A DNA stretch of 64,000 nt, taken from assembly GCA_026134025.1 (NCBI GenBank), contig JAOQII010000004.1, forward strand, positions 19,409 through 83,408. The letters are read 5' to 3'. Of this stretch, positions 1-64,000 are shown one piece after another. Numbering within the stretch: position 1 is the first letter of the stretch; each line of letters starts with the position of its first letter. The notes beneath the pieces are model-generated. The model saw nothing but the letters and a program-made list of their open reading frames with translations, was not told where the DNA came from and ran no database searches. The position numbers were made by a program, and so were the translations under genes. Origin of the DNA: Candidatus Syntropharchaeum sp. (GTDB lineage Archaea > Halobacteriota > Syntropharchaeia > Syntropharchaeales > Syntropharchaeaceae).

Positions 1-401
1 GCTACTGCTGCGCTCACCTGGATATTATTTGTGCAGACAACGTTTGTAAGCCCGAGCGTTTGACATCTTGTAATTAAAGCGTCTATATCGGCGATCGTTA
101 TGCGGTGTTCAGCGTGGTTTATGAGCGTCCCCTGAGCTCCCGCCTCTTTTGCGGTCTCTGGAAGCACCCATCCTGTTGCACTCCCCACATCCTTTGCATC
201 GAGATGCTGGGCGAAACAGGGGATCTTGACCTGACGTGCGATCCATCCAAGATCAAACTGTTGAGGGCAGATGATTGTGCTTACACCACTCTCTTCAGTC
301 ACCTCTTCGCATGCCTTCGCCAGGGCAAGCCCATTTTTCCCCATCGACTCCTGATACGCTTTGACATTCAATATCACAACAGGTGTTTCTATTTTACTCA
401 T
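1..401 (-). CDS. tpiA: Triosephosphate isomerase, N-terminal about 133 codons; the C-terminal part lies beyond the window start
   Basis: Reverse-strand translation from ATG (complement of 399-401) reads MSKIETPVVILNVKAYQES...GTLINHAEHR, matching the archaeal TIM N-terminus and the LINHSE(H)R catalytic motif. Absent from the ORF track because it runs off the window edge. Confidence 0.75.
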   Translation of the reverse strand, partial: MSKIETPVVILNVKAYQESMGKNGLALAKACEEVTEESGVSTIICPQQFDLGWIARQVKIPCFAQHLDAKDVGSATGWVLPETAKEAGAQGTLINHAEHRITIADIDALITRCQTLGLTNVVCTNNIQVSAAV

Positions 402-669
402 AAGTTGGATCGATCGCTTTAGTAATTTATAGTTAACGATACGAAAAAATATGCATGGTCCAGAAAAATGAACTTTATCCTCCCGCAAAACTAAATCCAG
501 GATGGGATAAACTTTTCTATCCACGACTCAGCAAATGATAAACTCGCTGCAAGCCTGCTGAAATTATCGAGAATGAAGTGTGATACGACTCATCAGGAAG
601 AAGAAGCTGAGTTCAATATCAAGCTAAAGCATGAGAGGAGACAACTCGCAGAAGGAGCATTTTTCAGCT

Positions 670-1863
670 TCATTCATACCTCACAGCCTCAACAGGACTC
701 ATCCGTGCAGCTTTCATCGCAGGGTATAGCCCCGATCCAATCCCGACAATCAATGCAACTGCAAGACCAAGTGCGATAAGTCCTGGTGTAATCGGAGCAG
801 GCACATCAAGCCCTGCATAGTCTGTTGCAACGCGACCTGCACTGATTGCCATAGCTGCACCAAGTATGCATCCGAGAATCCCCCCGATGAGGCTCACAAC
901 CCCAGCTTCAATCAGAAAGAGCATAAGAATATCCCTGTTTCGTGCACCGATCGCCTTCATGATCCCAACCTCGTGTGTGCGTTCCATCACCGCCATCATC
1001 ATTGTGTTCATGATCCCGATCGAGGCAACAATCAGCGAAATTGCGGCAATCCCGACAAGAACAACCTGTATAACCTTGAAGATCCCACCGATCTGATCAA
1101 TGAAACTTCCCATCGTCATTGCGTTCGTGAAATCATCGAGCTTGTGGTTGTTATCAACGACCTTCTCGATTTTATCAGCGATCTTCTCTGCATCATCAAT
1201 ATCATAAACTGTCACATAGATGAATGAGATCTTGTCTGTCCCGAGCACACCCTTCGATGCCCGATCAGTAATGTAGATGTAGTTATCAACGTCATTCGAT
1301 GTGAGCGCATTCCCCTTCTCAAAGACCCCGATCACAACGAACTTATGCCCGTTTATATCTATTCTATCCCCTGCATGGACTGTTTCATCAAAATAGTCAT
1401 TTGCAACGTTATGCCCCACAACACACCCTGTATGATCGTTCTTTCTGAGCCATCTACCCTCATCAAAGTCGACGTTACCCTCATACATCGCCCAGAAATC
1501 TTCTGGATCTGCGCCGATAACCTGAATTACTCGTTTTGATCTTCTGAACTCAACCGTTGCTGAATCCCATGTTATGGCGGTTGTATCCTTCACGCCGCTT
1601 ATCCGTCCAACGTCTCTCAGATCCTGCTGCGTGAAGCTACCATGCTCGATGTACATCCCTGTGGTCATCTCCCCAGGCATAACAACTATAAGATCAGACA
1701 TCTCTGTGAGCTGTCCTGTTATCGCACCCTCCATTCCACTACCAATCGCGATAAGCCCGATTATTGCTGCAATCCCGACAGAGATACCAAGCAATGTTAA
1801 AAATGAACGAAACTTCCGCTCTCTTATATTCCTGTAAGCCAGCGTAAAGCTATCTGTGATCAT
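670..1863 (-). CDS. ABC transporter permease, FtsX/MacB-like (large extracytoplasmic domain plus C-terminal 4-TM FtsX fold)
   Basis: 397 aa; N-terminal TM (FRSFLTLLGISVGIAAIIGLIAIG), long soluble domain, C-terminal TM bundle typical of DUF214/FtsX permeases. No adjacent ATPase gene in the window. Confidence 0.75.
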   Translation of the reverse strand: MITDSFTLAYRNIRERKFRSFLTLLGISVGIAAIIGLIAIGSGMEGAITGQLTEMSDLIVVMPGEMTTGMYIEHGSFTQQDLRDVGRISGVKDTTAITWDSATVEFRRSKRVIQVIGADPEDFWAMYEGNVDFDEGRWLRKNDHTGCVVGHNVANDYFDETVHAGDRIDINGHKFVVIGVFEKGNALTSNDVDNYIYITDRASKGVLGTDKISFIYVTVYDIDDAEKIADKIEKVVDNNHKLDDFTNAMTMGSFIDQIGGIFKVIQVVLVGIAAISLIVASIGIMNTMMMAVMERTHEVGIMKAIGARNRDILMLFLIEAGVVSLIGGILGCILGAAMAISAGRVATDYAGLDVPAPITPGLIALGLAVALIVGIGSGLYPAMKAARMSPVEAVRYE

Positions 1864-2019
1864 TTGCTATCACCGAAATTCATCGGATGCGATCTAACTT
1901 CCACGAACTCAACTATCAGCATCTTTTTTTGGAGCGTTTGGCATATAAGTCTTGCTAACGATCGTTTTAGCTGAACTTTGGAGATAGTCTACAAATCTTT
2001 ATAATGATAGAGAGCGAAT

Positions 2020-2346
2020 ATGATAGTATACCCGGTTGGGCAGGAGGTGTATATTGTGACCGAACTTGAGATAGGGAAAGAACTTGGTGAGAAGATCGAG
2101 AAAAGTCTTGATATTCTGAAGGGGATTGCAGAGAAGGTTGAGCTTCCGAAACTTGATAAAGAGAAGTTTGAGGAGGCGATAGATCTTGTAAAAGAGACAA
2201 AGGAGGCGCTTGATATTCCAGGCATCAAAGATATGATCGGACTGGTTGAGGGAAAGCGCATCGAGGCTAAACTGAGTTTTGACAAACTGACGCTTGATGG
2301 TGCGATCAGGATTGATATTACACCAATTAAAGAAGAGGAGAAGTAG
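2020..2346 (+). CDS. Hypothetical small acidic protein (K/E-rich, beta-strand-like LxLDGxIRIDI motif)
   Basis: 108-aa ORF with RBS-like context. Forms a tightly spaced pair with the next ORF. Confidence 0.4.
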   Translation: MIVYPVGQEVYIVTELEIGKELGEKIEKSLDILKGIAEKVELPKLDKEKFEEAIDLVKETKEALDIPGIKDMIGLVEGKRIEAKLSFDKLTLDGAIRIDITPIKEEEK

Positions 2347-2351
2347 ATAGG

Positions 2352-2780
2352 TTGCCCATCTCCTTTGACTTTTTAAATTTGATCGAGAGCGGATCGATAA
2401 AGGCAGATCTGAAGATTGATGGATCGAGAAGAATTGGGGTTGGACTCGCGAGGGGTAAAATAAAAATTCATATCGAGGATCTCGATTTTGTGAAACTTCT
2501 TTTGAAGATCGGAAATCTCCTTAAATCTGAGATTGCTCTGACGGATATTGAAACGAGAAAGATCGGGCTTTTAGATGGGTTGAAGATCTTTAAAGGTATT
2601 GCAAAAGATCTTGCAGAAGCAAATCAGACGGTTATCGTGGTTTATGAAGGGAAGGAGATACTAAGGATCGGCGAGGAGGCAAAGCCTCTCTTAACCGGTA
2701 TTTTATTTGGGCGTATAGAAGTGGTTGATAAGATGAAGACCATCGCACTTTTCAGGGGTTTGATCACAGAAGCGAGATGA
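2352..2780 (+). CDS. Hypothetical protein (alternating-hydrophobic repeat motifs such as KIDGSRRIGVGL and KIKIHIEDL), TTG start
   Basis: 142-aa ORF 5 nt downstream of the previous ORF. Composition and repeats resemble the upstream partner. Confidence 0.35.
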   Translation: MPISFDFLNLIESGSIKADLKIDGSRRIGVGLARGKIKIHIEDLDFVKLLLKIGNLLKSEIALTDIETRKIGLLDGLKIFKGIAKDLAEANQTVIVVYEGKEILRIGEEAKPLLTGILFGRIEVVDKMKTIALFRGLITEAR

Positions 2781-3339
2781 TACCAAGTACGATAAGCGTG
2801 GTGAGAGCCATTCTAAAAGAAATTCCGAGCGTAACTGCAAGCCATGTCATCAGAGGCGTCATTCCCATAAGCCTGCCTATCACTGAGCCTGCCACCGCTC
2901 CTGTACCCTGAAGTGGGGTTGTTACAAGGAGAATAAGCCCGAGAAATTCGAGTTTCATCACCCATTTATATCTTTCAATCATTTTTTCTCCCTTTTCCAC
3001 TGTTTTCTTCACCATCGTCCCGATACCAGGTACCTCTTTCGTATAGTCGAAATTCCAGACGATAAAGAGTGCCTGAATAGCTTCGGTGAAAACAATGAAT
3101 AATATGAGATCAACTGCGGATATGCCAAGCGTTAAACCCACCTGAACAGCAGCTATCGGACCACCTACGGGTATAAACGAATAGATGCCAAGTACCGTTG
3201 CATACCTTGTGCATGTCGCCTGATCAGCAAGAGTGCAAAATAGGATTACGCCTGAAAGAGCGATTAAAAAGGGAATGATCAACTTTGCGAGTGCTCCATT
3301 CTCCGCCGGCACCAGCTGCTTTACATAATTAACCATACC
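2764..3339 (-). CDS. Integral membrane protein (COG2426-like small membrane protein); start probably the internal Met (MVNYVKQL)
   Basis: 4-5 hydrophobic helices. The longest ORF (to 3513) overlaps the divergent pfkB start and an AT-rich promoter region, so the internal ATG at 3339 is preferred. Confidence 0.5.
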   Translation of the reverse strand, partial: GMVNYVKQLVPAENGALAKLIIPFLIALSGVILFCTLADQATCTRYATVLGIYSFIPVGGPIAAVQVGLTLGISAVDLILFIVFTEAIQALFIVWNFDYTKEVPGIGTMVKKTVEKGEKMIERYKWVMKLEFLGLILLVTTPLQGTGAVAGSVIGRLMGMTPLMTWLAVTLGISFRMALTTLIVLGIISLL

Positions 3340-3494
3340 CAGATACTTACGTTGTTCACTCAGATAAGCCTTTCTCCACCCATCGTCTGAATATTTTGTG
3401 TAAATCTGTAGAAAAATTTTCTTCAAGAAGCGAAGGATACGCAAAGTTTTATAGTCTTTAGAGGCGATTATTACCTCTATCTGTAGGGGATAAA

Positions 3495-4427
3495 ATGATC
3501 TACACAATAACACTCAATCCTGCGCTGGATAGAACACTGTGGGTTAAAAAAACACAGTCAGAGGATTCTAACCGTATTGAAAGGGAGCAAAGGTACGCTG
3601 GCGGCAAAGGAATCGATGTATCCAGGGTTCTGACAACGCTGGGGATCAGCAATAAAGCACTTGGATTTGTTGGTGGGTTTGCAGGGGAAGAACTGGAGGG
3701 ACGATTGCTCAACGCCGGAGTTGCGTGTGATTTTATCAGGATTTCAGGCGAGACCCGCACAAACATCATCATCAATGAGATGAGCACAGGTAACCAGCTC
3801 GTCTTCAATGCCATGGGACCGGAAATCAAACCGTATGAACTTATGCAGATGATTCACAAAATTGAAAAGCTTGAAAAGCCTGAGATGGTGGTTATAAGTG
3901 GAAGTCTCCCTCCAGGGGTTCATCCCGTAATCTACCAAAACATTATTGAAATACTCAAGAAGAGAGGGGCCAGGGTTATACTGGATGCAGATGGAGATGC
4001 CCTGAAAGTGGGTATTCAAGGCTTCCCCGATGTTTTTAAACCTAACGTCTATGAATTGAGCCGATTGGTGAATAGGGAATTGAAAGGGATAGATGAGATC
4101 GTCACGGCAGCATCGCGCATCCATGAAGAAGGCGTAGAAATTGTGCTTGTTTCGATGGGAGCCAGAGGAATTATTCTCATCGGAGAAAAAGAGGAATACT
4201 GGGCTTATCCGCCTGAGGTGGAGGTGGAAAATACGATCGGTGCTGGAGATTCTGCCGTGGCTGGATTCGTCTATGGATTGGCCCGTGGTAAGAATCTAAA
4301 AGAAGCTCTGGTCTATGCGGTTGCTGCCGGGACAGCCACAACGTTGATGCCCGGAACCGCGCTGTGTAAGAGGGATGATTTTCTGAAGCTTGTCCCAGCG
4401 ATAAAACTGGATATGATAGGAGGATAA
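3495..4427 (+). CDS. PfkB-family carbohydrate kinase (1-phosphofructokinase/tagatose-6-P kinase-like)
   Basis: MIYTITLNPALDRTLWV N-terminus, GGKGIDVSRVL motif, C-terminal GAGDSAVAGFVYGL anion-hole/ATP motif typical of PfkB/FruK/LacC kinases. Confidence 0.8.
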   Translation: MIYTITLNPALDRTLWVKKTQSEDSNRIEREQRYAGGKGIDVSRVLTTLGISNKALGFVGGFAGEELEGRLLNAGVACDFIRISGETRTNIIINEMSTGNQLVFNAMGPEIKPYELMQMIHKIEKLEKPEMVVISGSLPPGVHPVIYQNIIEILKKRGARVILDADGDALKVGIQGFPDVFKPNVYELSRLVNRELKGIDEIVTAASRIHEEGVEIVLVSMGARGIILIGEKEEYWAYPPEVEVENTIGAGDSAVAGFVYGLARGKNLKEALVYAVAAGTATTLMPGTALCKRDDFLKLVPAIKLDMIGG

Positions 4428-4429
4428 CT

Positions 4430-5350
4430 ATGGGGATCTCTGCAGATGATGTAATTGTGCCACTGGATGTCCCAGCGGCAGCACGAGATGAATATATCGG
4501 AAACTACCTTAAGATCACCAGAGAAAGTGGTCGATTGATGCTCTTTGCAGGTGATCAAAAGGTCGAGCACATGAACGATGATTTTTATGGTGAAGGTATC
4601 CACATGGACGATAGCTCCCCTGAGCATCTCTTCAGAATTGCAAGCAAGGCTAAAATAGGTGTTTTTGCCACCCAGCTTGGACTGATTGCGAGATACGGCA
4701 TGGACTATCCTGAGGTGCCCTATCTCGTAAAACTGAACTCAAAAACGAACCTTGTAAAGACCGCTCAGGCAGATCCGCTGAGCCGGGCATGGTATGACGT
4801 CGATCAGGTGGTGGAATTTCGTGATAACAGCGGGCTTGAGATACTGGCAGTGGGTTATACGATCTATCTGGGAAGTGAATATGAGGCAGAGATGCTGTAT
4901 CAAGCAGCCCAGATCATCGACAGGGCTCACCAGCATGGTTTGATAACCGTATTATGGATATACCCGCGTGGTAAGGCGGTGGTAGATGAGAAAGACCCCC
5001 ATCTGATTGCAGGTGCAACCGGTGTTGCAGCATGTCTTGGCAGCGATTTCGTCAAGGTGAACTATCCCAGAAAAGAAGGCTATGAGTCGCCCGAGATATT
5101 CAAAGAGGCTGTCCTATCAGCAGGTCGCACAAAGGTCGTCTGTGCAGGTGGAGCCAGTGATGATGTTGAGGCGTTTCTGAGGCGACTTCATGACCAGATT
5201 CATATAAGCGGTGCCTGGGGAAATGCCACGGGTAGAAACATCCATCAGAAGTCACTCTCAGATGCCGTCCGTATGTGCAATGCCATCTATGCGATCACGG
5301 TGGAAGACGCGAGTGTGGCAGAAGCCCTAAAGATATATCATTCAGGATAG
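4430..5350 (+). CDS. Class I aldolase of the DhnA family (fructose-bisphosphate aldolase or ADH-synthase AroA'-type paralog)
   Basis: 306 aa, with a size and TIM-barrel-like pattern typical of archaeal DhnA-type aldolases (conserved Lys region DFVKVNYP). A 3-nt gap from pfkB suggests co-translation. Confidence 0.55.
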   Translation: MGISADDVIVPLDVPAAARDEYIGNYLKITRESGRLMLFAGDQKVEHMNDDFYGEGIHMDDSSPEHLFRIASKAKIGVFATQLGLIARYGMDYPEVPYLVKLNSKTNLVKTAQADPLSRAWYDVDQVVEFRDNSGLEILAVGYTIYLGSEYEAEMLYQAAQIIDRAHQHGLITVLWIYPRGKAVVDEKDPHLIAGATGVAACLGSDFVKVNYPRKEGYESPEIFKEAVLSAGRTKVVCAGGASDDVEAFLRRLHDQIHISGAWGNATGRNIHQKSLSDAVRMCNAIYAITVEDASVAEALKIYHSG

Positions 5351-5407
5351 GAGTTCCCGATTAGAAGGGGTAAAGTGTGATGCGGCAGTAATTCAGGAGA
5401 AAATAAG

Positions 5408-8077
5408 ATGAGCGCATTGCAGCTGAAAGAACTCGATAAGATTTTTAATCCAGGTAGTATTGCCGTGATCGGTGCAAGCAATAAGAAGGAGTCCGTTGGG
5501 TACACACTCTTCAATAACTTAATCGGTGCAGGATATGAGGGGGTTGTCTATCCCGTAAACAAAAGTGCTCCAAGTGTGCAGGGTATCCACAGCTACAGGA
5601 GTGTTGATCAAATTCCAAGAAAGATCGATCTCGCACTAATTGCCGTTCCAGCAAAGACCGTCCCTGAGGTTATGCGCGAGTGTGGTGAATCAGGTATTAG
5701 AGGGGCGATCATCATCTCTGCGGGTTTTAAAGAGATCGGAGCAAAGGGTAAAGAACTCGAAGATGAAGTCCTTGATATTGCCAGAGATTATGACATCAGG
5801 TTCATAGGTCCAAACTGTCTCGGCATCATACGACCAAAGATTCATCTCAATGCGAGCTTCGCCCCGCTCATGCCGGATGATGGAAAAATTGCATTCATAT
5901 CTCAGAGTGGAGCATTATGTGCCGCGGTTCTCGACTGGTGTCATCATCGTGGGATCGGGTTCAGCTCATTTGTATCGGTCGGTTCGATGGCAGACATCAC
6001 ATTTGGAGATCTCATCGATTATTTTGGTATGGATCCAGATACAGGCGCCATCATACTCTATATCGAAGCCCTGAAAAATGTGCGGGGTTTCATGAGTGCT
6101 GCCAGACACTTTGCAAAGACCAAGCCAATAATTGTTGTAAAATCAGGAAGGTGTGAGCGCTCTGCAGCGGTTGCCACATCACATACAGGGGCGATGGCAG
6201 GAGACGACGATCTCTATGATGCTGCATTCAAACGTGCGGGTATCGTTCGTGTTACCAGGATCGAAGAACTCTTTGACTGTGCCGAAGCTCTCGATTCCCA
6301 GACCAGACCCACAGGTAATCACCTCGCCATCGTGACAAACGCCGGTGGCCCTGGAGTTATGGCTGCAGACGAGTTACTCTCACAGGGTGGTGAGCTTGCA
6401 AAGCTTTCAAATAAGACAATTGAGGCTTTAAATGCCTGTCTTCCTCCATACTGGAGTCATGGAAACCCTGTTGATATCCTGGGTGATGCAACCCCAGAAC
6501 GGTACCGTGATGCAACGTCGATCACACTCAGAGATCCAAATGTAGACGGCGTTCTTCTGCTCCTGACCCCTGTCTCGATGTCTGATTCAGAGCTTACAGC
6601 GAGGTACATCGTGGATTTAAACCGTGATATCTCACCTGGCGATGTCTTTAAACCTCTGCTTGCCTCATGGATGGGTGAGGCGCTGGTTGAGAAGGGGCGA
6701 AAGATACTGGAGTCTGGGGGTATTCCAAGTTTTGAGACACCTGAAAGTGCGGTTACCACATACCTCCACATGTACCAGTACACAAAGAACATCGCGTCCC
6801 TCTATGAGATGCCAGAGGACATTCTGACCGGGTTTCATCCTGCAAAAGACGAGGTTAAATCGATCTTCAGGACTCTTGCAAGAGAAGGGCGGGAGCTTCT
6901 AACCGTTTACGAATCGATGAAGGTGCTTGCAGCGTATGATATACCCACAGTAAAAACCATGTTAGCGCATGATCCAGAAGAGGCTATCAAGATCGCGGAT
7001 GAGATCGGCTATCCTGTGGCAATGAAGATCGTATCCCCACAGATCACACACAAGACGGATATCGGGTGTGTTAAACTCAATATCCAGACGCAGGAAGATG
7101 TAAGAACTGCGTTTGAAGAGATTAACCGCAATGCAGGAGAACACGATCCAGATGCAACGATTCATGGTGTTGCGATCCAGCCGATGGTAACTGGTGCGGG
7201 TTACGAGGTCATTATAGGATCGAAGCGGGATAAGCTCTTTGGACCTGCCATATTGTTTGGTGCAGGCGGCACGATGGTTGAGTACATCAGGGACCAAACG
7301 ATCGGTTTCCCTCCTCTAAATCAGGCGCTGGCACACAGGATGATCGAGGATACAAGAATATCAAAGATTCTCAAAAATGGTTTTAGAGGAAGTCCCCCGG
7401 CAAATATCCGCCTGATCGAGGAGGCACTTGTCAAGATTTCATTCATGCTCATAGATTTCCCTGAGATCGAAGAGATGGACATAAACCCGATCCATGTCAA
7501 TGATACCTCCCTTCTTGCACTTGATGCGCGAATTTTGATCAACCCTGGAAAGGTTAATATCAGTGAGCCACCTGGAAGCGATCTTATCATAAGCAGGTGT
7601 CCCACCAAATACAATCAGGAATGGACTTCGCCTGCAGGAGATAAAATTTTCTTCAGAGTCGTCCGTCCCGAGGATGAACCTATGTGGCTTGAGATGGTAA
7701 GATCCTTCTCTGATGAGACGATACGCCAGAGGTTCTTTGCCCCACTCTCTGAGATCGATCACCACATGGTGGTTCGATACTGCCACATCGATTACGACCG
7801 TGAGATTGCGATTGCGGCGTTTGTTGAAGGAGAGGAAGGATACAGGATGGTTGGCGTGGGTCGCGTGGTCATACTCTCGGACGAAAATACAGGTGAGTTT
7901 GGTATGGCGATACGTGATGAATATCAGGAAAGAGGTATCGGCAATAAGTTAGTTGACATAATGATCGAGATTGCCAGGGATTTCAGGTTAAGGACGATTA
8001 TAGGCGATGTGCTTGCCGATAATTACCGTATGTTGAAGATCGCAGAGGATAAAGGATTCAAGATAAAAACGCCATGA
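5408..8077 (+). CDS. Pat-like protein: NDP-forming acyl-CoA synthetase (ADP-forming ACS alpha/beta domains) fused to a C-terminal GNAT acetyltransferase
   Basis: 889 aa. N-terminal CoA-binding Rossmann (SIAVIGASNKKESVGY), succinyl-CoA-synthetase-like and ATP-grasp domains. The C-terminal roughly 150 aa carry GNAT motif A (QERGIGNKLVD). The architecture is the same as the bacterial lysine acetyltransferase Pat/PatZ. Confidence 0.75.
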   Translation: MSALQLKELDKIFNPGSIAVIGASNKKESVGYTLFNNLIGAGYEGVVYPVNKSAPSVQGIHSYRSVDQIPRKIDLALIAVPAKTVPEVMRECGESGIRGAIIISAGFKEIGAKGKELEDEVLDIARDYDIRFIGPNCLGIIRPKIHLNASFAPLMPDDGKIAFISQSGALCAAVLDWCHHRGIGFSSFVSVGSMADITFGDLIDYFGMDPDTGAIILYIEALKNVRGFMSAARHFAKTKPIIVVKSGRCERSAAVATSHTGAMAGDDDLYDAAFKRAGIVRVTRIEELFDCAEALDSQTRPTGNHLAIVTNAGGPGVMAADELLSQGGELAKLSNKTIEALNACLPPYWSHGNPVDILGDATPERYRDATSITLRDPNVDGVLLLLTPVSMSDSELTARYIVDLNRDISPGDVFKPLLASWMGEALVEKGRKILESGGIPSFETPESAVTTYLHMYQYTKNIASLYEMPEDILTGFHPAKDEVKSIFRTLAREGRELLTVYESMKVLAAYDIPTVKTMLAHDPEEAIKIADEIGYPVAMKIVSPQITHKTDIGCVKLNIQTQEDVRTAFEEINRNAGEHDPDATIHGVAIQPMVTGAGYEVIIGSKRDKLFGPAILFGAGGTMVEYIRDQTIGFPPLNQALAHRMIEDTRISKILKNGFRGSPPANIRLIEEALVKISFMLIDFPEIEEMDINPIHVNDTSLLALDARILINPGKVNISEPPGSDLIISRCPTKYNQEWTSPAGDKIFFRVVRPEDEPMWLEMVRSFSDETIRQRFFAPLSEIDHHMVVRYCHIDYDREIAIAAFVEGEEGYRMVGVGRVVILSDENTGEFGMAIRDEYQERGIGNKLVDIMIEIARDFRLRTIIGDVLADNYRMLKIAEDKGFKIKTP

Positions 8078-8110
8078 AGACCCCAGTTTGAGGAGGGTGG
8101 TGCTCAATCT

Positions 8111-10471
8111 ATGAAAGATGGTAGCAGAGAATCTGAAGCTTCAGTGACTGGATTATCTGAGGAGGAAGCTGCAAAGCGAATCGAGAAGTTCGGGTACAAT
8201 GAGATACCTGAAAAGAAGGTGCACCCACTTTTGAAGTTTCTTTCTTACTTCTGGGGGCCAATCGCATGGATGATAGAGATTGCTGCAATTCTCTCGGCTG
8301 CGATCGGCGACTGGACAGATTTTGTGATAATCCTTGTGCTTCTCTTTCTAAATGGAGTCGTGGGGTTCTGGGAGGAGCGAAAAGCTGAGAATGTCGTCGC
8401 ACTTTTGAAACAGAAGTTAGCGATTCGATCCATGGTATTGAGAGATGGAAAGTGGCGAGATATTCCTGCAAGGGAGCTTGTACCAGGCGATATCGTCAGG
8501 ATAAAGATTGGAGAGATCATACCTGCCGATCTCAAACTCATTGAGGGCGGATATCTCACTGTCGATGAGTCAGCCCTGACCGGTGAATCGCTCCCGGTTG
8601 AGAAGGGAGAAGGGGATATCGCATATTCAGGTTCGGTTGTTACAAGAGGGGAAATGTTAGCTGTTGTTACAGCCACAGGATCTGATACATTCTTTGGAAG
8701 GACGGTTCAGCTCGTGGAAGAGGCGGGAACGGTGAGTTCATTCCAGAAGATGGTGATAAAAGTCGGAGATTACCTCATCATTATGGCACTGATCCTGATC
8801 TCCTTCACATTCATTGTTGCGATCTATCGTGGGGAGAGCCTGCTTGAGATGGCAACATTCGCACTTGTTCTGATGGTTGCAGCGATTCCCGCAGCACTGC
8901 CAGCGGTGCTATCGATCACAATGGCTGTTGGCGCCCTCAACCTCGCAAGAAGAAGTGCCGTTGTGACAAAACTCGTCTCAATAGAGGAGCTTGCAGGGGT
9001 TGATGTCTTATGTGCCGATAAGACCGGGACGCTCACGATGAATCAGCTAACCACCGGCGATCCTGTAACCTTCAACGACTACACAGATGAAGAACTCGCG
9101 CTCTATGCCGCCCTTGCCTCAGAAGGAGAGGATGCGATAGATAAGGCGATTCTAAAGCTTGTGGATGAGCTGAAAGTGGAAGATAAAGTCAAAGAGTACA
9201 GGCAGGTATCTTTTACCCCGTTTGATCCTGTGATAAAAAGAACAGAGGCAGAGGTATCAGATGGTGAAGATTTTAAGGTCACAAAAGGTGCTCCACAGGT
9301 GATTCTTGGATTGTGCGGGGGTAATTTAGAGGCTGAGAGGGTGGTTGAGGATTTTGCAGCAGAAGGATACAGATCGATCGCTGTTGCAAGAACTGAAGAG
9401 GGTAAATGGGAGCTTGTCGGGATCATACCGCTCTTTGATCCTCCGCGAGAAGATACACCCGCTGCGATCGAAGAGATCAAGGATCTCGGCGTTAAAGTCA
9501 AGATGTTGACAGGAGATAACATCGCCATTGCAAGACACATCGCAGAAATTCTCAATCTCGGTAGAAAGATACTCCCTATAGGAGATATCCTGAAGTTAAA
9601 GCGGGAGGCAGAGGTTGAACACCTGATAGAGGAGGCTGACGGCTTTTCAGAGGTTTTTCCTGAGCACAAATACCGCATAGTTGGTTATCTCCAGAAGCGC
9701 GGACATCTTGTTGGGATGACAGGAGATGGTGTCAATGATGCCCCTGCACTCAAGCGGGCAGACTGTGGAATCGCGGTTGCAGGGGCAACGGATGCTGCAA
9801 GAGCGGCTGCAGGGGTTGTATCACTTGAACCAGGGATCTCAATCATCAGGGACGCGATAGAAGAGGCAAGAAGAATCTTTCAGCGTATGGAAAGCTATGT
9901 CATCTACAGGATCACCGAGACAATACGGGTACTCTTCTTCATCGTATTTGCGATACTCATCTTCAATTTCTATCCGATAACAGCCCTCATGATCGTGCTT
10001 CTTGCCGTCTTAAACGATGCCCCGATACTCGCGATCGCATACGATAACGTGAAAAAGCTCAAAGAACCCGCACGATGGAACCTTGAGAAGATAATCTTAC
10101 TCTCAACACTTCTCGGATTTGTCGGTGTTATAAGCTCATTTCTGCTGTTTTATATCGGCGACAAGATCTTACTTTTAGGAAGGCCAGAGCTCCAGTCATT
10201 CATATTCCTGAAGCTTGCGGTTGCAGGGCATCTGACGATATTTGTGACGAGAAAAAGGGATCGGCTCTGGAAAAAACCATATCCCGGTGGTATCCTCTTC
10301 TGGTCTGCCATTGCAACAAAAATTCTTGCAACGCTCATCGTCGTCTACGGGATACTCGTAACCCCGATTGGATGGAAATTAGCGGGGCTTATCTGGGGAT
10401 ATGCTATTGTATGGATGCTCATCGCAGATCAGGCAAAGATGATGGCTATGCGAAGACTTGGGGAGTTTTAG
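8111..10471 (+). CDS. P-type ATPase, plasma-membrane H+-ATPase-like (P3A type)
   Basis: 786 aa; DKTGTLT phosphorylation motif (CADKTGTLTMNQLT), TGES, MTGDGVNDAPAL hinge, N-terminal EEAAKRIEKFGYNEI typical of P3A/P2 pumps, about 10 TM. Confidence 0.85.
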   Translation: MKDGSRESEASVTGLSEEEAAKRIEKFGYNEIPEKKVHPLLKFLSYFWGPIAWMIEIAAILSAAIGDWTDFVIILVLLFLNGVVGFWEERKAENVVALLKQKLAIRSMVLRDGKWRDIPARELVPGDIVRIKIGEIIPADLKLIEGGYLTVDESALTGESLPVEKGEGDIAYSGSVVTRGEMLAVVTATGSDTFFGRTVQLVEEAGTVSSFQKMVIKVGDYLIIMALILISFTFIVAIYRGESLLEMATFALVLMVAAIPAALPAVLSITMAVGALNLARRSAVVTKLVSIEELAGVDVLCADKTGTLTMNQLTTGDPVTFNDYTDEELALYAALASEGEDAIDKAILKLVDELKVEDKVKEYRQVSFTPFDPVIKRTEAEVSDGEDFKVTKGAPQVILGLCGGNLEAERVVEDFAAEGYRSIAVARTEEGKWELVGIIPLFDPPREDTPAAIEEIKDLGVKVKMLTGDNIAIARHIAEILNLGRKILPIGDILKLKREAEVEHLIEEADGFSEVFPEHKYRIVGYLQKRGHLVGMTGDGVNDAPALKRADCGIAVAGATDAARAAAGVVSLEPGISIIRDAIEEARRIFQRMESYVIYRITETIRVLFFIVFAILIFNFYPITALMIVLLAVLNDAPILAIAYDNVKKLKEPARWNLEKIILLSTLLGFVGVISSFLLFYIGDKILLLGRPELQSFIFLKLAVAGHLTIFVTRKRDRLWKKPYPGGILFWSAIATKILATLIVVYGILVTPIGWKLAGLIWGYAIVWMLIADQAKMMAMRRLGEF

Positions 10472-10529
10472 GGTGATAAGTCAAAAGATATTTAAGTGTG
10501 GACACACATCCCTCTACAGGTGAGGAATT

Positions 10530-11447
10530 ATGGGCAAGGTAACATCATTTCTTCTCATACTGCTTCTTATATCCGTTGGATTCAATATTTATCTGGTTCA
10601 GAATCAAAATAGTGATACAATTTCGGCCCTCCAGGATCGGATAACCTCACTTGAAGAACAGAACAGACACCTCACAATGGAGCTTTATCAGACCAACCTC
10701 TCACTCCAGCAAGCAAGAAGACAGCTTTCATTCTACAGAGATGAGATTGCAGAGCTTAAGAGTAAGATAAGCGCTAACAATGTCACGGGTGAGGTGGGCA
10801 CAGCGAGGCTTGATGCTCCAGCTGTGCTGCGCAGGGTTGAGTACAGCGGTGAGTTCCCATTTATGACCCAGCAGATAATTGAAGAAGGGACAATGATGGA
10901 GGTTACCGTTGAAATCAAGCCAGGTAAGGGGCGTGTGCTTGTTGAGACAGAACCGCTCATGGGTGTTGTATTTCAGGATGCAGCAAACAACGCAGTTGCC
11001 GCAGCCGAGAACTATCTCGGGTGTGATCTATCAGGGAGCGATGTGATCTTCTCGGTTGAGGCAGAGGCAGAGGTCCCTGAGGTTGATGGTCCAAGTGCTG
11101 GTGCGCTAATGACAACACTTGTCGTAGCTGCAGTTGAGAACATCACACTCCCTGAGGATATCACGATGACAGGGACGATAAGCCCCGATGGACATGTTGG
11201 TGAGATTGGCGGCGTCATAGAAAAGGCTAAAGCCTCAAAAGCGGCTGGAAAGCGCATCCTGATACTGCCAGAGGAGAATGATCACATTGTGAGGTATGAA
11301 GCGGTCAAAAAGCAGTATGGTGGACTCACGGTTATCACACAGAAGCCTGTAATCATTGACACAGAGGAATACATCGAGGAAAATATCGGGATTGATGTTG
11401 TGTATGTGGACTCGCTAAAAGAGATCTTTGATGTTATAAATGGGTGA
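10530..11447 (+). CDS. Membrane-anchored S16 (Lon-like) serine peptidase lacking an ATPase domain
   Basis: N-terminal TM helix, coiled-coil region, C-terminal Lon proteolytic domain with the catalytic-Ser motif VDGPSAGA and downstream Lys (KAAGKRILILP). Confidence 0.7.
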   Translation: MGKVTSFLLILLLISVGFNIYLVQNQNSDTISALQDRITSLEEQNRHLTMELYQTNLSLQQARRQLSFYRDEIAELKSKISANNVTGEVGTARLDAPAVLRRVEYSGEFPFMTQQIIEEGTMMEVTVEIKPGKGRVLVETEPLMGVVFQDAANNAVAAAENYLGCDLSGSDVIFSVEAEAEVPEVDGPSAGALMTTLVVAAVENITLPEDITMTGTISPDGHVGEIGGVIEKAKASKAAGKRILILPEENDHIVRYEAVKKQYGGLTVITQKPVIIDTEEYIEENIGIDVVYVDSLKEIFDVING

Positions 11448-11664
11448 ACGCATCCCAAAAATATTATTTGTACCATCTGATATTTATTTCGCTTCATCCT
11501 CCACGACACGGGGGGGCGATTCGTCGAACGTCATCGTTACCAGGTACCATGTACTGGTTCCTGATTCTGGGAGTTAAATCCTGGCGAAATTTATTGGAGA
11601 TAGTACATTTTTTTGAACATGAGGGCGTAACACTTAATAAACGTTGTATCATAGGCATCTTCAG

Positions 11665-12117
11665 ATGGAAGACAGCGAGAAGATAAAACACATTGTACGA
11701 ATCGCTAATACTGATCTTCAAGGTGCACAGAAGGTGGAACTTGCCCTTACAGGGATCAGAGGTATCGGGAGGCGCACTTCTCGTGTTATAACAGAGCGTG
11801 CAAATGTTGATCCCGATGCGGTAATGGGCTATCTGCCAGATGACGCAATCGCACGGCTTAAGGTCCAGGTGGAAGAGAAGGTCAATGAAACACTTCCTGT
11901 GTGGATGATGAATCGTCAGAGAGATCCGTTTACAGGTGAAGACAAGCACATCATCGCGACGGATTCGATGATGACACTGCGAGAGGATATCAATTTCATG
12001 AAGATGATCAGGTGTTATCGTGGTATCAGGCACGAGCGCGGGCATAAAGTTAGAGGTCAGCGCACGAAGTCCACAGGAAGAAAAGGAGCGATCGTTGGTG
12101 TCAGCAGGAAGAAGTGA
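11665..12117 (+). CDS. rps13: 30S ribosomal protein S13 (uS13)
   Basis: MEDSEKIKHIVRIANTDLQGAQKVELALTGIRGIGRR matches archaeal S13. The start was moved to the internal Met of the longer ORF. Confidence 0.9.
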   Translation: MEDSEKIKHIVRIANTDLQGAQKVELALTGIRGIGRRTSRVITERANVDPDAVMGYLPDDAIARLKVQVEEKVNETLPVWMMNRQRDPFTGEDKHIIATDSMMTLREDINFMKMIRCYRGIRHERGHKVRGQRTKSTGRKGAIVGVSRKK

Positions 12118-12137
12118 AGCTTGAGAGGGTGGAACTG

Positions 12138-12713
12138 ATGGGATATCCAGGTAAGTGTAAGAAACAGTATGAAACCCCTCGCTATCCATGGCAACACGAG
12201 AAGCTCGAGGAAGATGCGAACCTCATAAAGAGGTATGGCCTCAGGAACAAACGGGAGCTGTGGAAAGCAGAGAGTACACTCAGAACATACAGACGAGAAG
12301 CGAGAGAATTGCTCGCAATAAGGGCATCAGGGATGGTCAGTGAGAGTGCAAAGCGAGAGATCGGCAACCTTGTTGATAGCCTCAAGCGGAAGGGAATTTT
12401 AAATATAGACGGTGAGCTGGAGGATATCTTAGCGCTTACGGTTGAGGATTTTCTAAACCGACGACTACAGACGATCGTAACTCAGAAAAATCTCGCAAGT
12501 TCGATGAGGCAATCGAGACAGTTCATCGTTCACGGACATATAGCGGTCGATGGTCGGCGGGTCACAATCCCGAGTTTCATGGTGAAACGAGGTCAGGAGT
12601 CAGGGGTTGATTACTACGTGCGTTCTCCGATCACGGACGAGATGCACCCTGTAAGACCTGCGATGTCCGTTGAGGTCACAGCAGAAGGAGAAGGGGTGAA
12701 CGTTGATGAGTAA
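12138..12713 (+). CDS. rps4: 30S ribosomal protein S4 (uS4)
   Basis: [26 protein letters not shown]-terminus is typical of archaeal S4. Follows S13 in the conserved order. Confidence 0.9.
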
Positions 12714-13089
12714 ATGGGCGGTTGCACATATCCATGCATCATTCAATAATACGATCATCACGATCACAGATCTGACAGGGGCTGAGGTGATCGCAAAGTC
12801 CTCTGGTGGGATGGTAGTGAAGGCTGCAAGGGATGAGAGTTCATCCTATACTGCTATGCAGATGGCGAGTGAACTTGCAGAGGAGATCAAGGACAAAGGT
12901 ATCACTGGAATTCACATCAAGGTAAGGGCTCCAGGTGGGCACAGAGAACATAGCCCAGGACCTGGTGCACAGCCGTCAATACGTGCTTTTGCAAGGGCGG
13001 GTCTCAGGATTGGCAGGATTGAGGATGTCACACCAATCCCGCACGATGGCACAAAGCCCAAGGGAGGAAAGCGCGGCAGGAGGGTGTGA
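12703..13089 (+). CDS. rps11: 30S ribosomal protein S11 (uS11)
   Basis: [25 protein letters not shown]...VRAPGG...[19 protein letters not shown] is a near-canonical archaeal S11. Confidence 0.92.
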
Positions 13090-13884
13090 GTGGCAATCGA
13101 GATTAATGTCATCGAGCTCACTGAGAGGTATGCAAAGTTCATAATATCTGGCCTGACACCCGCGTCTGCAAACGCGCTCAGGCGGTGCATGATCAATGAG
13201 GTACCGCGGATGGCGATCGATGAGGTTAATTTTTATGAAAATACATCAGTACTATTCGATGAACAGCTTGCATTGCGTCTTGGTCTCATACCACTCAGGG
13301 CAGATCCAGGACTTTACGTGCTGGAGGATGAGTGTACGTGTGAGGATGGCTGCTCACTCTGCCAGTCCACGGCTTCGATCAGTGCAGAAGGTCCCATAAA
13401 GATTTATTCGTCGGATCTCGTCATGGGCGATGAGAACATCTCGGTTGCAGATGATAATATATTGATCGTAGATCTCAAAGACGGGCAGAAACTTCTCTTG
13501 AACGCTATCATAAAGCTTGGAACAGGAGAAATGCACGCGAAATGGCAGAATGCTGTTGTATGTGGTTATAAAAACATCCCGCATGTGAGCATTACGGACT
13601 GCAACGATTGCGGTAGATGTGTTGATGTGTGTCCCAGAGACGTCTTTAAATGTGTGGATGGGCGTGTCATGATCGGGGATGATATCAACTGCTCATGCTG
13701 CAATCTCTGCGTGGAAGCCTGCGAGCTTGACGGAATCGTGATTGAAGAGGATCCTGAAGCGTTCCTCTTTAAACTTGAGACAGATGGAGGGATGACCGCG
13801 AGTGCGTTAATTGTCTATGCGGTTCGAATGCTTAGAGATAAGGCAGTCAGGCTGAAATCTGTGCTTGAGCGTTTTTCCCATTGA
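13090..13884 (+). CDS. rpoD: DNA-directed RNA polymerase subunit D (Rpo3) with 4Fe-4S cluster domain
   Basis: 264 aa, conserved position after S11, Cys clusters (CNDCGRCVDVCP, CSCCNLCVEAC). The last roughly 13 codons lie inside the 243-bp repeat. Confidence 0.85.
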   Translation: MAIEINVIELTERYAKFIISGLTPASANALRRCMINEVPRMAIDEVNFYENTSVLFDEQLALRLGLIPLRADPGLYVLEDECTCEDGCSLCQSTASISAEGPIKIYSSDLVMGDENISVADDNILIVDLKDGQKLLLNAIIKLGTGEMHAKWQNAVVCGYKNIPHVSITDCNDCGRCVDVCPRDVFKCVDGRVMIGDDINCSCCNLCVEACELDGIVIEEDPEAFLFKLETDGGMTASALIVYAVRMLRDKAVRLKSVLERFSH

Positions 13885-14088
13885 GCCTTATCCCGGTAAT
13901 CGTCGATATATTCTTCTCCTGCATCACAACACCGATCGTTGAAGAGGCACACTCGATCATCGGCTCTCTGAGTGAAACAACAATAAATTGCGCGCTCTTT
14001 GATAACTTTTTGATCATCTTTGCGACCTTCTCGACATTCACACCATCGAGCATCATATCTATCTCATCCAGTGCATAGAACGGTGCTG
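13846..14088. repeat. Copy 1 of a perfect 243-bp direct repeat, a duplicate of the smc 3' end (last about 75 codons, antisense) placed downstream of and overlapping the rpoD 3' end
   Basis: Nucleotide identity with 15706-15948 checked by eye. The ORF track shows identical 69-aa (minus) and 65-aa (plus) translations at both sites. Confidence 0.9.
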
Positions 14089-14118
14089 TCTGAAAAGAGA
14101 ATAAATTAGAGATCTGTC

Positions 14119-14892
14119 TTATTTCACCTCTGATTTTACAAATCCTTCTGTTCCGTTTATCAGCTCTTTAACTTCTTCTATTGGCGGTTCCTCTTTTGCA
14201 TGGTCACACTTATTACGAATATCCCCCAGCCATTCAATCTTTTTTCGTTTGGTTTCACTCAAATGACCCGCTTTACGCAATCCTTGGGCGAGTGAGTTGA
14301 TACCTTTAATAACAGTGTGATTCACAGGCGGCGTTGAAGTCTCGCATAAGGTCTTTAAATAGCGTTCCAATGCAACACCAGCAACCGCACCCGCAGCACG
14401 GATAAAACCGTGATCTAAAAGAAGTCTTGCCTCCTCTAATTCGCTTTCAACTAGATCTGCACTGATTGTTCTTCTTAATTTTAAGTTTTGTATTTCAAAG
14501 ACTTCAGGTAATGATAACAGTAAGTTCCTTTGTGTGTCAAAGAAATCTGTAAACTCTTTAATTATGTAATGCACATCAATCTTAGCCCAATCTTTTCGAA
14601 GTTGGAGTAAACATAAAATTTCCTCATATTCTTTTATAAATTCGTCTTTTCGATCAGATAAATATTCTTTTATCAGGGTTTCTCCTTTTGAATACCATAT
14701 TTGATATGATTGAACATATTTTCTTTGTTCCTCTCTAAAAGAGTTCTCGAATCACATCATTTCAGTATTTAAGTCATTTATATACGCAAACGTAAAGGTA
14801 TCAGATAAAAAACCAGTCACCTTTTTCTCAATTTCTTCTGCTTCCTTCTCCAATTCCCTAACAGTATGGATCAGTTCACTTAATTGTGTCAT
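14119..14892 (-). pseudogene. HEPN-domain protein (R-x4-H motif RNKCDH) interrupted by an in-frame TGA. A 47-codon N-terminal piece is followed by a 210-codon distal open frame; the listed GTG-initiated 151-aa ORF (14119-14574) is its terminal part
   Basis: Manual reverse-strand translation: ATG at 14892, in-frame TGA at 14752-14754, then a 59-codon stop-free frame continuing into ORF 14119..14574. The C-terminal GDIRNKCDHAKEE is the HEPN RNase signature. Confidence 0.5.
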
Positions 14893-14942
14893 TCATCTCA
14901 TCCCAAGTTCTTTAGACGTTTATTCTATTGAGAGATATCAAA

Positions 14943-15383
14943 TTATTCTTGCGTTAGGTATTCAAATGCACTGATATACTTGTATTTGATTACATTCTTG
15001 TATTTTGTTATCGTTCTTTCTTTTGCTACATCATGATACTTAGTTACCGTTCGTTGTTTAGCGACTTCGTGATACTTTGTGACTGTTCTCTCTTTTGGCA
15101 GATAAGTTACGACATATTGAAATTTGGAAGGTCGAAGTACTTCATAGGAGCAATTCAAAAATCTAGTACTATTAACCGTCCATTCGAATTGGTGGCTTTC
15201 ACCAGGCATCAAAAATACACTATCTGTTATAGCATTATATGATCGTTCAGTAGTTACTATATGGAAAACTACCTGAAACATTCCACCACTATCCTCTGTA
15301 TTCGTTATCATAACCATTAAATCAAGTAATTCGATAGACCCCAGTCCAGAGTACAACTTTAAAAAATGCTTATAAAAAACCAA
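14943..15383 (-). CDS. Hypothetical protein with C-terminal 11-aa tandem repeats (ERTVTKYHEVAKQ / RTVTKYHDVAKE / RTITKYKNVIKY)
   Basis: 146-aa ORF inside the repeat-flanked islet. Low GC. Confidence 0.35.
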   Translation of the reverse strand: MVFYKHFLKLYSGLGSIELLDLMVMITNTEDSGGMFQVVFHIVTTERSYNAITDSVFLMPGESHQFEWTVNSTRFLNCSYEVLRPSKFQYVVTYLPKERTVTKYHEVAKQRTVTKYHDVAKERTITKYKNVIKYKYISAFEYLTQE

Positions 15384-15421
15384 ACCCGATGTTTCATAAC
15401 TATATGGGATATTATCTGTGG

Positions 15422-15637
15422 TTAATTCTTTTTTTCATAATATGTTTCTACATCCTCATAAGGTTCCATTTCATAATATGTTTCTGTAGTTTCGTATGGC
15501 TCTGTTACATAATACGTCTCGGTCGCACTATATGGCTCCTTAACCGTGTAAGAGACTTCTATCACTGGCATAGATATTGCAACGCAAGCACACAATGTTG
15601 CCAATAAAGCACCTATTGCAATCCATTTCCTTTCCAT
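15422..15637 (-). CDS. Small secreted or membrane-anchored protein with triplicated EPY-x3-ETYY repeats
   Basis: MERKWIAIGALLATLCACVAIS signal-like N-terminus (internal Met of the 87-aa ORF), followed by KEPYSATETYYVTEPYETTETYYEMEPYEDVETYY. Confidence 0.35.
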   Translation of the reverse strand: MERKWIAIGALLATLCACVAISMPVIEVSYTVKEPYSATETYYVTEPYETTETYYEMEPYEDVETYYEKKN

Positions 15638-15705
15638 TTGTGAACCTCTAACTCTTTTTTTATTGATCCTATATAAAACTATCAATTCACATCTTAAGAG
15701 AAGCG

Positions 15706-15948
15706 GTCAGGCTGAAATCTGTGCTTGAGCGTTTTTCCCATTGAGCCTTATCCCGGTAATCGTCGATATATTCTTCTCCTGCATCACAACACCGATCGTT
15801 GAAGAGGCACACTCGATCATCGGCTCTCTGAGTGAAACAACAATAAATTGCGCGCTCTTTGATAACTTTTTGATCATCTTTGCGACCTTCTCGACATTCA
15901 CACCATCGAGCATCATATCTATCTCATCCAGTGCATAGAACGGTGCTG
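15706..15948. repeat. Copy 2 of the 243-bp direct repeat (the native 3' end of smc)
   Basis: Identical to 13846-14088 and contiguous with the smc body. Confidence 0.9.
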
Positions 15949-18900
15949 GCCTGTATCTCTGGATTGCAAAAAGAAATGAGAGTGCTGTAAGACTTTTTTC
16001 ACCACCAGATAGTGCTTCTAATCGTTGAATAGGTTTTCCTGCTGGCTGAACCTGAATCAACAGACCTCCTTCAAATGGCTTTTCTCGAGATTCAAGCAAT
16101 ATCTCACCATTCCCATCAGAAAGCTCTCTGAAGACTTCTTTGAAGTTTGCATTTATCGCATCAAAGGTTGAGAGGAAGACTTCCCGTTTTCTCATCTCAT
16201 ACCCCTCGATCCGCTCGATGATCGCACGCCGCTCATTTGAGAGTGTATTTCTTCGCTGCATTAGCTCATCAGACCGTGATTCAACCTCAAAAAACGCATC
16301 TATCGCCTTCATATTTACAGGCTCGAGTGCACGCATCCTCTCTTCAATTCGCTTAATCTGCTCTCTGATCGTATCATGATCTTCTCTAACCTCTCCCTCT
16401 GGATCGATCCCTGCTTCATCGATCCTGCGTTTTAGCTCTGTAATCTGCGATACGAGTCCTTCTTCGATCTTACGAAGATCTGTTAGTGCGCCATCGATCC
16501 GTTCACGTCTTAATTTCAATCCCTCAATCTCCTCACGGAGTTCCATGACCCGACTGAAACGCTCTTTGAATAGATTTTTAAGCTTTGAAAGCTCCTCTTC
16601 CAGTGCCTTCTCGCGTTCAAGAAGTTCTTCGCGTTCGCTCTCAAGTTCTTTGATCCTGAAGATATTATCCTTTATCTCATCGTTTATGCCCGAAAGGCTT
16701 GCATCCAGCGCTTTTAATCGGTCTTCTCCCTCAGCTATCTTCTTCTCAAGATACTCTCGATCGAGCGTGATTGACTTGATTGAGAGGTCAATCTCGCCCA
16801 TCCTACCTTCGATCATCCTTATCTCCTCGGAGATTTGACGCTCCTTCTTTGTAAGTTCGGGTATCTTCGATGCCTTCAGATCTGATTCAAGCTCACCGAT
16901 CGCTGATTCAAGCTCACTTATTCGCCTTCCTGATGCAGCGAGTGCCTCCTCAAGCTGGATAATTTCAGCCCTGTTATCCTCCTTCTCAAATCTTTCAAGC
17001 TCACGCCTGAGATCGTTCAGGTTACGTTCGCTCTCTTTCTTCTCAATCTGCAACTTATTCAGGATACTCCCCTCTTCAAAGAGATCCTCGCGAATCGTTG
17101 CGTTCCGATTCTCAAGCGCCTTTATTCGTTCAAGATGCATCTTAAGCTCTGATTCAAGGACTGTTCTCTCCTCCTGAAACTTCAGAAGCTCATTTCCTGT
17201 GCTACTTGTGAACCTGAACCGTGATTTTAAGGGTGCACCCCCTGTCATGATACCGCTTCGCTCTATAAGATCTCCATCGAGCGTAACAGACCTGAACCGA
17301 TCCATCAATCGCCTTCCATCCTCAATCGATTCAACAACCACTGTATCCCTGAAGACGTGCCAGAACGCCCGCTCGAATTTGGGATCATACTCGATCAAAT
17401 CGATCGCAAATCCAAGAACGCCTGGATAATCAAGTCCATCCAGTTTTCTCCCATCTTTAAGCTTGTTCAGAGGTAAAAATGTTGCACGCCCCTTCTTGAT
17501 CTGTTTCAGGTACTCGATCGCGTACTGTCCATCGATATCTGTCTCAACAACGATGTACTGCATTTTCCCTCCTGCTGCAGCCTCAAGCGCAACCGCAAAA
17601 CGATTTTCTACCCTTCCAAGCTCAGCAATCGTTCCATAAACCCCCTCAAGCTGATGCATTCTCACAGCTTCCATAACAGACTTAACACCCTCGCTATACC
17701 CTTTGAATTCCTTTTCTGCGAGTACACGGGCCTCTATTTCCATTATCTTCCGCTCTAAAGCTTTGAGATCTTTCTCACGGCCATTCAGCAACGTGCGCTC
17801 TTCACCAAGCACCTTCTCATTCTCCTCAAGTTCCCTGGATAGCTCATGCGTTCTCTTTGCTCTAAGTGAGATCTCTCTCTTCTTTGTATCAAGCTCTTTC
17901 GCAAGTTTTTTCATTCTTTCAGTTATCAAATCAATTTCACCAGATCTTCTTCGTGAACGGTCGAGTATCATATCCTGTTTCATCAGAATCTCGTTCTTTT
18001 TTGACTGCTCAACCTCAAGCTCTCTACGGAGGGTGTATAACCTGTGGGTCGCATCCTCTGCCTTAGATCCTGCAGACTCAATCTCCTTTTTTATTCCATC
18101 AAGGATCGCGGTCTTCTCATCCAGCGTCTCCTTCAAGCTTCCCTTTCGTATCCGCTCATCATCGAAGCGTTTTAATGTGTCTTCAAGCTCCTGACGGTTT
18201 GATTCAAGCTCTATGAAGATACTGTTCTTCTGTGTCTTTAGATCTTCTATCCGCTCTCTACCCAGCGATACAAGCTCTTTGAAACGAGTTATAGTGCCAG
18301 AAACTTCTTCGAGACTTTTTTTAATGGTTAACACTTCTTCTTCACGTTTTTTTACAAGCCGTACCTCGTCTTCATCAAGATCTGACTGTATATCCTCCAT
18401 CTGTGCTGTTTTATTTGAAATACCCCTTGATATAATCTCTTTCTTCTCCAATCTATCCTCTATTGAGCTTTTTATCTCATCAAACTCCTGCTCTTTGAGA
18501 TTGAGGTCTGCAAGAAGGAGAGACGCCTCACACCGTACCTTCTCCTCCTTGAGGTTTTCATACATAAGCGCCTGATCTCGTTCGGTCTGGAGGACTTTGA
18601 GACGGTTTTTAAGTTCTTCAAGGATAATATCGAGCCTCTCGATCCTTGATCGCACCTCATCAAGCTCATGATGCGCTCGCTCCTTCTTTTCATCAAACTC
18701 CGCCACGCCAGAGATCTCATCTATGATCTTTCGCCGCTCAAATGAACTCATATTGAGTATTCTGGTGACATCGCCCTGCATTATCACATTGTATGAGTTT
18801 GAGGTGATGAAAGACCTGCTCAGTATCTCCTGGATCTCTGAAAATGTGCACGGCTTCCCATTGATATAATAATAACTGTAATAACCGTTATCCGTCTTTT

Positions 18901-19210
18901 TTACCTTCCTTGAAATCGTAACAGCATCTCTATCTATCGGAATTAAACGATCACTATTGTCAAAGTGGACCTTCACTTCGGCCTGATTTATCCCATCTCC
19001 ATTACCAGAGCTGTAGATAAGATCGGTCAGCTTATCGGCGCGCATATCTCTCGATTTTGAGAGCCCAAGCGTGAAGAGGATAGCATCAAGTACATTGCTC
19101 TTTCCACTCCCATTGGGTCCTGAAATCGTCATAAACTCGTCAAAGAGCGGTATATGAGTCTGATTTTTAAATGATTTAAAGTTCTTCAGGTCTATACCCT
19201 TAATATGCAC
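15707..19210 (-). CDS. smc: Chromosome segregation protein SMC
   Basis: 1167 aa. N-terminal Walker A (ISGPNGSGKSNVLDAILF), long coiled coils, hinge, C-terminal LSGGEKSLTALSFLFAIQ signature plus Walker B (FYALDEIDMMLD). Confidence 0.95.
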   Translation of the reverse strand: MHIKGIDLKNFKSFKNQTHIPLFDEFMTISGPNGSGKSNVLDAILFTLGLSKSRDMRADKLTDLIYSSGNGDGINQAEVKVHFDNSDRLIPIDRDAVTISRKVKKTDNGYYSYYYINGKPCTFSEIQEILSRSFITSNSYNVIMQGDVTRILNMSSFERRKIIDEISGVAEFDEKKERAHHELDEVRSRIERLDIILEELKNRLKVLQTERDQALMYENLKEEKVRCEASLLLADLNLKEQEFDEIKSSIEDRLEKKEIISRGISNKTAQMEDIQSDLDEDEVRLVKKREEEVLTIKKSLEEVSGTITRFKELVSLGRERIEDLKTQKNSIFIELESNRQELEDTLKRFDDERIRKGSLKETLDEKTAILDGIKKEIESAGSKAEDATHRLYTLRRELEVEQSKKNEILMKQDMILDRSRRRSGEIDLITERMKKLAKELDTKKREISLRAKRTHELSRELEENEKVLGEERTLLNGREKDLKALERKIMEIEARVLAEKEFKGYSEGVKSVMEAVRMHQLEGVYGTIAELGRVENRFAVALEAAAGGKMQYIVVETDIDGQYAIEYLKQIKKGRATFLPLNKLKDGRKLDGLDYPGVLGFAIDLIEYDPKFERAFWHVFRDTVVVESIEDGRRLMDRFRSVTLDGDLIERSGIMTGGAPLKSRFRFTSSTGNELLKFQEERTVLESELKMHLERIKALENRNATIREDLFEEGSILNKLQIEKKESERNLNDLRRELERFEKEDNRAEIIQLEEALAASGRRISELESAIGELESDLKASKIPELTKKERQISEEIRMIEGRMGEIDLSIKSITLDREYLEKKIAEGEDRLKALDASLSGINDEIKDNIFRIKELESEREELLEREKALEEELSKLKNLFKERFSRVMELREEIEGLKLRRERIDGALTDLRKIEEGLVSQITELKRRIDEAGIDPEGEVREDHDTIREQIKRIEERMRALEPVNMKAIDAFFEVESRSDELMQRRNTLSNERRAIIERIEGYEMRKREVFLSTFDAINANFKEVFRELSDGNGEILLESREKPFEGGLLIQVQPAGKPIQRLEALSGGEKSLTALSFLFAIQRYRPAPFYALDEIDMMLDGVNVEKVAKMIKKLSKSAQFIVVSLREPMIECASSTIGVVMQEKNISTITGIRLNGKNAQAQISA

Positions 19211-19551
19211 AATTCCATCCCCGAATTAGTATTGAGTCCAATTATATATTAAGTTAACCATTGACCGCAAAGTTCTTAAAGAATAAACGCAAGGTATGAT
19301 TACAAGCTTCATGATCATAATCAGATCATATAATTACAGTCAGTTACAATTCATCATTCACTCGTATAATCGTCTTGAATTTGATTGAATCTTAATAAGA
19401 TAAAAAGCTGCGATTAAAAGATAAAAGGGATCGTAGAAGTCTATTGGGTTGTTATCTGACTTATTTTGATATTGATCTGATATTGAAGTAAAGATCCAAT
19501 AAATTGAAAGGAGGATACAGATGAATACAAAAAATAGATGGGGGTTTAATT

Positions 19552-20865
19552 ATGCAGAGTAGCGATACCACCAAATACAATATACATGCAAAGATCACAG
19601 CAGAAGGCATTATCGAGCGGCCTGATGTTGTTGGTGCAATTTTTGGTCAGACAGAGGGTCTGATCGGTGATGAACTGGATCTGAGGGATCTCCAGAAGAC
19701 GGGTAGGATAGGGAGGATTGAGGTAAATATCGAGTCAAAATCTGGAAAGTCAACAGGTGTGATCGTGATACCGTCGAGCCTTGATCGGATTGAGACCGTG
19801 ATACTCGCAGCATCGCTTGAGACTATCGATAGAGTGGGTCCCTGTAACGCGAAGATTACACTTGATAGGATTGAGGATGTTCGCGCGGCAAAACGGGTAG
19901 CCATCATATCACGTGCGAAAGAACTTCTGAAGAACATGATCGAGCACGGGAGCCCCGAGAGCCAGGAGATTACAGAGGAGGTAAAACAGGCTGTTAGAGT
20001 TGAGGAGATAGCTCAGTATGGGCCTGATAAACTTCCAGCAGGACCACGCATCGATGATTCGGATGCTATAATTGTCGTTGAGGGAAGAGCTGATGTCCTG
20101 ACACTTCTGAAATACGGGATAAAGAACGCGATCGCTGTTGAGGGTACGAACGTGCCCCCGATTATCGGTGAACTGAGTAAGACAAAGACCGTTACCGCGT
20201 TTACAGACAGTGATCGTGGTGGTGAACTCATACTGAGAGAGCTTATGCAGATCGCAGAGATCGATTATATCGCAAGACCGCCGAATGGCAAGGGTGTCGA
20301 AGACCTGACGTACAAGGAAATCGTAAAATCCCTGAGAAACAAACTGCCAGCAGAGCAATGGGAGATCATGCGAGATAAGAAGGCAGAGAATGCGAAGAAC
20401 CATACGGGCAACCGTCGTGAAGTAACTCACCAGCAACCTCCTGTTAAAAAACCATCCAGGCGAGAAGTAGTCGTTAAACGAAGAACATTCGCCACACAAA
20501 AGACGGAAGAGATTCCTCAGGAAGTTGAACCACCAGCCAAAGCAGCAAACGAGGGTGTGAAGCTTGTTCTGTCTGATAGGGCGCCACTTACACACTTCAA
20601 TCAACTGCTTGGATCGAGGAACGCAAGGCTCATCGGTAGAGATGATAATGTTGTGAAGGAAGTCTCAATAAGGGAGCTTGCACAGACACTCAAAGGTGCT
20701 GAAGAGATCAGAGGTGTGGTTTTCGATGGCGTGATCACCCAGCGGATAATAGATATCGCATCAGATAAGGGAATTGAGTACGTCTTCGGAGGGAAACTTG
20801 GAAGCGTGATAAAGATCCCTGTTAACCTTAAAGTGCTGACAGAAGAGACGTTCAAGATGACATGA
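19552..20865 (+). CDS. dnaG: Archaeal DnaG-type primase (Toprim domain; exosome-associated DnaG)
   Basis: TKYNIHAKITAEGIIERPDVVGAIFGQTEGL N-terminus and central Toprim (IIVVEGRADVLTLLKYG...DSDRGGELI) are typical of archaeal DnaG. Basic C-terminal tail. Confidence 0.85.
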   Translation: MQSSDTTKYNIHAKITAEGIIERPDVVGAIFGQTEGLIGDELDLRDLQKTGRIGRIEVNIESKSGKSTGVIVIPSSLDRIETVILAASLETIDRVGPCNAKITLDRIEDVRAAKRVAIISRAKELLKNMIEHGSPESQEITEEVKQAVRVEEIAQYGPDKLPAGPRIDDSDAIIVVEGRADVLTLLKYGIKNAIAVEGTNVPPIIGELSKTKTVTAFTDSDRGGELILRELMQIAEIDYIARPPNGKGVEDLTYKEIVKSLRNKLPAEQWEIMRDKKAENAKNHTGNRREVTHQQPPVKKPSRREVVVKRRTFATQKTEEIPQEVEPPAKAANEGVKLVLSDRAPLTHFNQLLGSRNARLIGRDDNVVKEVSIRELAQTLKGAEEIRGVVFDGVITQRIIDIASDKGIEYVFGGKLGSVIKIPVNLKVLTEETFKMT

Positions 20866-21403
20866 GCTTTTCTTTCTCCCTTTTTATCCACTTTATCTTT
20901 TTTTCTACCTTGATGATCGATGGGTCATCCTCTGCTTTAGAGAGTTTCGCAAGCCGTTTAAGCTCACGCTCGTAAGGTGCGAGCCGTCTGGAGATTCTGA
21001 CGCCATCTTTATGCTTCAACCTTTTTTTACCCTCAATCTCTTCTGAATATATTTGATCAAGTTTTGAAAGGGTTCTATCCGCGATATTTTTGGTCTTCTC
21101 CTCTTTTTCGTCAAGATCTGTCTCGCAGACTGCAAGGAAGTTCTTCAATGATTCTGCAAGGGCTTCTCCGTGCGGCGTGAGCTTAAGATTCTTGATCCGC
21201 CCCGACTTCTCGGTCTCGATGATGCCGAGCTCTTCCATCGCGGATAGGATCTTGACAGCGTGTGCAAAGGTTGTATCAACCTCTTTCAGAATTCGTGAGG
21301 CATAAGGAAGGTTCATATTCGCGATTGAGATTAAAATCTCAGCAGGCTTATCCTGTAAAAAGAGTCGTTTGATCGTCTCAGACCGATCTGTTTCAGCTTT
21401 CAT
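20852..21403 (-). CDS. Hypothetical winged-helix DNA-binding protein with basic coiled-coil tail
   Basis: N-terminal HTH-like region (AEILISIANMNLPYASRILKEV...ILSAMEELGII), K/E-rich C-terminus. Start chosen at the internal Met to avoid overlap with the AMMECR1 gene. Confidence 0.4.
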   Translation of the reverse strand: MKAETDRSETIKRLFLQDKPAEILISIANMNLPYASRILKEVDTTFAHAVKILSAMEELGIIETEKSGRIKNLKLTPHGEALAESLKNFLAVCETDLDEKEEKTKNIADRTLSKLDQIYSEEIEGKKRLKHKDGVRISRRLAPYERELKRLAKLSKAEDDPSIIKVEKKIKWIKREKEKLMSS

Positions 21404-21956
21404 GGAATATTTGCCCTTCGAAGATGCTGACATCGGTCTTTTCATCGAGCCACATATCAGGTGTGAGTCCAGCTTTCAGGCACGTCTGTTCAAGAAAAGT
21501 CTCGGCATCCCAGCCCCACTCGACTGCGACCTGCGGCAGCAGAAGACCCTGATACGGACCTCTTCGAACGATCAAGCCATGCTTACCCACAACGATCTGA
21601 GAAGCCCGATCTTTCGGCTTAACACTGAGCCTCAAAGGTTCTGTCAGGATTGTGACCTCAAGCTCGATCATTTCGAGTTCATCAGGAGATACTGCCGGGA
21701 AGCGTGGATCAGATGAAGCTGCGCTTATCGCAGCCTCCAGAATCGCATCCTTTAACGCCATTATCGGATAAGGGAAACCGATGCAGCCTCTCAGCATCCC
21801 TTGCTTGTTTATCGTAACAAAAACACCTCGCTTCTCATTGAAGATTGCGGGGAGTTCGTAGGTATCGGTGTTGACGCGCCTTCCCTCCCTGACGTACGCC
21901 TCGATCGCATCCCTTGAAAGCTGGATTGCCAACTTACCCTCTTCTTCGCTCAGCAT
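21393..21956 (-). CDS. AMMECR1-domain protein
   Basis: 187 aa with the conserved LRGCIG motif and typical AMMECR1 length. Confidence 0.85.
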   Translation of the reverse strand: MLSEEEGKLAIQLSRDAIEAYVREGRRVNTDTYELPAIFNEKRGVFVTINKQGMLRGCIGFPYPIMALKDAILEAAISAASSDPRFPAVSPDELEMIELEVTILTEPLRLSVKPKDRASQIVVGKHGLIVRRGPYQGLLLPQVAVEWGWDAETFLEQTCLKAGLTPDMWLDEKTDVSIFEGQIFHES

Positions 21957-21968
21957 AACTTTTCTCTC

Positions 21969-22880
21969 TTACATATTAAGAAGCGACATCGGAGTAAGTT
22001 CAACGATAATCCTGCCACGATTGCTCGATTTTGTGATCGTTGCGATCTCAGAAAGTCTGTAATCGCTTATCAGCACATTCTCCACCGCTTCATGGTAATC
22101 ATCATAAGGTATCTTTATCCTCACCCCATTTAACCGCTGCACGATCGGTGCTGGTGCGAGCGAGTGCTTGATATCCTCTACCTGATTGAGAAGTTCATCC
22201 TTCACGACCCATGGCGGAACAAACGGCGGATCAATCGCAATCTCTTCTTTTCTAACTTTAACAGCCTTTTCCACCTCATCTGAGATTTTTTTCAAGAGTT
22301 CAATCTCATTCAGCCGCTTGAAGGTATAGGGGAGCCTTCCAAGCATCGAGATATATCTTACTCCTTCTATCTGTGTTTCAGGTAGCCCAACCGCGACTAC
22401 TGGAACGTTCAACGTCTTGAAGACCTCTATCTTCTCCTCTATGCATCGTTTGAAGTTTCCAAACCCGATGAGGCAGACATCATGCTCCTCTATTATCTGA
22501 CGCTCTCGCAATGTCAGCTGCGCAATTCGCCTGCCAACACCCCTTGCAAGCCCTATAACGTTCGTCTGTGCCCCTTTCCTCCGCATAATCTCAGCCATAT
22601 CACAGACCGGGTGTGGCAGGTGGTGTCGAGTGATCGTTGGCGTCACAACCGCTATCTCTGTCCCAAGAAGCGGTGCCTTCCTGAGCATTCCCTGAATATC
22701 TGCAGCGACATTTTCTATTACCTCATACTCCTCTACAGGAGCCGTGAAGGTGATGGTCGCCTCCTGCGCAAAGATCCGCTGAGTTATGATGTATCCGCCA
22801 AGATCTACGATAAGCTCAACAAGTTCTCCGTGCCTGTACGATCCACCTTCAAATATATAGTTCTCATACATAGGATTCAC
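21969..22880 (-). CDS. Conserved archaeal hypothetical protein (possibly a methanogen marker-type protein)
   Basis: 303-aa ORF translationally coupled to leuS upstream. No recognisable catalytic motif from reading alone. Confidence 0.35.
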
Positions 22881-25711
22881 TCCACAAATATCGCGGCTTT
22901 CATCGGATAAGCGAGTTTACTCTTTCCTGCAGGGTCATAAGCGGCGTCTTCTGCATTATAGACGGAGACACTCGCACCAAATTCCTGTTTAAAGAAGTCT
23001 TTTGCCCTGTCAAGCACCTTAAACTCGTTTATATCGGTTGCAAGAAGTAGATCAATCTCTTTCTCACTTATCCCCTGGTAATCCTCGATCATACGCTTAA
23101 CAAGTTTCGGCATCTCCTTTTTGTATGACCTCATCTCAGGATTTTCCATGATATAACGCATCACATCACTCAGCTCCACCCTACCTTTACTTCGTCTGGA
23201 TAAGACAACCCGTCTCACCTCCTCTTTCCATTCTGGAGTGGTGTACAGTATTATCCGTCTGGGTGTGATCTTTGTGACCTTGAGGATCTCATTTATATCA
23301 TTGTATGTCGCCTCTACAAGCCGCTCTTCAAGTTCAATTCCTGGGTTTACGAATTCATCATCAACTTTGGGATAAGTCAGATCGGTTACACTGCTCTTTC
23401 CCATCTTTTCCAGAAGTTCTGCGGTTATATGCGGCACAAACGGTGCAAGAAGCCTTACCCAGCGATCCAAAATGTATCTCATCGTCCACACTGCCCCGGG
23501 TCTTGACCCGTCAGATCGTCTCCTGTACCACCTGAGATCGCTTTCTATCCCAAAGAATGCCTGCTGTATAGCAGATCTTGTGAAGAAATTATCGAGTGCT
23601 TCTGTCGTTATTTTTATTCGATCCTGTAACCTGTTAAGAATCCAGTAATCGATCGATTCAAGCTCCTTCTCACCCTCGCCCATCTCGATAATCTCGTTCG
23701 CGGTATTCCAGAACCTCTCAAGGTGGCGCTTGCTCGCTGTAACCTCTTTACTACGCCAGTCAAAGTCCTGCCATGGTTCTGCAGACCCCATAAGGAAGAA
23801 CCTCACGGTATCTGCACCAAACTTCTCGATCGCATCGCTCAAGAGAATTACATTACCTTTTGAAGAACTCATTTTCTCCCCTTCAAGAAGTCCGATACCA
23901 AAGACCACGAGCCCTCTTGGGTGATATTCTTCGCTGAAGATCGCTGTATGGTGAAAAAGCTGGAACGTGAGGTGATTTGAGATTAAATCCTTTGCAGAAA
24001 GCCTGTAGTCGTACGGATACCAGTACATAAATTCTTCCTGCATCTTTTTTAGAATTTCCGGATCGACCCTGCACTCAGTATTTTTCTGCAGAAATATCCT
24101 GTCGAATACTGCGTCATCGAGAAGCTCAGGATCGATATCTTTGAGGTGCTGGGCGATCGTGTAGTACGCCATGTAAATCGTTGAATCACTCAAGGGTTCG
24201 ATGATCCATGCAGGATCCCAGGGAAGGGGTGTACCAAGTCCAACCTTCCTCGTGCATGCCCAGTCATTGAGCCAGTCAACGGTCCTTAAAAACTCACTCT
24301 CAAGCTCAGGTGGGATGAGTTTTGTCCTATCATGGATGCAGGTTTTCACAGAATCCTTCCAATCAGGGTCGCTGTATCTCACAAACCACTGATCCTTCAG
24401 GAGCTTGATGACAGCAGATGTGTTGCAACGGCAGACGACAGGGCGCTCACTGAACTCATACAGGCTCGCCGCATCACCACGTTCAGTGAGTTTTATCTTT
24501 ACATCATTCCGTGCCTGATATACAGGATCTCCACCAAACTCCTGTAGCATAAACCCCCTGTTAAACTCTGCAGAATAAAGTTCGTCGGTCGCACTGGTGA
24601 GCTTCTCATCCTCCTGATCTTTTATCCCCATCCGATTCACCACTTCTGCGGCAGGAATCTTTTCATAACCTTCAATCCTGATTACAGGAATCGGACGGAT
24701 GTTTTTGTATTTTCCAGCATTATGGAGATCTCTAAGTGCGATAAAGTCAAACGGGGCATGTGCAGGAACGCTCATTACAATTCCTGTACCCATATCCATC
24801 TCAACAAATGTCGCTGGAAGAATCTCGACTATATCATCATTCAAAGGGTTCTTTACCACCCGATCTATGAACCTCGAGCCTTTTACAAACGACTCGATCT
24901 CAAGGTCAAAGTCCTGATACTTGAGCTTCTCTGCCGCTTCTCTACTCAAGAGCCAGTTTTCATTGCGATCTTTCAACTTTGCGATGACATAGTCACCATC
25001 AGGGTTAATCCAGAGGTTTGTAACCCCGAAAAGCGTCTCGGGACGGAGTGTCGCAGTTGGAACCACCATCCCATCAGGGAGGCGAAACTTGATGAGGACA
25101 AACTCACTGATCGTAGCCTTCTCGCCAGTTAGGAGATCATGATCCCCAAGAGGATTATCGCAATTTGGGCAGAATTTGACAGGATGCTCACCTTTAGCCA
25201 CAAGACCTTTATCTTTAAGTTGATGATACTGCCATACGATAAACTTACTGTACTGAGGGTCTACGGTTGTAAATCTTCTCCTCCAATCGATCGAGAGTCC
25301 CATCGACCTCATAATATCTGTATAGTCATTGCTGAAGTATCGTACGATCTCATGAGGGTCGGTGAACCGTTCCATAACATCCTTTGGAACTTTGTAGACC
25401 TCCCTGTAGAGCTTTATAGCCTCCTGATCACCTCTTGCGATCCGGTTAGAGACGCCGATCACGGGCGTACCTGTCACATGGAAGCCCATCGGGAAGAGGA
25501 CGTTATAACCCTGCATTCGCTTGAATCTTGCTATAACATCAGGTACAGTGTAAGTTCTACCATGTCCGATATGCATTGCACCAGAGGGGTATGGATATGC
25601 AACATTCAGGTAAAATTTATCACCTAAACCTGGATCTGCTTCATACGCCCCCTTATCCTCCCAGATCTTCTGCCATTTAGATTCTATAAGCTTGAATTCG
25701 TATTTTCCCAT
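22877..25711 (-). CDS. leuS: Leucyl-tRNA synthetase (archaeal/eukaryal type)
   Basis: [22 protein letters not shown]-terminus, HIGH motif ([13 protein letters not shown]), KMSKS variant (KMSSSKGN), CP1 editing domain length. Start moved to MGKYEF. Confidence 0.95.
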
Positions 25712-25815
25712 CCTGAAACACACCTATCCCTCATTCAATTTAAAGGTAAAAGAAGTTTTTGGTTGCAGGCTTTGCACAACTTTAAATAGAAAAACCAGCG
25801 AATAAGAATGGAGGT

Positions 25816-26859
25816 ATGGTAAAGCGCGTATCAGCCCTGATAACTGTGATGGCAATCGCATCGATCACGGCATTTTCAGGATGTTTTGGGGTAGCACCTG
25901 CTGATACAATCGAGGATGAGAATACGATCGAAGAAACACCAGTATTTACGCCTGATTCCAACAATAGCAGCCTTGATAGTACACCGCCGAGCATACCACT
26001 CCCAGTTGCTATGTCTAACGTTAGCGTAGATGCACCCCCTCTCATTGAAGCGGAGGATCGAGAAGAGGTCGAAACTCCAGAAACGTCCACCCCTACCTCG
26101 CGCCCAACACCAGCCACGCCTCCTGTTCCTGTAATCGATGTGGTGGTACTGGATATACAGTTTGATCCGCCAGGAAATGACCGTGAGAACCTCAATGGTG
26201 AGTGGGTCAGGATCCTGAACAGGGGTGCGTCTGAGGTTGATATTGGTGGATGGAGCCTTGCGGATCGTAAGAACCATCTATACATCTTTCCAGAGGATTT
26301 TACGCTCCTTCCAGATGAGAGTGTGAAGGTGCATGTTGGCGCAGGGGAAGATACTCATACAGAACTCTACATGAATGAAAAGACCCCAATCTGGAATAAT
26401 GATGGAGATACTGCAACGCTCTCTGATGCAAATAATGTGATCATCGATCAGTACAGCTACACGCCCGAGACAGTGCCGACATCCTCTAAAACCGCCACAC
26501 CAACGCCAGCTCAAACTCAAACAGGTTCTATTGGGATTGTGATAGAAGAGATCAACTACGACCCAGAAGGTAACGATCGTGATAACCTCAACGAGGAGTG
26601 GGTCATGATCTTAAATACGGGTGATGACAATATAGATATGGGAGGATGGATCATCGTTGATGCGAAGAATCATTCGTACGTCTTTCCAGAAGGCTTTGAA
26701 CTTCCCCCTGTTTCGAGGGTCAAGGTTCATGTGGGAATAGGTGATGACAGCGATACAGACCTCTATATGAACGGAAAAAACCCGATCTGGAACAATGATG
26801 GCGATACTGCAACGCTCTTCGATTCACGAGGGGAGATCGTGGATCAATACAACTATTGA
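25816..26859 (+). CDS. Secreted lipoprotein with two lamin-tail domains (LTD) separated by Thr/Pro-rich linkers
   Basis: Signal peptide plus lipobox-like FSGC. Two copies of about 110 aa: NLN(G/E)EWV(R/M)ILN...GGW(S/I)...DxKNH(L/S)Y(I/V)FPE...VKVHVG...DLYMN...PIWNNDGDTATL...IVDQYSY. Confidence 0.65.
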   Translation: MVKRVSALITVMAIASITAFSGCFGVAPADTIEDENTIEETPVFTPDSNNSSLDSTPPSIPLPVAMSNVSVDAPPLIEAEDREEVETPETSTPTSRPTPATPPVPVIDVVVLDIQFDPPGNDRENLNGEWVRILNRGASEVDIGGWSLADRKNHLYIFPEDFTLLPDESVKVHVGAGEDTHTELYMNEKTPIWNNDGDTATLSDANNVIIDQYSYTPETVPTSSKTATPTPAQTQTGSIGIVIEEINYDPEGNDRDNLNEEWVMILNTGDDNIDMGGWIIVDAKNHSYVFPEGFELPPVSRVKVHVGIGDDSDTDLYMNGKNPIWNNDGDTATLFDSRGEIVDQYNY

Positions 26860-26877
26860 TGGGTTTCAATTCATACC

Positions 26878-27453
26878 ATGTACATAACAGATGAGGTCCT
26901 GAGGGAACTTGAAGAAAAATATGGAACGCCGAGGGTGATCGAGCTCAGCTTTGAGATTGACGAGGATGAGTTCAGGATCATGCGCCAGAGTATGCGCAAT
27001 AATAGAGCACATGACGTCACGTTCATCATCGAGAAAGCTGATAAGATAGCGGTAATCAGGAAACCATCACACCCTCCAGGCGTATATCGCATACCGAGTG
27101 GTGGAGTGGAACTCGGAGAAAAGTTTGAGGCGGGTCTCATAAGAGAGGCTTTTGAGGAGACAGGAATGAGTGTCGAGATCCTGAGATACCTCCTGAGGGT
27201 TGAGGCGTGTTTCACATCGAACGGTGACCATCAAAGCTGGAGATCTCATGTCTTTCAGACGAGATGGGTATCGGGCGAGCTTGATCCACGTGACAGAAAA
27301 GAGATTGAGGGGGCAAAATGGGTCACGCTCGATGAGCTGTGTGGTGAGATCCGAGCATCCTTGCTTAAGAGCGATTCTGGGGGACTTCATTACAGGGTGG
27401 CATTGACAGATGCTGCGATCAGGGAACTGTTAAATTCGAGGGAGAAACTTTAA
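26878..27453 (+). CDS. NUDIX hydrolase
   Basis: Nudix box GGVELGEKFEAGLIREAFEETGM (Gx5Ex7REUxEExGU). Confidence 0.75.
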   Translation: MYITDEVLRELEEKYGTPRVIELSFEIDEDEFRIMRQSMRNNRAHDVTFIIEKADKIAVIRKPSHPPGVYRIPSGGVELGEKFEAGLIREAFEETGMSVEILRYLLRVEACFTSNGDHQSWRSHVFQTRWVSGELDPRDRKEIEGAKWVTLDELCGEIRASLLKSDSGGLHYRVALTDAAIRELLNSREKL

Positions 27454-27481
27454 ATAGACCTCTGAAGGTATAGAGATTCAC

Positions 27482-27608
27482 TGGTATAGCGGCCATAGCG
27501 GCGGGGAAACTCCTGTACCCATCCCGAACACAGAAGATAAGCCCGCCAGCGTTCCTTGTTGTACTGAGGTGCGCGAGCCCTCGGGAAGTCTGGATCGCTG
27601 CTATACCA
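27482..27608 (+). rRNA. rrf: 5S ribosomal RNA (standalone copy)
   Basis: GGTATAGCGGC...CCCATCCCGAACACAGAAGATAAGCC...GCTGCTATACC. Terminal helix pairing (ggtatagc/gctatacc) and the conserved loop C/helix motifs of archaeal 5S. Confidence 0.8.
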
Positions 27609-27727
27609 TCCAATTCAGCTTATTGATCGTGTCTCGCAAATAATGCCCATTCTTCCGACAGATTTAAGTAGGTTGGTGGATGAAAATTAGCGTTGATAAT
27701 CTGATTTAATGAATGGAGAGGAGTTGA

Positions 27728-27952
<225 letters not shown>

Positions 27953-27984
27953 AATTTGGAATTAAAGATTGCGAGGTGAAGTAA

Positions 27985-28164
27985 ATGTCGAAAGGAACTC
28001 CTTCAATGGGAAAACGACAGAAGAAGAGCCATATCAGGTGCAGGCGATGTGGGAATAATTCATTCAATGTCCATCGAAAGGTCTGTGCATCATGTGGGTT
28101 TGGCAAAAGCAGACGTTTGAAATCGAATCAATGGCAGGTCAAGCGGGTTAAGTGGAACGTTTGA
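27985..28164 (+). CDS. rpl37e: 50S ribosomal protein L37e (eL37), zinc ribbon
   Basis: 59-aa ORF not in the track (below the 60-aa cutoff): [42 protein letters not shown]... is the canonical L37e C4 zinc ribbon. Conserved Sm-L37e pairing. Confidence 0.85.
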
Positions 28165-28175
28165 GCGTTTGAGAT

Positions 28176-29441
28176 ATGCTGCAGGTTAAGGGTCTGATTC
28201 TGATACTTTTTTTGATCTTTCTCTCATTCTCGCTATGTTGTATCGAAGAGGATTCAGATTTAGAGATCTCAACACCTGCTGAAACAGCAATAGAAACACC
28301 GGTTGCCACACCCCAACTCACGCCCACCCCATCGCTCAACCTGACAGCGATCGTCGATAAGGTGGAGGAGGTTCGTGGGCTGAATCTCATCGCTGATATT
28401 CCACAGCGGGAAATTAGCAGAGAGGAGCTTGAAGAACGATACAACACAACCGAAAAAGCGAGTGATGATCCTGATGATATTCTATTAAAAGCCCTCTTCA
28501 TGGTCGAATGGGACGATGACCTTGACAGGGTTGAGGCTTCGTACAAATCGAGTACGGTAATGGCGTACTATGACATCGAGAATAAAGAGATGGTGATCGT
28601 CAGCGGGTATGAGGCTGAACTTGAAAAGATCTATGCGCACGAGTACACACATGTACTCCAGGATCAGCACTTCAACCTGACAGAAATCCTCAACCAATCG
28701 ACCTTTGATGGTCGCATGGCACGAGATGCACTGGTTGAAGGGGATGCACTCCTCACCTGTGATCTCTATCAGGGTAAGACGCCATCGGGTCTCGCGATGG
28801 GGGTAAGCAAGGTCTATGAGGACGTTACACGAAGGACGCTCGAGGCATTCAGGACATTTTCGCATACCAGGGGTAAGTTCTTTGTGACCCAGCTCTATAA
28901 TGAGGGTGGTGGCTGGGAGCTTGTAAATGAAGCATATCGTAATCCACCGAGAACAACAGAGATGATAATGCACCCTGATAAATACACAAAAGGTGAAGAG
29001 GGAGTTAATATGTCAGCACCAGATCTCTTGCTGGATGGGTGGAATATGACGATCAACGATACGATGGGTGAGTTATTCATCCGTACAATGCTTGCTGATC
29101 ACATTAAATCGAGCAACGCATCCACATCAGCTTCAGGCTGGGGTGGAGACAGGTTAGTTCTCTATCAGAACGAGACTGACTACCTCTTTTGCTTCAATAT
29201 AAGCTGGGACAGCCCGATGGATGCAGATGAGTTTCTTGAAGGGTACAGAGAACTGATGAGATCTGTTAACGGGACGAAAATTGTTGATGAGAACGATTCT
29301 GTTGAGTGGGTGGTTGATGAGAATGAGTGGGTCCTGCTCCTTGAAATCAACGATTCTCTCAATCGAACGGTTCTTGCAGGATCATCCAACCCAGGAGTTC
29401 TCAATGAGCGTATGGAGGTTCTGGTGAATGGAGCTTGCTGA
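28176..29441 (+). CDS. Secreted putative zinc metallopeptidase (HExxH) with Thr/Pro-rich linker
   Basis: Signal peptide, TPVATPQLTPTPS linker, HEYTHVLQDQH zinc-binding motif, multiple N-glycosylation sequons (NxT/S). Confidence 0.5.
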   Translation: MLQVKGLILILFLIFLSFSLCCIEEDSDLEISTPAETAIETPVATPQLTPTPSLNLTAIVDKVEEVRGLNLIADIPQREISREELEERYNTTEKASDDPDDILLKALFMVEWDDDLDRVEASYKSSTVMAYYDIENKEMVIVSGYEAELEKIYAHEYTHVLQDQHFNLTEILNQSTFDGRMARDALVEGDALLTCDLYQGKTPSGLAMGVSKVYEDVTRRTLEAFRTFSHTRGKFFVTQLYNEGGGWELVNEAYRNPPRTTEMIMHPDKYTKGEEGVNMSAPDLLLDGWNMTINDTMGELFIRTMLADHIKSSNASTSASGWGGDRLVLYQNETDYLFCFNISWDSPMDADEFLEGYRELMRSVNGTKIVDENDSVEWVVDENEWVLLLEINDSLNRTVLAGSSNPGVLNERMEVLVNGAC

Positions 29442-29703
29442 AGTTCGCGAGAAGATTAGAAGGATAGATGAAAGAATTGCAGAGCTGATCAAAGAGCGCA
29501 CAGATCTCGCCCCCCACGTCTTCAACGCCAAAAAGAAGATAAACTGCGAGATAGTCGATAACAGACAGGTGGAAGATGTTTTAAAACGAGCGGAAGCGTT
29601 TGCAATCGCGAATGGATTAAATCCAGATGCCATGAGGCAGATATTTGAGATCTTGATTAAGATGAATACAGAAGAGCAGGAGCGGCTCTCAAGGGAAGAT
29701 TGA
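29428..29703 (+). CDS. Chorismate mutase, AroQ class (CM type 2)
   Basis: 91 aa, all-helical. (L)REKIRRIDERIAELIKER ... N-terminal helix pattern and size match AroQ. Confidence 0.6.
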   Translation: MELAEVREKIRRIDERIAELIKERTDLAPHVFNAKKKINCEIVDNRQVEDVLKRAEAFAIANGLNPDAMRQIFEILIKMNTEEQERLSRED

Positions 29704-29766
29704 GATAATTTTTCTCATCGCAATCTATTTATATCATACACAAAGAAGATTTATGAGGTATGGAGT

Positions 29767-30726
29767 GTGAATCATAGTATTATCGTACTTGGGTTTGTTA
29801 TAGTTCTGGCTTTAAGTGTGGGTAGCGCGGGTGCGACTGAGATATGGGTGCCTGATGATTATTTGACAATTCAAGCAGCGGTGAATAGCGCTTCAGCGTA
29901 TGATACAATAATTGTTAAAGATGGGACATATACAGAGAATGTTCGTGTTAATACGGCTCATCTAACGATCAAGTCTGAGAATGGGTCTGGTTCAACAATG
30001 GTCCAAGCAGCAAGTTCAAACGATCATGTCTTTGATATAACCGCGAACTATGTGAATATCAGCGGGTTTACGGTGACGGGGGCAACATCAGGCACATGGA
30101 CCACTGGAATTCGAGTTAATAATGCTGATTCTTGCACGATATCTGAAAACAACGTAAATGGCAATAGGCACGGAATACGTCTTTCAGGTTCGAGCAGTCA
30201 GAACATAATCAGAGATAACACGGTAAGTTCAAACGAGAAGTATGGTGTTTACCTAAGCTCTGACTCAACCGATGAGAACGAGATCATCCAGAACACGCTG
30301 GCTTCAAATGAAGCAGGGGTTTATATCAATAATGCAGACTATAACAACATCTCCTGCAACTACATCTTCAACAACAGCTACGGCATCTATCTCAAAGCTG
30401 GATCGACAGATAACACGATCAAACACAACAACATCATCGCAAACGGTGAGCTACAAGATGATGGTAGTTACCACTGGCAGTTCTACAACGACCAGGAGGA
30501 GGATGTCAGTGCGACCAATAACTGGTGGGGCACGACCGATGACGACCAGATCAACGCGAGCATCTATGACTGGCATGATAACTCAGAAAAAGGTAATGTT
30601 ACGTATCTCCCGAAGCTCGGTGGGCCATCCTCGTGCGCTGAGATCCCTGAACCCCTCACGCTTGTGATGGTCACGCTGGGGATTCTTGGGGTGATCGGGG
30701 CTGTTTACAGGAAGAGAGAGCGGTGA
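29767..30726 (+). CDS. Secreted right-handed parallel beta-helix (NosD/PbH1-like) repeat protein with C-terminal PEP-CTERM-type sorting signal
   Basis: Signal peptide, tandem about 22-aa beta-helix repeats (NNVNGNRHGIRLSGSSSQNIIRDNTVSSNEKYGVYLS...). C-terminus IPEPLTLVMVTLGILGVIGAVYRKRER has the PEP motif, a TM helix and a basic tail. Confidence 0.65.
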   Translation: MNHSIIVLGFVIVLALSVGSAGATEIWVPDDYLTIQAAVNSASAYDTIIVKDGTYTENVRVNTAHLTIKSENGSGSTMVQAASSNDHVFDITANYVNISGFTVTGATSGTWTTGIRVNNADSCTISENNVNGNRHGIRLSGSSSQNIIRDNTVSSNEKYGVYLSSDSTDENEIIQNTLASNEAGVYINNADYNNISCNYIFNNSYGIYLKAGSTDNTIKHNNIIANGELQDDGSYHWQFYNDQEEDVSATNNWWGTTDDDQINASIYDWHDNSEKGNVTYLPKLGGPSSCAEIPEPLTLVMVTLGILGVIGAVYRKRER

Positions 30727-30749
30727 TATTTCTTCTTTTCTTTTTACCG

Positions 30750-31160
30750 TCAGATCCTATCGAGTATCTCCCGTAGCTGGTCGATCTCAAGCTCCTGTCT
30801 GTGGCGCTCGTCCTCCCACAGTTTTCTGTAGAAGTAGAGGTATTCATAGAGTGCTGGCAGGTCTCTGCAGAAGATGATTCTGTGGTTTTCTATGATCTGG
30901 GCTTTCATGTAGAGTGGTAGTTCTTCAAAGAGCCATATATCGTATGGTTCACTGGTATCCAGATTTTTCCATGTATCTGCCAGGATTCTGCTCATCTCAT
31001 CTGGATCTTTTATCTTTGGTGCAACGATGGCGATGTCCAGATCACTTCTGCACGTGGATTCGCGCTTTGTTGTTGAGCCAAACTGGAGCAGCGCGAGGAT
31101 TCGCTGATCTTTCTGTAGCCATAAGCCTGATGCTATCGATCCAGCGCTCTCTTCAGCCAT
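30750..31160 (-). CDS. Minimal nucleotidyltransferase (MntA-type antitoxin, Pol-beta superfamily)
   Basis: GS-x9-DxD motif (FGSTTKRESTCRSDLDIAIV). Overlaps the upstream HEPN gene by 28 nt. Confidence 0.7.
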   Translation of the reverse strand: MAEESAGSIASGLWLQKDQRILALLQFGSTTKRESTCRSDLDIAIVAPKIKDPDEMSRILADTWKNLDTSEPYDIWLFEELPLYMKAQIIENHRIIFCRDLPALYEYLYFYRKLWEDERHRQELEIDQLREILDRI

Positions 31161-31570
31161 TCCGTCACCACATCGATGAAAGTTTCCGTGTGAGGCAGGA
31201 GTTTTTCGATCGAAATAAAGGCAATTTCAGGGTTTAGACCATTGTATCCGTGTATCAATCTGTTTCTAAGCCCATTTGCCTCGTTCAGGGTTTCTTTAAG
31301 CTTTTTGTCGATCACACCATGCTCGTAGAGGATGTTGATATTGGTGTAATCATCCTTCGGGAGTTTTCCCTCATCTTTTAAGATCATTGCAAGAATGTCT
31401 GTTGAAGCTTCCACGATCTCCTGCATCGCTTTGTAGATCGCAAGCCTTGTTTTCTTATCGATATTTTCTTTTGTATCGGTTTCACGCATCCATCTGTTTA
31501 TATCTTCACTCCGCTCCTTTATGTGATCTATTTTATCGATGTATCTTCGAACCCTCTCTTTCTCCATCAT
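31133..31570 (-). CDS. HEPN-domain toxin (HepT/DUF86 type)
   Basis: R-x4-HGY motif (GLRNRLIHGY) near the C-terminus. 145 aa. Operonic with the MNT gene. Confidence 0.75.
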   Translation of the reverse strand: MMEKERVRRYIDKIDHIKERSEDINRWMRETDTKENIDKKTRLAIYKAMQEIVEASTDILAMILKDEGKLPKDDYTNINILYEHGVIDKKLKETLNEANGLRNRLIHGYNGLNPEIAFISIEKLLPHTETFIDVVTEWLKRALDR

Positions 31571-31693
31571 TCCATCATTCTACTGGCTGATAGATAAAGC
31601 TTACCGCTGGATCGAGAAGATCAGAGGAAAAGACTAAAAGATACAAATTCACACATCAGGTATATATACTTCCACATGAAAGATCAATAGACG

Positions 31694-31924
31694 ATGATCG
31701 CGATGGCAACGCCAACAGTCATATCTGCGATTGGGGGAAGCGAGCTTGGCGTCTATGCCGTGCTGCTCCTCATTGGTCTTCTATCGGCTGCAGAGATTCT
31801 TGGTGCAGAACCTGATATCAGAAAGCGATTTGCTCCGTTCATGGAAGCTTATAATGCCATTGTGGTACCGCTCCTATTTGTATTCTCGTTGATTGTCTTA
31901 ACAAGGGTGCTCATGATTCTCTGA
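31694..31924 (+). CDS. Small hydrophobic membrane protein (hypothetical)
   Basis: 76-aa ORF with two predicted TM helices. Weak support. Confidence 0.3.
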   Translation: MIAMATPTVISAIGGSELGVYAVLLLIGLLSAAEILGAEPDIRKRFAPFMEAYNAIVVPLLFVFSLIVLTRVLMIL

Positions 31925-31939
31925 TATTTTTTGTGCGAT

Positions 31940-32680
31940 TTACATCCAGATTGGACAGATGACGAGGTAAAAAATATTAAGGAGAGCGTGAGAGATGAGA
32001 ACACCCGCGATGCTCCCGCTCTTTGATACCACATACCCGAAGAAGATCGAGGTCAGGAATACAAGCAGAATGAGCCACAGCCCTGATGCATAAGAGACAA
32101 AGAATGTGGCATAGAGGGTTGATGTCAGAAGGATCGCAAAAAGGGGGTTTTTCATAGCTCTTTCAACCGATTGCTGGATGATACCCCTGAATATAAGCTC
32201 ATCTGTGAATGCAGCAAGCATGAGGATCAATGATGCAGGGATTGGTGTTCCAGGTCCCGATGGCATGAGTAGCATCCATTCGAGATATCCGATAAAGGGA
32301 CCTGCAATGATGCATACTATCTGCAATATAGGATCTCTCAAAAGCATGCCCACCTCTTCGAGTGATATTCCAAGTACCGTGATCAGAATCAGCGAACCAG
32401 CAAGGAGTGAGATCGTTACCGCTATAAGATACCCCTCGTACGTGATGAGCTCAACAGGGATTGAGAGTGTTATGATACGATAAAGAGGAATGAGCGTCAT
32501 CACCTGGAAGAGGCGGGTAAAATCTGAAGAGAGGTCTTTTATGAAGGTGAACTGGAGGATCAAAAGTAATAAGATTGCGATATTGGATGTGATGCCAGCC
32601 TTCGGACCTGCGAAACATGTTGAGACCTCAGCGAGGATAATCAAGAGCGAGGTAAGTATCAGATGAGATACGGGTCGCAT
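31940..32680 (-). CDS. CPBP-family intramembrane metalloprotease (CAAX protease/Abi domain)
   Basis: Polytopic membrane protein with CPBP motif 1 (FTDELIFRG, EExxxR-like) and motif HxxxN (SHALLN). Confidence 0.75.
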   Translation of the reverse strand: MRPVSHLILTSLLIILAEVSTCFAGPKAGITSNIAILLLLILQFTFIKDLSSDFTRLFQVMTLIPLYRIITLSIPVELITYEGYLIAVTISLLAGSLILITVLGISLEEVGMLLRDPILQIVCIIAGPFIGYLEWMLLMPSGPGTPIPASLILMLAAFTDELIFRGIIQQSVERAMKNPLFAILLTSTLYATFFVSYASGLWLILLVFLTSIFFGYVVSKSGSIAGVLISHALLNIFYLVICPIWM

Positions 32681-32817
32681 GATATATCTTTATTCAGGCT
32701 CACTTAAACGATTGCGGGTGATGACAAAATGACATCCATGCTCGCATGATCACAAAATTTATATAGGGGTAATTAGAGAAGTAATTTGATTACACAGAGG
32801 TAAGTAGGCGATATGGT

Positions 32818-33486
32818 ATGAAGATGATTAGAATGGCACTGGTTGGAGTGCTTCTGATGATGGTGGTTATGCCGGCGGTTGGGGCTACATTCACGCTTGC
32901 TGATGAAGTGAAAAATTCGGTCGATAGCCAACCATATATCGTTATAGTTATGGAGCAGGGGGGTGGACCACCTGTTATACTAAAGCAAGGTGAGTCATAC
33001 GAGGTTCTTAGCGGCGTGCCTGTCAACTTCACGGCGGTATATATCTGGAAATGGCCTGGGAATGAGTTGAGTGATAATGAGATATTGGATATCGTACAAA
33101 GTGATGGAGAGACCATCAATAAATTTCAACAAAATACAGTTACTTCGCAAGCGTTCAATATAAAGAATATGTGGAAGGTGTATATCAATGAATCTACGGG
33201 TGACAGCACGGTATTAGGAGAAGGTGGACCATTGGATTTGAAGTGGAAATTCATACCGCGTTGCTACCTAGTTGGATGGACGCCGGCAGATAAAGTAAAT
33301 GAATACTATCCAGGCAAGGTTGGATCAACGTTTGATGTGACTGCAATGTGGAATAAATGGTGTTGGGGATCATCAATTCTTACAATAGAAGATATAGGTA
33401 TCGTCCCAGAACCCACCACTCTCGCCTTGACAGTCCTTGGCATCCTGGGCATTCTTGGATTTGTTAGAAGGAGAAGAGAGGCGTAA
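32818..33486 (+). CDS. PEP-CTERM-type sorting-signal protein (secreted)
   Basis: Signal peptide MKMIRMALVGVLLMMVVMPAVGA. C-terminus VPEPTTLALTVLGILGILGFVRRRREA. Confidence 0.65.
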   Translation: MKMIRMALVGVLLMMVVMPAVGATFTLADEVKNSVDSQPYIVIVMEQGGGPPVILKQGESYEVLSGVPVNFTAVYIWKWPGNELSDNEILDIVQSDGETINKFQQNTVTSQAFNIKNMWKVYINESTGDSTVLGEGGPLDLKWKFIPRCYLVGWTPADKVNEYYPGKVGSTFDVTAMWNKWCWGSSILTIEDIGIVPEPTTLALTVLGILGILGFVRRRREA

Positions 33487-33553
33487 CACGTATTATCACA
33501 ATGTTTATAACTGATAATGTGAGAGATGAAGTAATAATAGGAGGCGATATTGT

Positions 33554-34087
33554 ATGAAGACAATTAGAATGGCACTGGTTGGAGTGTTTCTGATGATGCT
33601 GGTTATGCCGGCGGTGGCAGCGTATAATATAGATATTTTCATGGATTGGAACCATGATGGTAATTTCGCGTGCGATGAAAGGCTTGTGCCAGGTGCTAAC
33701 TATACCGTTACGGCTGGTGTGGAGTATGATTTTATAGCCCACTTCTACGACTGGGGAGCGGACTCTTTTACATGGAATTTTGATGTTGGTGGACGCCATG
33801 ACGGTGAAGGGACAACATATCAGTATGGCGGGTACTGTAAGAATTGTAGCTGTTGCATGGATTGTGGCTGGTGGTCCAATGTATTATCCTATACCCCGGT
33901 GCTTGATGAGACCTTTGAGGTAAGTGCAGATTGCCTTGCCCATGGGATAACTGGATATTATGGTAGTACAAACGTAACGTTTGAAGCAGCAAGCATAACT
34001 GCCGTCCCAGAACCCACCACCCTCGCTCTAACAGCCCTTGGCATGCTGGGTGTTCTTGGATTTGTCAGAAGGAGAAGAGAGGCGTGA
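33554..34087 (+). CDS. PEP-CTERM-type sorting-signal protein, Cys-rich paralog
   Basis: Near-identical signal peptide (MKTIRMALVGVFLMMLVMPAVAA) and C-terminus (VPEPTTLALTALGMLGVLGFVRRRREA). Cys cluster YCKNCSCCMDCGWW. Confidence 0.65.
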   Translation: MKTIRMALVGVFLMMLVMPAVAAYNIDIFMDWNHDGNFACDERLVPGANYTVTAGVEYDFIAHFYDWGADSFTWNFDVGGRHDGEGTTYQYGGYCKNCSCCMDCGWWSNVLSYTPVLDETFEVSADCLAHGITGYYGSTNVTFEAASITAVPEPTTLALTALGMLGVLGFVRRRREA

Positions 34088-34097
34088 TCAACGCTTC

Positions 34098-35183
34098 CTA
34101 ACTCACGATCCTCAAGATATCACCATCTACAAGTGTGTGGGTCAGTCCTATACGCTGCCCCTCGTGCTTTGCAGATCGCCCCCAGACCTGTGCGTATTTA
34201 AAACTTCTTTTAAGATCACGATGTATCTTATCTGCCACATCAGCAACCGTAGCACCTGATTTTATGATAAGTGGATGCTCCATGTCTGCTTTCTTTCCAG
34301 GGGGCTTCATATAGATATGTATAAACCCAAGACCCCTGAATATCCGCTTCTTTAGCTCCTCCAGACCCTCTCCGGTCTCAGCAGAGATTAAAACAGCATT
34401 TGGTATTGTTCTTAATTGCTCAATCTCACGTCGATCTACGAGATCTATCTTGTTTATTATCCTCAATGACGGAATATAGAGCCTGTTTGCGAGGATTGCA
34501 TCGATCAATCGGTCGATCGTGAGATCTTCCCTGATTATAATATCTGCGTTGTGGATCTTATACTCTGAGAGAACTGTTTTTATCAGGGTCTCATCAAGCT
34601 GGACGTTTGGGGTTCTGTTAATCCTGATCCCACCTCGATCTTTCTTTATTATCCTCACATCTGGTGGAGCGAGGTTAAGCCTGATGCCTGCGTTGTAAAG
34701 CTCATGCTCGATCAATTCAAGCCGTTCAACCTCAAATACCGTCGTGAGAAGAAGGATCATATCTGCGGTTCTAACAACAGAGATCACCTCTTTCCCTCGT
34801 CCTTTCCCGATCGATGCACCCTCGATCAATCCTGGCACATCAACAAGCTGAATCTTTGCCCCCTGTATCTCCATCGCGCCCGGGATTACATCGAGCGTTG
34901 TGAAGTCGTATGCTGCAACCTCTGAGGTTGCGTTCGTGAACTTATTCAGGAGTGTGGACTTTCCCACAGATGGAGGGCCCACAAGTACCACTGTTGCATC
35001 CCCGGTCTTCTTCACCGAGTAACCACCGTGATGACTCTTTTTTGATGCTCTTTTGATCGCTTCGTCCCTGAGTTTAGCGAGCTTGGCTTTTAACTTGCCG
35101 ATATGGTGCTGGGTGGCTTTGTTATACGGCGTCTTTTTTATCTCTTCCTCGATCGCTCTGATTTCATCCTCTATTACCATCAT
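34098..35183 (-). CDS. DRG-family GTPase (Obg superfamily, C-terminal TGS domain)
   Basis: N-terminus IEDEIRAIEEEIKKTPYNKATQHHIGKLKAKLAKLR, G1 GPPSVGKSTLL, G3 DVPG, TGS-like C-terminus. Confidence 0.85.
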   Translation of the reverse strand: MMVIEDEIRAIEEEIKKTPYNKATQHHIGKLKAKLAKLRDEAIKRASKKSHHGGYSVKKTGDATVVLVGPPSVGKSTLLNKFTNATSEVAAYDFTTLDVIPGAMEIQGAKIQLVDVPGLIEGASIGKGRGKEVISVVRTADMILLLTTVFEVERLELIEHELYNAGIRLNLAPPDVRIIKKDRGGIRINRTPNVQLDETLIKTVLSEYKIHNADIIIREDLTIDRLIDAILANRLYIPSLRIINKIDLVDRREIEQLRTIPNAVLISAETGEGLEELKKRIFRGLGFIHIYMKPPGKKADMEHPLIIKSGATVADVADKIHRDLKRSFKYAQVWGRSAKHEGQRIGLTHTLVDGDILRIVS

Positions 35184-35250
35184 ACATCTATTGGCGCGCT
35201 TAGCTCAAAAAGTTTTTTAAGGTTTCATTGAGAACGCATCACGTGGTGGT

Positions 35251-36030
35251 TTGATGAAACAGGATGAGATCATTGATACGCTAAAAGCTCTTTTAGATTA
35301 TATAAACATCCACAGGGTCTTATCAGAAGAGGAATTACGCCTCAAGATAACCGAAGAGGTTTCAAAGATAGATGAGGAGAGGAGAAAAGAGATAGAGTAC
35401 AATCTTGGAGGGAATATGGAGGATCTTATATTTGAGAGCATTACGACACACGAGAAACTTTCTATAACCTCTCCAGATCTCCATGTCAAGATAAACTACC
35501 TTGGTGAGGTCTTCTACTGCCCGCCAAGCCATACATACATGGAAGCAGAGATCAAAGAAGCGTTCCTGCGCCTTGCGATGGGGCGTGTTGACTTTGAACA
35601 GTTCAAATCCGTGGTATCGAACTTCCTCGCCAGTGCGGGATATGAAATAGAGGTTAGAAATAATGAAGATGAGATTCTGGCAGCGAAAGATGGATTTGAG
35701 CCGCTCCGTGTACATCTTCTTCCCACGATAAATCTGGCAGCGAATAAACTTGAATCACTTGAAGGCGACGGGAACGTCCTTGTTGTTCCTACCGAGAAAA
35801 CACCATGGGCGTTTGTGAACTTTATTCATAACATGGATGATTACCAGATATCAAAGGATACAATGATATGGGTTGTAAACATCGGTAAAGGAACGGTAGA
35901 TCCTTTGATTGGCAATCCCACAGATGAAGATATAGCTTTGAGATTTGATAACCCGATGAGGGCAAGAAAAGCAGTTAAGATCTGGCGTGCATCCGCGCCT
36001 GGTGATAATTCGTTTCTTGGGTTGAATTGA
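35251..36030 (+). CDS. Hypothetical protein
   Basis: 259-aa ORF with no recognised motif. Confidence 0.35.
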   Translation: MMKQDEIIDTLKALLDYINIHRVLSEEELRLKITEEVSKIDEERRKEIEYNLGGNMEDLIFESITTHEKLSITSPDLHVKINYLGEVFYCPPSHTYMEAEIKEAFLRLAMGRVDFEQFKSVVSNFLASAGYEIEVRNNEDEILAAKDGFEPLRVHLLPTINLAANKLESLEGDGNVLVVPTEKTPWAFVNFIHNMDDYQISKDTMIWVVNIGKGTVDPLIGNPTDEDIALRFDNPMRARKAVKIWRASAPGDNSFLGLN

Positions 36031-36035
36031 ATCGT

Positions 36036-36497
36036 TCATTCGCGATCCAGAGCGATTATCATATCCTCTTTCAATATCCGAAGTACCATGTGTGACTTGA
36101 CCCGCGAAACCCCTTCAACCTGATTGAGCTTCCCCAGGTACGTGGCACATTCTTCACCCCTGCCAAAGCATCTTGACTTTACAACAAGATCGAAGTCACC
36201 TGTGACCTGATAGATGCAGCAAACCTCATGAAGCTCCCCGATCTTTGATGCAACACGTCTTGGGTCGTGATCGGATCCGACCTCCACCAGACTTATCATC
36301 GTATTCACACCTAAAACGGCATGATCAAGGATCGCTGTATAACCCTTTAAAATCCCACGCTCCTCAAGACGTCTTACACGCTCGCTCACCGTCGCAGTCG
36401 TTATCCCGATCTGTTCTGCGATTTTCCTGAAAGAGAGGCGCGCTTCACGCTGTAAGATCATCAATATCTTTCGATCAAGCTCATCGAGTTTCATCAT
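36036..36497 (-). CDS. Lrp/AsnC-family transcriptional regulator
   Basis: LDELDRKILMILQREARLSFRKIAEQIGITTATVSERVRRLEERGIL HTH plus RAM domain. Confidence 0.85.
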   Translation of the reverse strand: MMKLDELDRKILMILQREARLSFRKIAEQIGITTATVSERVRRLEERGILKGYTAILDHAVLGVNTMISLVEVGSDHDPRRVASKIGELHEVCCIYQVTGDFDLVVKSRCFGRGEECATYLGKLNQVEGVSRVKSHMVLRILKEDMIIALDRE

Positions 36498-37341
36498 TTC
36501 TCCTTTCTATCAGCGTTCCGACACCCTGATCTGTAAATAACTCAAGGAGGATCGAGTGTGGACGCTTCCCATCTATGATATGGCACTTGATGCCTGCCTC
36601 AACCGCACACAGGGCTGCGTCTACCTTCGGGATCATCCCACTTGCGATCACACCTTCATCGATCAACCTGAGGGCATTTTCTTTGGTTAAAGTTGGAATC
36701 AGGCTATCTGGATCACTGACGTCTTCTAAAACGCCACTGACATCTGTCAGAAAGAGAAGACGCTTCGCACCAATCGCAACTGCGATCTCACCTGCCACCA
36801 TATCTGCGTTGATATTGAGGCTGTTTCCCTCAGGATCCACACCGATCGGGGATACAACCGGGATGTAACCCTTACCTGCTGTGATCTCAAGAATCTCAGG
36901 GTTTATCGAGGTGATATTACCGACCCAGCCAAGCTCTTCGCTCTTCTTCTCACCCTCGATGAGCCTGCCATCCTTGCCAGATAGCCCTACGCCCTTTGCC
37001 CCGTACTTTCCGATCAGTGATACGATCTTCTGGTTGACGTTGCCAACGAGCACCATCCTTGTGATCTCAAGGGTCTCATCATCCGTGACCCGCAGACCTT
37101 TAACAAATGTGGGCTTCTTACCAAAGAGATCCATCTTCTCTGTGATCTCCTTCCCACCACCGTGAACGAGAACTGGCATGATCCCAACATAGCGAAGCAG
37201 GATAACATCCTTGACAAGATTCTCCATCAGTCTATCATCGACGAGTACCTCTCCACCCACTTTAAGAACCATCACTGATTTATAGAACTTCTGGATGTAA
37301 GGCAGCGCCTCGATTAAGATGTCCTCTCGCTTCAGGGTCAT
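36481..37341 (-). CDS. argB: Acetylglutamate kinase
   Basis: Amino-acid kinase fold: LIEALPYIQKFYKSVMVLKVGG, VLVHGGG, GKDGRL motifs. 286 aa. Confidence 0.8.
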   Translation of the reverse strand: MTLKREDILIEALPYIQKFYKSVMVLKVGGEVLVDDRLMENLVKDVILLRYVGIMPVLVHGGGKEITEKMDLFGKKPTFVKGLRVTDDETLEITRMVLVGNVNQKIVSLIGKYGAKGVGLSGKDGRLIEGEKKSEELGWVGNITSINPEILEITAGKGYIPVVSPIGVDPEGNSLNINADMVAGEIAVAIGAKRLLFLTDVSGVLEDVSDPDSLIPTLTKENALRLIDEGVIASGMIPKVDAALCAVEAGIKCHIIDGKRPHSILLELFTDQGVGTLIERRNDETR

Positions 37342-37379
37342 GCCTATTTACGTCTGTTTATTTTTTATAAAAGTTTTGA

Positions 37380-38735
37380 TCATAGCGTATCCAGTGGATA
37401 GAGTTCTGTAAATACAGCCTCAGCGGCCATCGAGATCGGCTCCGCACTTGGTTCTGGCGATAGTTCTGGCTGACTTGCTGCTCGGAATGTCATGAGATCA
37501 AGTGCTGTTAGTCTGCATCTTATCGCAACTGCTACCGCATCGATCACCTTTATCATAGAACTGGTATCACTCACGATCTGCCCACCTATTACCCGCTTTG
37601 TTCGCTTATCAAAGATCAGCTTCAAGGTGAACGGCTCCTGACCCGGCATCATCAGGTGCTTGTTTATCGTTGTAAACTTACCAACAGCGATATCGATCCC
37701 TGCAGCCTTTGCTGCCTGCTCTGTCAGTCCAACACCTGCAAACGACTTGTCGAGAAGCTTTGTTGTGAAGTTGTTGAGAAGTGGTGGGAACTCGATTTTG
37801 TATCCAAGAATGTTCTTTGCGATGATCCGACCTCCGATAACGGCATTGGGTCTGATCTGTCCTGGCATAACCTCGCCTGTAACGAGGTTCTCATACTCGA
37901 TCAGGTCACCACCAGCGTATATCTCAGGATCAGAGGTCTGAAGATATTTATTCACCTTGACACCGAATCTTCCGATCTCAAGTCCACAATCTCTGGCAAG
38001 CTCAATATTCGCACGAACACCAACCGATAATATCACTGTCCCGGCATCGATTCTGGTTCCATCTGAGAGTCTGACCCCTTCTACATCTCCTGTGCCAAGA
38101 AATTCATCTGCCATGACGCTCAGCTTTAAATCGATGCCTCTGGATTCGAGGTATTCCTCGATCTCCTGTGCCATATCGTGATCAAAGCTCACTGCCAGGA
38201 TGTGATCCACGGCCTCAACGACCGTTGTCCTGTAACCTTCCCGTGCAATTAAGCTTGCCATCTCAAGCCCGATCGCGCCTGCCCCGATTACAACGACACC
38301 GCGATCTCCTTTCTTCTTCAAATGATTCAGGATATTGACCGCATCCCTGCTTGTTCTGACGGTGAATACGCCTCCAAGATCCGCGCCTGGTATCGGAGGC
38401 TTCACCGGGATGCCACCTGTTGCAAGAACCAATTTATCGTAGGGGTAACTCCCACCATCCGCGGTTGTAACAATCTTTGCCTCACGATCGACCTTGACCG
38501 CCTTGACATCAACGAGCTTCGTCCCAACCTTTGTGAAGCGGTCATCATCTTTCACGGACGCCTCAACAGTTGCATCTCCGGCCACGATGTAGGGAATTGC
38601 ACATCTCGTCAGAAAGTTCTCCTCCTCACGAATCAGCGTCAGATCCACCGAAGGGTCAAGCTTCTTGAGCATCATCGAGCAGGGTCCGCCTGTACCAGCA
38701 CACCCAATCACAACAACTTTTAGCATATCAAACAC
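37380..38735 (-). CDS. FAD-dependent pyridine nucleotide-disulfide oxidoreductase (NADH oxidase/CoA-disulfide reductase family)
   Basis: Two Rossmann GxGxxG regions (VVVIGCAGTGG; VVVIGAGAIGLE), single redox Cys in the FLTRCAIPY context typical of Nox/CoADR, C-terminal dimerisation domain. Confidence 0.75.
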   Translation of the reverse strand: MFDMLKVVVIGCAGTGGPCSMMLKKLDPSVDLTLIREEENFLTRCAIPYIVAGDATVEASVKDDDRFTKVGTKLVDVKAVKVDREAKIVTTADGGSYPYDKLVLATGGIPVKPPIPGADLGGVFTVRTSRDAVNILNHLKKKGDRGVVVIGAGAIGLEMASLIAREGYRTTVVEAVDHILAVSFDHDMAQEIEEYLESRGIDLKLSVMADEFLGTGDVEGVRLSDGTRIDAGTVILSVGVRANIELARDCGLEIGRFGVKVNKYLQTSDPEIYAGGDLIEYENLVTGEVMPGQIRPNAVIGGRIIAKNILGYKIEFPPLLNNFTTKLLDKSFAGVGLTEQAAKAAGIDIAVGKFTTINKHLMMPGQEPFTLKLIFDKRTKRVIGGQIVSDTSSMIKVIDAVAVAIRCRLTALDLMTFRAASQPELSPEPSAEPISMAAEAVFTELYPLDTL

Positions 38736-38821
38736 CTCATGTACAAATGTTTAGTAAATAGTAGTTATTATAGATATATATATAAAAATTGTGGTGCAGC
38801 AATCTTTATCCAGATAAGTAG

Positions 38822-38848
38822 AAAAGAAAAAACCGGGAATTTCCCGGT
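38822..38848 (-). terminator. Intrinsic-type terminator for the FrhB-family gene: perfect palindrome accgggaatttcccggt followed on the coding strand by a T-tract
   Basis: The stem-loop ACCGGGAA/TTCCCGGT sits immediately 3' of the stop of the gene at 38853, followed by an oligo-T run on the minus strand. Confidence 0.5.
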
Positions 38849-38852
38849 ACAC

Positions 38853-39968
38853 CTAAATAAGCAGGTTCATCTCCGAAGGATCTATTAAAAGGTTCAATAA
38901 CTTCAGTGCGCCTGCAGATTCCATTATGTTCTTGAGGTTTCCAGACTTCTTCCTTGATGCAAGCTTTCTTACAAGCTCGACCTTATCGTCTGCCATCTCC
39001 TTGGTCTCGATCGCACCAGCCTTCTTCGCATCCTCGATGAGCTTCTTGCCGGTCTCATTTCTGATTATGACGGTGTTCCAACCTGATTCTGCCCCGATTG
39101 ATCCAACCGAGACATCTGAAAGCTCTGCTGCAAAGTCATAGCATACTTTGCAACCCTCACGCATACAGGATTTCATTGCTGCGATCTTCTCATCGATCTG
39201 GCCGCCGTCGGTGAATATCTTGAACTTACCCTCACCGATATCGAACTTCTTGACATCCTCGATCTTTACACCAAGCTCAGCAAGCTTTGCAAGCAGGAGA
39301 TCTCGATCGAATGTCTCGGTACAGAGGAGCCCTATCACATACTTGACCTTGTCCCCGTGAACATCGAAATAGTCTGAGAGCTGGATCTTTCGCATCGCCT
39401 GTACATGGCATGGTAGACCGACCATCGCGATATTTTCATGTCCGTCAGCGATCGCGTTTGCAACACCGATGATCGTTGGACACTGCTCATAGTTTGATCC
39501 TGCACCTGCAAGAATATCTTCTTTACTGGTTGCAACAAACGGCTCGGGTTTCCATTTCTCGGTCTCTGAGTTCTTGGAGATACACGCGGCATCGATCTCA
39601 CCCTTATCCATGAGGTACGTGAGAAGCGCGGTCACAACACCGCCATCCTGCCCTTGCTCATGGATCGCAGCATCAGTTGCCTTTGCTGATATGATCTCGG
39701 TGTAATATCCAAGATCTTTATCGCTCCTGACACCGCCAAGAACCGCTTTCTCCATCTCAAGGATGGGCAGGAACGTCCTTGGACAGAAATCAAAGCACGC
39801 ACCATGGAGTTCGAAGCATTTTTCATCCGTGGTCGGAAGCTGATTCTCATAGCGGATATACTCGGTACAGAATCCACCGCAGGCACCGCAGTAACAGCAG
39901 ATCCCGGTGTATACGACCCTTGACTCCAGATCGTTTATATTTCCCTCTTCTGCAAACTTCATAATCAT
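38853..39968 (-). CDS. FrhB/FdhB/FpoF-family F420-binding iron-sulfur flavoprotein (coenzyme F420 hydrogenase/dehydrogenase beta subunit family)
   Basis: N-terminal 2x[4Fe-4S] ferredoxin motifs (CCYCGACGGFC...CFDFCP), central FrhB N/C-domains (GQDGGVVTALL...), size 371 aa. Confidence 0.7.
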   Translation of the reverse strand: MIMKFAEEGNINDLESRVVYTGICCYCGACGGFCTEYIRYENQLPTTDEKCFELHGACFDFCPRTFLPILEMEKAVLGGVRSDKDLGYYTEIISAKATDAAIHEQGQDGGVVTALLTYLMDKGEIDAACISKNSETEKWKPEPFVATSKEDILAGAGSNYEQCPTIIGVANAIADGHENIAMVGLPCHVQAMRKIQLSDYFDVHGDKVKYVIGLLCTETFDRDLLLAKLAELGVKIEDVKKFDIGEGKFKIFTDGGQIDEKIAAMKSCMREGCKVCYDFAAELSDVSVGSIGAESGWNTVIIRNETGKKLIEDAKKAGAIETKEMADDKVELVRKLASRKKSGNLKNIMESAGALKLLNLLIDPSEMNLLI

Positions 39969-40231
39969 TTCCTCCTGTAACTTGCACAGGTAGAAGTCGG
40001 CTTATTGGACGCGTCTATCCAGACGATCCAGTTCTTACCGACCCTCTTCGTATTGAGCATCTTTTCCTTGGAGAGTTCCAGAATGTTGGTCTTTGCTGTT
40101 GCCCAGCTTACCCCAACCTTTTCGGCGATCTCCCCGATCGACATGGGCTCTCTTGCCTCGTTCACCATCGCAATTATCCTGTTTTGAGTTGGTGTCATAG
40201 CAGATACATCGACCTCTTTGTTAAGATGCAT
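39965..40231 (-). CDS. Small winged-helix transcriptional regulator
   Basis: 88 aa; PMSIGEIAEKVGVSWATAKTNILELSKEKML HTH. 4-nt overlap with the FrhB-family gene suggests an operon. Confidence 0.5.
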   Translation of the reverse strand: MHLNKEVDVSAMTPTQNRIIAMVNEAREPMSIGEIAEKVGVSWATAKTNILELSKEKMLNTKRVGKNWIVWIDASNKPTSTCASYRRK

Positions 40232-40281
40232 GTTAACAGTGGTGACACCATCTATATAAAGATTGTGGAATTGAAGAAACA

Positions 40282-41181
40282 GTGAATGAAGACTTAACAG
40301 ATATATATACTAAGAACAAAATAAATTACATGGAATCAAACGCTAAGGATCTTCTGCTCGTAATTCTATTCACGTTTCTATGCATCCCATCTATCCTCAT
40401 CCCTTCCCTGTGTGAGACACCGATACGAGTCATACTCGGACTCCCGCTGATTCTTTTTTTCCCTGGCTATGCTTTGATCGCCGCACTATTTCCAGCAAGA
40501 GAAGATCTTGATATGATCGAACGTCTCGCACTGAGTTTTGGGCTCAGCATTGCTCTTGTGCCGCTTCTTGGGCTTGTATTGAACTACACGCCGTTCGGGA
40601 TCAGATTGATACCGATACTTCTCACCCTATCCGGATTTACGATCATCTTATCGCTTTTCGCATTCACCCGTAGGAGAAAACTTCCAGCGAACCTTAGATT
40701 CTCGGTTGATTTCAAATCATATTTTGCTGGATTGAAAGCGTCATTTACGAGAGAAAACAGGCTTGATCGCATCCTGACTATCCTTCTCTTCGCAGCAATC
40801 ATCATTGCAATCGCTATGACCGTATATGTCATCGTTACACCGAAAGAAGGTGAGCATTTTACAGAGTTCTATATTCTTGGTGCAAATGGTACTGCTGATG
40901 AGTATCCGACTGATCTGGCTGTCGGAGAGGAGGGAAAACTCATTGTAGGTATTGTAAACCATGAATATACCAACTATAGCTATCGTCTTGAGGTTAAATT
41001 CAATGAGAACGTACTTTATGAGGAGTTTATAACATTGTCACACAACGAGACATGGGAGCAACCCTTCTCGTTTCAAGCAGATAAAAGTGGAGAGGATCAG
41101 CGATTGGAATTTCTACTCTACAACAAGAGTGGAACTGAGCCTTACAGATCACTACATCTATGGGTTGATGTGCGTGAATAG
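40282..41181 (+). CDS. DUF1616-family archaeal membrane protein
   Basis: N-terminal 4-5 TM segments plus a C-terminal soluble beta-rich domain. Conserved PGYALI motif region. Confidence 0.5.
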   Translation: MNEDLTDIYTKNKINYMESNAKDLLLVILFTFLCIPSILIPSLCETPIRVILGLPLILFFPGYALIAALFPAREDLDMIERLALSFGLSIALVPLLGLVLNYTPFGIRLIPILLTLSGFTIILSLFAFTRRRKLPANLRFSVDFKSYFAGLKASFTRENRLDRILTILLFAAIIIAIAMTVYVIVTPKEGEHFTEFYILGANGTADEYPTDLAVGEEGKLIVGIVNHEYTNYSYRLEVKFNENVLYEEFITLSHNETWEQPFSFQADKSGEDQRLEFLLYNKSGTEPYRSLHLWVDVRE

Positions 41182-41253
41182 TTGCGAAGAAGATTCGAAT
41201 ACTTTAAATATTAAAAGATGTATTGGATATGTATTATTAAAAGGTATAGATCC

Positions 41254-41628
41254 ATGAGGGAGCGTTCGATAAGTGTCCTGGATGAGGATGATACGACGAT
41301 CGTTGATCTCCTGATTAGACTTGGATTTAAGAGAAACGTCGCAAATGTGATCGTTTTCCTCTCAAAGGTTGGAGGTGCAACTTCGCGAGATATTGAGTTT
41401 GCGGCAGACCTCAGACAACCCGAGGTTAGTATCACGATGCGGGAGATGCATCAGAATAAGTGGGTACTCGAGCGGGAGATAAAGCGGGGTGGCAAAGGCA
41501 GACCTATAAAGGAGTACAGGCTTGCGGTAGGGATCAGGGATATCATTGAGTATATCGAGGCACTGAAGAAGCAGGAGTTCGAGGCAGATATGGAGCATAT
41601 CCGCATGCTTAAAGATTTAATCAAATGA
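41254..41628 (+). CDS. Winged-helix (ArsR/TrmB-like) transcriptional regulator
   Basis: TTIVDLLIRLGFKRNVANVIVFLSKVGGATSRDIEFAADLRQPEVSITMREM HTH. Start moved to the internal Met. Confidence 0.5.
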   Translation: MRERSISVLDEDDTTIVDLLIRLGFKRNVANVIVFLSKVGGATSRDIEFAADLRQPEVSITMREMHQNKWVLEREIKRGGKGRPIKEYRLAVGIRDIIEYIEALKKQEFEADMEHIRMLKDLIK

Positions 41629-41640
41629 AAGAGGCTATTT

Positions 41641-42198
41641 TTGAGGCTTATTCTTGGTATAACGGGTGCGAGCGGGGTAATATATGGTACGAGACTTCTT
41701 GAGTTCTTGAAGAGAGAGAAGGTTGAGGTTGAGACGCACCTTGTAATCTCTGAGATGGGAAAACAGATCATCGAACTTGAGCTTGAGCAGAGACTTGAGG
41801 ATGTGATCGGGCTTGCCTCATTCTTTTATGAGAACACTGACCTTACGGCGCCCATAGCAAGCGGCTCTTTCCACATTGACGCAACAATCATCGTTCCATG
41901 CAGTATGAAGACGGTTGCATCGGTCGCAAATGGGATCTCCGAGAACCTGATAGCCCGTGCTGCTGATATATCCCTTAAAGAAAAGCGAAAGCTTGTCATC
42001 GTCCCAAGAGAAACCCCTTTGAGTGAGATACATCTTAAAAACCTCCTGAAAGTTGCAAGAGCTGGAGGTACAGTAATCCCTGCATCACCTGCGTTTTATC
42101 ATGAACCAGAACGTCTTGAAGATCTCGCAGACTTCATCGTGGGTAAGGTACTTGAAGCGATCGGGATCGAGCACAATCTCTACAGGAGATGGGGCTAA
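41641..42198 (+). CDS. ubiX: Flavin prenyltransferase UbiX/PAD1 family
   Basis: ILGITGASGVIYGTRLLEFL flavoprotein N-terminus, PCSMKTVASVANGI motif, 185 aa. Confidence 0.85.
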   Translation: MRLILGITGASGVIYGTRLLEFLKREKVEVETHLVISEMGKQIIELELEQRLEDVIGLASFFYENTDLTAPIASGSFHIDATIIVPCSMKTVASVANGISENLIARAADISLKEKRKLVIVPRETPLSEIHLKNLLKVARAGGTVIPASPAFYHEPERLEDLADFIVGKVLEAIGIEHNLYRRWG

Positions 42199-42241
42199 GA
42201 TAACCGTTAAAGATATATAAAAGTGATGGTTAAAAAAATCT

Positions 42242-42736
42242 ATGAAAAAGCTTCGAATATCCTTTCTGGTCATTTTCTTACTGCTTTTATTCATTCCAGC
42301 CACTTTTGCAGGAACGATCGAGTGGCATACGTATGATGAAGGAATGAAACTTGCGGCTTCAGAGGGGGGGGTTGCGATGATCTATTTTCATTCCGATTCG
42401 TGCTACTACTGCAGACAGATGGAATCAACAACTCTCTCAGATCCCGAAATAATAGCTCTCTCAGGAAAGATGATCTGCATTGATGCAAACGGAGATCGTA
42501 ATCTCCTTGCAAGATACTACGTCAGAAGCTATCCCACGATTCTTTTTGTTGATCCAGATGGTGAGGAGATATTCAGGTTAATCGGCTACAGAGATCCACC
42601 TACCTTCAAAACTTATGTGGAGGCAATCCTTGAGGGTAATCCACCACCCACATCCACTGAGTCGCCTGCTTGTGGCGTTCTCATAGTGCTGGGTGTAATA
42701 ACTGGATTATGGATTTACCTGAGGCAAAATAGATGA
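42242..42736 (+). CDS. Thioredoxin-fold thiol-disulfide oxidoreductase, secreted with C-terminal TM anchor
   Basis: Signal peptide, CxxC (SCYYC) in a Trx-like context, YPTILFVD, C-terminal hydrophobic helix. Confidence 0.65.
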   Translation: MKKLRISFLVIFLLLLFIPATFAGTIEWHTYDEGMKLAASEGGVAMIYFHSDSCYYCRQMESTTLSDPEIIALSGKMICIDANGDRNLLARYYVRSYPTILFVDPDGEEIFRLIGYRDPPTFKTYVEAILEGNPPPTSTESPACGVLIVLGVITGLWIYLRQNR

Positions 42737-43395
42737 TAGAGCTTCCTGTACCCATTCTTTCATTTTTATTTGGTGTTTTAAGCATCTTCACTCCGTGTGT
42801 TCTCCCTGTAATCCCAATTATCGCAGCTTATGCAGTAAAAGCAGGGCGATTTGTGCCTCTGGCGCTTGCATGCGGCTTCTCAATCTCGTATTTTTTGATG
42901 GGGATTGTTGCATTAGCCTTTGGACAGATCATGTATTCACTTGGCGATCTTTTGTGGCGTGGGGCAAGCGCGATCATAATCATAATGGGCGTATATATCC
43001 TGCTCGAGGAGCGTTTATCACCCGATATTCTATCAAGGCTACCATCCTCTGGTCTTTTTGATCATTTAAGGGCAAAGATGGGGAGTGAGATCAACGGTGT
43101 TTTAGGGGGTCTTCTTCTTGGGGCAACACTCAGCATTGTCTGGATACCATGTACAGGGCCTATTTTAGGATCTTTTCTCGCGATGATAGCGATGGAAGCC
43201 ACGTCACTTTATGAAAATCCACTTTTACTCCTCCTGTACTCATCAGGAATGGCAGTGCCTTTTTTAGCAATCGCTTACGGGTCAAATCTTTTTGTAAACA
43301 GGGTGAAGAGCTTATCTTCTCATCTTCCAGCTATAAGAACCCTATCTGGCATCATATTGATCCTGACCGGGATCTATTTCTGGCTGAAACTCTGA
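42733..43395 (+). CDS. ccdA: CcdA/DsbD-family transmembrane thiol-disulfide electron transporter
   Basis: Two conserved Cys in TM1/TM4 (FTPCVLPVIP; WIPCTGPILG), 6 TM. Start overlaps the upstream Trx-like gene. Confidence 0.8.
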   Translation: MIELPVPILSFLFGVLSIFTPCVLPVIPIIAAYAVKAGRFVPLALACGFSISYFLMGIVALAFGQIMYSLGDLLWRGASAIIIIMGVYILLEERLSPDILSRLPSSGLFDHLRAKMGSEINGVLGGLLLGATLSIVWIPCTGPILGSFLAMIAMEATSLYENPLLLLLYSSGMAVPFLAIAYGSNLFVNRVKSLSSHLPAIRTLSGIILILTGIYFWLKL

Positions 43396-43449
43396 ATTTA
43401 TGGAATCGTTATCTATATATGATTAGATGATGATAAGGAATAAAGGAGG

Positions 43450-44646
43450 GTGATTGATATAGATTTTGATCAGGGTCTACTAACGACAATACATGATATA
43501 TCCGTGAACTTTGATCAGTTGTCAGCACGTCTGCATGAGCTTACAAAGACCTATTCAACGGGTGTTATTATACCACTGCTCGAGAAGGATCTTAAAAATC
43601 CTGCGATGTCACGGATCATCGAAGGTTTGAATGAATGTACGTACCTGAATAAGGTATTTATCGCACTGGCGGCATCTGAAGATGGTTACAGCAGATCTCT
43701 TAAGACTTTTAAAGAACTCCAGATCCCAAATGAAACACTCTGGTGTAACAGCCCTGCGGTAAATGATGTCTTTGAGGATCTTGCAGTAGAAGGATTGGAT
43801 CTTACACATTATACCGGAAAAGGAATGGATGTATGGATAGCTTTTGGGATTGCGAGTCTCGAACTTGACGCATTCGTTCTTCACGATGGGGATATTCGTA
43901 CCTATTCAAAAATGATCCCAACAAAACTACTCTATCCGATCGTTGATCCAGAACTTGACTTTTTATTTACAAAAGGATATTATGCGAGGGTTGATACAGC
44001 AGATAAGATTATATATGGGAGGATATATCGCCTCTTCATCACACCAATCCTCGATGTTCTACAGGAGAAATTTGGCTACGATCTTGAGTTTTTGAGATAC
44101 CTGCAATCATTCAGGTACCTGCTCTCTGGCGAGATCGGTCTGACAAGTGAACTCGCCCTCAATTTGAGGATTGCGTGTGGGTGGGGGCTTGAGATCGGGA
44201 CCCTATCTGAGCTTATTAGAAACATTCATTACAAACGGGCATGCCAGGTCGATCTTGGGCTTTATGAGCATAAACATCAGGTGATGACGAAGGGTAAGAG
44301 TGAAGGAATTCTGAGGGTCGCGGGAGAGTGCTTTATAACGATCCTTAGAACGCTCACTGAGATGTATGCGATTGAAGTATCAGAGGAGTCATTTGCGAGT
44401 ATGAAGGTAGCCTACAGGCGTATGGCTACAGACAAGATACGTCAGTATCGGGCGATGGCGGTCTGTAATGGTCTGGACTATGATCTCAACCTCGAGGGGT
44501 ATATGGTGGAACAGTTTTCAGATGTAATAATGACTGCTGGAAGATCGTATCTAAAAAATCCGACAGCAAGGCAGATGCCTAACTGGCTACGTGCCCTATC
44601 AGCGATGCCAGATCTGAGAGAAAAGCTCCGAAAAGCGACGATATAA
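43450..44646 (+). CDS. Glucosyl-3-phosphoglycerate/mannosyl-3-phosphoglycerate synthase-like glycosyltransferase (GT81/GpgS-like)
   Basis: Resembles GpgS: GKGMDVWIAF...LHDGD (GKGEALW...IDSD in GpgS) and LSGEIGLTSEL...WGLEIGTLSEL (LSGEYAASREL...YGVEIGLLIDT). The neighbouring MpgP-family phosphatase supports this. Confidence 0.55.
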   Translation: MIDIDFDQGLLTTIHDISVNFDQLSARLHELTKTYSTGVIIPLLEKDLKNPAMSRIIEGLNECTYLNKVFIALAASEDGYSRSLKTFKELQIPNETLWCNSPAVNDVFEDLAVEGLDLTHYTGKGMDVWIAFGIASLELDAFVLHDGDIRTYSKMIPTKLLYPIVDPELDFLFTKGYYARVDTADKIIYGRIYRLFITPILDVLQEKFGYDLEFLRYLQSFRYLLSGEIGLTSELALNLRIACGWGLEIGTLSELIRNIHYKRACQVDLGLYEHKHQVMTKGKSEGILRVAGECFITILRTLTEMYAIEVSEESFASMKVAYRRMATDKIRQYRAMAVCNGLDYDLNLEGYMVEQFSDVIMTAGRSYLKNPTARQMPNWLRALSAMPDLREKLRKATI

Positions 44647-44652
44647 CAGGAT

Positions 44653-45852
44653 TCAAAGAAAATTCGTTGAGTACGCCTTATATGCCCTCAGGTACTCTGC
44701 ATGGGGCCATATAAGTGGCGTTGTAACATACACCAGTCCATCCTTCCATTTTGGATGCTTTTTTATATTCTCGATCATTGTTAGTTTTGTATCCCGCAGT
44801 ATCATTGCATTCTGGTAGCTCTCAAGCCACTGTTCGAACCGGTCTATCGTTGAGATATGTTCTGGAAACTTGTAATCATGAGCCATATCCACACACCAGC
44901 CAAGGTATATCTCAGCCACATCATCGTTGCCGACCTCGCAGTAATGCTTCGCAAGCTGGCATGTGAAGTGAAGCCAGGGGCCGTATCCGCCATTGTTTCG
45001 ATCCCAGCTTTCAGGATAGCGGTTCAATCCATCGAGCTCCTCGTCCCAGAGGTTATCGTGCAGTCGCCTCACCGTATTGAGTATCTTTAGGTCATCATCA
45101 GGGATCAGCCCGAAGTATGCGGGTGCATACTCAACGACGTCTGGATCTGTGACCGTGGATGCAAAAGGATCATACCCCAGTGGTTCGCTGTGCATATCTC
45201 GTATTCTTATGGTCTTTATGAATGTTCGCCTTCTCGGGCTGTATAACCTCGTGAAGATGCTTTTCTTTATCTTCTCTGCCTCTTCCTTCCAGCCATCAAC
45301 ATCTTCTCCTATCGCCTCACCGATCTTGACTGCCTCAAAGATCCCGGCACAGCAGGCCGAGTTTGCGTAGATCTCAAAACCGTGCTCGTATGCAGGGAAT
45401 TCGTGGATGCTGTTCACCGTGTGTATCAGATCAACCTCATTGTTCTTGTGTGAGATGATGAACTCGACCGCTTTCTTGATCGCCCACCAGTACTCCCGGC
45501 ATAGATCTTCATCCCGTGTGAGCTGGAAGTATTTTCCTGTGGCAAAGAGTATAAGCCCGTTACCATCGATCTGAACGTCTTTGTAGGAGGCGTCATTGCC
45601 ATCCACATCATACCGCTGTGAATACTCACCCGAAGGCTTCTGGATCGGTAACATGAACCTCAAAGCTCGCTCTGCCTCATCGATCATATTTGCTGCAAGT
45701 GCCCCGAGTATTATGACCGAGTGATCACGCGCGTATATGTATGGGTACCTTGTACCAGGTGGTGATGCATAGAAACCTCCGTTTGGGTGCTGGTTCTCCC
45801 GTATCACCCGCATCGACTCATACCATAGATCCTTCGCCTTGTTTTGATCCAT
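44653..45852 (-). CDS. Glycoside hydrolase with (alpha/alpha)6-barrel, GH15/GH63-like (glucoamylase/trehalase/glycosyl-glycerate hydrolase family)
   Basis: N-terminus QHPNGGFYASPPGTRYPYIYARDHS is typical of archaeal GH15-like enzymes. 399 aa. Confidence 0.6.
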   Translation of the reverse strand: MDQNKAKDLWYESMRVIRENQHPNGGFYASPPGTRYPYIYARDHSVIILGALAANMIDEAERALRFMLPIQKPSGEYSQRYDVDGNDASYKDVQIDGNGLILFATGKYFQLTRDEDLCREYWWAIKKAVEFIISHKNNEVDLIHTVNSIHEFPAYEHGFEIYANSACCAGIFEAVKIGEAIGEDVDGWKEEAEKIKKSIFTRLYSPRRRTFIKTIRIRDMHSEPLGYDPFASTVTDPDVVEYAPAYFGLIPDDDLKILNTVRRLHDNLWDEELDGLNRYPESWDRNNGGYGPWLHFTCQLAKHYCEVGNDDVAEIYLGWCVDMAHDYKFPEHISTIDRFEQWLESYQNAMILRDTKLTMIENIKKHPKWKDGLVYVTTPLIWPHAEYLRAYKAYSTNFL

Positions 45853-45861
45853 CTTTACCCC

Positions 45862-46368
45862 TCACTCATATCTGAAGATGCAGTATGCGCCTTCCTCAAG
45901 TAATTTTTCGATATCCTTCCTGTCAACCCCAAGTTTTTCTATTGCAGCATCATTGAATACAGGTTCCTGTGATGCCACCATCCTTGATGCAAGGTGATAA
46001 AACGTCTTACCAGCAAGTTCTGCTCGTTTTCTCCTTTGAGCATGGTGCATTATGCAAAAAATACTCGAAGCGGCAGCCTCTTCTTCTGGTTTTTCCCCTT
46101 TAAGTTCTTCCAAATTTACATATCCATTCGCATCTCTTGGGAGTGCTTCAAAGGTCTCTGGAATCTCAAATATCGCATACAGTGGGCAGCTCATGATGGA
46201 GCTGAACTCACCGGTTACTTTGCCTTCAACGCCTGGGCCTTCAAGTTCTGCCAGCCGTTCGCCTATTGATTCAAGCCACTTCTTGAGACCCTGGGCGCCG
46301 TGCTCATTTGCAACCTCGATCATACCGGCTATAAACGCCCAGGCCGGTGCATTTCTCCTTGTAAGCAT
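45862..46368 (-). CDS. Hypothetical protein
   Basis: 168-aa ORF between the GH and phosphatase genes, same strand. Confidence 0.35.
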   Translation of the reverse strand: MLTRRNAPAWAFIAGMIEVANEHGAQGLKKWLESIGERLAELEGPGVEGKVTGEFSSIMSCPLYAIFEIPETFEALPRDANGYVNLEELKGEKPEEEAAASSIFCIMHHAQRRKRAELAGKTFYHLASRMVASQEPVFNDAAIEKLGVDRKDIEKLLEEGAYCIFRYE

Positions 46369-46394
46369 CCTCTCACATCACCTTTTAGATTAAT

Positions 46395-47198
46395 TTATCC
46401 CATAAGCTCTATTATAACTTTGTTCCATCCTTCAGGTCCAATCCCACGAGCCTTTTTAAGACCATTAAACGAGACCATCGGATCATACGAGCCATCTGGT
46501 TTCTTGACAAGATAGGGGATATCAACTTCTCTAAGCATCGGAAGATCATTGAGACTGTCTCCCAGACCGATCGTTTTGATTTCTTTGTCGTGAGAGAAAA
46601 GCTCTGTTAACCGGTTTGTGGCCTTACCCTTGTCATTATCTCCCATTATGTGATAGTATCGCCCACCAACGGTGTAGCTAAAACCCAGCCTCGTAATCTC
46701 CTCCAGGATCATTTCAGCGCAATAGCCATCCTCAGGTATCTCAAACGCTTCATCATATTCACGAAGCTTTGCAAGGCAGGAATCCTCATAAGACAGACCA
46801 CAAGAAGCGGAAATCTCTTCAGGAGTCATATCTCCAAACCCGATGATTCTGCATCCTGTCTTTGAGCTTACAGTACTGAGTACACCCCTAAGTGTCCTGT
46901 AATCAGTCCCAAACTCAATTACATTGTATCCATCAACTTCTCTTGTGTAATCATACTCGAAATCAAAATACCCCTGAGGTATGAAGATCGCACCACCATT
47001 CTCAGGTATGAATGGGTCATTTATCTCAAGTTTTTTCCTGTAAACCTCTATCTCAGCCCGCGTCTTGCTTGTACAGAAGACGATGGGCACGCCCCGCTCT
47101 TTTAAAAGCTTTATAGCAGGCAGTGCCTTCTCGTATGAGTAGGTATCAGCATCCACGAGTGTTCCATCTAAATCAGTGAACACGACATATTCTTCCAC
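46395..47198 (-). CDS. Mannosyl/glucosyl-3-phosphoglycerate phosphatase (MpgP/YedP family, HAD-IIB)
   Basis: HAD motif I FTDLDGTLV, motif II CTSKT, C-terminal GDSLNDLPML. 267 aa, typical of MpgP/GpgP. Confidence 0.7.
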   Translation of the reverse strand: MEEYVVFTDLDGTLVDADTYSYEKALPAIKLLKERGVPIVFCTSKTRAEIEVYRKKLEINDPFIPENGGAIFIPQGYFDFEYDYTREVDGYNVIEFGTDYRTLRGVLSTVSSKTGCRIIGFGDMTPEEISASCGLSYEDSCLAKLREYDEAFEIPEDGYCAEMILEEITRLGFSYTVGGRYYHIMGDNDKGKATNRLTELFSHDKEIKTIGLGDSLNDLPMLREVDIPYLVKKPDGSYDPMVSFNGLKKARGIGPEGWNKVIIELMG

Positions 47199-47483
47199 AA
47201 GGAATCCCCCGTATTATCTCTTTACTACGAGTTTCTATATATATGTATTTTCATTTGGTAATCGATTAGCGTGGAATTTGAGCGAATAGTTCTTTGGAAA
47301 GATTTTTAAATCGCAACTCATAGTGTTAATAACGATAACGACTCCTGGAGGTTCAAGAATGGGAGAGATGACAGAGGAGCAGAAACGGGTGAAGGTTCAG
47401 GCATGCAGGGATGAAGTGGGGGATAAGTTCCCGATGAAGACCTGCATCGAGCACTGCCCGCTCTATGAGATCTGTAAGGATCT

Positions 47484-47569
47484 GCCGAGGTAGCCAAGCG
47501 GCCTACGGCGCTGGTCTTGAAAACCAGTGGGGCATACGTCCCGCAAGGGTTCAAATCCCTTCCTCGGCG
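47484..47569 (+). tRNA. tRNA-Ser (anticodon TGA), class II with long variable arm
   Basis: Acceptor stem GCCGAGG/CCTCGGC, anticodon loop CTTGAAA, long extra arm, T-loop GGTTCAAATCC. Confidence 0.85.
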
Positions 47570-47578
47570 TTTTTTTTT
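47570..47578 (+). terminator. Oligo-T tract immediately 3' of tRNA-Ser (archaeal-type terminator)
   Basis: A run of nine T residues directly after the discriminator base. Confidence 0.45.
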
Positions 47579-47876
47579 GGGAAAGAGGCAATGCGTCTCT
47601 ATCGTAATTTTTTAATGTTGCATGACTCACACGACAAAACACCCACCTGTGGCAGGGCCACTGACGTGTTAGGTCGGAGACTGAGTTAAGAGGTAAGGTG
47701 AGATGCACCTCATGCTGAAAAATCACAATATTTGAGGTTTATCAACCCCGGGCACTTGATCTGAACGCTAATCGAGAGCGGTTGATGGATGAATGGGGAC
47801 TTAGCTGATCAGGTATTAAATGTTGCCATAAAGATATAAACAAATAAATTAAGTTCGAATAGTATGGTGGTAAGCC

Positions 47877-48905
47877 ATGGGTGATTACAGAGATCGGAGT
47901 TATTTATCTGCGATAGAAGCCGCTAAATTTCTAAATATTTCTGTGAAGAAATTGCACGGATTAACAAGAAATAATACTATCGAATACAAAAAATCAGCCA
48001 GCGGTCAGATGAGATACGATCTGGAAGACCTGAAAAAATACGCTGAAGAAAATCATATACAATTGGATGGCGTGAATATAGAAATAAAACGTCTCTCTCA
48101 GCTTAAAATAGACAACACCATTCAAAAATTCATTTTTGGGAGTTCTATGGAGATGAAAGAGTTAGAAGATGATTCGGTACATCTCATGATCACTTCGCCA
48201 CCGTATTTTAACGCTAAAATGTATACAAATGAGCCGATTGAAGGCGATTTAGGGAATGTTCATGATTTAAATGAATGGTTTTCAGATATATCAAAAGTTT
48301 GGAAAGAGGTTTATCGAGTATTACAACCCGGTAGAAAAGCCTTTATTAACATAATGAATCTTCCCATACGAGAAAATAAAACTTTCAGGAGTCTAAATCT
48401 GGTTGGTAAAACAATTGATGTTATGGAAGATATTGGTTTTATTTTTAAGAGAGACATAATATGGCATAAAACAAACGGTGTTAAAGCACACTTCGGAACG
48501 TATCCATATCCAGGCGGTATATTGTTAAATAACATGCACGAATTCATATTAGAATTTAGCAAACCCGAGAAGAGAGGATTTAAAAAATACGGACATCTAA
48601 CCAAAGAACAGAAAGAAAAATCAAAAATAGAAAAAGATTTCTGGTTGAAATTAAAAAACAGTGATGTATGGTTGATAAAACCAGAAAAAAGCGGGGATAA
48701 CCGTAATCATGTAGCGCCTTTCCCCTATGAACTTCCTTTTCGGTTGATCAAAGCCTACAGTTACATTTCTGAGACCGTACTCGATCCCTTTGCGGGCTCA
48801 TTTGTTACATTGAAAGCCGCAAAAGATTTAGAAAGAAACGGAATTGGGTATGAGATAAATAAAGAAATTCTCAAGGAGGCACTGATTGAATTTGAAAGTG
48901 AGTAA
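47877..48905 (+). CDS. DNA methyltransferase (N4-C/N6-A, beta-class, SPPY motif) with N-terminal HTH
   Basis: Motif IV ITSPPYF precedes motif I LDPFAGSFVT. N-terminal MerR/excisionase-like HTH (LSAIEAAKFLNISVKKL). GC visibly lower than its surroundings. Confidence 0.8.
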   Translation: MGDYRDRSYLSAIEAAKFLNISVKKLHGLTRNNTIEYKKSASGQMRYDLEDLKKYAEENHIQLDGVNIEIKRLSQLKIDNTIQKFIFGSSMEMKELEDDSVHLMITSPPYFNAKMYTNEPIEGDLGNVHDLNEWFSDISKVWKEVYRVLQPGRKAFINIMNLPIRENKTFRSLNLVGKTIDVMEDIGFIFKRDIIWHKTNGVKAHFGTYPYPGGILLNNMHEFILEFSKPEKRGFKKYGHLTKEQKEKSKIEKDFWLKLKNSDVWLIKPEKSGDNRNHVAPFPYELPFRLIKAYSYISETVLDPFAGSFVTLKAAKDLERNGIGYEINKEILKEALIEFESE

Positions 48906-49356
48906 ACCAGATCTTACCAGAATCAATGATTCGATGAATTACTTACTCACCCATTCATACCCCCTTTCTCCATGATCAAGCCATTGCTCCATCCAATCCA
49001 ACCATACGCCCCTCACATCCACTATCTCCAAAAACTTGGTCTAAGACCTTCTCCACTTCAAAAACAGATGCTGGTGGATTTTTCCAGAATAAATAAGCAG
49101 ATGTGACCTCCTCTTGAGCTTTGTGCGGTGTCGTTTGTTGTGATTTATAATCTTAAAGTCAGTGATGAAGTTCAAGCCTTTAAACGCTTGGGTTGTGAAT
49201 AATACATCCTGTAAGAGTTTATAGATTCCATTGGCAGGTTTGTGATCTTCTCTGCTGCTCTTATGCTCAAATATGGAGATTTGATCCTGAGTGTGGCAGT
49301 GTCTGACTGCAAGTCGGAAGCAGGGTTAGAATTGGGCGATTGGAGTGGGTGGGGAG

Positions 49357-49402
49357 TTATAAAAGGAGATGGTCTGAGTATGAATAATTACGCAAGAGGT
49401 CT
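49357..49402 (+). repeat. 46-bp conserved element, copy A (ttataaaaGGAGATGGTCTGAGTATGAATAATTACGCAAGAGGTCT)
   Basis: 42/46 identity with 62488-62533. Begins with a TATA-like ttataaaa. Confidence 0.7.
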
Positions 49403-49473
49403 ATTTAAATGCTGAACCAATATCTTTATATAATCTCCATTAGATATAATTCTTAGCTTAAAGGGGGAAAAGC

Positions 49474-50169
49474 ATGAGTAGATATTCAATAGATGAGTTT
49501 GTACGTGCCACATCAGAGCGAGATCGCGGTGAGGGCCCATTTGAGCTTGAGAACGATCGGACGCTGGAGATCCAGCTTGATGGTATGGTATGGATAAAAA
49601 TGGGATCGATGGTCGCGTACAATGGTAATATTAAGTTCACGCGCGAGGGTGTTCTGGAACATGGTATCGGCAAGATGCTGAAGAAAGCGGTCACAGGCGA
49701 GGGAACGATGCTCACAAAGGCAGAAGGGAGTGGGAATCTCTATCTTGCAGACAGCGGTAAGAAGATCTCTGTAATAGAACTTCAGGGAGATTCAATCACC
49801 GTCAACGGGAACGACCTCCTCGCATTCCAGAATTCGGTCAAGTGGGATATAACGATGATGAAGAAGATAACAGGGGTGCTTGCAGGCGGGCTTTTCAATG
49901 TCAAGCTTCAGGGGGAGGGTATGATCGCGATAACCACTCATTACGACCCTGTAACACTTATTGTAAAGCCTGGTGAACCTGTATTCACAGACCCGAATGC
50001 AACCGTTGCATGGTCATCTAACCTCGCCCCGGATCTCAAGGCGGATGTCTCACTGAAGACCCTGGTTGGCAGAACGAGCGGTGAGACAATTCAGATGAGG
50101 TTCGATGGTGATGGTTTCGTCGTTATCCAGCCTTTCGAGGAGATTTACTACATGGAGACAACGGCTTGA
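49474..50169 (+). CDS. AIM24/DUF124-family protein
   Basis: 231 aa; beta-rich sequence with the characteristic G-rich repeats (KMLKKAVTGEGTMLTKAEGSGNLYLADSGKKI...LAGGLFNVKLQGEGMIAI). Confidence 0.6.
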   Translation: MSRYSIDEFVRATSERDRGEGPFELENDRTLEIQLDGMVWIKMGSMVAYNGNIKFTREGVLEHGIGKMLKKAVTGEGTMLTKAEGSGNLYLADSGKKISVIELQGDSITVNGNDLLAFQNSVKWDITMMKKITGVLAGGLFNVKLQGEGMIAITTHYDPVTLIVKPGEPVFTDPNATVAWSSNLAPDLKADVSLKTLVGRTSGETIQMRFDGDGFVVIQPFEEIYYMETTA

Positions 50170-50176
50170 TCGAGCT

Positions 50177-50752
50177 ATGAAGATTGAGAACGTTGTTGTA
50201 ATAATCGTAATCCTCGCTGCAGTCGGGATCATTTACCTGAACCTCGATAGGGAAGAGCTTGCTCCACTCAAAGAGGCGATTGATGCAGGTATTGAGGGCG
50301 GTTCATACTATATTAACCTTTTGATAGACGGTTTTGCTGACCTCCTCTCCCCTGTCACCTCAAAGGTTGTTATGAAAGGTGAGTATGTTAATACAGGTGA
50401 CCTTGAGATGACAATCAGCGAATGCGAGCTTGTTGATAGCGTTTTTGCAGAGGAGGGTGCAGCTTATCTTCTGGCACTTGTAAGTGTTAGAAACGTTGGA
50501 CAGGTTCCAGCGCACCTCCCAATTTTGATAGATATGCGCCTCTACTATCTCGATGATGTGATTCGACCAAAGAAAAGCTGGCGTGTTCCAGGCGGTAGGA
50601 CACACTACGATCCTCTTACAACAGATAAAATCTATCCAAATATCACAAAGGAAGGATGGGTATGCTTTGAGGTCCCAAAAGATATGAATCTCTCAGAAGC
50701 TGTAGTATCGGCGAGGTGTGAGGGTAGAAGGATTAAGTGGATGTGTGGTTGA
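50177..50752 (+). CDS. Membrane-anchored hypothetical protein (DUF4352-like beta-sandwich)
   Basis: N-terminal TM (VVVIIVILAAVGIIYL), then a soluble domain. Start taken at the internal Met after the AIM24 stop. Confidence 0.4.
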   Translation: MKIENVVVIIVILAAVGIIYLNLDREELAPLKEAIDAGIEGGSYYINLLIDGFADLLSPVTSKVVMKGEYVNTGDLEMTISECELVDSVFAEEGAAYLLALVSVRNVGQVPAHLPILIDMRLYYLDDVIRPKKSWRVPGGRTHYDPLTTDKIYPNITKEGWVCFEVPKDMNLSEAVVSARCEGRRIKWMCG

Positions 50753-50877
50753 CGCCATGGATATGGGATAATCGAAATAGTTATGTAAACCTACTGATAG
50801 AAGGGGGAGAATTAGTGTCGAGGTATTTGTTTAGCTCCCCTCTTTTAACCTTTCTTCAATCGATATTCTCTGAATGA

Positions 50878-51144
50878 ATGGCACGAAGAATAACACATTT
50901 CGATCCATGTATCAGTAAAAATGATAGAGGGCTACTCAGAGAACTTCGGGATGAAACTGCACATCTGAAAGAAGAGAATGCAAGACATGCCAAAGAAATC
51001 GAAGAAACGTGGCGCTCCAAAGGGTATTCAGGATGCATTCCTGCGTGTTCATGGATGAGACCGGAGGTAAGGAGCTTTCAAGAGGTGATTCATGAGAAGT
51101 TCAGGTTGCAGAGGACATATTTGAAGAGCTTGATGGGTTGTTGA
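50878..51144 (+). CDS. Hypothetical small protein
   Basis: 88-aa ORF. Weak support. Confidence 0.2.
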   Translation: MARRITHFDPCISKNDRGLLRELRDETAHLKEENARHAKEIEETWRSKGYSGCIPACSWMRPEVRSFQEVIHEKFRLQRTYLKSLMGC

Positions 51145-51213
51145 GGGAGGAGCTTTGTGGAGTGAGGTAAAGAAATACTAAAATTCTTATCAAAGTTACA
51201 TCTGATCTTGAAA

Positions 51214-51834
51214 CTACTCCAGAACTGCATGTCGTGCTTTCAGATCTTCCTCGCTTGCGCCTATTACTGCCATAAGCTCTGCGATTACAGCATCGAGCAC
51301 AACGAGCGATAGAACTTCAAACACCGTTCCAAGCGGCGTGAGGGATCGATATTCCCCTTTGATCTGTCGTTCTGTGTAGTCTTCCCCACCCACGTATTTT
51401 CTATCGAACCTGCCCCTGACCTCAAGGATAACGTCAGAAAGCTTCCCGAGCGTCGAGGATGGGACACTTGTGACAGAACCGATCAATACTCCTCTCGACT
51501 TTGCAACACGTGCCATATTTGCAATGTTCAACGTCTCACCAGAACCTGATATCGCGATTACAAGATCCCCTTTCTCAACCGCAGGTGTTGTGGTCTCGCC
51601 AGCGACATAAACGTTGAAACCAAGATGCATCAGCCGCATCGCAAACGCCTTTGCAACAAGTCCAGAACGTCCTGCTCCCATCACGAAAATCTTGTCTGCA
51701 TCCAGTATAACATCTATCAGCGCCTTGACGGCTTTTTCATCTATGGTCTCGATCGTCTCGTTGATCTGGTCCTTTATCAGTCCAATACAGCTCCTGAAAC
51801 TTGAACAGGTAACGCCATTTAAATTTTTGGGCAT
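51214..51834 (-). CDS. SIS-domain sugar-phosphate isomerase (6-phospho-3-hexuloisomerase-like)
   Basis: IFVMGAGRSGLVAKAFAMRLMHLGF SIS motif. About 200 aa, typical of archaeal PHI. Confidence 0.65.
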   Translation of the reverse strand: MPKNLNGVTCSSFRSCIGLIKDQINETIETIDEKAVKALIDVILDADKIFVMGAGRSGLVAKAFAMRLMHLGFNVYVAGETTTPAVEKGDLVIAISGSGETLNIANMARVAKSRGVLIGSVTSVPSSTLGKLSDVILEVRGRFDRKYVGGEDYTERQIKGEYRSLTPLGTVFEVLSLVVLDAVIAELMAVIGASEEDLKARHAVLE

Positions 51835-51837
51835 CTT

Positions 51838-52338
51838 TTAATCATCACTTGTACTGATATTTATACTCTTTGCTATTCCACTGGCGTTCAATTTGTTAAG
51901 GAGGAGGCGTATCTTCTCATCGTCAGCCTCCCACAAAATCGTCTTCTCGATATCACTCATCTCAAGTTCATGATCGATCGAATCGAGTAAACATTCGAGA
52001 ACCTCTTCCCTGATGAGTGGAGCGTTGAATATCGCCCTGTACTTATCCCCCTTCCTTCGGTATGAGAGTAAGATCAGCCCCCTCCCCGCCATCCGTTCTA
52101 TATCAGGAAACTCAGCGAGAAGATCCATCTCACAGGTTAATTTGGGATCGACCGTTCTAATTACATGCATTATTCTCGAGATATCCCCCCGTTCTGCACG
52201 CCTCCCAAGCCACATCCTAATCTTGCCATAGGTTATCGTGAGCAGGATGTTCTCATAACCGATTGTCAGATTCAGGAGGTTGCAGTTCAAACTATCGATG
52301 AGCGATGAAGGGGATTTTTCAGCTGACATCTCATACAC
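51838..52338 (-). CDS. Hypothetical protein
   Basis: 166-aa ORF translationally coupled to the downstream SIS gene. Confidence 0.35.
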   Translation of the reverse strand: MYEMSAEKSPSSLIDSLNCNLLNLTIGYENILLTITYGKIRMWLGRRAERGDISRIMHVIRTVDPKLTCEMDLLAEFPDIERMAGRGLILLSYRRKGDKYRAIFNAPLIREEVLECLLDSIDHELEMSDIEKTILWEADDEKIRLLLNKLNASGIAKSINISTSDD

Positions 52339-52411
52339 CCATAACTTCGGATCGGTTCGAATTTTACGTAAGGTATAATTAGATCTACAGTCGATACATA
52401 AATAATCTCAG

Positions 52412-52984
52412 GTGATCTCAACGTTGGGGGATACAGAAAAGCTTTTAGTCCTTTCGCTTGGCGATGAAGCGTCAAAAAAGATCTCGCAGGCAATTGCAAA
52501 CGATACAGCAAGGGATATACTCAATCTAGTTGCAGACGAGCCTCTATCGAGTAGTACAATTGCAGAGAAGCTTGAGATTCCACTTACAACAGTCCAGTAC
52601 AATATTGAGAAGCTTACCGAAGCAGGGCTCATCGATGTCAAGGAAAAGAGATGGAGCAAAAAGGGGAGGACGATCAAGGTTTATGGTCCAAAACGGAAGC
52701 TTCTTATCATTGTACCTGAGAATATTGGGAAAGAAGACATTCTGGGGGCTGTGAGAAAGTATCTCGGGATACTGCTCTTTGCGGGACTTCTATCTGTGAT
52801 ACTTGAGTTCATAACGTCAGATGGTTTTTTGGGAAAGAACGATTCAAAGGTTGCATTCGAGGCAGTTGAAGAGGTTACCAGAGGTATCTGGAATTTTGGA
52901 GATCATGTAGCCCTGTATTTCTTTGCAGGCGCTCTTTTTGTTGTTCTGCTTCTGCTTCTTGTTGATTGGTGGAAGAAGAGATAA
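52412..52984 (+). CDS. ArsR-family HTH regulator fused to a C-terminal transmembrane segment
   Basis: N-terminal ArsR-like wHTH (ISQAIANDTARDILNLVADEPLSSSTIAEKLEIPLTTVQYNIEKLTEAGLI), followed by two hydrophobic helices. Confidence 0.55.
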   Translation: MISTLGDTEKLLVLSLGDEASKKISQAIANDTARDILNLVADEPLSSSTIAEKLEIPLTTVQYNIEKLTEAGLIDVKEKRWSKKGRTIKVYGPKRKLLIIVPENIGKEDILGAVRKYLGILLFAGLLSVILEFITSDGFLGKNDSKVAFEAVEEVTRGIWNFGDHVALYFFAGALFVVLLLLLVDWWKKR

Positions 52985-53002
52985 GATTAACAGGAAAAAT
53001 TA

Positions 53003-53074
53003 AGCCAAGGTCCGGATTCGAACCGGAGTATAGTCGCTCTGCAGGCGACCGCGTAGCCACTCTGCCACCTTGGC
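53003..53074 (-). tRNA. tRNA-Cys (anticodon GCA)
   Basis: On the minus strand: acceptor GCCAAGG/CCTTGGC, anticodon stem GTCGC/GCGAC with loop CTGCAGA, T-arm TCCGG-TTCGAAT-CCGGA. D-arm slightly irregular. Confidence 0.7.
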
Positions 53075-53134
53075 ACGTTAAATCAAACCAACATCTCTAC
53101 TTCATCAGGGGTATATATAAGATTGGCGATCTTT

Positions 53135-54043
53135 CTAAACCCCTCTCAAAAAGCCTGCGGCATCCTCTGGAGGGACAGTGAGGATATAGATCCCGGTATT
53201 AAGCTCAAAACCTGCGGCTATCGAGAGTTTTGGGAGAATTCTTATGTTGAGGTGGTAATCCTCGTCGATCGTCTGTAAAAAGTGGTAATTGTATGGCGGG
53301 TCATCGAGTACAACCTTTAGAGACCTCAAAAGATCCCTGAAGATCCTCGAAAAAGAGGTTCTCTCGCTTGAGTCCATGCACGTTATATTATTTATATGTC
53401 GCTTTGGGATGACCCAGACCTCAAAAGGGGTCTTCGAATAGAAAGGTGCGAAAGCGATCCACGTCTGATCCTCGAAGATTACGCGACTGGATCCAGACTC
53501 CTCTTTCGTGATGGAACAGTACGGGCATCGATCAAGCTGTTTGATGACATCGCGTTCCCTTTCAAGTTCTGATGGCCTCAGCGGAAGTGCGATAAGCTGT
53601 GTGTGGGAGTGAGCAATCGATGCGCCAGCCTCTCGCTTATGATTCTTGAAGAGTGAAACGTACAGGATCGAGGCTTTATGCGCATAAAAATTGAAACGAT
53701 CCTGATAGGCATCCACCATGAGTTCCATCTCTACATCCGTAAAATCTGCGGGACTTGCGTCATGCTTTGCGGTCTCAACGATCACCTCATGGTGGCCATC
53801 TGGTGGACTTAAAGCTGGATAGAGGTTTTCAAAGCATCTCACATCCCACGATTGACCGGAATTAAGTTGATATACCGCTGTTTCAGGTGGAGTCATCGTT
53901 TCATTACCAGGACAGAACGGACAGTCCTTTGCTGGTCTTCTGGATCTTGCGTCATCCTTGATAAAATCCTGTGGTCGCTTTGCTCTACCAGATGCAAGAA
54001 TGCAGTACTCATTGAGGAAGTAATGCTTTCTTATCTCAGTCAT
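53135..54043 (-). CDS. GalT-family nucleotidyltransferase (galactose-1-phosphate uridylyltransferase/ADP-glucose phosphorylase-like, HIT superfamily)
   Basis: Zn-binding CPFCPGNE, HxHxQ active site (AHSHTQLIA), two half-barrel halves. Confidence 0.75.
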   Translation of the reverse strand: MTEIRKHYFLNEYCILASGRAKRPQDFIKDDARSRRPAKDCPFCPGNETMTPPETAVYQLNSGQSWDVRCFENLYPALSPPDGHHEVIVETAKHDASPADFTDVEMELMVDAYQDRFNFYAHKASILYVSLFKNHKREAGASIAHSHTQLIALPLRPSELERERDVIKQLDRCPYCSITKEESGSSRVIFEDQTWIAFAPFYSKTPFEVWVIPKRHINNITCMDSSERTSFSRIFRDLLRSLKVVLDDPPYNYHFLQTIDEDYHLNIRILPKLSIAAGFELNTGIYILTVPPEDAAGFLRGV

Positions 54044-54583
54044 CTATACTGCTCGCTTGAGTTCCACAACCTTGAGACTTCTATTGTCCTGGCAACTATC
54101 CTGTAAATCCCCCAGCACATTCAAGATAACGTATTTATCCCCTCTGATCAATCCGGGCGGAAAACAGAAATCTCTGAACTTGCAATCTATGAAACTGCAC
54201 ACTTTTGGCACATATACGATCTTCGATCTATCAAAGCACTTCTTTGAGTCGATTGCAGCTTTTATGGTGGGTTCTACTACCTCTACAGCAATGACTCCTC
54301 CGTCATGGATCGGGCAGTCATGTCCTGTCCCGCTTCTGACCTTAAGAACCCTGTATCGTCTACCTTCATCGAGATTCGTGCAGGTGTTTCGCATACGACA
54401 GTTTTCACACTCATCAGGGGTTTTATTGACGACGAACTCGACACCTTCCCTTGCAAGTCTCATCCCGATGAGCGTCACGATCACCTCGCTCTCACTAACA
54501 TCAAGTTCAACATCCTCTGCTTTGAATCGCTCCCACAGATCATCAGATTTATCAGATCCTTCAACATCTCCAGCCATCTTCAT
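54044..54583 (-). CDS. UPF0179-family conserved archaeal protein (Cys-rich)
   Basis: VTLIGMRLAREG and multiple CxxC-like cysteines are typical of UPF0179. The true start may be an internal Met. Confidence 0.55.
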   Translation of the reverse strand: MKMAGDVEGSDKSDDLWERFKAEDVELDVSESEVIVTLIGMRLAREGVEFVVNKTPDECENCRMRNTCTNLDEGRRYRVLKVRSGTGHDCPIHDGGVIAVEVVEPTIKAAIDSKKCFDRSKIVYVPKVCSFIDCKFRDFCFPPGLIRGDKYVILNVLGDLQDSCQDNRSLKVVELKRAV

Positions 54584-54601
54584 TATCCCTCTTTTATCTT
54601 T

Positions 54602-55633
54602 CTAAATAACCTTTGTGACAGATGCAAGCCTGTATGCCGCATCCTCTGTGATTCCTTCGCCAAGTATCGTGTACCTGTCAGGGTTTATGGTATGGGCGAT
54701 CGTGAGCGCTTCCACAATATACGCTCCATCGATTCCAAGCCCTTCTGCATCAACAGGCGCTCCAATATCAGAGAGTGCTCTGCGTATCGATCTCCAGTCA
54801 CCACCATGAAGGTGCATCATCATGATCGTACCAACTCCACACTGTTCACCGTGCATCGCAGGCCTGGGTGCAATTCTATCGAGTGCGTGGCTGAATTTGT
54901 GCTCAGAACCAGATGCAGGGGCAGAAGTTCCTGCTATACTCATCGCAACCCCACTCGATATGAGTGCCTTCACAACGAACCGTACAGACTCTTCAACGTT
55001 CGGTTTGATCGCGCCTGAGGATTCGATGATCATCTTTGCCGTCATCTCTGAGAGCGCTGCTGCATAGGCACTGTAAGGTGCGTTCTTAAGCCTTGATGCA
55101 AGTCGCCAATCCCTGACCGCGGTGAAGTTTGAGATGATATCTCCACATCCAGAGCGAAGAAACCTTGGTGGGGCTTTTGCGATGATCTCGGTATCTGCAA
55201 CCACACCAAGCGGTGATTGAGCAGCCATCGATATCGATCCACGTTCCTCTTTAACAGACGCCCTTGATGACGCGATTCCATCATGCGCTGCCGTGGTCGG
55301 AACGCTTAAAAAAGGTATACCAATCTGTGCAGATGAAACTTTGGCAAGATCTATCACTGTCCCACCACCAACACCCACGATAAAAGATGCTCCAACCTCC
55401 TCTGCACGCGCTTTCACGTTCTCGATCCGTTCCCTCGTGATCGAATCCGTAACAAAAGCTGAAAAATCGTAACCCGCATCAGCGAGAATCTCACAGACGT
55501 TATCCCCTGCTATCTTTCTTGTGAGATCATCCATGACAACAACTACCGAATCATGGAGTCCGAGTTTCTTACAGGCATTCGCGATCTCGTTTATCGTACC
55601 GTGGCCCACGACGATCTCACGTGGGAGCTGCAT
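54602..55633 (-). CDS. egsA: Glycerol-1-phosphate dehydrogenase [NAD(P)+] (archaeal lipid backbone synthesis)
   Basis: Dehydroquinate-synthase-like fold: GVGGGTVIDLAKV nucleotide motif, HDGIAS, HALD metal ligands. Start moved to MQLPREIVVGHG. Confidence 0.85.
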   Translation of the reverse strand: MQLPREIVVGHGTINEIANACKKLGLHDSVVVVMDDLTRKIAGDNVCEILADAGYDFSAFVTDSITRERIENVKARAEEVGASFIVGVGGGTVIDLAKVSSAQIGIPFLSVPTTAAHDGIASSRASVKEERGSISMAAQSPLGVVADTEIIAKAPPRFLRSGCGDIISNFTAVRDWRLASRLKNAPYSAYAAALSEMTAKMIIESSGAIKPNVEESVRFVVKALISSGVAMSIAGTSAPASGSEHKFSHALDRIAPRPAMHGEQCGVGTIMMMHLHGGDWRSIRRALSDIGAPVDAEGLGIDGAYIVEALTIAHTINPDRYTILGEGITEDAAYRLASVTKVI

Positions 55634-55795
55634 CCACTTCGGCGTTCTAATCTCGTTCAACAAGCTTATATACCTCGCCTTTAAATTATTTAGGGTGATC
55701 TTCTGACGCTGTGGGATCTCGTATACCAGTACTACATCGATCCGATCGTTCATGATACAGGATATAATCCCGTTAACACGCTTACATGGGCGATC

Positions 55796-56521
55796 GTGCT
55801 TGGGTTAAGTCTCTTCGGCGTCTTGAGACTGCTCAAAGCCCTTGAGATTCGGATAGATACACGCTTTATCTTTTCTCTCATCCCTTATATCTTTGTTGGA
55901 TCGACGCTCAGGGTGATAGAGGATGCAAATCTGATAAACCCACCCGCCTCATACCTTCTGATAACGCCCCTCATCTATTTCATCGTCTTTTTAGCGGTCT
56001 TAACGCTCCTTCTTATATCCATCAGGATTACACCTGAATTTTACGCGCTCTTCGGCTCATTCGGTATGCTGTGGACACTCTTAAATCTTGCGATCCTGAT
56101 TCTAAAGGTGGACGCGCTAAATCTCTGGGTATTGCCTGCCATAATCCTGATCGCACTCGGGGTTATCATACCACTGTATCTAATTCTTCGAGTATTGAAT
56201 GAGATTTTATTACCCAGCCCTGAGAACCTCGCGATTCTTGGATCTCATCTCCTCGATGCATCAAGCACGTTCATCGGTGTTGATCACCTCTCGTACCAGG
56301 GAAAACACGTCGTTGAACGCTTTCTGATCGAGCATACAGGAACAGCTCTCTCAATGATCCCGCTCAAACTCATCATCCTGTTACCACTCCTCTATCTACT
56401 CGATCGTGAGCTTAAAGATGAGGAGGATGCAGATCTCAAAGGTATCCTTATCCTTACGCTGATCGTCATTGGGCTTGCACCTGCTATTAGAAATACGACA
56501 AGGATGCTTTTTGGGATTTGA
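55796..56521 (+). CDS. DUF63-family archaeal integral membrane protein
   Basis: 241 aa, 6-7 TM, conserved LLDASSTFIGVDH region typical of DUF63. Confidence 0.5.
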   Translation: MLGLSLFGVLRLLKALEIRIDTRFIFSLIPYIFVGSTLRVIEDANLINPPASYLLITPLIYFIVFLAVLTLLLISIRITPEFYALFGSFGMLWTLLNLAILILKVDALNLWVLPAIILIALGVIIPLYLILRVLNEILLPSPENLAILGSHLLDASSTFIGVDHLSYQGKHVVERFLIEHTGTALSMIPLKLIILLPLLYLLDRELKDEEDADLKGILILTLIVIGLAPAIRNTTRMLFGI

Positions 56522-56603
56522 TGAGGGGAGAATATGGAGCGCAGATACCTATTTATTTAGAAATTTTTATATACTAAAAAATGGTCGTCTTCGTTGGGTG
56601 TGA

Positions 56604-56972
56604 ATGATGTCAGGTTATATGGAAATCGCCTTGATTACGATTGTTGGAATACTGTTTCCTGTTATTGCATTTGTAGCTTCCTGGCTTTTGAGACCATCTC
56701 ATCCGAATGATGAAAAATTCACGATATATGAATGTGGTGAGATAGCCCTGGGCGGTGATTCACGTAAGAATATTGGTATCCAGTTCTATCTCTTCGCTTT
56801 GATCTTCGTCATCTTTGATGTTGAAGCGATATTTTTATACCCCTGGGCGGTATCGTTTGGAGGATTGGGTGCCTTTGCATTCATCGAGATGATGATTTTC
56901 ATCGGCGTTCTTGTCGCGGGCTATGCATATGCATGGAAGATAGGCGCTCTTGAATGGGTTGGTGATGCGTGA
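56604..56972 (+). CDS. fpoA: F420H2 dehydrogenase/complex I subunit A (NuoA-type)
   Basis: 3-TM protein with [13 protein letters not shown] and [13 protein letters not shown] motifs. Confidence 0.85.
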
Positions 56973-58087
56973 TGGATCGAGAGTATGTCACGGATAAGAT
57001 CAGAAGAAGTATGGGAAGACGCATTCTGACCGATGAAGAGGTTTCCGGATGGTGGATAATTGGTGGGATCGTAACCTTCGGTCTTCTTTTCCTTCTGCTT
57101 TTTTTAAAGTTGATTCACCGGAGAAATGAGCATTTTAAACGACAGAAAATGCTTGAAGAGCAGATCATAGAACTCGTGGGTATCGATCTGAAAGATAAAA
57201 AGATGCTCGCCGATCTCAAGGCGATCCATAACGAAGGCTACGAGTCGGGTGAGTTTAAAGATCTATCATTCTTAAGAATTATCCCTGCAATCATTACACT
57301 TGGACTCTACATCGAATGGAGACTCACAAAAGATCTCATGATCCATGCAGAGAGACAGCGGCGATTCTTCTCATGCTATCTCGGACGAGAACTTGAGGAT
57401 ACAACTCCCCAGCGACCCACAGGGAAATATCTCGGACTGGGTGTTGTGACACTCGGGTTATTTGGGATCTACTGGACGAACCTTATCATAAAAGACTCGA
57501 ATGAGCACTTTAAAGATCAGTGGAAGCTTGAAGATCTACTGCCAGAAGCGGGCATGGAGATCGATGAGGGGGTAGATCCAGACTTCTATAAGAACATAAT
57601 CTTAACAACGGTTGATAAGTTCCTAAACTGGGGCAGGACGTGCTCCGTATGGCCAATGGCGTTCGGTACTGCCTGTTGCGCGATGGAGATGATGGCGACA
57701 TTTGCCTCACGTAATGATATGGATCGATACGGCATGATCTTTCGTAACTCACCCAGACAGGCAGATGTTCTCATTGTGGCAGGCACGATCACGCAGAAGA
57801 TGGCACCACGACTCAGGAGGCTCTATGATCAGATGGCTGAGCCGAAGTACGTCATAGCGATGGGCGCGTGTGCAATGACAGGCGGTCCCTTTGTCAACTC
57901 ATACAGCGTACTCAAAGGCGTGGATAAAGTCATACCTGTGGATATATATCTTCCGGGCTGCCCGCCGAGGCCAGAGGCACTCCTCAATGCGTTCCTCCAG
58001 CTTCAGGAACGGATGAAAGAGGAGCGCACAGTAACAAAGAAATTTGAAAGATGGATTTTAAAAGACCGTAAGGAGGTTGTAACATGA
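56969..58087 (+). CDS. fpoB: F420H2 dehydrogenase/complex I subunit B (NuoB-type, N2 cluster) with an unusual 200-aa membrane-associated N-terminal extension
   Basis: C-terminal 170 aa are canonical NuoB ([26 protein letters not shown]). The N-terminal part has a TM helix ([19 protein letters not shown]) and a second hydrophobic segment. Confidence 0.85.
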
Positions 58088-58542
58088 GTGAAGAACTTCT
58101 CAATGAGTTTCCTCATGTGGTAAAATCCGAAGATGGACTTCTACTTGTCGAGGCTGATCAGATCATCGAGGTTTGCACATTCCTCAAAAATAAGGGCTTT
58201 GACTTCCTTGAGGCGATATCAGGCGCTGACTTTGAGGAATATCTGGAAGTAATATATAATATTGCGTCTTACTCGAAGCCAGATCGGGTAATGCTCACCG
58301 TGAGAATCTCGAAGGATAATCCGATACTGCCAACTGTCACCTCACTCTGGCATGGTGCGAACTGGCATGAACGGGAAGCGTACGATATGTTCGGGATAAA
58401 GTTCAAAGGACATCCCAAACTCGCAAGAATCCTTTTGCCAGATAGCTGGGATGGATATCCACTCTTGAAGAGCTATCCACTGGATAAGGAGCAGAAGGTA
58501 GAGCTTGAGGATGAGACGGGGGTGGAGATATGTCAGATATAA
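58084..58542 (+). CDS. fpoC: F420H2 dehydrogenase/complex I subunit C (NuoC-type, 30 kDa)
   Basis: [23 protein letters not shown] signature. Confidence 0.85.
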
Positions 58543-59636
58543 GAAAGGTTGTAGAGATCCCGATCAATATGGGTCCTGCTCATCCTGCAACACACGGTGT
58601 TCTGAGGCTCAGGCTCAAGCTTGAAGGTGAGATCGTTAGAGAGGTCGATCCAGTCATCGGGTACCTCCACCGCGGCATTGAGAAACTTGCAGAATCACTG
58701 ACTTACCCACAGTTCATCCCATACACAGACCGGCTCGATTATGCCGGAAGCATGCTCAACAACCTCGGTTATGTTAAAGCAGTAGAGGAACTTCTTGGAA
58801 TTGAGGTCCCAGAGCGAGCTGAGTACCTCAGGGTGATGACGACAGAGCTTTCAAGGATTGCGTCTCACCTTGTATGGCTCTCTGCATGGGGGCTTGATCT
58901 TGGCGCGATGGCACCGTTTTTCTACTGTTTCAGGGAGCGAGAAGAGATCTTAAATATCTTTGAGATGCTCTGCGGTGCGAGGATAACATTTTCATACATG
59001 CGAATCGGCGGTGTCTCAAAAGATATGCCAGAAGGCTTTGCCGACCGCCTGCAGAACTTCCTCGATATATTTCCTGAGAAGCTGAGTGAGTATGAGACGA
59101 TCTTGACCGAGAATGAAATCTTTCTGGCAAGAACGGTCGGAGTCGGGATACTACCAAAAGAAGATGCGATCGATTATGGTGTGACAGGACCTATTGCCAG
59201 AGCATCAGGACTTGAATACGATACGCGAAAGATTGAGCCCTACTCGATCTATGATCGGTTCGATTTCAGGATTCCTGTGGAGCATGGATGTGACGTCTAT
59301 TCCCGTTACCTCATTCGAGTTGAGGAGATGAAACAGAGTATGAAGATCGTTCAGCAGGCACTTGACAAGATTCCAGAAGGAGAAATCATGGCAAAGGTTC
59401 CGAAGAAGATAAAGCCAGAACCTGGAAGGGTTTATTCTCGTGTTGAAGGTTCTAAAGGTGAGCTTGGCTTTTTAATAATAAGTGATGGATCTGATAAGCC
59501 GTATCGGCTCAGGATTCGCTCACCTGCATACAGCAACGTCGCTGCACTGCCTGTCATGTGTGAGAATGCAAAGATTGCGGATGTTGTTGCGACCGTGGGT
59601 AGCCTGGATATATGTCTTGGGGAGATGGATAGATGA
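58530..59636 (+). CDS. fpoD: F420H2 dehydrogenase/complex I subunit D (NuoD-type, 49 kDa)
   Basis: NMGPAHPATHGVLRL N-terminus, RIGGV and C-terminal conserved regions. 368 aa. Confidence 0.9.
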   Translation: MSDIRKVVEIPINMGPAHPATHGVLRLRLKLEGEIVREVDPVIGYLHRGIEKLAESLTYPQFIPYTDRLDYAGSMLNNLGYVKAVEELLGIEVPERAEYLRVMTTELSRIASHLVWLSAWGLDLGAMAPFFYCFREREEILNIFEMLCGARITFSYMRIGGVSKDMPEGFADRLQNFLDIFPEKLSEYETILTENEIFLARTVGVGILPKEDAIDYGVTGPIARASGLEYDTRKIEPYSIYDRFDFRIPVEHGCDVYSRYLIRVEEMKQSMKIVQQALDKIPEGEIMAKVPKKIKPEPGRVYSRVEGSKGELGFLIISDGSDKPYRLRIRSPAYSNVAALPVMCENAKIADVVATVGSLDICLGEMDR

Positions 59637-60670
59637 CAACAACGATGTATGATTCACTTGTTGGAATCCTGAGTCAGCTGGGAGTCTATCAGATACTTTC
59701 AGGTTTTTTACCAGAGATTGTGATCAGGATAATGCTGGTACTTGCTATCGCGGGGGTTGTCGCGACCGTAGCATCGTTGATACTTGCATACCTGACATGG
59801 CTTGAACGGAAAGTCCTGAGTGATATTCAGCAGCGAATAGGGCCAATGCGAACAGGGCCACATGGACTCCTGCAGCCGATCGCGGATGGTATCAAGCTGC
59901 TCGTCAAGGAGGATGTTCACCCAAAGACGATCGATAAATGGGTCTTCCTGCTTGCACCAATCGTGATGTTTGTACCTGTCGTGGTCGTACTTGCTGTAAT
60001 TCCCTTCGGAAAAACCCTTGTTATGACAGATCTCAGCGTTGGGATCGTCTTCCTGCTTGCAGTCTCATCGCTTCCGACGCTTGGTATTATTATGGCTTCA
60101 TGGGCGCAGAATAACAAGTATGCGGTTCTTGCAGGGCTTAGAAGGGCGGCAGAGATCATAAGCTATGAAATATCGATGGTTCTCGCTGCCATAGGGGTAG
60201 TATTACTTGCAGGAACATTGAGTTTACCTGGAATCGTTGAAGCACAGACCGGATTACCTTATATTATTCTCCAGCCGCTTGGATTTCTGATATTCTTCAT
60301 CGGACTCCTTGCAGACCTTGGGAGAATTCCTTTCGACTTCCAGGAGTCTGAATCAGAACTTGTTGCAGGGTACACAACCGAATATTCAGGGATGAAATTC
60401 TCCTTCTTCTTCTTAGCTGAGTACCTTGAACTCTTTGTTGCAGGGGGAATTCTCACCACGCTATATCTTGGAGGCTGGAATGGGCCGTTCCTGCCGTCAT
60501 GGCTCTGGTTTGCTATAAAGACCTTTATCGTGATCTGGGTGATCCTCTGGATTCGTGCAACCTTACCAAGGGTCAGGATTGATCAGTTACTTGATATTGG
60601 ATGGAAGTGGCTCCTACCGCTTGCACTTCTGAATATTGCAATAACTGGCGGTGTGCTGGCGGTGATGTGA
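59633..60670 (+). CDS. fpoH: F420H2 dehydrogenase/complex I subunit H (NuoH-type membrane subunit)
   Basis: 8-TM protein with WLERKVLSDIQQRIGPMRTGPHGLLQPIADGIKL and FDFQESESELVAGY(T)TEYSG motifs. Confidence 0.9.
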   Translation: MTTTMYDSLVGILSQLGVYQILSGFLPEIVIRIMLVLAIAGVVATVASLILAYLTWLERKVLSDIQQRIGPMRTGPHGLLQPIADGIKLLVKEDVHPKTIDKWVFLLAPIVMFVPVVVVLAVIPFGKTLVMTDLSVGIVFLLAVSSLPTLGIIMASWAQNNKYAVLAGLRRAAEIISYEISMVLAAIGVVLLAGTLSLPGIVEAQTGLPYIILQPLGFLIFFIGLLADLGRIPFDFQESESELVAGYTTEYSGMKFSFFFLAEYLELFVAGGILTTLYLGGWNGPFLPSWLWFAIKTFIVIWVILWIRATLPRVRIDQLLDIGWKWLLPLALLNIAITGGVLAVM

Positions 60671-60683
60671 AGGATTATAATTT

Positions 60684-61472
60684 ATGACCGAGATTCCAAA
60701 GAATCATCCCCGCTACGAATCTTTGTCGCTGCGGGAAGAAATAACAAGATGCGTTGAAGCAGGAATTACCAGCAGGCAGGGACTCATCGCACACGGGAGA
60801 GGTGAGGCGATCGATTATCTCATCGGTGAAAAATCACTTCCAACTGCGTTAGAGGCAGAAGATGCGGCTGTTGCTCTTCTTTTAACTGCAGAAAGACCTG
60901 TAATATCTGTAAACGGCAATACCGCAGCACTGGCTCCGAAAGGGATCGTCGAGCTTGCAGAGCTTGTGGATGCAAAGATCGAAGTGAATCTCTTTCACAG
61001 GACAGAGGAGCGGATAGCAAAGATCAAAGAGCATCTTGAGAGCTATGGTGCCAGGGGTGTTCTTGGCCTGGAACCTAATGAGGTGATACCAGGTCTTTCA
61101 AGTGAACGTGCGAAGGTCTCAAGAGAAGGGATATTCAGTGCAGATACAGTGCTTGTGCCGCTTGAGGATGGGGATCGGTGTGAGGCGCTTGTTGCGATGG
61201 GAAAGAAAGTGATAGCGATCGATATTAACCCATTCTCCCGCACATCGAGGATGGCACACATCTCGATCGTGGATAATGTGATTCGCGCGATACCAAATAT
61301 GATTAAAAGCGCCAACGAGTTAAAGTATACACGGGTAATTGATCTGCTGTTCATGATTGAATGTTTTGAGAACAAGAAAAACCTGAAAAGCACGGTTGAA
61401 GAGATCAAGCGAGGTCTGGATGAGGGACGACTGGAAGAGAGTCAGGGCTATAGCAAACTATCAATTTGGTAG
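60684..61472 (+). CDS. Conserved archaeal protein, possibly 4-phosphopantoate--beta-alanine ligase (phosphopantothenate synthetase, COG1701)
   Basis: 262 aa. Size and overall pattern are consistent with archaeal PPS, but no diagnostic motif could be verified by eye. Confidence 0.4.
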   Translation: MTEIPKNHPRYESLSLREEITRCVEAGITSRQGLIAHGRGEAIDYLIGEKSLPTALEAEDAAVALLLTAERPVISVNGNTAALAPKGIVELAELVDAKIEVNLFHRTEERIAKIKEHLESYGARGVLGLEPNEVIPGLSSERAKVSREGIFSADTVLVPLEDGDRCEALVAMGKKVIAIDINPFSRTSRMAHISIVDNVIRAIPNMIKSANELKYTRVIDLLFMIECFENKKNLKSTVEEIKRGLDEGRLEESQGYSKLSIW

Positions 61473-61884
61473 GGGAGCTGGATCTGCTCTCTTCCCTGAT
61501 GAACCTGAGATTCGCCGCTCAAGAACAGGGCGTATAAGGCAGATCTTCTATAGGGGGGAGAGGATAGCAACACTTAAGACCGATGGGCTATTCACCTTAA
61601 GTATTGAGGGTGCTACAAGGTTGCACCACCACCTTCCATACCCAAAGATGCGTGTCGTTGTTGAGGATGATGCAGCCCCCTTCGTTCGTGATGGTAAGAA
61701 TGTATTTGCGAGGCATGTCGTCGAGGTCGATGATGATCTTCGCGCGTTCGATGAGGTCCTGGTCGTCGATCGATCCCGCAACCTGCTGGGCACGGGTAAA
61801 GCAGTTCTTTCAGCGTGCGAGATGCTTTCGTTTATGAGGGGTGTGGCGGTTGATGTTAGATCTGGAGTCGGAGGAGTTGAGTAA
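61420..61884 (+). CDS. PUA-domain RNA-binding protein
   Basis: MRDDWKRVRAIANYQFGRGAGSALFP N-terminus and C-terminal PUA-like beta region (GKNVFARHVVEVDDDLRAFDEVLVVD). Overlaps the upstream ORF end. Confidence 0.55.
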   Translation: MRDDWKRVRAIANYQFGRGAGSALFPDEPEIRRSRTGRIRQIFYRGERIATLKTDGLFTLSIEGATRLHHHLPYPKMRVVVEDDAAPFVRDGKNVFARHVVEVDDDLRAFDEVLVVDRSRNLLGTGKAVLSACEMLSFMRGVAVDVRSGVGGVE

Positions 61885-61885
61885 G

Positions 61886-62233
61886 ATGTTTCCTGGAATG
61901 GCGGGTGCCAACCCGAGAAAGATGAAACAGATGATGAAACAGATGGGGATCTCACTCGATGAGCTTGAGGATGTGCGTGAGGTCGTAATCAGGATGGGTG
62001 ATCGAGAACTGGTCTTTCCGGATGCGGTTGTCACGGTGATGAATGCACAGGGGACAACGCTCTATCAGGTTGTTGGAACGCCAGAGGAGCGATCACTGGG
62101 GCCTGAAATAGATGAGGAGGATCTTCAACTTGTGATCGAGAAGACCGGTGCAACGCGCGAAGAGGCAAAAGAAGCTCTGGAGAGTGCAAACGGAGATCTT
62201 ATCGAGGCAATAATGAAACTTGGTGGTGAATGA
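61886..62233 (+). CDS. nac: Nascent polypeptide-associated complex protein (NAC alpha homolog) with C-terminal UBA domain
   Basis: MFPGMAGANPRKMKQMMKQMGI N-terminus, NAC domain, C-terminal UBA (EEAKEALESANGDLIEAIMKL). Confidence 0.85.
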   Translation: MFPGMAGANPRKMKQMMKQMGISLDELEDVREVVIRMGDRELVFPDAVVTVMNAQGTTLYQVVGTPEERSLGPEIDEEDLQLVIEKTGATREEAKEALESANGDLIEAIMKLGGE

Positions 62234-62254
62234 TCAGTATCCATTCTTTTTGAT

Positions 62255-62339
62255 GCGGGGGTTGCCAAGCCAGGTCAAAGGCGCAGGGCTTAGGACCCTG
62301 TCTCGTAGGAGTTCGCGAGTTCGAATCTCGTCCCCCGCA
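62255..62339 (+). tRNA. tRNA-Leu (anticodon TAG), class II with long variable arm
   Basis: Acceptor GCGGGGG/CCCCCGC, anticodon stem CAGGG/CCCTG with loop CTTAGGA, long extra arm, T-loop GTTCGAATC. Confidence 0.85.
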
Positions 62340-62487
62340 TAGCCCTCCCTCAGGGGTTGCGAGCTAATTGCCAGAGAATCGATCCAAGATCAAGAATCAT
62401 TACGTCTTACTTGGCAACGATGACGTTCGACGATCTGGAGGCACCGGAGCAGGAACTCCAGCGTTTCAGAAATAGAGTCTTGGAATA

Positions 62488-62533
62488 TTATAAAAAGTGA
62501 TGGTCTGAGTATGAATGATTACGCAAGAGGTCT
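62488..62533 (+). repeat. 46-bp conserved element, copy B (ttataaaaAGTGATGGTCTGAGTATGAATGATTACGCAAGAGGTCT)
   Basis: Near-identical to 49357-49402. Located about 150 bp 3' of tRNA-Leu. Confidence 0.7.
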
Positions 62534-62548
62534 TTATCCTCTCATACA

Positions 62549-63376
62549 TCAGCCATACATATCCTTCAACCCTTCTCGTACAGCTTCCTCCATAACCTCA
62601 AGCGGCGGATCGACCCCCAGCCAGATCCTGAATGACTCCGCCCCCTGATAGACGAGCATCTTGACACCATCTATCGTCAGGCACCCTCTACGCTCTGCCT
62701 CACCAAGCAGCATGGTTTTTTGGGGGTTATAGACAAGATCAAATACGATCAGGTCCTCGTGAAGGAGGTCAGGGTCTATCGGAATTTTATCAACCTCCGG
62801 GTACATACCTACCGATGTTGTGTTTATGAGAATATCAGACTCGGCTATAACAGGTGCGATTCTCTCTCTTTCAAGACCGATTGCAGTAACACTCCCACCA
62901 AGCTCATCAGCCAGTCTTTCACCCTTTTCTTTTGTCCTGTTTGAGATTACAAGCTTGCAACCTGCCTCAACACAGGAGAAAGCTACTGCACGGGAAGCTC
63001 CACCTGCACCAAGCATCAGAACACGTTTATCTCCAAGATCAATACCTGCTGACCGAAGCGAACCTGTAACGCCAAACGCATCGGTATTGTATCCTTTTTC
63101 ACGGATGAAATCGATCGTATTTACCGCACCGATTCTTTCTGCAAGTGGATCGGGATCGATAAACGCCATCACAGCCTCTTTGTGTGGGACTGTGACGTTG
63201 AGACCCTGAATTCCAAGCGCCTTTGCACCACGGATTGCTTCGCTCAGATCTTCAGATTTCACGCGAAATGGGAGATACGTACACTCAAGCTCGAGCGCCC
63301 TGTATGCAGCATTGTGCATCCTCGGGGAGAGTGAATGCCCGATCGGGTCACCGATAACACCGAATATCCGCATCAT
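62549..63376 (-). CDS. aroE: Shikimate dehydrogenase
   Basis: IFGVIGDPIGHSLSPRMHNAAYRAL N-terminus, GAGGASRAV NADP-binding loop. 275 aa. Confidence 0.9.
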   Translation of the reverse strand: MMRIFGVIGDPIGHSLSPRMHNAAYRALELECTYLPFRVKSEDLSEAIRGAKALGIQGLNVTVPHKEAVMAFIDPDPLAERIGAVNTIDFIREKGYNTDAFGVTGSLRSAGIDLGDKRVLMLGAGGASRAVAFSCVEAGCKLVISNRTKEKGERLADELGGSVTAIGLERERIAPVIAESDILINTTSVGMYPEVDKIPIDPDLLHEDLIVFDLVYNPQKTMLLGEAERRGCLTIDGVKMLVYQGAESFRIWLGVDPPLEVMEEAVREGLKDMYG

Positions 63377-64000
63377 AGAAGCGCATCTCTTATGAGTCCT
63401 GCAACGCTCACGGAACTTGTAATTGTCTCGATCGTGTCTGTTGAGAACGGGCTGATTTTAGCCTTCTTAAGCCTCAAAAGTGCGTTCCTAACAAATACGC
63501 CGTGGATGCATCCTGCATAGATATTCCCTGCACCGTTTCGCTTCAGGAGATTTGCAGCTTCGATGATCGTCCCACCGCTTGAGATGATATCATCAACGAT
63601 TATAACATCCCTGTCTGCTACAGCAAGATCCCTGTCCTCGATTACGACCTCATCGTCACTTATTCGTTTCTTTCTAAGCCAGTCCCAATCAAGCTCACCG
63701 CCTGCTGCCACAGATGCTGCAAGTTCTTTTGCCCCACCATCGGGTGCAATAACAAGCGGATCCGTGAGGTTTAGCCCATCGATATAATCTCCGATAACTG
63801 CTGCAGCGTTAAGGTCACGTGCTGAAGATGTGAAATACTTCATCACACCAGGGTTGTGGATATTTATCGTAAATACGCGATCCGCTTCGATCGTTCTTGC
63901 AAGTGCACGGGCTGTTACCCCTTCCCCGGCTTTAAACCGCTTATCCTGCCTTGCGTATCCAAAGTAGGGAATAACAACTGAGATGCTATCTGCAACCACA
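63373..64000 (-). CDS. prs: Ribose-phosphate pyrophosphokinase (PRPP synthetase), C-terminal part; the N-terminus lies beyond the window end
   Basis: PYFGYARQDKR catalytic flexible-loop motif and DDIISSGGTI PRPP-binding motif. 4-nt overlap with the aroE start. Confidence 0.85.
   Translation of the reverse strand, partial: VVADSISVVIPYFGYARQDKRFKAGEGVTARALARTIEADRVFTINIHNPGVMKYFTSSARDLNAAAVIGDYIDGLNLTDPLVIAPDGGAKELAASVAAGGELDWDWLRKKRISDDEVVIEDRDLAVADRDVIIVDDIISSGGTIIEAANLLKRNGAGNIYAGCIHGVFVRNALLRLKKAKISPFSTDTIETITSSVSVAGLIRDALL

Follow-up and report, generated by a model that had tools for sequence, protein, structure and literature searches.

Does the archaeal protein encoded at this locus carry one working active site or two? 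It joins an acyl-CoA synthetase (ACD) module to an acetyltransferase (GNAT) domain in a single chain of 889 aa. Reviews describe the synthetase-like domains of the type I and type II bacterial enzymes as catalytically dead (PMC3195501, PMC12184503, PMC8556138), and archaeal GNATs as typically single-domain. We analysed the locus together with some 200 close relatives and 110 representatives at greater distance; the window is the whole stretch of DNA that was analysed, 64,000 nucleotides (64 kb). The open reading frame begins with ATG and ends with TGA at 8075-8077. It is a real gene; chance is excluded because there are thousands of full-length homologues, at 45-99% identity. Some 11,000 proteins match at E <= 1e-30. 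The product has the same sequence as MCW7075983.1 of Candidatus Syntrophoarchaeum sp. (100% identity) and shares 98% identity with a protein of Ca. S. caldarius. Thus, the host is a butane oxidiser and not the acetate-activating, Methanothrix-like methanogen that the first-pass annotation had assumed. The fusion protein has already been deposited, under labels that differ: ACS alpha subunit, GNAT acetyltransferase or bifunctional enzyme.

All domain matches listed in Table 1 exceeded the curated Pfam cut-offs. The subdomains of the synthetase module follow the order 1-2-5-4-3 (CoA-binding, two flavodoxin-like domains, ATP-grasp), and the C-terminal region matches Acetyltransf_3 (residues 747-885, 2.3e-09) and Acetyltransf_1 (791-884, 1.6e-08). 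CoA-binding, ligase-CoA and ATP-grasp domains followed by a C-terminal GNAT had been read from the sequence at the outset, and Pfam, the PatZ alignment and an AlphaFold2 model (pLDDT 84.3, pTM 0.82) bear this out. At the swinging loop, pLDDT falls to 62-68, as expected for a mobile loop. E. coli PatZ (YfiQ) and Salmonella enterica Pat have the same domain order in one chain of ~890 aa. Such type I enzymes modify the active-site lysine of AMP-forming acyl-CoA synthetases, bind acetyl-CoA cooperatively and are tetramers. The PatZ structures 9it0/9isq align with the protein end to end (E 2.5e-151, residues 8-886) at an identity of about 31-34% overall and 28% in the GNAT, and the model superimposes on apo-PatZ (9isq_A) with TM 0.78/0.79 across 894 columns.

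Table 1. Features of the ACD-GNAT fusion gene (positions in the window; residues of the 889-aa protein).
Feature	Residues	Position	Strand	Evidence
AGGAG, Shine-Dalgarno-like, 8 nt before ATG		5395..5399	+	read from sequence
Whole gene, ACD-GNAT fusion protein (stop included)	889 aa	5408..8077	+	ORF, Pfam, PatZ alignment, model
CoA_binding_2, Rossmann-like subdomain 1	17-141	5456..5830	+	Pfam 1.9e-24
Succ_CoA_lig, flavodoxin-like subdomain 2; contains E220 (6065-6067)	159-295	5882..6292	+	Pfam 4.2e-57
Phosphohistidine 'swinging loop'; predicted catalytic His259, codon CAT (6182-6184)	247-268	6146..6211	+	aligned to ckcACD1, PH0766, Nmar_0206 H256
Ligase_CoA_2, subdomain 5; contains acyl-pocket G359	307-461	6326..6790	+	Pfam 9.8e-15
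ATP-grasp_5, subdomains 4/3; second His548 (7049-7051), D691 (7478-7480)	491-711	6878..7540	+	Pfam 1.1e-85
Pat-type GNAT; predicted catalytic Glu830 (7895-7897), gating-motif R775/F777	747-885	7646..8062	+	Pfam Acetyltransf_3/1, PDB matches
GNAT motif A / P-loop QERGIGNKL (Q840, G843, G845)	840-848	7925..7951	+	sequence read

The absence of the swinging-loop histidine is given as the cause of the inactive ACS-like domain of SePat and PatZ (PMC3195501; PMC12184503; PMC8556138), and in PatZ the H254 of ACD1 is replaced by L245 (PMC12184503). The first-pass annotation had asked whether the histidine is degenerate here too. It turned out to be intact: the loop is full length and reads GRCERSAAVATS-H259-TGAMAGD, whereas PatZ lacks the histidine and its loop is four residues shorter. 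The corresponding loops read SHTGS in Korarchaeum ACD1 (ckcACD1) and PH0766, and SHTGA in Nmar_0206. By alignment, H548 matches Nmar H535, and D691 matches PH1789 D212; E220 corresponds to 2csu E211, matched by the 39-residue spacing to the histidine. In the Pfu ACD the second histidine is His71 of the beta subunit, as it is H535 in Nmar. Brasen and co-workers reportedly assigned, in 2008, mechanistic roles in the Pfu ACD to Glu (E218 alpha) and Asp (D212 beta). The roles of both ACD histidines are assigned by mechanism in PMC11494057. E, H531 and D persist in PatZ as well, which means that ACD activity cannot be diagnosed from these three positions alone. The acyl-pocket residues L138/F151/A169/G359 are all present in the fusion; G359 matches Nmar G355, a position where PatZ has D. 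At the other PatZ-specific positions (R26, R81 and H676), the fusion likewise has the ACD-type residue: PatZ R26 and R81 are S29 and T84 here, nearer to the true ACD Nmar_0206 (S, L), and K26 corresponds to PatZ K23.

Comparison of whole domains agrees with this. The ACD module shares 39.3% identity with the bona fide 4-hydroxybutyryl-CoA synthetase Nmar_0206 versus 34.0% with PatZ, and the ATP-grasp domain 42.5% versus 31.9%; the latter scores 171 bits against the ckcACD1 beta subunit versus 121 against the ATP-grasp domain of PatZ. Superposition of the model gave TMt of 0.89 for ACD1 alpha, 0.94 for ACD1 beta and 0.86 for Nmar_0206. These values place the module closer to true ACDs than to PatZ, and it is apparently working, not degenerate as in Pat/PatZ. 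At the outset a true ADP-forming synthetase to which a GNAT had been appended was offered as the alternative; given the intact histidine, it is at least as well supported as the Pat reading. The score for TIGR02717 AcCoA-syn-alpha, an NCBIfam equivalog domain, was 560.0 bits, just under the cut-off of 567.15. The substrate-specific equivalogs scored 600 bits against a cut-off of 1300 (HydDutCoALig), 478 against 1200 (AcCoALig_Archglob) and 448 against 1300 (HydPropCoALig). Thus, none of these four NCBIfam models reached a curated cut-off that would give the substrate. HydDutCoALig is the equivalog of Nmar_0206, so the fusion is not a 4-hydroxybutyrate enzyme.

The GNAT domain appears equally complete. 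PatZ R754/F756/E809/F810/G822/G824 correspond to R775/F777/E830/F831/G843/G845, so that the catalytic Glu, the gating Arg/Phe and the P-loop of PatZ all align with conserved residues and are intact. QERGIGNKL, already recognised as motif A from the sequence, agrees with the GNAT P-loop pattern Q/R-x-x-G-x-G/A. Searching the PDB with residues 736-889 returned PatZ (3e-18), the GNAT of Streptomyces lividans PatA (2e-12), Sulfolobus Pat (9e-7) and mycobacterial Pat (1e-4). All significant solved relatives are protein lysine acetyltransferases, except the marginal, uncharacterised 2ge3 (E 0.0015). By sequence relationship, these matches assign the domain to the Pat lineage of protein lysine acetyltransferases and not to the small-molecule GNATs. 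The first-pass annotation had named as counter-evidence an intact histidine together with a GNAT lacking acetyl-CoA-binding residues; the first was found, and the acetyl-CoA-binding residues are present. It had also named a C-terminal region outside the GNAT family, which the two Pfam matches contradict.

Taken together, these data favour a single-chain bifunctional enzyme with two competent active sites, an ACD and a Pat-type GNAT, and we put the probability of this reading at about 0.5. The ACD would be an ADP/NDP-forming module of the fused [1-2-5-4-3] type with the net reaction acyl-CoA + ADP + Pi <-> acid + ATP + CoA. Acetyl-CoA is the obvious candidate substrate, as the catabolism of the host funnels butane into acetyl-CoA. 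The GNAT would acetylate lysines of target proteins with acetyl-CoA; Glu830 would be the general base, and Q840-G845 would hold the pyrophosphate. Judging from the analogous Pat, PatZ and RpPat, its likeliest targets would be AMP-forming acyl-CoA ligases. The large module probably has two further roles known from PatZ, as a scaffold for oligomerisation and as the acetyl-CoA sensor of the GNAT. We infer both enzymatic activities, the substrate, the targets and any coupling of the two sites from the sequence. Residue conservation reflects selection on the residues and not net turnover, and the phosphohistidine could be a regulatory switch. Should both activities prove real, one polypeptide links acetyl-CoA/ATP metabolism to protein acetylation in uncultivated archaea of biogeochemical importance (alkane oxidisers, ANME-2, Bathyarchaeia), and 'acd' counts in metagenomic surveys of archaeal acetogenesis may partly represent acetyltransferases.

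We also assessed how far the residues of both sites are conserved. In the 121 closest sequences S258/H259/T260/G261 are invariant and H548 is kept throughout; Q840 is kept in 121/121 and G843 in 119/121. Among 80 species-level genomes the ACD residues are H259 in 78/79, E220 in 79/79 and H548 in 77/80, and the GNAT residues R775 in 80/80, E830 in 79/79, G845 in 79/79 and the P-loop in 78-79/79. This pattern points to purifying selection on the catalytic residues in close relatives. Archaea hold 73 of the best 80 species-level genome loci with the fusion, which occurs in dozens of Bathyarchaeia species and also in Thermoplasmata, ANME-2, Methanoperedens and others. The ACD-GNAT fusion is thus common in archaea and not specifically bacterial; of the Pat/PatZ architecture claimed at first, the domain order and the Pat-type GNAT stand and the bacterial character does not.

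The closest sequences suggested that the histidine is universal in fusions. A family-wide set of 110 fusion representatives, 36-49% identical and taken from a 50%-clustered library, refuted this: the histidine is kept in 81 and lost in 29. It is present in all 37 stand-alone ACDs of the same list. A rough NJ tree places PatZ, on a long branch, as sister to the fusions that keep the histidine. H548 is kept in 4/29 His-lacking versus 64/81 His-keeping representatives (Fisher p = 7e-10, uncorrected for phylogeny), and the GNAT persists in the His-lacking group (R775 28/29, G843 28/29). Lineages that lose the histidine thus lose the rest of the ACD site and keep the GNAT, which indicates that the ACD site decays as a unit once it is unused. 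No such decay is apparent in the query fusion. The largest fusion class keeps both the ACD catalytic apparatus and the Pat-type GNAT complete.

It is possible, if unlikely, that the protein is only a Pat-like regulator. Its ACD-like module would bind acetyl-CoA, ATP or phosphate and would control or scaffold the GNAT with no net interconversion of acyl-CoA and acid, the histidines serving for ligand binding or as a phospho-switch. The alignment and fold match to PatZ over the full length are consistent with this, as are the ATP-grasp His, Glu and Asp that PatZ keeps. Moreover, the regulatory domain of PatZ is essential for GNAT activity and binds acetyl-CoA and phosphate in the ACD1 style (PMC12184503), and about a quarter of the fusion representatives took the degenerate route. 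However, the fusion keeps the swinging-loop histidine within SHTG, a loop of full length and the acyl pocket, features that His-lacking lineages lose together. The acetyl-CoA-binding R26 and R81 in the CoA-binding domain of PatZ are not conserved in the fusion, and the ACD module as a whole is nearer to active ACDs.

We consider it just as doubtful that the protein is primarily a catabolic or energy-conserving ACD whose GNAT acts in cis, by auto-acetylation tuning the synthetase or its oligomeric state, or on a small molecule. Several databases label the protein and its ANME-2 homologues acetate-CoA ligase (ADP-forming). In 19/110 fusion representatives, an intact ACD is accompanied by altered GNAT residues. 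In Bathyarchaeia the fusion gene lies near an IOR-type 2-oxoacid:ferredoxin oxidoreductase. Such oxidoreductases are the classical suppliers of acyl-CoA to ACDs, as in Pyrococcus peptide fermentation. E. coli PatZ reportedly auto-acetylates, which affects its oligomerisation (PMC8556138). Against this, the closest solved GNAT relatives are trans-acting, including SlPatA, which was crystallised with Acs (PMC12184503), and the catalytic and gating residues of the GNAT are almost invariant in the clade of the query. In addition, Ca. Syntrophoarchaeum is described as making acetyl-CoA by beta-oxidation of butane and oxidising it completely via ACDS and the Wood-Ljungdahl pathway, with no acetate excretion described (PMC10322722).

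A more speculative idea, which we hold to be rather improbable, is that the two sites are coupled into an acetyltransferase gated by energy charge. Acetyl-CoA made by the ACD from acetate, ATP and CoA would fuel the GNAT, or phosphorylation of His259/His548, set by ATP/ADP.Pi and acyl-CoA/acid, would switch it. The His-retaining fusions would then be the ancestral working form and the enterobacterial Pat/PatZ a degenerate derivative. These fusions are the largest class, spread widely in Bathyarchaeia, Thermoplasmata, ANME-2 and alkane-oxidising archaea; on the coupling reading the inactive type I regulatory domains would be only a minority, against the textbook statement. With the fusion family it can be tested in a simple way whether Pat descends from an active enzyme.

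Very improbable is the original proposal, a PatZ orthologue, its synthetase domain degenerate, that shuts off AMP-forming acetyl-CoA synthetase in a Methanothrix-like methanogen: its GNAT is indeed Pat-type and AMP-forming acyl-CoA ligases are common targets of Pat homologues (RpPat target table in PMC6640162), but the host is Ca. Syntrophoarchaeum, the ACD histidine is intact, and among the ORFs of at least 230 aa in the 64-kb window no AMP-binding (AMP-forming Acs) or SIR2 (sirtuin) Pfam match was found. As no such gene is among these ORFs, the proposed link to Acs stays conjectural, and only the general idea of acetylating acyl-CoA ligases survives.

The bifunctional reading, an ACD and a Pat-type GNAT in one chain, can be set against the known systems. 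In full-text literature searches, we found no paper on a characterised His-retaining ACD-GNAT. The fused single-chain ACD Nmar_0206 shares the [1-2-5-4-3] order (residues 12-700, E 8e-146, 39% identity), both catalytic histidines (H256/H535 for H259/H548) and the acyl-pocket residues (TMt 0.86), and unlike the fusion has no GNAT. The two-subunit archaeal ACDs, Ca. Korarchaeum cryptofilum ACD1 (4xyl) and Pyrococcus PH0766 with PH1789, match at 321-387 bits for alpha and about 170 for beta. Their SHTG loop, their second histidine within HK[ST]D and their E and D positions recur in the fusion (TMt 0.88-0.94), but their alpha and beta subunits are separate polypeptides without an acetyltransferase domain. 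An ANME-2a 'Acd' has been expressed and studied with a DTNB assay, but it is this two-subunit form and not the ACD-GNAT fusion (PMC7414198); FCS1, a feruloyl-CoA synthetase from a metagenome, is an ACD that lacks a GNAT. On the acetyltransferase side, the Pat-type GNAT is shared with S. lividans PatA (type II; 4nxy/4u5y), Sulfolobus solfataricus Pat (3f8k) and mycobacterial Pat (4oll, 4ava). In SlPatA, however, the domain order is reversed and the synthetase-like domain reportedly lacks the histidine; SsPat is a stand-alone GNAT, and mycobacterial Pat has a cNMP-binding domain instead.

The genes around the fusion lend no functional support to the bifunctional reading. The neighbours are genes for a 1-phosphofructokinase, an aldolase, an H+ P-type ATPase and a Lon_C protein. 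The GC content of the gene (0.479) is near that of the window (0.458) and of the neighbours (0.47-0.49), so there is no compositional signal of recent horizontal transfer. The type IIIA H+ P-type ATPase (8111-10471) lies downstream, a place that its 79% identical counterpart also takes in Ca. Syntrophoarchaeum GoM_oil. We considered it as a functional partner; it is missing from all 80 other loci, which indicates synteny within the lineage and not a conserved module.

The gene for the fusion of an ADP-forming acyl-CoA synthetase (ACD) with a GNAT domain carries an AGGAG motif, which sequence inspection places 8 nt 5' of its ATG. Five Pfam domains of the product, called here the window protein, score above the curated cut-offs, and the motif QERGIGNKL (residues 840-848) agrees with the GNAT P-loop. 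Structures of PatZ from E. coli, a lysine acetyltransferase of the type I GNAT class, align over residues 8-886 (E 2.5e-151). The AlphaFold2 model from 37 homologues (pLDDT 84.3, pTM 0.82) matches apo-PatZ with TM 0.78/0.79 across 894 columns. Since the ORF, the Pfam order, the P-loop, the PatZ alignment and the model all agree, we confirmed the first-pass annotation of an 889-aa synthetase-like module with a C-terminal GNAT bearing motif A.

Features of the ACD-GNAT protein, the window and the compared loci
Feature	Position	Strand	Details
ACD-GNAT ORF	5408-8077	+	ATG start, 889 codons, TGA stop; single long ORF
CoA_binding_2	residues 17-141		Pfam
Succ_CoA_lig	residues 159-295		Pfam
Ligase_CoA_2	residues 307-461		Pfam
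ATP-grasp_5	residues 491-711		Pfam
GNAT	residues 747-885		Pfam
Type IIIA plasma-membrane proton-efflux P-type ATPase	8111-10471	+	1002 bits, cut-off 615; 33 bp past ACD-GNAT gene
McrC homologue (MCR_C, methyl-coenzyme M reductase operon protein C)	21969-22880	-	2.9e-95
Leucyl-tRNA synthetase-like gene	22877-25723		adjoins McrC homologue
Surface/secreted cluster (probable)	25816-26859; 29767-30726; 31940-32680 (-); 32818-33486
5S rRNA gene	27485-27606	+	98.8 bits
tRNA-Ser (TGA), HTH_17 + N6_N4 DNA methylase gene	47483-48905	+	~300 bp apart
Fpo/Nuo-like run	56969-60670	+	NuoB-like (N-terminal DUF4234 extension), small ORF, NuoD-like, NuoH-like
Phosphopantothenate synthetase gene	60684-61472		CoA biosynthesis; after Fpo/Nuo-like run
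GoM_oil locus L081	9606-10004 and 12713-15121		P-type ATPase pairing with ACD-GNAT gene; extra Cation_ATPase_N fragment
Bathyarchaeia example loci	L012 9323-9850; L046 1861-3180; L050 6084-8372; L036 13468-15141; L069 15253-17001

The synthetase-like domain of SePat/PatZ is inactive, which has been attributed to a missing catalytic histidine (PMC3195501). H254 of ACD1 is L245 in PatZ (PMC12184503), and the loss has been extended to GNATs of types I and II generally (PMC8556138). It turned out that this histidine, whose possible degeneration as in Pat the first-pass annotation had raised, is present in the window protein. Its swinging loop, GRCERSAAVATS-H259-TGAMAGD, aligns with GRTEVGARAAASHTGSIAGS of Korarchaeum ACD1, GKSESGARAASSHTGSLAGS of PH0766 and GRSPEGAKAAMSHTGALMGS of Nmar_0206, a fused ACD acting as 4-hydroxybutyryl-CoA synthetase; the PatZ loop (GRSPAAQR----LLNTTAGMD) is shorter and has no His. 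By alignment, H548 takes the place of H535 of Nmar_0206, the phosphoryl relay's second histidine (PMC11494057). The acyl-pocket residues L138, F151, A169 and G359 agree with true ACDs, whereas PatZ has Asp in place of G359. Residue spacing relative to the P. horikoshii homologues equates E220 and D691 with E218 alpha and D212 beta, which we take to be essential in Pyrococcus ACD. The PatZ acetyl-CoA ligands R26 and R81 (CoA-binding domain) and H676 are S, T and N in the window protein, and Nmar_0206 shares two of these three replacements (S and N). The PatZ and Nmar_0206 sequences were reconstructed from printed alignments, and their numbering was validated on 16 residues quoted in papers. Over the ACD module, identity is 39.3% with Nmar_0206 versus 34.0% with PatZ, and over the ATP-grasp domain 42.5% versus 31.9%; this domain scores 171 bits with a true ACD (Korarchaeum ACD1 beta) versus 121 with PatZ. 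The acetate-CoA ligase alpha equivalog cut-off is narrowly missed (560 vs 567 bits), the other ACD equivalog cut-offs by a wide margin. Judged by its sequence, the synthetase module is non-degenerate. The window protein shares its architecture with type I GNATs and its predicted ACD chemistry with known ACDs. A dead synthetase domain, one of the features by which the literature characterises type I GNATs, was sought and is lacking here; we therefore class the protein not with the PatZ orthologues but as an ACD-GNAT fusion variant that retains the His.

PatZ R754, F756, E809, F810, G822 and G824 correspond to R775, F777, E830, F831, G843 and G845 of the window protein. The C-terminal 154 residues alone match the solved structures of PatZ (3e-18), the SlPatA GNAT (2e-12), Sulfolobus Pat (9e-7) and mycobacterial Pat (~1e-4). 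By sequence, the GNAT is Pat-type and its catalytic residues are intact.

Relatives were sought in one genome per species, and 236 were confirmed. Among the best 80 of these, 73 are archaeal: Bathyarchaeia contribute dozens and Thermoplasmata eight, alongside Methanosarcinales, Methanoperedens, Nitrososphaerales and Thorarchaeota. Thus, the fusion is no bacterial oddity inside an archaeon. ANME-2 / Ca. Methanogaster homologues sharing 62% identity bear the name 'Acetate--CoA ligase [ADP-forming] I'. The library of 50%-identity clusters gave 45,956 protein matches with E <= 1e-3, of which 11,395 reach E <= 1e-30.

The 120 closest clusters (52-99% identity) show no variation at S258-H259-T260-G261, H548-K549, Q840 and G845. 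The 80 genome loci keep the ACD residues H259 (78/79), E220 (79/79), H548 (77/80) and D691 (74/80), and the GNAT residues R775 (80/80), E830 (79/79) and G845 (79/79). Of the best 150 library representatives (36-49% identity), 111 are fusions, 37 are fused ACDs that stand alone (~700 aa) and 2 belong to neither group. The His is present in all 37 stand-alone ACDs; among the 110 fusions with an aligned loop region, 81 kept it and 29 lost it. In the His-less fusions the loops are scrambled or shortened and T260 and G359 are missing too, with the GNAT residues retained (R775 28/29, G843 28/29). H548 is kept in 4/29 of them versus 64/81 His-retaining fusions (Fisher p = 7e-10, relatedness not corrected for). 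A simple residue test, with counts subject to alignment error, sorted the 110 into four classes. Both sites are intact in 42, the largest class, which includes the window protein; 38 have a degenerate ACD and an intact GNAT, the PatZ condition. Its mirror image, ACD catalytic residues apparently kept and GNAT catalytic or P-loop residues altered, was found in 19, and both sites are altered in 11. A rough NJ tree, built from the ACD module and without support values, makes PatZ a long-branch sister to the examined His-retaining fusions. A few library representatives (among P0176-P0325) are much longer (1012-1435 aa), with additional N-terminal regions.

This residue conservation is evolutionary evidence for the use of both sites. 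We propose, with a probability of about 0.5, that the window protein is a bifunctional enzyme. The ACD would interconvert acyl-CoA, ADP and Pi with acid, ATP and CoA through phospho-H548 and phospho-H259, the acyl-CoA probably being acetyl-CoA, and the fused GNAT would act as a Pat-type lysine acetyltransferase. The ACD module probably also supports the GNAT as scaffold and sensor, by analogy with PatZ. That the synthetase-like domain is purely regulatory is unlikely given the kept swinging-loop His. It is equally doubtful that the GNAT of an active ACD works in cis or on a small molecule; the structure matches of the GNAT region are all protein lysine acetyltransferases, save one marginal uncharacterised protein.

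Upstream of the ACD-GNAT gene lie a 1-phosphofructokinase gene (TIGR03828, above cut-off) and a PRK06852-type aldolase gene, and a Lon_C-domain protein gene follows the P-type ATPase gene. With such short gaps (57 and 33 bp), these genes may be co-transcribed. When 80 genome loci and GoM_oil were compared, the ATPase linkage recurred only in Ca. Syntrophoarchaeum GoM_oil. There, a Cation_ATPase_N fragment of 132 aa, which shares 43% identity with the window ATPase over residues 15-137 of the latter, lies directly upstream of the ACD-GNAT gene, as though this gene had inserted into, or next to, a duplicate of the ATPase 5' end. GC content gave no sign of recent transfer of the gene. In Bathyarchaeia, other genes recur around the ACD-GNAT gene: directly 5' of it one for an ACT-domain protein (20 loci), nearby those for a PaaK-like AMP-forming ligase (in 18 loci) and for an IOR-type 2-oxoacid:ferredoxin oxidoreductase (in 19), and downstream NuoE/F-like and [NiFe]-hydrogenase subunit genes. 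Either an acyl-CoA-consuming ACD or a Pat-like regulator acting on an AMP-forming ligase would fit these surroundings, which therefore do not discriminate between the two. Among ORFs of at least 230 aa in the window, Pfam found no AMP-binding or SIR2 protein.

At 100% identity the window protein matches MCW7075983.1 ('GNAT family N-acetyltransferase [Candidatus Syntrophoarchaeum sp.]'), which is encoded on an 87.7-kb contig, and at 98% it matches OFV68611.1 from Ca. Syntrophoarchaeum caldarius; the next closest relative (77%), from GoM_oil, has the same downstream gene. By NCBI taxonomy, the genus belongs to the class Ca. Syntropharchaeia within Halobacteriota. The McrC homologue, a FrhB-like gene and the Fpo/Nuo-like genes of the window fit an MCR/ACR-bearing archaeon; mcrABG genes were not found in the 64-kb window. 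Relatives of the genus are described as alkane oxidisers that proceed via alkyl-CoM and beta-oxidation to acetyl-CoA, followed by ACDS/Wood-Ljungdahl oxidation (PMC10322722). From these identities, taxonomy, window genes and described metabolism, the host is neither a methanogen nor the Methanothrix-like acetate activator that had been assumed. A Pat/PatZ-type regulator of Acs in such a methanogen, proposed from the shared architecture, is thus very improbable, being contradicted by both the host and the non-degenerate synthetase module.

The sequence is already public under inconsistent labels ('acetyl CoA synthetase subunit alpha', 'acetate--CoA ligase (ADP-forming)', 'GNAT family N-acetyltransferase', 'bifunctional ...'), and it is not surprising as a new system. 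A full-text literature search found no published characterisation of a His-retaining ACD-GNAT member; the assayed ANME-2a Acd is a two-subunit enzyme, unlike the fusion. The textbook generalisation of dead type I synthetase domains is corrected, the 'acd' marker in archaeal metagenomics is likely mis-scored, and the fusion opens a simple biochemical test.

The 5S rRNA gene stands alone, as the window has neither a 16S nor a 23S gene. The tRNA-Ser/methylase site could be the edge of an element integrated at the tRNA. The surface-protein cluster includes a two-lamin-tail-domain protein, a NosD/beta-helix protein, an Rce1-like CAAX protease and one protein with a PEP-CTERM-like C-terminal motif; the last two could represent a sorting signal of archaeosortase type and a protease close by.

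Follow-up and report, generated by a model that had tools for sequence, protein, structure and literature searches.

How can foreign DNA settle between two convergent genes whose 3' ends overlap and leave both of them whole? The question is raised by an islet lying between rpoD and smc in a 64,000-nt stretch of a Ca. Syntrophoarchaeum genome (the window). The islet has a GC content of 0.35, against 0.46 for the window. Base-by-base comparison reveals a direct repeat at its borders, positions 13846-14088 matching 15706-15948 exactly over 243 bp, and the enclosed DNA (14089-15705) measures 1,617 bp and is unique, both as described in the first-pass annotation of this DNA, which had put the insert at about 1.6 kb. 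No third copy of the repeat occurs in the window. A repeat search extends the match to 246 nt by adding GC and one mismatch (GCA versus GCG), and both of these triplets at the repeat edge encode Ala in the rpoD frame. An Rfam scan of 12500-17000 returned no matches, and a scan of the region for bacterial-type promoters and terminators was uninformative, the host being an archaeon. The features of the locus are as follows.

13090..13884, plus strand: rpoD, RNA polymerase subunit D (Rpb3-like, with a 4Fe-4S domain; Pfam RNA_pol_L, RNA_pol_A_bac and Fer4)
13846..14088, unstranded: R1, the left repeat copy, identical to 15706-15948 and matching a single copy in the conspecific contig L015
13847..14088, minus strand: non-functional, displaced copy of the smc 3' end, covering its final 80 codons and stop, with a translation equal to the SMC C-terminus
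14089..14131, unstranded: r1', where the smc duplication continues in degenerate form, matching smc 15949-16003
14119..14892, minus strand: HEPN-domain pseudogene of ~260 aa with an Rx4H motif (RNKCDH; Pfam HEPN, 8.7e-6)
14943..15637, minus strand: signal-anchored repeat-protein pseudogene of ~200 aa, both of whose window ORFs are spanned by single 200-aa ORFs in contigs L009, L011 and L097
15670..15677, minus strand: TATA-box-like TTTATATA, lying ~30 nt upstream of the first module gene
15693..15705, unstranded: r2', possibly the duplication continuing in degenerate form, or else a patch of microhomology, CTTAAGAGAAGCG against CTTAGAGATAAGGCA at rpoD 13831-13845
15706..15948, unstranded: R2, the right repeat copy, contiguous with the smc body and identical to R1 base by base
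15707..19210, minus strand: smc, intact, 1,167 aa (Pfam SMC_N, 2.4e-65, and SMC_hinge)

Each repeat copy completes one of the two host genes. The left copy supplies the last 12 codons and the stop of rpoD, whose product shares 77% identity with Ca. S. butanivorans RpoD; the earlier placement of the rpoD end in this copy holds, and its count of 13 codons is reached only when the synonymous Ala codon is included. The right copy supplies the last 80 codons and the stop of smc and is contiguous with the intact smc body, confirming it as the true smc C-terminus. The block of identity ends 1 nt beyond the smc stop codon. A 69-aa ORF in the left copy (13847-14056) is the displaced smc 3' fragment. 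Both copies share one allele at a site where the conspecific L015 differs, which fits duplication of the host's own DNA. Polarising this SNP with outgroups was uninformative because the outgroups split T/A.

The empty site is available for comparison. The conspecific metagenome contig L015 (98.8% identical) lacks the insert and is colinear with the window minus 1,860 bp at 5,727 of 5,727 positions, with 68 differences. Directly convergent rpoD and smc genes with the same 38-bp overlap and no insert are found in three Syntrophoarchaeum species, the insert-free overlap being present in L001, L002, L016 and L017. The comparison with close relatives that the first-pass annotation had called for thus finds the two genes adjacent and insert-free in both the conspecific and two other Syntrophoarchaeum species. 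The insertion is real and derived, and the empty site is ancestral. The genes L18e-L13-S9 are indeed missing after rpoD and scpA after smc, as had been reported, and this absence is ancestral to the genus and not tied to the insertion. Exact-protein look-ups for additional strains returned the same sequencing run or nothing.

The suspicion that the long repeat is an assembly artefact was addressed with the source run, SRR21418560. A Logan unitig from this run (L003), assembled independently at k=31, comprises the islet and, at either end of it, exactly 30 nt of repeat, and two further sequences from the run (L099 and L100) are identical to the window. With both islet/repeat junctions present in an independent unitig, a mis-join is unlikely. 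An alternative structure would consist of a chromosome with one 243-bp copy, the islet and a second repeat copy being threaded in from a separate circle or tandem array; a repeat-islet-repeat loop in the de Bruijn graph suits both structures, the unitig stops 30 nt into each repeat, and an empty-site contig is known from another sample. This alternative is very unlikely: the 1.86-kb unit carries two dead genes and lacks a replication gene, ordinary read pairs, which modern assemblers use, can span a repeat of 243 bp, and, as both junctions are real in the reads, the islet is joined to host DNA on both sides even under this structure.

The islet is a dead two-gene module, not three genes. The two small repeat-containing proteins of 87 aa and 146 aa listed in the first-pass annotation are halves of one gene, split by a frameshift in an A7 run at 15429-15435. 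In the intact protein, a signal anchor is accompanied by two kinds of repeat, EPYxxTETYY and TVTKYHxVAK. A GATAnTTTTATATAG block is kept upstream of this gene's homologue in L009, L010, L097 and L011-L014, suggesting from sequence conservation that the module carried its own promoter region, with a predicted promoter function.

The second gene encodes a HEPN-domain protein, its Pfam match lying above the gathering score and representing the sole domain found among all islet ORFs scanned. Its interruption, already suspected from the ORFs, is a single in-frame TGA at 14752-14754, a position occupied by Trp (TGG) in five of five homologues. Intact full-length homologues are 74% identical and conserve the RNKCDH motif. 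The native C-terminal tail of the protein has been lost, with the last codons and the stop now provided by r1'. The predicted structure of the L009 orthologue (pLDDT 88.5) matches solved HEPN domains over its C-terminal half with a TM of ~0.7, Foldseek returning 2hsb, 1o3u, 1ufb, 5yep and 7ae9 at a TM of ~0.5-0.7. The dN/dS between the pseudogene and intact homologues is 0.23-0.31, the same as between intact homologues, indicating that the gene has not been long under neutral decay. An MNT antitoxin/nucleotidyltransferase partner is absent from the module, and searches with PADLOC, NCBIfam and PHROGs gave nothing informative and matched no described defence system. We regard this cargo as a putative toxin or defence module of the HEPN RNase type that is now dead and of no use to the host; the annotated "HEPN domain protein" (MCW7075991.1) is a piece of a pseudogene, as is each of the two small ORFs.

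Over 1.5 kb, at 72-81% nucleotide identity, this DNA is homologous to loci in which the HEPN gene always abuts prs, and intact HEPN relatives lie directly upstream of prs in Methanophagales-like contigs, pointing to a donor from another clade. The Prs proteins of the homologous loci are ~80% identical among themselves and 51% identical to the host Prs, and the host prs has no such HEPN gene as neighbour. In L009, the HEPN gene has an AbiV-like fragment and a gene resembling a restriction enzyme for neighbours. No direct repeats were found around the homologous HEPN genes in other contigs.

The junctions are complex, the left copy continuing past the exact repeat as the degenerate r1'. This 43-nt segment is ~84% identical to smc over 38 aligned nt, with three indels, one of them a 14-nt deletion directly at the repeat boundary. 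Its local alignment score of 16.5 (p ~0.0006-0.0014) marks the best match in the whole window on both strands, at the syntenic position, and the smc of the same species is its nearest match. An origin of the left islet end from the first codons of the donor prs was rejected, as the same 43 nt fit the host smc far better and syntenically. At the right junction, r2' weakly supports microhomology, an anchored extension giving p ~0.001-0.007 and a window-wide scan reaching no significance. The source run is polymorphic at position 15700, with G in the window and T in L003. An element-borne foreign rpoD end at this junction (..IHILREA|VRLK.., resembling ..IHLLKERA|IRLK.. of S. butanivorans RpoD) was rejected because both the TATA block and the CACATC have homologues in the module upstream region of L009, L011 and L097; ~13 nt are left unexplained.

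The islet and its surroundings were searched for signs of mobility. Neither an integrase nor a transposase was found in the islet ORFs or in the neighbouring ORFs scanned with Pfam, in agreement with the earlier statement that no integrase is present, and no terminal inverted repeats of the islet were detected. The islet is not a transposable element of the IS, MITE or casposon type, having no inverted repeats, no transposase and a duplication of at least 243 bp. Scans of IMG/VR with the 146-aa ORF, the SMC C-terminus and the HEPN protein recovered no viral copy, and phage and plasmid collections contained nothing resembling the cargo or the smc end. In 82 smc loci, no smc 3'-end duplication flanks an insert, the lineage of the host being thinly sampled. 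The smc 3' duplications that did appear were unrelated to the islet, comprising an scpA-smc chimera in L052 and low-complexity short repeats in L042, L044 and L068. Direct repeats at both borders, including the smc 3' end, are present as in attL/attR-flanked elements. The cargo is foreign, chromosomal and free of mobility functions, as in an illegitimate duplication-insertion.

Recombinase-independent capture of foreign DNA, with duplication of host DNA in the same event, is the fairly probable origin of this arrangement. A ~1.56-kb foreign chromosomal fragment, bearing a promoter, the signal-anchored repeat-protein gene and the HEPN gene, would have been captured by one Ca. Syntrophoarchaeum lineage, landing where rpoD and smc overlap tail to tail by 38 bp, apparently with no part played by a site-specific recombinase. 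Insertion and host duplication would both stem from one illegitimate-recombination event, the duplication, exact over 243 bp, having probably measured ~300 bp originally. Synthesis may have followed an MMBIR-type template switch, from the host to a foreign template and back to the host upstream of the exit point; alternatively, the fragment may have joined two chromosome copies at staggered positions. We know of no demonstration of MMBIR-type repair in these archaea. The product would have persisted only if the duplication spanned the overlap, allowing rpoD to end in the left copy and smc in the right, and the cargo would later have been inactivated by the nonsense codon and the frameshift. 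Homologous recombination between the identical repeats could remove the islet and restore the empty site exactly.

Several features also suit a remnant or non-autonomous site-specific integrative element, with the smc 3' end as its att site, recombination within the 243 bp and an integrase deleted or encoded elsewhere. It would have brought a copy of the smc/rpoD ends with it, in the manner of e14 or phage 21 in icd, or of a cis-mobilisable element between attL and attR. Such elements, too, are marked by long exact direct repeats at a conserved gene's 3' end, here with low-GC foreign DNA between them, a displaced gene-end fragment lies on the far side as in icdC (PMC13626634), and a block of identity halting 1 nt after the smc stop codon is what would be expected if the element had supplied the gene end. 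The degenerate host-like DNA just beyond the repeat could likewise represent an old captured copy, its centre refreshed by repeated integration and excision. Apart from any such element, the 16% divergence and the indels of r1' beside 243 identical bases could reflect an old duplication with a centre homogenised by gene conversion. Against a site-specific element stand the absence of an integrase or excisionase from the islet and the neighbouring ORFs scanned, a cargo that another clade carries as a compact chromosomal module of two genes and that lacks any element backbone, and the failure to find the smc end or the cargo on any virus or plasmid in the collections searched. A second occupancy is seen neither in the 82 smc loci nor in three congeneric species, r1' is nearest to the host's own species, and the repeats are mutually identical, whereas element-borne gene ends usually differ synonymously (icd versus icdC). 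A decayed site-specific element is thus unlikely and a weaker explanation than recombinase-independent capture. Of the site-specific insertion of a small element proposed earlier, insertion into the convergent rpoD/smc overlap with both 3' ends kept stands; its site-specific character is not supported, given no integrase or transposase, no inverted repeats, no attP-bearing virus or plasmid and no reuse of the site, together with a prs-linked cargo and a complex junction.

In a Campbell-type pop-in, a circle formed from the foreign fragment and a ~300-bp host fragment would enter by a single homologous crossover, the repeats being the crossover product. The A-R-I-R-B topology is exactly that of a single crossover, both repeat copies are identical and carry the host allele, and the foreign core is bordered by degenerate ends of host origin (r1', possibly also r2'), as expected had a host fragment been ligated to it. 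Its final structure alone makes this route hard to tell from recombinase-independent capture. A pop-in is nonetheless distinctly unlikely, needing three events (two illegitimate joints, then homologous recombination) against one, leaving unexplained why r1' has indels and substitutions as far in as 40 nt, and calling for a free form that is not known. It is very unlikely that the 1.86-kb unit of islet and one repeat is a minimal recombinase-free mobile cassette, or one mobilised by a recombinase encoded elsewhere. In the first case, a circle would loop out via the 243-bp repeats and re-enter any conspecific chromosome by homologous recombination at the smc/rpoD ends; in an archaeal population that is polyploid and recombines, the piece taken from two important genes would act as an attachment site that is safe and repairs itself.

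The closest parallel in form is the insertion of e14 or phage 21 into E. coli icd, where a second copy of the 3' end keeps the gene intact and an icdC fragment is left behind (PMC13626634). In both cases foreign DNA occupies the 3' end of a conserved protein gene with a displaced C-terminal fragment at the other border, and recombination between the copies removes the e14 insert (PMC13626634; Hill et al. cited there). e14 differs in having its own integrase and site-specific excision, and the icd end and icdC differ at synonymous sites; the islet has no recombinase, identical copies and a 1.6-kb cargo of another clade's chromosomal DNA, and the rescue extends to two overlapping genes instead of one.

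Recombinase-independent capture has precedents of its own. In HFIR/double illegitimate recombination, foreign DNA devoid of mobility genes integrates with little or no homology (PMC3240628; bioRxiv 10.1101/2023.11.22.568220), and in S. pneumoniae transformed with a lethal cassette, the duplications recovered leave the essential target intact in one copy (PMC3784515). These laboratory bacterial events involve duplications of 100-900 kb bounded by IS repeats, or patches of a few nucleotides, whereas the islet is natural and archaeal, with a ~0.25-0.3-kb duplication exactly spanning the gene overlap. MMBIR/FoSTeS produces complex junctions with imperfect, indel-rich copied sequence near the switch points, and an insertion flanked by a target duplication, with r1' beside the exact repeat as a complex junction, resembles this (PMC2621351). 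The model is defined in eukaryotes and E. coli, and the islet's microhomology is weakly supported. The cargo resembles HEPN-MNT and AbiU2/AbiV/Abi_C modules in its C-terminal HEPN fold and Rx4H motif and in being low-GC, accessory and patchy. It differs in having no MNT, in its signal-anchored repeat-protein partner and in the inactivation of both genes; in the donor clade, the HEPN gene is fixed next to prs, unlike known HEPN toxin modules.

The islet is an ordinary, though well-documented, instance of horizontal gene capture, not a new kind of system. For annotation, it carries a warning: the 69-aa ORF is a duplicated smc tail, and the HEPN and small ORFs count as pseudogene fragments. A HEPN-type module here illustrates fast inactivation after transfer, with gene flow running from a Methanophagales-like clade to Syntrophoarchaeum. 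A simple insertion at the rpoD/smc overlap would truncate one or both genes, and the accompanying duplication rescues both. The locus offers a natural example, in an uncultured alkane-oxidising archaeon and with the empty site in hand, of how foreign chromosomal DNA may enter a genome with no mobility gene of its own.

The insertion in the window is real and strain-specific; it came in by horizontal transfer and is accompanied by a long target duplication. Two direct copies of a 243-bp segment (13846-14088 and 15706-15948) match at every base, confirming the repeat carrying the rpoD and smc ends described in the first-pass annotation. They enclose an islet of 1,617 bp with a GC content of 0.35, against 0.46 for the window, and the window contains no third copy. 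The repeat tool returns 246 nt owing to GC and one mismatch ahead of the exact block. The left copy beyond the rpoD end is a displaced smc tail.

13090-13884, + strand: rpoD, 3' end within the left copy
13846-14088: left copy of the 243-bp repeat
14089-15705: islet
15706-15948: right copy of the 243-bp repeat
15707-19210, - strand: smc, 3' end within the right copy

The two-copy state is derived, and examples of the empty site are available. The insert-free state that the first-pass annotation envisaged in relatives, with rpoD and smc directly convergent over a 38-bp overlap, occurs in Ca. Syntrophoarchaeum butanivorans (L001, whose RpoD shares 77% identity with the window protein), two close relatives (L002 and L016) and a third species (L017); insert-free convergence also recurs in a conspecific JGI contig, L015 (Ga0164318_10025406). 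This tail-to-tail coding overlap is kept across three Syntrophoarchaeum species (window 13847-13884; L001 10758-10795; L016; L017) and goes along with disruption of the customary links rpoD-L18e-L13-S9 and smc-scpA. L18e-L13-S9 and scpA are indeed absent after rpoD and smc, respectively; the direct convergence in L001, L002, L016 and L017 makes this a genus trait rather than an effect of the insertion. The 5,727 nt of L015 equal the matching window length minus 1,860 bp, with 68 differences in the alignment and the 243-bp segment in single copy. L015 differs at one position within the repeat, where both window copies share one allele; outgroup polarisation of that position was uninformative. 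Since identical repeats permit loss by homologous recombination, restoring the exact empty site, L015 may never have carried the islet or may have reverted.

The independent k=31 Logan assembly of the source run, SRR21418560, contains a 1,677-bp unitig (L003) comprising the islet bordered at both ends by exactly 30 nt of repeat. A single base, position 15700 (window G, L003 T), distinguishes this unitig from the window; it lies 6 nt outside the right copy, indicating that the islet-bearing population is polymorphic there. Further unitigs from the run match the window at 100% identity. Both islet-repeat junctions are thus present in the reads, and the assembly artefact entertained in the first-pass annotation is unlikely in the form of an assembler mis-join. 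The unitig data fit equally an islet in the chromosome and an additional circle or tandem array. A free circle threaded into the contig during assembly is possible but unlikely, as the 1.86-kb unit lacks a replication gene and both of its genes are dead.

The islet is a two-gene module in which both genes are broken. The apparent pair of small repeat-containing proteins (87-aa and 146-aa ORFs) is one gene: a single 200-aa ORF on an ENA contig (L009) spans both, and the window copy has a frameshift at 15429-15435, within an A7 run. The L009 protein comprises a signal anchor, EPYxxTETYY repeats, a beta-rich middle and TVTKYHxVAK repeats. The next L009 ORF, of 268 aa, spans the window's 46-aa and 151-aa ORFs, and the interruption of the HEPN gene is borne out by a TGA at 14752-14754 where five homologues encode Trp. 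The C-terminal half of this gene (fragment MCW7075991.1 at NCBI) is a HEPN domain scoring over the Pfam gathering threshold, with a conserved RNKCDH motif; the structure that AlphaFold predicts for the L009 orthologue (pLDDT 88.5) resembles solved HEPN domains at a TM of ~0.7. PADLOC, NCBIfam and PHROGs searches of the cargo returned nothing informative. A TATA-like block, conserved in every context, precedes the first gene, suggesting that the module arrived with its own putative promoter region. dN/dS between the HEPN pseudogene and intact homologues (0.23-0.31) equals that seen when intact genes are compared with one another, which argues that the pseudogene has not been long under neutral drift.

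The cargo is foreign. Its HEPN homologues are always followed directly by prs:

L004 (with L005), 1165-2831: HEPN/prs locus
L009, 3033-3988: HEPN/prs locus
L095 (with L096), 4263-5145: HEPN/prs locus
L097 (with L098), 2780-3709: HEPN/prs locus

In Methanophagales-like contigs, a 260-aa HEPN gene either overlaps the start of prs, which encodes PRPP synthase, or lies within ~15 nt of it; its upstream neighbour varies between the 200-aa membrane repeat protein and unrelated 242- or 243-aa proteins. The adjacency is either a fixed pair or an insertion hot spot. The Prs proteins of these contigs are ~80% identical mutually and only 51% identical to the window's Prs (63373-63999), and no HEPN gene lies upstream of the host's own prs, which places the cargo's source in another clade. 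The gene just upstream of host prs, past the window end (L099 1-1197), appears by eye to be the C-terminal part of a McrA/AcrA-type alkyl-coenzyme M reductase alpha subunit. One HEPN homologue carries a Methanophagales annotation, and in each host the genes of the module have a low GC content. The cargo is ordinary chromosomal DNA of that clade rather than part of any recognisable mobile element.

Several further features stand apart from the islet. A second low-GC stretch (GC 0.32, 47801-48901) follows tRNA-Ser(tga) (47483-47570) and holds a + strand ORF (47877-48905) encoding a fusion of an HTH_17 domain and an N6/N4 DNA methylase; 47483-48905 looks like another foreign islet or a tRNA-integrated element remnant, and a check for direct repeats on its flanks was negative. 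Three intergenic regions are connected by a 50-nt inverted pair (80%; 11521-11570 and 62384-62433) and a 46-nt direct pair (93%; 49357-49402 and 62488-62533), with two elements just downstream of tRNA-Leu (62254-62340). Tandem paralogues at 32818-33486 and 33554-34087 (region 32803-34087) are near-identical at both ends, over 77 nt (92%) on the 5' side and 83 nt (89%) on the 3' side, around differing middles. On L052 (Ga0102928_1083835), a haloarchaeon-like 1,466-bp contig, positions 337-1168 encode a ScpA N-terminus fused in frame to a second SMC C-terminus copy (81% identical) that starts at the Walker-B DE(I/V)D motif, near the start of the window repeat; this may be a true recombinant or an assembly chimera.

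At least the left junction retains further host sequence. The 43 nt past the left copy (14089-14131) are a degenerate copy of smc 15949-16003, which follows the right copy, with ~84% identity over 38 aligned nt (local alignment, p ~0.001). Three indels separate the two, one of them a 14-nt deletion that falls exactly on the boundary of the repeat. This smc stretch is the best match of the 43 nt window-wide on both strands, and they are most similar to smc of the host's own species. The duplication therefore probably measured ~300 bp at first. The HEPN ORF now terminates in this smc-derived DNA, its native tail lost. The 13 nt before the right copy (15693-15705) resemble rpoD before the left copy at marginal significance (11-12 of 13 matching, two 1-nt gaps), and the Logan T at 15700 improves the match. 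The islet has no terminal inverted repeats.

The first-pass annotation read the islet as a small element inserted site-specifically into the convergent rpoD/smc overlap. A decayed or non-autonomous element of the e14/icd type (PMC13626634) would account for exact repeats at the 3' end of a gene and for an identity block ending 1 nt past the smc stop. However, neither the islet ORFs nor the neighbouring ORFs scanned encode a recombinase, in line with the integrase absence already reported; the islet has no element backbone, a free form did not turn up in IMG/VR, phage or plasmid collections, and the site is not seen occupied again among 82 smc loci or in three Syntrophoarchaeum species. Insertion and duplication are established, as are the foreign source and the pseudogene state of the cargo; as the inferred mechanism we instead favour a single, recombinase-independent duplication-insertion. 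A pre-formed circle integrated Campbell-type would give the same final structure but needs more steps. As to timing, gene conversion may have homogenised an old duplication, the 14-nt deletion serving as a barrier, although dN/dS speaks against long pseudogene residence.

Under the favoured duplication-insertion, replication would, by template switching, exit the host, copy a foreign fragment and re-enter the host upstream of the exit, yielding A-R-islet-R-B, with errors accumulating where the host is re-entered (compare PMC2621351). Alternatively, the fragment could link two copies of the chromosome at points offset from each other. Without a duplication, an insertion in the 38-bp overlap would cut short rpoD, smc or both, so that only overlap-spanning duplications would be seen; selection would set the geometry, by analogy with lethal-cassette transformation, from which duplications are recovered (PMC3784515). 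The cargo could have been inactivated after arrival or been inactive on arrival; inactivation is consistent with a putative HEPN toxin moved without a working partner. The chief worth of the islet lies in providing a well-resolved example and a correction to the annotation.

Follow-up and report, generated by a model that had tools for sequence, protein, structure and literature searches.

A probable recently inactivated HEPN-family gene in a decaying two-gene cassette at the smc/rpoD junction of a Candidatus Syntropharchaeum genome

Layout of the HEPN gene

We examined a disrupted gene of the HEPN family in a 64,000-nucleotide stretch of Candidatus Syntropharchaeum DNA (the window; all positions count from its first letter unless another contig is named). 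The gene lies on the minus strand and is made up of the following parts:

14119–14892, minus strand: disrupted HEPN-family gene, with a conceptual product of 257 aa by translation
14755–14892, minus strand: the first 46 codons (MTQLSELIHTVRELEKEAEEIEKK...TEMM, by translation), now a stand-alone 46-aa ORF
14752–14754, minus strand: in-frame TGA at the position of a conserved Trp47, a single TGG-to-TGA transition judging from the homologue alignment and the codons
14575–14751, minus strand: 59 stop-free codons (residues 48–106), which their identity to homologues marks as former coding sequence without decay as yet
14119–14574, minus strand: residual 151-aa ORF in the ORF list, from GTG at 14574 to TAA at 14119–14121
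14200–14217, minus strand: R-x4-H catalytic motif RNKCDH, read from the sequence (R226, N227, and H231 of the conceptual product)

The 257 residues of the conceptual product are the sum of 46 + 1 + 59 + 151. A preliminary description had reported an ORF opening with ATG at 14892, the TGA at 14752–14754, 59 stop-free codons beyond it, and a GTG-initiated 151-aa ORF with GDIRNKCDH near its C terminus, and we found every one of these elements in the sequence. The length of 47 codons that it gave for the upstream ORF stands if the TGA is counted; the sense codons number 46. The GTG at 14574 is the first in-frame start downstream of the TGA, and the 151-aa ORF that it opens contains the whole HEPN domain and is labeled “HEPN domain-containing protein” in GenBank.

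The stop-free stretch that follows the TGA exceeds what chance would leave. With the local composition of 42% A and 29% T, the chance of 59 codons without a stop is ∼0.003, with 53 of 20,000 shuffles of the stretch free of stops. Each of the other two frames of the gene contains 24 stops. Besides the TGA, the HEPN gene has zero further stops or frameshifts.

Homologues across the in-frame TGA

A homologue search over 5.8 billion proteins yielded 73 relatives. Each of the 14 closest full-length homologues is a single protein of 256–288 aa; they are 64–75% identical to the 257-aa product, cover 90–100% of it, and align straight through the position of the TGA. Of 24 full-length homologues in the alignment, 23 have Trp in this column and one has Leu, and the corresponding codon is TGG at all five loci that we read (L002, L004, L007, L056, and L059). 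The Trp column and the TGG codon at five loci therefore point to a lesion that consists of one G-to-A transition. Identity to the homologues amounts to 57–76% over residues 1–46, 66–78% over residues 48–106 (the now “dead” stretch), and 65–77% over residues 107–257. By this measure, the 59-codon stretch is conserved as strongly as the remaining protein. Since the HEPN gene carries no second lesion, its inactivation seems to be recent compared with the divergence among family members.

The unbroken form is also the rule at greater distance. An exhaustive profile search recovered family representatives at three cut-offs: 3,678 (E ≤ 0.001), 1,571 (1e-10), and 545 (1e-30). Among the best 150 of the 545 cluster representatives at the strictest cut-off, almost every protein is 214–296 aa long and is matched in one stretch. 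None of the homologues examined is naturally split at the point of the TGA. A 151-aa protein with 99% identity (P0015), which is this residual ORF as recorded, comes from an NCBI metagenome-assembled genome (MAG) of Candidatus Syntrophoarchaeum sp. Another short protein, P0016 (156 aa, with the same Val start), was considered as a second short form and rejected, the gene being cut by a contig end. A scan of JGI metagenomes for a near-identical intact allele gave only relatives at 65–74% identity, and the exact rpoD product of the window had no entry among the records searched. The preliminary description had favored a recent nonsense mutation in a HEPN protein of roughly 257 aa within the islet, and homologues that run unbroken over the TGA, with Trp in its column, support this reading. 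It made no mention of the breakage of the neighboring cassette gene, of the perfect 246-nt duplication of the smc 3′ end around the islet, or of selenocysteine as a meaning of TGA that needed exclusion. It had also mentioned, as less likely, a two-gene arrangement with a GTG restart; a natural two-gene split was rejected, all homologues examined being unsplit.

HEPN domain and relation to known systems

The conceptual protein combines an N-terminal helical region of ∼125 aa with a C-terminal HEPN four-helix domain. Pfam family PF05168 matches residues 149–254 with 28.1 bits against a gathering cut-off of 22 (E = 2.5e-6), and the homologue P0001 reaches 36.3 bits against the same family. The domain has the four-helix up-and-down bundle of the HEPN superfamily. 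Its motif falls under the R-x4-6-H signature that Anantharaman et al. (2013, PMC3710099) described for the active site of HEPN RNases. R226, C229, H231, and E176 are invariant in 64 family members. N227, the polar residue that follows the R, is invariant in a 26-sequence alignment, and E176 sits within ALERYLK (E-x3-K) as the upstream acidic residue of helix 2. Given this established signature, the intact protein is predicted to be a metal-independent endoribonuclease. It may serve as a toxin or abortive-infection effector with a putative role in defense, and its N-terminal region, which is all-helical and has no zinc ribbon, is putatively a regulatory, sensing, or oligomerization part.

Existing models and databases say little about the family as such. 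No PADLOC or NCBIfam model matches it, and the N-terminal helical extension of ∼125 aa is unmatched by Pfam, PADLOC, and NCBIfam models. PHROGs returned weak matches only (best E of 0.018 for the 257-aa product; the distant homologue P0020 matches phrog_2039 at 2e-05), sequence matches in the PDB were nonsignificant (best E of 0.055), and the literature on Syntrophoarchaeum and HEPN yielded nothing relevant. Relatives at 27–45% identity occur on 20 viral or proviral contigs of IMG/VR. The family is thus an uncharacterized, sizeable HEPN subfamily with a conserved N-terminal helical module, inside a well-known superfamily.

We compared the protein with several described HEPN systems. Within the HEPN superfamily family PF05168 (HEPN-T type), solved examples are AF0298 (PDB ID code 2hsb), TT1696 (1ufb), and ST0689 (1wol); in contrast to these, the protein here has a family-specific N-terminal helical extension of ∼125 aa and no adjacent nucleotidyltransferase, and the present copy is a pseudogene. 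RAZR is a single-protein abortive-infection RNase composed of a zinc finger and a DUF4145 HEPN domain (PMC13017515). Like RAZR, the protein here would combine, within a single chain of ∼250–260 aa, a noncatalytic N-terminal domain with an R-x4-6-H HEPN domain at the C terminus. However, its N terminus is all-helical and without a zinc ribbon, and the similarity to DUF4145 is weak (12.5 bits for the 257-aa product and 19.4 bits for P0001, below the gathering score of 23.1). We therefore rejected membership in DUF4145 or a RAZR-like group, with DUF4145 under its cut-off and the N-terminal zinc finger absent, and the likeness concerns a possible mode of working. Toxins of the HEPN/MNT type II or VII toxin–antitoxin pairs (SO_3166/SO_3165, PDB ID code 5yep; 7ae2) are half the size of the protein here. 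No MNT or nucleotidyltransferase gene adjoins the HEPN gene here or at the homologous loci inspected, and an assignment to HEPN/MNT systems was dismissed because the sole neighbor in the islet is a frameshifted membrane-protein gene without a Pfam match. Some distant family members (33–43% identity) carry precomputed matches to both Abi_C (PF14355) and PF05168, whereas the 257-aa product and its close relatives showed no PF14355 match in our scans.

The membrane-protein partner and the cassette at other loci

Upstream of the HEPN gene on the same strand lies a second broken gene, with the following features:

14943–15637, minus strand: frameshifted gene for a membrane-anchored protein of ∼200 aa, the upstream partner in the cassette, delimited by tblastn with P0075
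15422–15685, minus strand: 87-aa ORF, one half of the membrane-protein gene
14943–15383, minus strand: 146-aa ORF, the other half
15419–15452, minus strand: frameshift interval, which includes an A7 run and one additional VETYYEKK repeat unit
15670–15677, minus strand: archaeal TATA-like box TTTATATA, the likely promoter of the cassette
from 15648, minus strand: GAGGT ahead of ATG at 15637, the likely ribosome-binding site

In the tblastn comparison, residues 1–62 of P0075 align to 15637–15452 and residues 61–197 to 15419–14949 in a different frame. The homologues P0075–P0083 are single proteins of 182–212 aa. In its intact form, the partner is predicted to have an N-terminal transmembrane (TM) helix, a long β-hairpin stalk built from EPYTxTETYY and TVTKYHDVxKER repeats, and an Ig/FnIII-like β-sandwich head (pLDDT 89). 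Structure comparison of this model gave generic fold matches only, and the membrane-protein family has no Pfam or PADLOC match. With the TATA-like box TTTATATA and the GAGGT before ATG 15637, the cassette seems to carry a promoter of its own, and both of its genes would probably be cotranscribed from the TATA box at ∼15670–15677.

The order of membrane protein followed by HEPN protein is also found in L059/L060 and in L056, and L059 aligns to window positions 15683–14139, almost the whole islet, with 72% nucleotide identity. Relatives are annotated as Syntrophoarchaeum and Methanophagales. The ∼200-aa membrane protein recurs beside the HEPN gene in three of ∼6 distinct loci and is the only neighbor to recur; elsewhere, each cassette gene occurs alone. 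We rejected the notion of a conserved partner gene, since the neighbors vary (a 243-aa RNAIAH protein in L002, DUF7662 in L004, and TPR and other proteins in L007).

HEPN family neighborhoods are highly variable in general. The 243-aa protein of L002 (437–1168) has an R-x4-H motif of its own (IRNAIAH) and overlaps the start of the HEPN homologue by 4 nt, so that a tandem of two distinct HEPN-like genes would lie immediately upstream of the housekeeping gene prs. The neighbors in L004 (3790–4698) and L007 (827–2362) include a protein with 120-nt (40-aa) tandem repeats (SLIWSY...VADGKVFVGS), resembling a PQQ-type β-propeller, and a TPR-repeat protein.

Insertion at the smc/rpoD junction

Both broken genes are contained in a low-GC islet bounded by a long direct repeat:

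14089–15702: inserted islet of 1,614 bp with the two-gene cassette, delimited by GC content, the repeat, and an empty site
13843–14088: repeat copy A, an orphan smc fragment (the final 242 nt of the gene plus 4 nt) in which rpoD has its true 3′ end (to 13884)
15703–15948: repeat copy B, the functional 3′ end of intact smc

The GC content of the islet is 34.8%, compared with 45.8% for the whole window. The flanking direct repeat of 246 nt is perfect (13843–14088 is identical to 15703–15948) and includes the last 42 nt of rpoD. The smc gene is intact on the minus strand (15707–19210, 1,167 aa), and rpoD occupies 13090–13884 on the plus strand; the 246-nt duplication keeps both genes intact. The corresponding locus of Ca. 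Syntrophoarchaeum butanivorans BOX1 (L029) has nothing between the two genes: smc and rpoD are convergent, with an overlap of 38 nt, and S11, S4, and S13 come next in the same order as in the window. Positions 6662–6908 of L029 align to both repeat copies. The uninterrupted smc/rpoD junction in L029 indicates that the islet is an insertion into an ancestral junction.

A 246-nt duplication without an integrase is the most unusual feature of the locus. Between the repeats, the 1,614 bp hold no integrase, recombinase, or replication gene, only the two broken genes, and an integrase-borne integrative element was therefore rejected. We found no flanking direct repeats at other loci of the cassette and no other long perfect repeat in the window. 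Our guess at the simplest route of insertion is Campbell-type recombination of a small circle with a captured smc fragment.

Beyond the perfect repeat, ∼15 nt remain loosely similar (15688–15702 vs. 13828–13842; CGCTTCTCTTAAG vs. TGCCTTATCTCTAAG). The sole difference between the MAG and a Logan contig of the region (L001) falls in this stretch, at window position 15700 (C vs. A; position 36 of L001). The loosely similar stretch and the mismatch may reflect a recombination junction or heterogeneity in the population.

Inactivation of the cassette and alternative readings

Taking these observations together, we consider it highly probable that 14119–14892 is a recently inactivated gene for a single-chain HEPN protein of ∼257 aa, situated in a decaying, acquired two-gene cassette. 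In the proposed course of events, a low-GC, horizontally acquired cassette would have inserted at the convergent, overlapping smc/rpoD junction, with the 246-nt duplication sparing the housekeeping genes. Its first gene would have encoded a membrane-anchored β-sandwich protein and its second gene the HEPN protein. One G-to-A transition would then have turned the TGG of Trp47 into TGA, and translation would end after 46 residues. The first cassette gene is frameshifted, which suggests that the whole cassette is decaying, and a foreign cassette of 1.6 kb with two independent lesions points to decay of a dispensable or harmful acquisition. The loss may have been tolerated or even favored, an unregulated RNase being presumably costly.

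This reading presupposes that the TGA is real and that it terminates translation. The source is a metagenome-assembled genome, one base separates the TGA from the ancestral codon, and the second lesion adjoins an A7 homopolymer, a typical error site; the real population could accordingly have TGG and an intact gene, with the TGA being an error of sequencing or of the consensus, or else a minority allele that the assembly fixed. However, the separately built Logan contig L001 (SRR21418560, 1,677 nt), which may share its reads with the MAG, matches window positions 15735–14059 at every base except 15700. Both the TGA and the frameshift region recur in it, in an otherwise identical cassette. Moreover, the window is clean in other respects, with long ORFs over 89% of its length and the 1,167 codons of smc undisturbed, and decay accounts better for two independent lesions within a single 1.6-kb insert. 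An error, which the preliminary description had listed among its less likely alternatives, is disfavored by the shared TGA, if possibly from shared reads, and we regard it as very unlikely. As to the meaning of the codon, TGA closes 28 of the 46 long open frames in the window. S13, S11, rpoD, and smc all end in TGA and have no in-frame TGA, and the rpoD and smc products share their C-terminal ends with their Ca. S. butanivorans counterparts. TGA is thus a genuine stop codon in this organism, and its use as terminator of these four genes led us to reject reassignment to Trp or Gly (codes 4 and 25). Programmed recoding, by which the TGA would be read through (for example, by a near-cognate tRNA-Trp) or decoded as selenocysteine to give a low dose of full-length toxin, would profit from the intact downstream frame, and insertion of Trp would recreate exactly the wild-type protein, as the homologues have W. 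UGA is, moreover, the leakiest stop codon in many organisms. Selenocysteine was nevertheless rejected: the homologues have W rather than Cys or Sec at the site, Rfam detected no SECIS or other RNA family in 13500–16200, and there is no tRNA-Sec within the window. Against recoding of any kind, TGA ordinarily terminates conserved genes here, the TGA at issue has U at +4 (TGAT), which in E. coli makes for strong termination, and zero relatives have a stop at this column, which is therefore not a conserved feature. Nothing suggests programming, and the read-through once offered as a further alternative is extremely improbable.

Two further readings accept the TGA as a stop. The 151-aa ORF retains the full HEPN domain with RNKCDH, a helix begins at residue 107 in the AF2 model, which places the cut at the boundary of a helix rather than inside one, and solved stand-alone HEPN proteins have 120–150 aa (e.g., 2hsb and 1ufb). 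It is thus conceivable that the ORF is expressed from its GTG as a truncated but functional and possibly deregulated stand-alone HEPN protein, with the 46-aa ORF as a leftover or partner peptide. A TATA-like TTTATAAA at 14640–14633, ∼60 nt upstream of the GTG, would suit such expression, but an octamer of this kind is expected by chance at 65% A+T, and no Shine–Dalgarno-like sequence precedes GTG 14574. The size range of nearly all of the best 150 family representatives speaks against a short form, and the only other short close homologue is the contig-end artifact described above. The 59 codons upstream are conserved coding sequence rather than spacer, and the partner gene is broken too, as fits decay. 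We therefore think expression of a working fragment unlikely. The other reading concerns the form in which the cassette exists: it could be a free circle of ∼1.86 kb (including a 246-nt smc fragment), or reside beside an empty chromosomal site, with the assembler having threaded the loop into the chromosome. L001 ends 30–33 nt inside each repeat copy, where the assembly graph branches, the two copies are 100% identical, and a chromosome plus a circle would yield an identical graph. However, the MAG contig runs through repeat, islet, and repeat, which would normally require read-pair support, and nothing replication- or integration-like is present in the 1.6 kb. A free circle is, on balance, improbable, and the pseudogene conclusion is unaffected by whether the cassette is integrated or circular.

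Annotation and wider context

If the HEPN gene is indeed inactivated, the 151-aa “HEPN domain-containing protein” of the GenBank-style annotation represents the C-terminal part of a 257-aa protein whose gene is broken, and the two small upstream ORFs represent the halves of another broken gene; both genes should be flagged as pseudogenes. In itself, this is an ordinary pseudogene, with nothing to surprise a specialist. The locus also offers a clean before-and-after case of a small foreign cassette at a junction of essential genes, smc and rpoD, with the empty site in a sister species. A more far-reaching reading, which we put forward as speculation with a low chance of being right, would see in the intact pair of TM-anchored β-sandwich surface protein and HEPN RNase with a helical N terminus an uncharacterized mobile defense or abortive-infection module of alkane- and methane-oxidizing archaea. 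The module would move as an integrase-less unit of ∼1.9 kb by recombination via a captured 246-nt stretch from the smc/rpoD overlap and would have been silenced here by the knockout of both genes.

Imperfect repeats of other kinds occur elsewhere in the window. Two tandem paralogous genes lie on the plus strand at 32803–34085. Their N-terminal signal region is repeated (32803–32879 vs. 33539–33615, 92% identical), and they share a C-terminal tail, VPEPTTLALTVLGILGILGFVRRRREA up to the stop, at 33403–33486 with an 89% copy at 34003–34085, that resembles a PEP-CTERM-type sorting signal. A direct repeat of 221 nt, with copies that are 71% identical and spaced by 396 nt (26239–26459 and 26635–26855), is probably an internal protein repeat.

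Follow-up and report, generated by a model that had tools for sequence, protein, structure and literature searches.

The closest described systems are the bacterial EpsH/XrtA plus EpsI systems of Gram-negative, EPS-producing cells, in which cargo proteins carry a tripartite C-terminal signal of PEP motif, TM helix and Arg cluster (Haft 2006, PMC1569441). The 2006 survey found the PEP-CTERM system to be entirely missing from cells without an outer membrane, and reported four bacterial proteins in which EpsH is fused to a CAAX domain (PMC1569441). CPBP-fold membrane proteins that are genomically coupled to exosortases are represented by pepcterm_CAAX (TIGR03008) and the exosortase E-protease fusion (VPEID-CTERM, TIGR04162), and NCBIfam model names also couple CAAX-protease relatives with exosortases. 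C-terminal tripartite sorting in archaea is described for archaeosortase A and PGF-CTERM proteins of Haloferax volcanii and for ArtB-ArtE, with enzymes that are distant exosortase homologues (PMC6098224). Myxosortases (MrtX, MrtC, MrtP, MrtJ, MrtS and archaeal MrtA) are CPBP-fold proteases that cut tripartite signals containing a Cys, and are encoded beside genes for tripartite-tailed proteins. Staphylococcus aureus SpdC (with SagB), SpbR (with signal peptidase SpsB) and LnsB (with LnsA) are non-catalytic CAAX-protease homologues, and homologues whose motifs have degenerated serve as scaffolds or regulators of other enzymes of the envelope (PMC12260438; bioRxiv 10.1101/2020.05.21.109470).

In this study, a locus was analysed in a 64-kb stretch of DNA (the window) from a MAG named 'Candidatus Syntrophoarchaeum sp.' (proteins MCW7076004-026). 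Candidatus Syntrophoarchaeum is a butane-oxidising archaeon. We consider it likely that this locus supplies the cargo and accessory half of a PEP-CTERM/exosortase system of bacterial type, hosted by an archaeon that oxidises alkanes, with a CPBP/p76 pair as accessory and not as sorting protease. A first-pass annotation had described six genes here, and the ORF list contains all six at the same coordinates, with the quoted tails and motifs; the p76 gene had been overlooked. The features are as follows.

29767-30726, + strand: beta-helix cargo, 319 aa, C-terminal end ...SSCAEIPEPLTLVMVTLGILGVIGAVYRKRER
~30643-30723, + strand: tail of the beta-helix cargo, PEP-like tripartite, IPEPLTLV...YRKRER
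30750-31160, - strand: MntA-type nucleotidyltransferase antitoxin, Polbeta 45.8 bits (cut-off 26.9)
31133-31570, - strand: HepT RNase toxin, NF047751 70.4 bits (cut-off 60), PF01934 83.7 bits
31694-31924, + strand: p76, 76 aa, two predicted TM helices, tail-to-tail (convergent) with the CPBP gene
31940-32680, - strand: CPBP/Rce1-fold polytopic membrane protein, 246 aa, AFTDELIFRG and SHALLN present
32818-33486, + strand: cargo c222, 222 aa, signal peptide and domain of unknown fold, C-terminal end ...IVPEPTTLALTVLGILGILGFVRRRREA
33403-33483, + strand: PEP-CTERM tail of c222
33554-34087, + strand: cargo c177, 177 aa, signal peptide and Cys-rich mature part, C-terminal end ...AVPEPTTLALTALGMLGVLGFVRRRREA
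34004-34084, + strand: PEP-CTERM tail of c177
40282-41181, + strand: DUF1616 membrane protein, PF07760 327 bits

The three proteins had been proposed to be secreted and to end in tripartite sorting signals, and an N-terminal signal peptide and such a tail are present in each. The curated PEP-CTERM models (cut-offs of 16 for TIGR02595 and 20.7 for PF07589) were passed by c222 (24.6 and 23.3 bits, respectively) and c177 (25.8 and 25.4 bits), and the beta-helix protein (13.8 and 17.7) was under both cut-offs though its tail is tripartite. A six-frame scan of the 64 kb for a hydrophobic stretch plus a basic C-terminus picked up no PEP tails beyond these three, which fall inside 4.3 kb. PGAP names c222 (MCW7076011.1) a 'PEP-CTERM sorting domain-containing protein'. 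The beta-helix protein has a NosD-like fold (PF05048 79.6 bits, PF13229 76.6 bits) and shares 82% aa identity with its orthologue in Ca. S. caldarius (locus L026); the orthologues retain a tripartite tail in which the motif is looser (VTEP in L026 and L037, VPEL in L001), and this protein is probably a cargo of the sorting system. The 5' and 3' ends of the c177 gene are 81-96% conserved at the nucleotide level with its paralogue and orthologue, the mature part shares ~18% aa identity with c222, and over its whole length the gene is 44% identical to its positional counterpart in L026.

It is very improbable that the tails are ordinary membrane anchors and that the CPBP gene clusters with them by coincidence or as a bacteriocin-plus-immunity style module, that is, a small Cys-rich secreted protein with a CPBP 'immunity' protein. 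CPBP/Abi proteins are classically tied to bacteriocin immunity (bioRxiv 10.1101/2023.06.07.544157), c177 and the cargo of Ca. Ethanoperedens GB50 are small, secreted and Cys-rich, and the low model scores of the beta-helix tail would fit a plain anchor; however, two tails lie above both curated cut-offs, conservation of the tail-coding DNA across paralogues and species is 84-96%, in contrast to divergent mature parts, and exosortase and EpsI genes lie no more than two genes away in four other lineages.

Within the 64-kb window, neither exosortase nor EpsI was found (tblastn E>1; the polytopic membrane ORFs all belong to other families), for the exosortase in agreement with the first-pass annotation, and an AglJ-like GT2 was not found there either. 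The gene order in L026 is DUF1616, beta-helix cargo, MntA, HepT, p76, CPBP, cargo, cargo, exosortase, EpsI and GT2, the last being an AglJ-like glycosyltransferase. Window positions 29718-32869 are 92% identical to L026 at the nucleotide level, and synteny ends at 34085, in the c177 stop codon. The c222 homologue in L026 is followed by a second cargo gene and then the exosortase, and in L023-L025 c222 homologues (35% identity, full length) stand directly 5' of exosortase and EpsI. The position of exosortase and EpsI directly after the last cargo gene in the sister species supports the reading of the locus as one of exosortase-type sorting.

An intact exosortase, MCW7076798.1 (P0095), was found on another contig and very probably belongs to the same MAG as the window, judging from the order of the accessions, the organism name, a sequencing run common to both and a 36-nt repeat that they share. 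Its accession comes from the block that includes the window proteins, and its organism name is identical to theirs, with OCU18_01745 in the window being approximately gene 349 and the exosortase approximately gene 1140; run SRR21418560 yields both the exosortase (L028) and, at 99.5% in the independent assembly L029, the junction of c177 with the GTPase gene of the window. A rearrangement in the window strain has very probably separated the exosortase/EpsI/GT2 block from the cargo genes and left it on another contig. P0095 scores 160.1 bits against TIGR02602 (cut-off 105.55) and has the invariant residues C178-S-G, R223 and H244. Identity as an archaeosortase was rejected: the enzyme scores only 16-22 bits against the models of archaeosortases C and D, compared with 150-162 bits for bacterial exosortase models. 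The sortase belongs to the EpsH class of bacterial-type exosortases (TIGR02602), and EpsI is a separate protein. Of the two types of cognate sortase that had been envisaged, the exosortase with intact Cys-x-Gly, Arg and His stood and the archaeosortase did not, and the earlier call of a bacterial-type PEP motif rather than the haloarchaeal PGF stands as well.

The archaeal system resembles bacterial EpsH/XrtA systems in its cargo signal, in an exosortase that passes the TIGR02602 cut-off with Cys-x-Gly, Arg and His present, in a separate EpsI gene immediately 3' and in being embedded among glycosyltransferase/EPS genes. It differs in that the host is an archaeon without outer membrane or periplasm, the exosortase fails to reach the XrtA equivalog cut-off (162 vs 208), no PrsK, PrsR or PrsT genes were seen, cargoes are few (three at the locus), a lineage-specific CPBP and p76 pair is present and, in the window strain, sortase block and cargo are not linked. 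Unlike archaeosortase systems, the motif is PEP and not PGF, PEF or VPXXXP. PGF-CTERM tails coexist in relatives (a cytochrome in L001 and an S8 peptidase in L023).

The CPBP protein scores 56.2 bits against PF02517 (cut-off 22.4), and both motifs claimed for it, FTDELIFRG and HALLN, were found. It retains motif 1 (D-E-LIF-R) and motif 3 (H-ALL-N), and the strict conservation of both speaks against full loss of catalysis. The motif-2 His is replaced by Phe, with YxxxF (Y190xxxF194) in place of FxxxH; this His bridges the catalytic water (PMC11980579). The structural neighbours are SpdC (best) and MmRce1. The protein is a small archaeal family of its own, always paired with p76, which has no Pfam or NCBIfam match and adjoins CPBP, always in tail-to-tail orientation, in every locus with sufficient sequence (L001, L003, L005, L006, L008, L021, L026, L030, L032-L039 and L042). 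The first-pass annotation had related the protein to the CAAX-type companions of bacterial exosortases. Neither TIGR03008 nor TIGR04162 matched it at E<=1, and membership of bacterial pepcterm_CAAX was ruled out; the link to exosortase genes is real, given the physical linkage in four other lineages, but the family is a different, archaeal one. Because of the missing model matches, the separate family, the p76 pairing and the motif-2 His loss, which set it apart from TIGR03008/TIGR04162 proteins, the association looks, from sequence, either independently evolved or very divergent.

It is improbable that CPBP is itself the sorting protease, myxosortase-like as in archaeal MrtA/CGP-CTERM, at least where no exosortase is adjacent. 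It is established that CPBP enzymes act as sorting proteases on tripartite signals (bioRxiv 10.1101/2023.06.07.544157; PMC11980579), no exosortase is adjacent in the window or in L001, the MYXO-CTERM model weakly matches the tails (14.0 and 16.1 bits; cut-off 20), and the best NCBIfam matches of CPBP are myxosortase models (MrtS 37.6, Mrt_core 36.7 and MrtJ 35.0 bits). These scores are far below the cut-offs (75-250), however, and are generic since unrelated out-group CPBPs score equally; assignment as a myxosortase was rejected on both grounds. Myxosortase signals have an invariant Cys, whereas the tails of c177 and of the 155-aa cargoes of L001 and L026 have no Cys near the motif. In addition, the catalytic motif-2 His is lost, a dedicated exosortase is very probably encoded in the same MAG and is adjacent in relatives, and the CPBP/p76 pair also occurs without any tripartite cargo nearby.

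The cargo/CPBP/p76 module recurs in Ca. Ethanoperedens, on an ANME-2-like Methanosarcinales contig and in another metagenomic lineage, often within polysaccharide loci. It stands beside exosortase and EpsI in Ca. Ethanoperedens GB50 and GB37 and in L021 and L030, in the last inside a large EPS cluster, and sister lineages have it directly next to an EpsH-class exosortase, EpsI and a polyprenyl-phosphate-sugar-synthase-like GT2. CPBP/p76 might instead act primarily in lipid-linked glycan/EPS biosynthesis and be tied to PEP-CTERM only via shared EPS loci; the pair could, for instance, bind an intermediate linked to dolichol or polyprenyl, as has been proposed for SpdC. We regard this as the less likely reading. 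The pair lies among GT2, GT4 and radical-SAM genes in ANME-2 HR1 (L008), Methanosarcinales SMBSF02 (L005) and L033, with no PEP cargo or exosortase in the available sequence, so its primary link may be to glycan/EPS synthesis. An AglJ/PpgS-like GT2 is directly beside p76 or EpsI in L005, L021, L026 and L030, and SpdC serves as scaffold for a glycan hydrolase and perhaps binds a prenyl carrier (bioRxiv 10.1101/2020.05.21.109470). On the other hand, CPBP/p76 is flanked by PEP cargo genes, without a glycosyltransferase, in the window and L001, and a PEP cargo is immediately 5' of CPBP in the window, L001/L002, GB50, GB37, L021, L026, L030, L043 and L049. Roles in glycan synthesis and in sorting are not mutually exclusive.

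The HepT/MntA pair was confirmed by its model scores, with MntA below the cut-off of NF047752 (45.5 bits against 60). Ca. S. caldarius carries both at the same site (95.6% aa identity for MntA and 98% for HepT); MntA is missing from L001, L003, L021 and L030, and HepT/MntA from the GoM_oil MAG, Ca. Ethanoperedens and other loci. A part in the sorting system was rejected on this distribution, and the pair is an unrelated, lineage-specific toxin-antitoxin passenger. The DUF1616 protein is possibly associated with the module, as its gene neighbours the module in relatives: in L026 (4698-5555) it adjoins the beta-helix cargo, and in L030 (12264-13148) it comes two genes past p76, after a GT2 gene. 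The window copy is located ~10 kb upstream of its L026 position and is inverted relative to L026.

Under the preferred reading of a divided PEP-CTERM/exosortase system, and by analogy with known families, Sec would export the cargoes and the C-terminal helix would hold them in the membrane; the exosortase, with its Cys-x-Gly, Arg and His, would recognise the PEP motif, cleave there and transfer the mature protein to an envelope or matrix acceptor. The CPBP/p76 pair would be an accessory factor of this step. Given the lost motif-2 His, CPBP may act as a scaffold without catalysis, as SpdC and SpbR do. We favour, only slightly, such a scaffolding or regulatory role of CPBP/p76 on the model of SpdC, SpbR or LnsB, possibly with binding of a prenyl- or dolichol-linked partner; alternatively, CPBP could retain some protease activity and remove cleaved tails. 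Unlike these staphylococcal proteins, only motif 2 is degenerate in CPBP, with motifs 1 and 3 invariant, and in place of a hydrolase or signal peptidase its putative partner would be the exosortase or p76. A lipid-linked glycan could itself serve as the acceptor to which the exosortase transfers its cargo. If this reading is true, a bacterial surface-protein sorting system would be at work in archaea without an outer membrane.

The six open reading frames proposed in the first-pass annotation, including the embedded HepT/MntA pair, were all found in the sequence with the C-termini and the CPBP motifs quoted for them. One further gene, p76, had been missed. The features of the locus, taken from the ORF listing in window positions, are as follows.

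29767-30726, + strand: secreted parallel beta-helix protein, tail ...CAEIPEPLTLVMVTLGILGVIGAVYRKRER
30750-31160, − strand: MntA nucleotidyltransferase (NF047752 45.5 bits, under the cut-off of 60; Polbeta 45.8, over 26.9)
31133-31570, − strand: HepT toxin (70.4 bits, cut-off 60)
31694-31924, + strand: p76, a 76-aa protein with two TM helices, its gene converging on the CPBP gene
31940-32680, − strand: CPBP membrane protein (246 aa) with motifs AFTDELIFRG and SHALLN
32818-33486, + strand: c222, a cargo protein of 222 aa, tail ...VPEPTTLAL...GFVRRRREA
33554-34087, + strand: c177, a Cys-rich cargo protein of 177 aa, tail ...VPEPTTLAL...GFVRRRREA

Three proteins had been credited with PEP-type sorting tails, and for the two small cargoes this was confirmed by curated models. 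The tail of c222 scored 24.6 with TIGR02595 (cut-off 16) and 23.3 with PF07589 (cut-off 20.7), that of c177 scored 25.8 and 25.4, respectively, and a signal peptide is visible in both ORFs. The beta-helix protein has the tripartite layout but scored under both cut-offs (13.8 and 17.7); this architecture is kept in its orthologues, but the motif drifts (IPEP, VTEP, VPEL). Its description as NosD-like holds for the fold, with generic parallel beta-helix repeats detected by TIGR03804 (59.5, cut-off 19.45) and PF05048 (79.6), but not for membership of NosD itself (TIGR04247, 88.1 bits against a cut-off of 300). A six-frame scan of the 64 kb revealed these three PEP tails only, all inside 4.3 kb, and c222 and c177 are already labelled by PGAP as 'PEP-CTERM sorting domain-containing protein'. 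Just upstream, positions 28176-29441 (+ strand) encode a secreted 421-aa protein that narrowly misses the Hvo_1808 family surface protein model (185 bits, cut-off 200).

The small cargo genes are conserved at their ends and divergent between them. The signal-peptide 5′ ends and tail 3′ ends are 81-84% identical between the window paralogues and 93-96% identical to the genes of Ca. S. caldarius (window 32818-34087 against 8764-9976 of locus L026), whereas the mature parts of c222 and c177 share approximately 18% amino acid identity. Whole-gene identity at orthologous cargo positions between species is 44-50% at the amino acid level, and at the second position the Cys-rich protein of the window differs from the protein common to Ca. 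S. caldarius and the GoM_oil Syntrophoarchaeum MAG. This combination suggests that the sorting ends act as constant adaptors for surface domains that change fast, and the pattern looks like a cassette-style turnover of those domains. Cysteine-rich cargo also occurs beside the exosortase of Ca. Ethanoperedens GB50 (L003 9354-9854), where the protein is very Cys-rich and has one CTLCH motif (CXXCH, haem-c-type) and a Cys directly before VPEP. Elsewhere in the window (42242-43395, + strand), the gene of a thioredoxin-like protein, TM-anchored at its C-terminus (...SPACGVLIVLGVITGLWIYLRQNR), overlaps the gene that follows it, which encodes a DsbD-type membrane protein; together they resemble a thiol-redox pair acting outside the cytoplasm, which may matter for the Cys-rich cargo.

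The statement that the window holds no exosortase or archaeosortase gene was borne out. With exosortase and EpsI of GB50 as queries, tblastn matches had E > 1 throughout the 64 kb, and a hidden sortase was rejected because every polytopic ORF fell into some other family (MacB/FtsX, P-type ATPase, DUF1616, DsbD, DUF63 and NuoH). Exact-sequence look-up identified the window proteins as MCW7076004.1 to MCW7076026.1 of a Candidatus Syntrophoarchaeum sp. MAG (tags OCU18_, 87,685 bp contig). Among the relatives, the nearest one that is informative is the MAG of Ca. S. caldarius (L026; LYOS01000001, 492 kb). It matches window 29718-32869 at 92.2% identity by blastn, and synteny breaks off where c177 ends (window 34085). 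Past this point the window has a convergent Obg-type GTPase gene where L026 has the exosortase. Misassembly at the repeated tail was considered as the cause and rejected, because an independent Logan assembly from run SRR21418560 (L029) spans 34046-36534 at 99.5%.

The same run also yielded L028, a contig carrying exosortase and EpsI. From its position 195 on (approximately 60 nt inside the exosortase ORF), this contig shares 97.6% identity with the genes of Ca. S. caldarius, and the sequence before that position differs. Its exosortase is MCW7076798.1, 'Candidatus Syntrophoarchaeum sp.'. With MCW7076004.1 being OCU18_01745 (approximately gene 349), MCW7076798.1 would be approximately gene 1140 of the same submission block, and it therefore lies very probably in the same MAG as the window, as judged from accession order, organism name, the shared sequencing run and the 36-nt repeat described below. 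A genome search for a sortase with the conserved Cys and Arg had been proposed as a check, and this protein very probably provides the answer: it passes the 8TM_EpsH model TIGR02602 (160.1 bits, cut-off 105.55), with the invariant Cys178-Ser-Gly180, Arg223 and His244 intact.

A 36-nt repeat, AGATGGTCTGAGTATGAAT(A/G)ATTACGCAAGAGGTCT, lies in intergenic positions of the window (49367-49402 and 62498-62533, + strand) and at positions 1-36 of L028, just upstream of the exosortase, at the point where the sortase block parts from the cargo locus. It was not found in the other 28 loci and could be a genome-specific intergenic element. In L026, positions 12900-17800, downstream of exosortase, EpsI and GT2, contain toxin-antitoxin fragments (Polbeta/HepT, ParE, HEPN) and a DDE transposase, and this plastic region may explain the moved sortase block in the strain of the window. 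A DUF1616 membrane protein lies near the module in three lineages (window 40282-41181, L026 4698-5555 and L030 12264-13148); in the window it is approximately 10 kb upstream of its L026 position and inverted relative to L026, which indicates a local rearrangement. The identity of the locus (92% at the nucleotide level, against 73% for DUF1616) might suggest a recent transfer between species, and this reading has to be weighed against other genes that are also at least 90% identical across Syntrophoarchaeum species. The HepT and MntA genes overlap at 31133-31160, as expected of a type VII toxin-antitoxin pair. Ca. S. caldarius carries both at the equivalent site with 95-98% conservation, no other lineage compared has them, and the pair is a passenger.

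By the curated cut-offs, the system belongs to the PEP-CTERM/exosortase class, and it is predicted to work like it. It is not XrtA proper, although XrtA is still the nearest named type: the equivalog model TIGR03109 (cut-off 208) gave 162.2 for MCW7076798.1 and 156.8 for the GB50 exosortase. Nor is it an archaeosortase system, since the sortases of this clade scored 18.6-21.6 with artC (cut-off 100) and 16.1 with artD (cut-off 125). The exosortase-adjacent EpsI genes scored 37.1 and 40.0 bits with TIGR02914, just under the cut-off of 42.8, and precomputed PF11984 (EpsI) matches are recorded for all of them.

In sister lineages, CPBP, p76 and cargo are physically linked to glycan genes, EpsI and an intact exosortase of the EpsH class. 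The order in Ca. S. caldarius (L026) is DUF1616, beta-helix cargo, MntA, HepT, p76, CPBP, 225-aa cargo, 155-aa cargo, exosortase, EpsI and GT2. EpsI, exosortase, a small PEP-CTERM cargo, CPBP and p76 occur together in Ca. Ethanoperedens GB50 (L003) and GB37 (L006), on the Logan contig L021 and on L030, a 37-kb Methanosarcinales contig whose module is embedded in an extensive GT4, GT2, aminotransferase, deacetylase and epimerase gene cluster. A full-length c222 homologue lies directly upstream of exosortase and EpsI in L023-L025. The GoM_oil MAG (L001) resembles the window: it has cargo, CPBP and p76, and it lacks HepT/MntA and an adjacent sortase. Its beta-helix cargo gene (2562-3529, − strand) is frameshifted, with the PEP-like tail (...CAVPELSTLLMVTIGLITLLGIVFRRKE) in another frame, which reflects either a pseudogene or an error in sequencing. 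Tails of the PGF-CTERM type were also observed in these relatives, on a multihaem cytochrome (L001 4977-6077, ...TPGFEVVICIGVLAIAAYLGKRR) and on an S8 peptidase of 1613 aa with PKD repeats right after exosortase and EpsI (L023 3266-8107). Sorting of the archaeosortase type and of the exosortase type therefore seem to coexist in these lineages.

The CPBP protein and p76 form a conserved pair. CPBP passes the PF02517 gathering cut-off, has an Rce1 fold and is labelled 'CPBP family intramembrane metalloprotease' by PGAP. Among 5.8 billion clustered proteins it has only 18 close homologues, and every one belongs to Syntrophoarchaeum, GoM-Arc1 (Ethanoperedens), ANME-2 or Methanosarcinales; a filter-free HMM search gave 9 representatives of the family at E ≤ 1e-30, and the family profile had no matches among PDB sequences. 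Wherever the sequence of a locus is long enough, as it is in nine short metagenome contigs too, p76 comes next after CPBP; the contigs of the metagenome scan were mostly too short for statistics on exosortase linkage. Motif 1 (D160-E161...R165) and motif 3 (H231...N235) are kept in CPBP, and motif 2 reads Y190xxxF194, with a Phe nearly invariant in the family at a position that is His in 69 of the 76 nearest out-group CPBPs.

The protein is neither a pepcterm_CAAX member nor a myxosortase. Membership of pepcterm_CAAX, a bacterial family that accompanies exosortases and that the first-pass annotation had in view, was not upheld, as TIGR03008 (cut-off 81.05) gave no match at E ≤ 1 for the window protein or its GB50 orthologue, within a search whose HMMER filters may hide very weak matches. 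The best NCBIfam matches were to myxosortase models (NF040914 Mrt_core, MrtX/C/P/J/S/A) at 35-38 bits against cut-offs of 75-250. Myxosortase signals need an invariant Cys. A myxosortase identity was rejected because these sub-threshold scores are generic and equalled by unrelated out-group CPBPs, Cys is not invariant in the tails and is missing from several, and motif 2 is lost. In active CAAX proteases all three motifs are present (PMC12260438), and the motif-2 His and motif-1 Glu bridge the catalytic water in MmRce1 and MrtX (PMC11980579). Judged by the combination of EExxxR, FxxxH and HxxxN/D, CPBP falls short, at motif 2, of what defines a catalytically competent protease. The Staphylococcus aureus homologues SpdC, LnsB and SpbR have degenerate motifs and serve, without catalysis of their own, to scaffold or regulate other membrane processing enzymes, signal peptidase among them (PMC12260438; bioRxiv 10.1101/2020.05.21.109470).

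From the established families, the cargoes would be exported by Sec and held in the membrane by the C-terminal helix, and the exosortase would recognise and cleave at the PEP motif and then pass the protein to an acceptor. The preferred reading for CPBP and p76 is an accessory function at the exosortase step, in a role slightly more likely to be non-catalytic than proteolytic. The main rival explanation is that the pair acts in lipid-linked glycan or EPS synthesis. In ANME-2 HR1, SMBSF02 (L005) and L033, the pair lies among glycosyltransferases with no PEP tail nearby in the available reach. A GT2 that resembles polyprenyl-phosphate sugar synthases (AglJ/PpgS/dolichyl-phosphate-hexose-transferase-like, 132-162 bits, sub-threshold) adjoins p76 or EpsI in L005 (9165-10169), L021 (1454-2584), L026 (11839-12870) and L030 (11002-12042); it was looked for in the 64-kb window and is absent there. 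Should the acceptor be a lipid-linked glycan, the accessory and glycan readings would become one. The host, as an archaeon, has no outer membrane, and the acceptor question is therefore sharper than in bacteria. One specific proposal, which we regard as improbable at present, is that CPBP and p76 form a non-catalytic adaptor that binds the polyprenyl- or dolichol-linked glycan of the adjacent GT2 and presents it to the exosortase, so that PEP-CTERM proteins would be transpeptidated onto lipid-linked or matrix polysaccharide. If true, this would reveal the acceptor step that has long been sought in exosortase sorting, and would do so in archaea that form syntrophic consortia.

The founding survey of PEP-CTERM/exosortase systems found no example in Archaea and described a trait of outer-membrane bacteria (PMC1569441), and a 2018 review of archaeal surface biogenesis covered archaeosortases only and treated exosortases as bacterial (PMC6098224). 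In the literature searched, no paper joined Syntrophoarchaeum with exosortase, no relevant paper joined PEP-CTERM with methanotrophic archaea, and none described the present system in either Syntrophoarchaeum or ANME; in one review on ANME, 'Exosortase, EpsH' appears only as tabulated InterPro counts for ANME genomes. Automatic annotation covers the individual parts; the system as a whole, the CPBP/p76 pair of archaea and its loss of motif 2 appear to be undescribed.

A bacterial-class exosortase and EpsI with PEP-CTERM cargo are conserved in several consortium-forming alkane- and methane-oxidising archaea, namely, Syntrophoarchaeum, Ethanoperedens and ANME-2-like Methanosarcinales. Their usual location inside EPS loci suggests that they help to build the cell envelope, or the matrix between cells, in syntrophic aggregates. 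These archaea offer a monoderm setting for asking what exosortases attach their substrates to, and the CPBP/p76 module, in which one catalytic motif is selectively lost, provides a compact and testable case for CAAX homologues that aid membrane processing enzymes.
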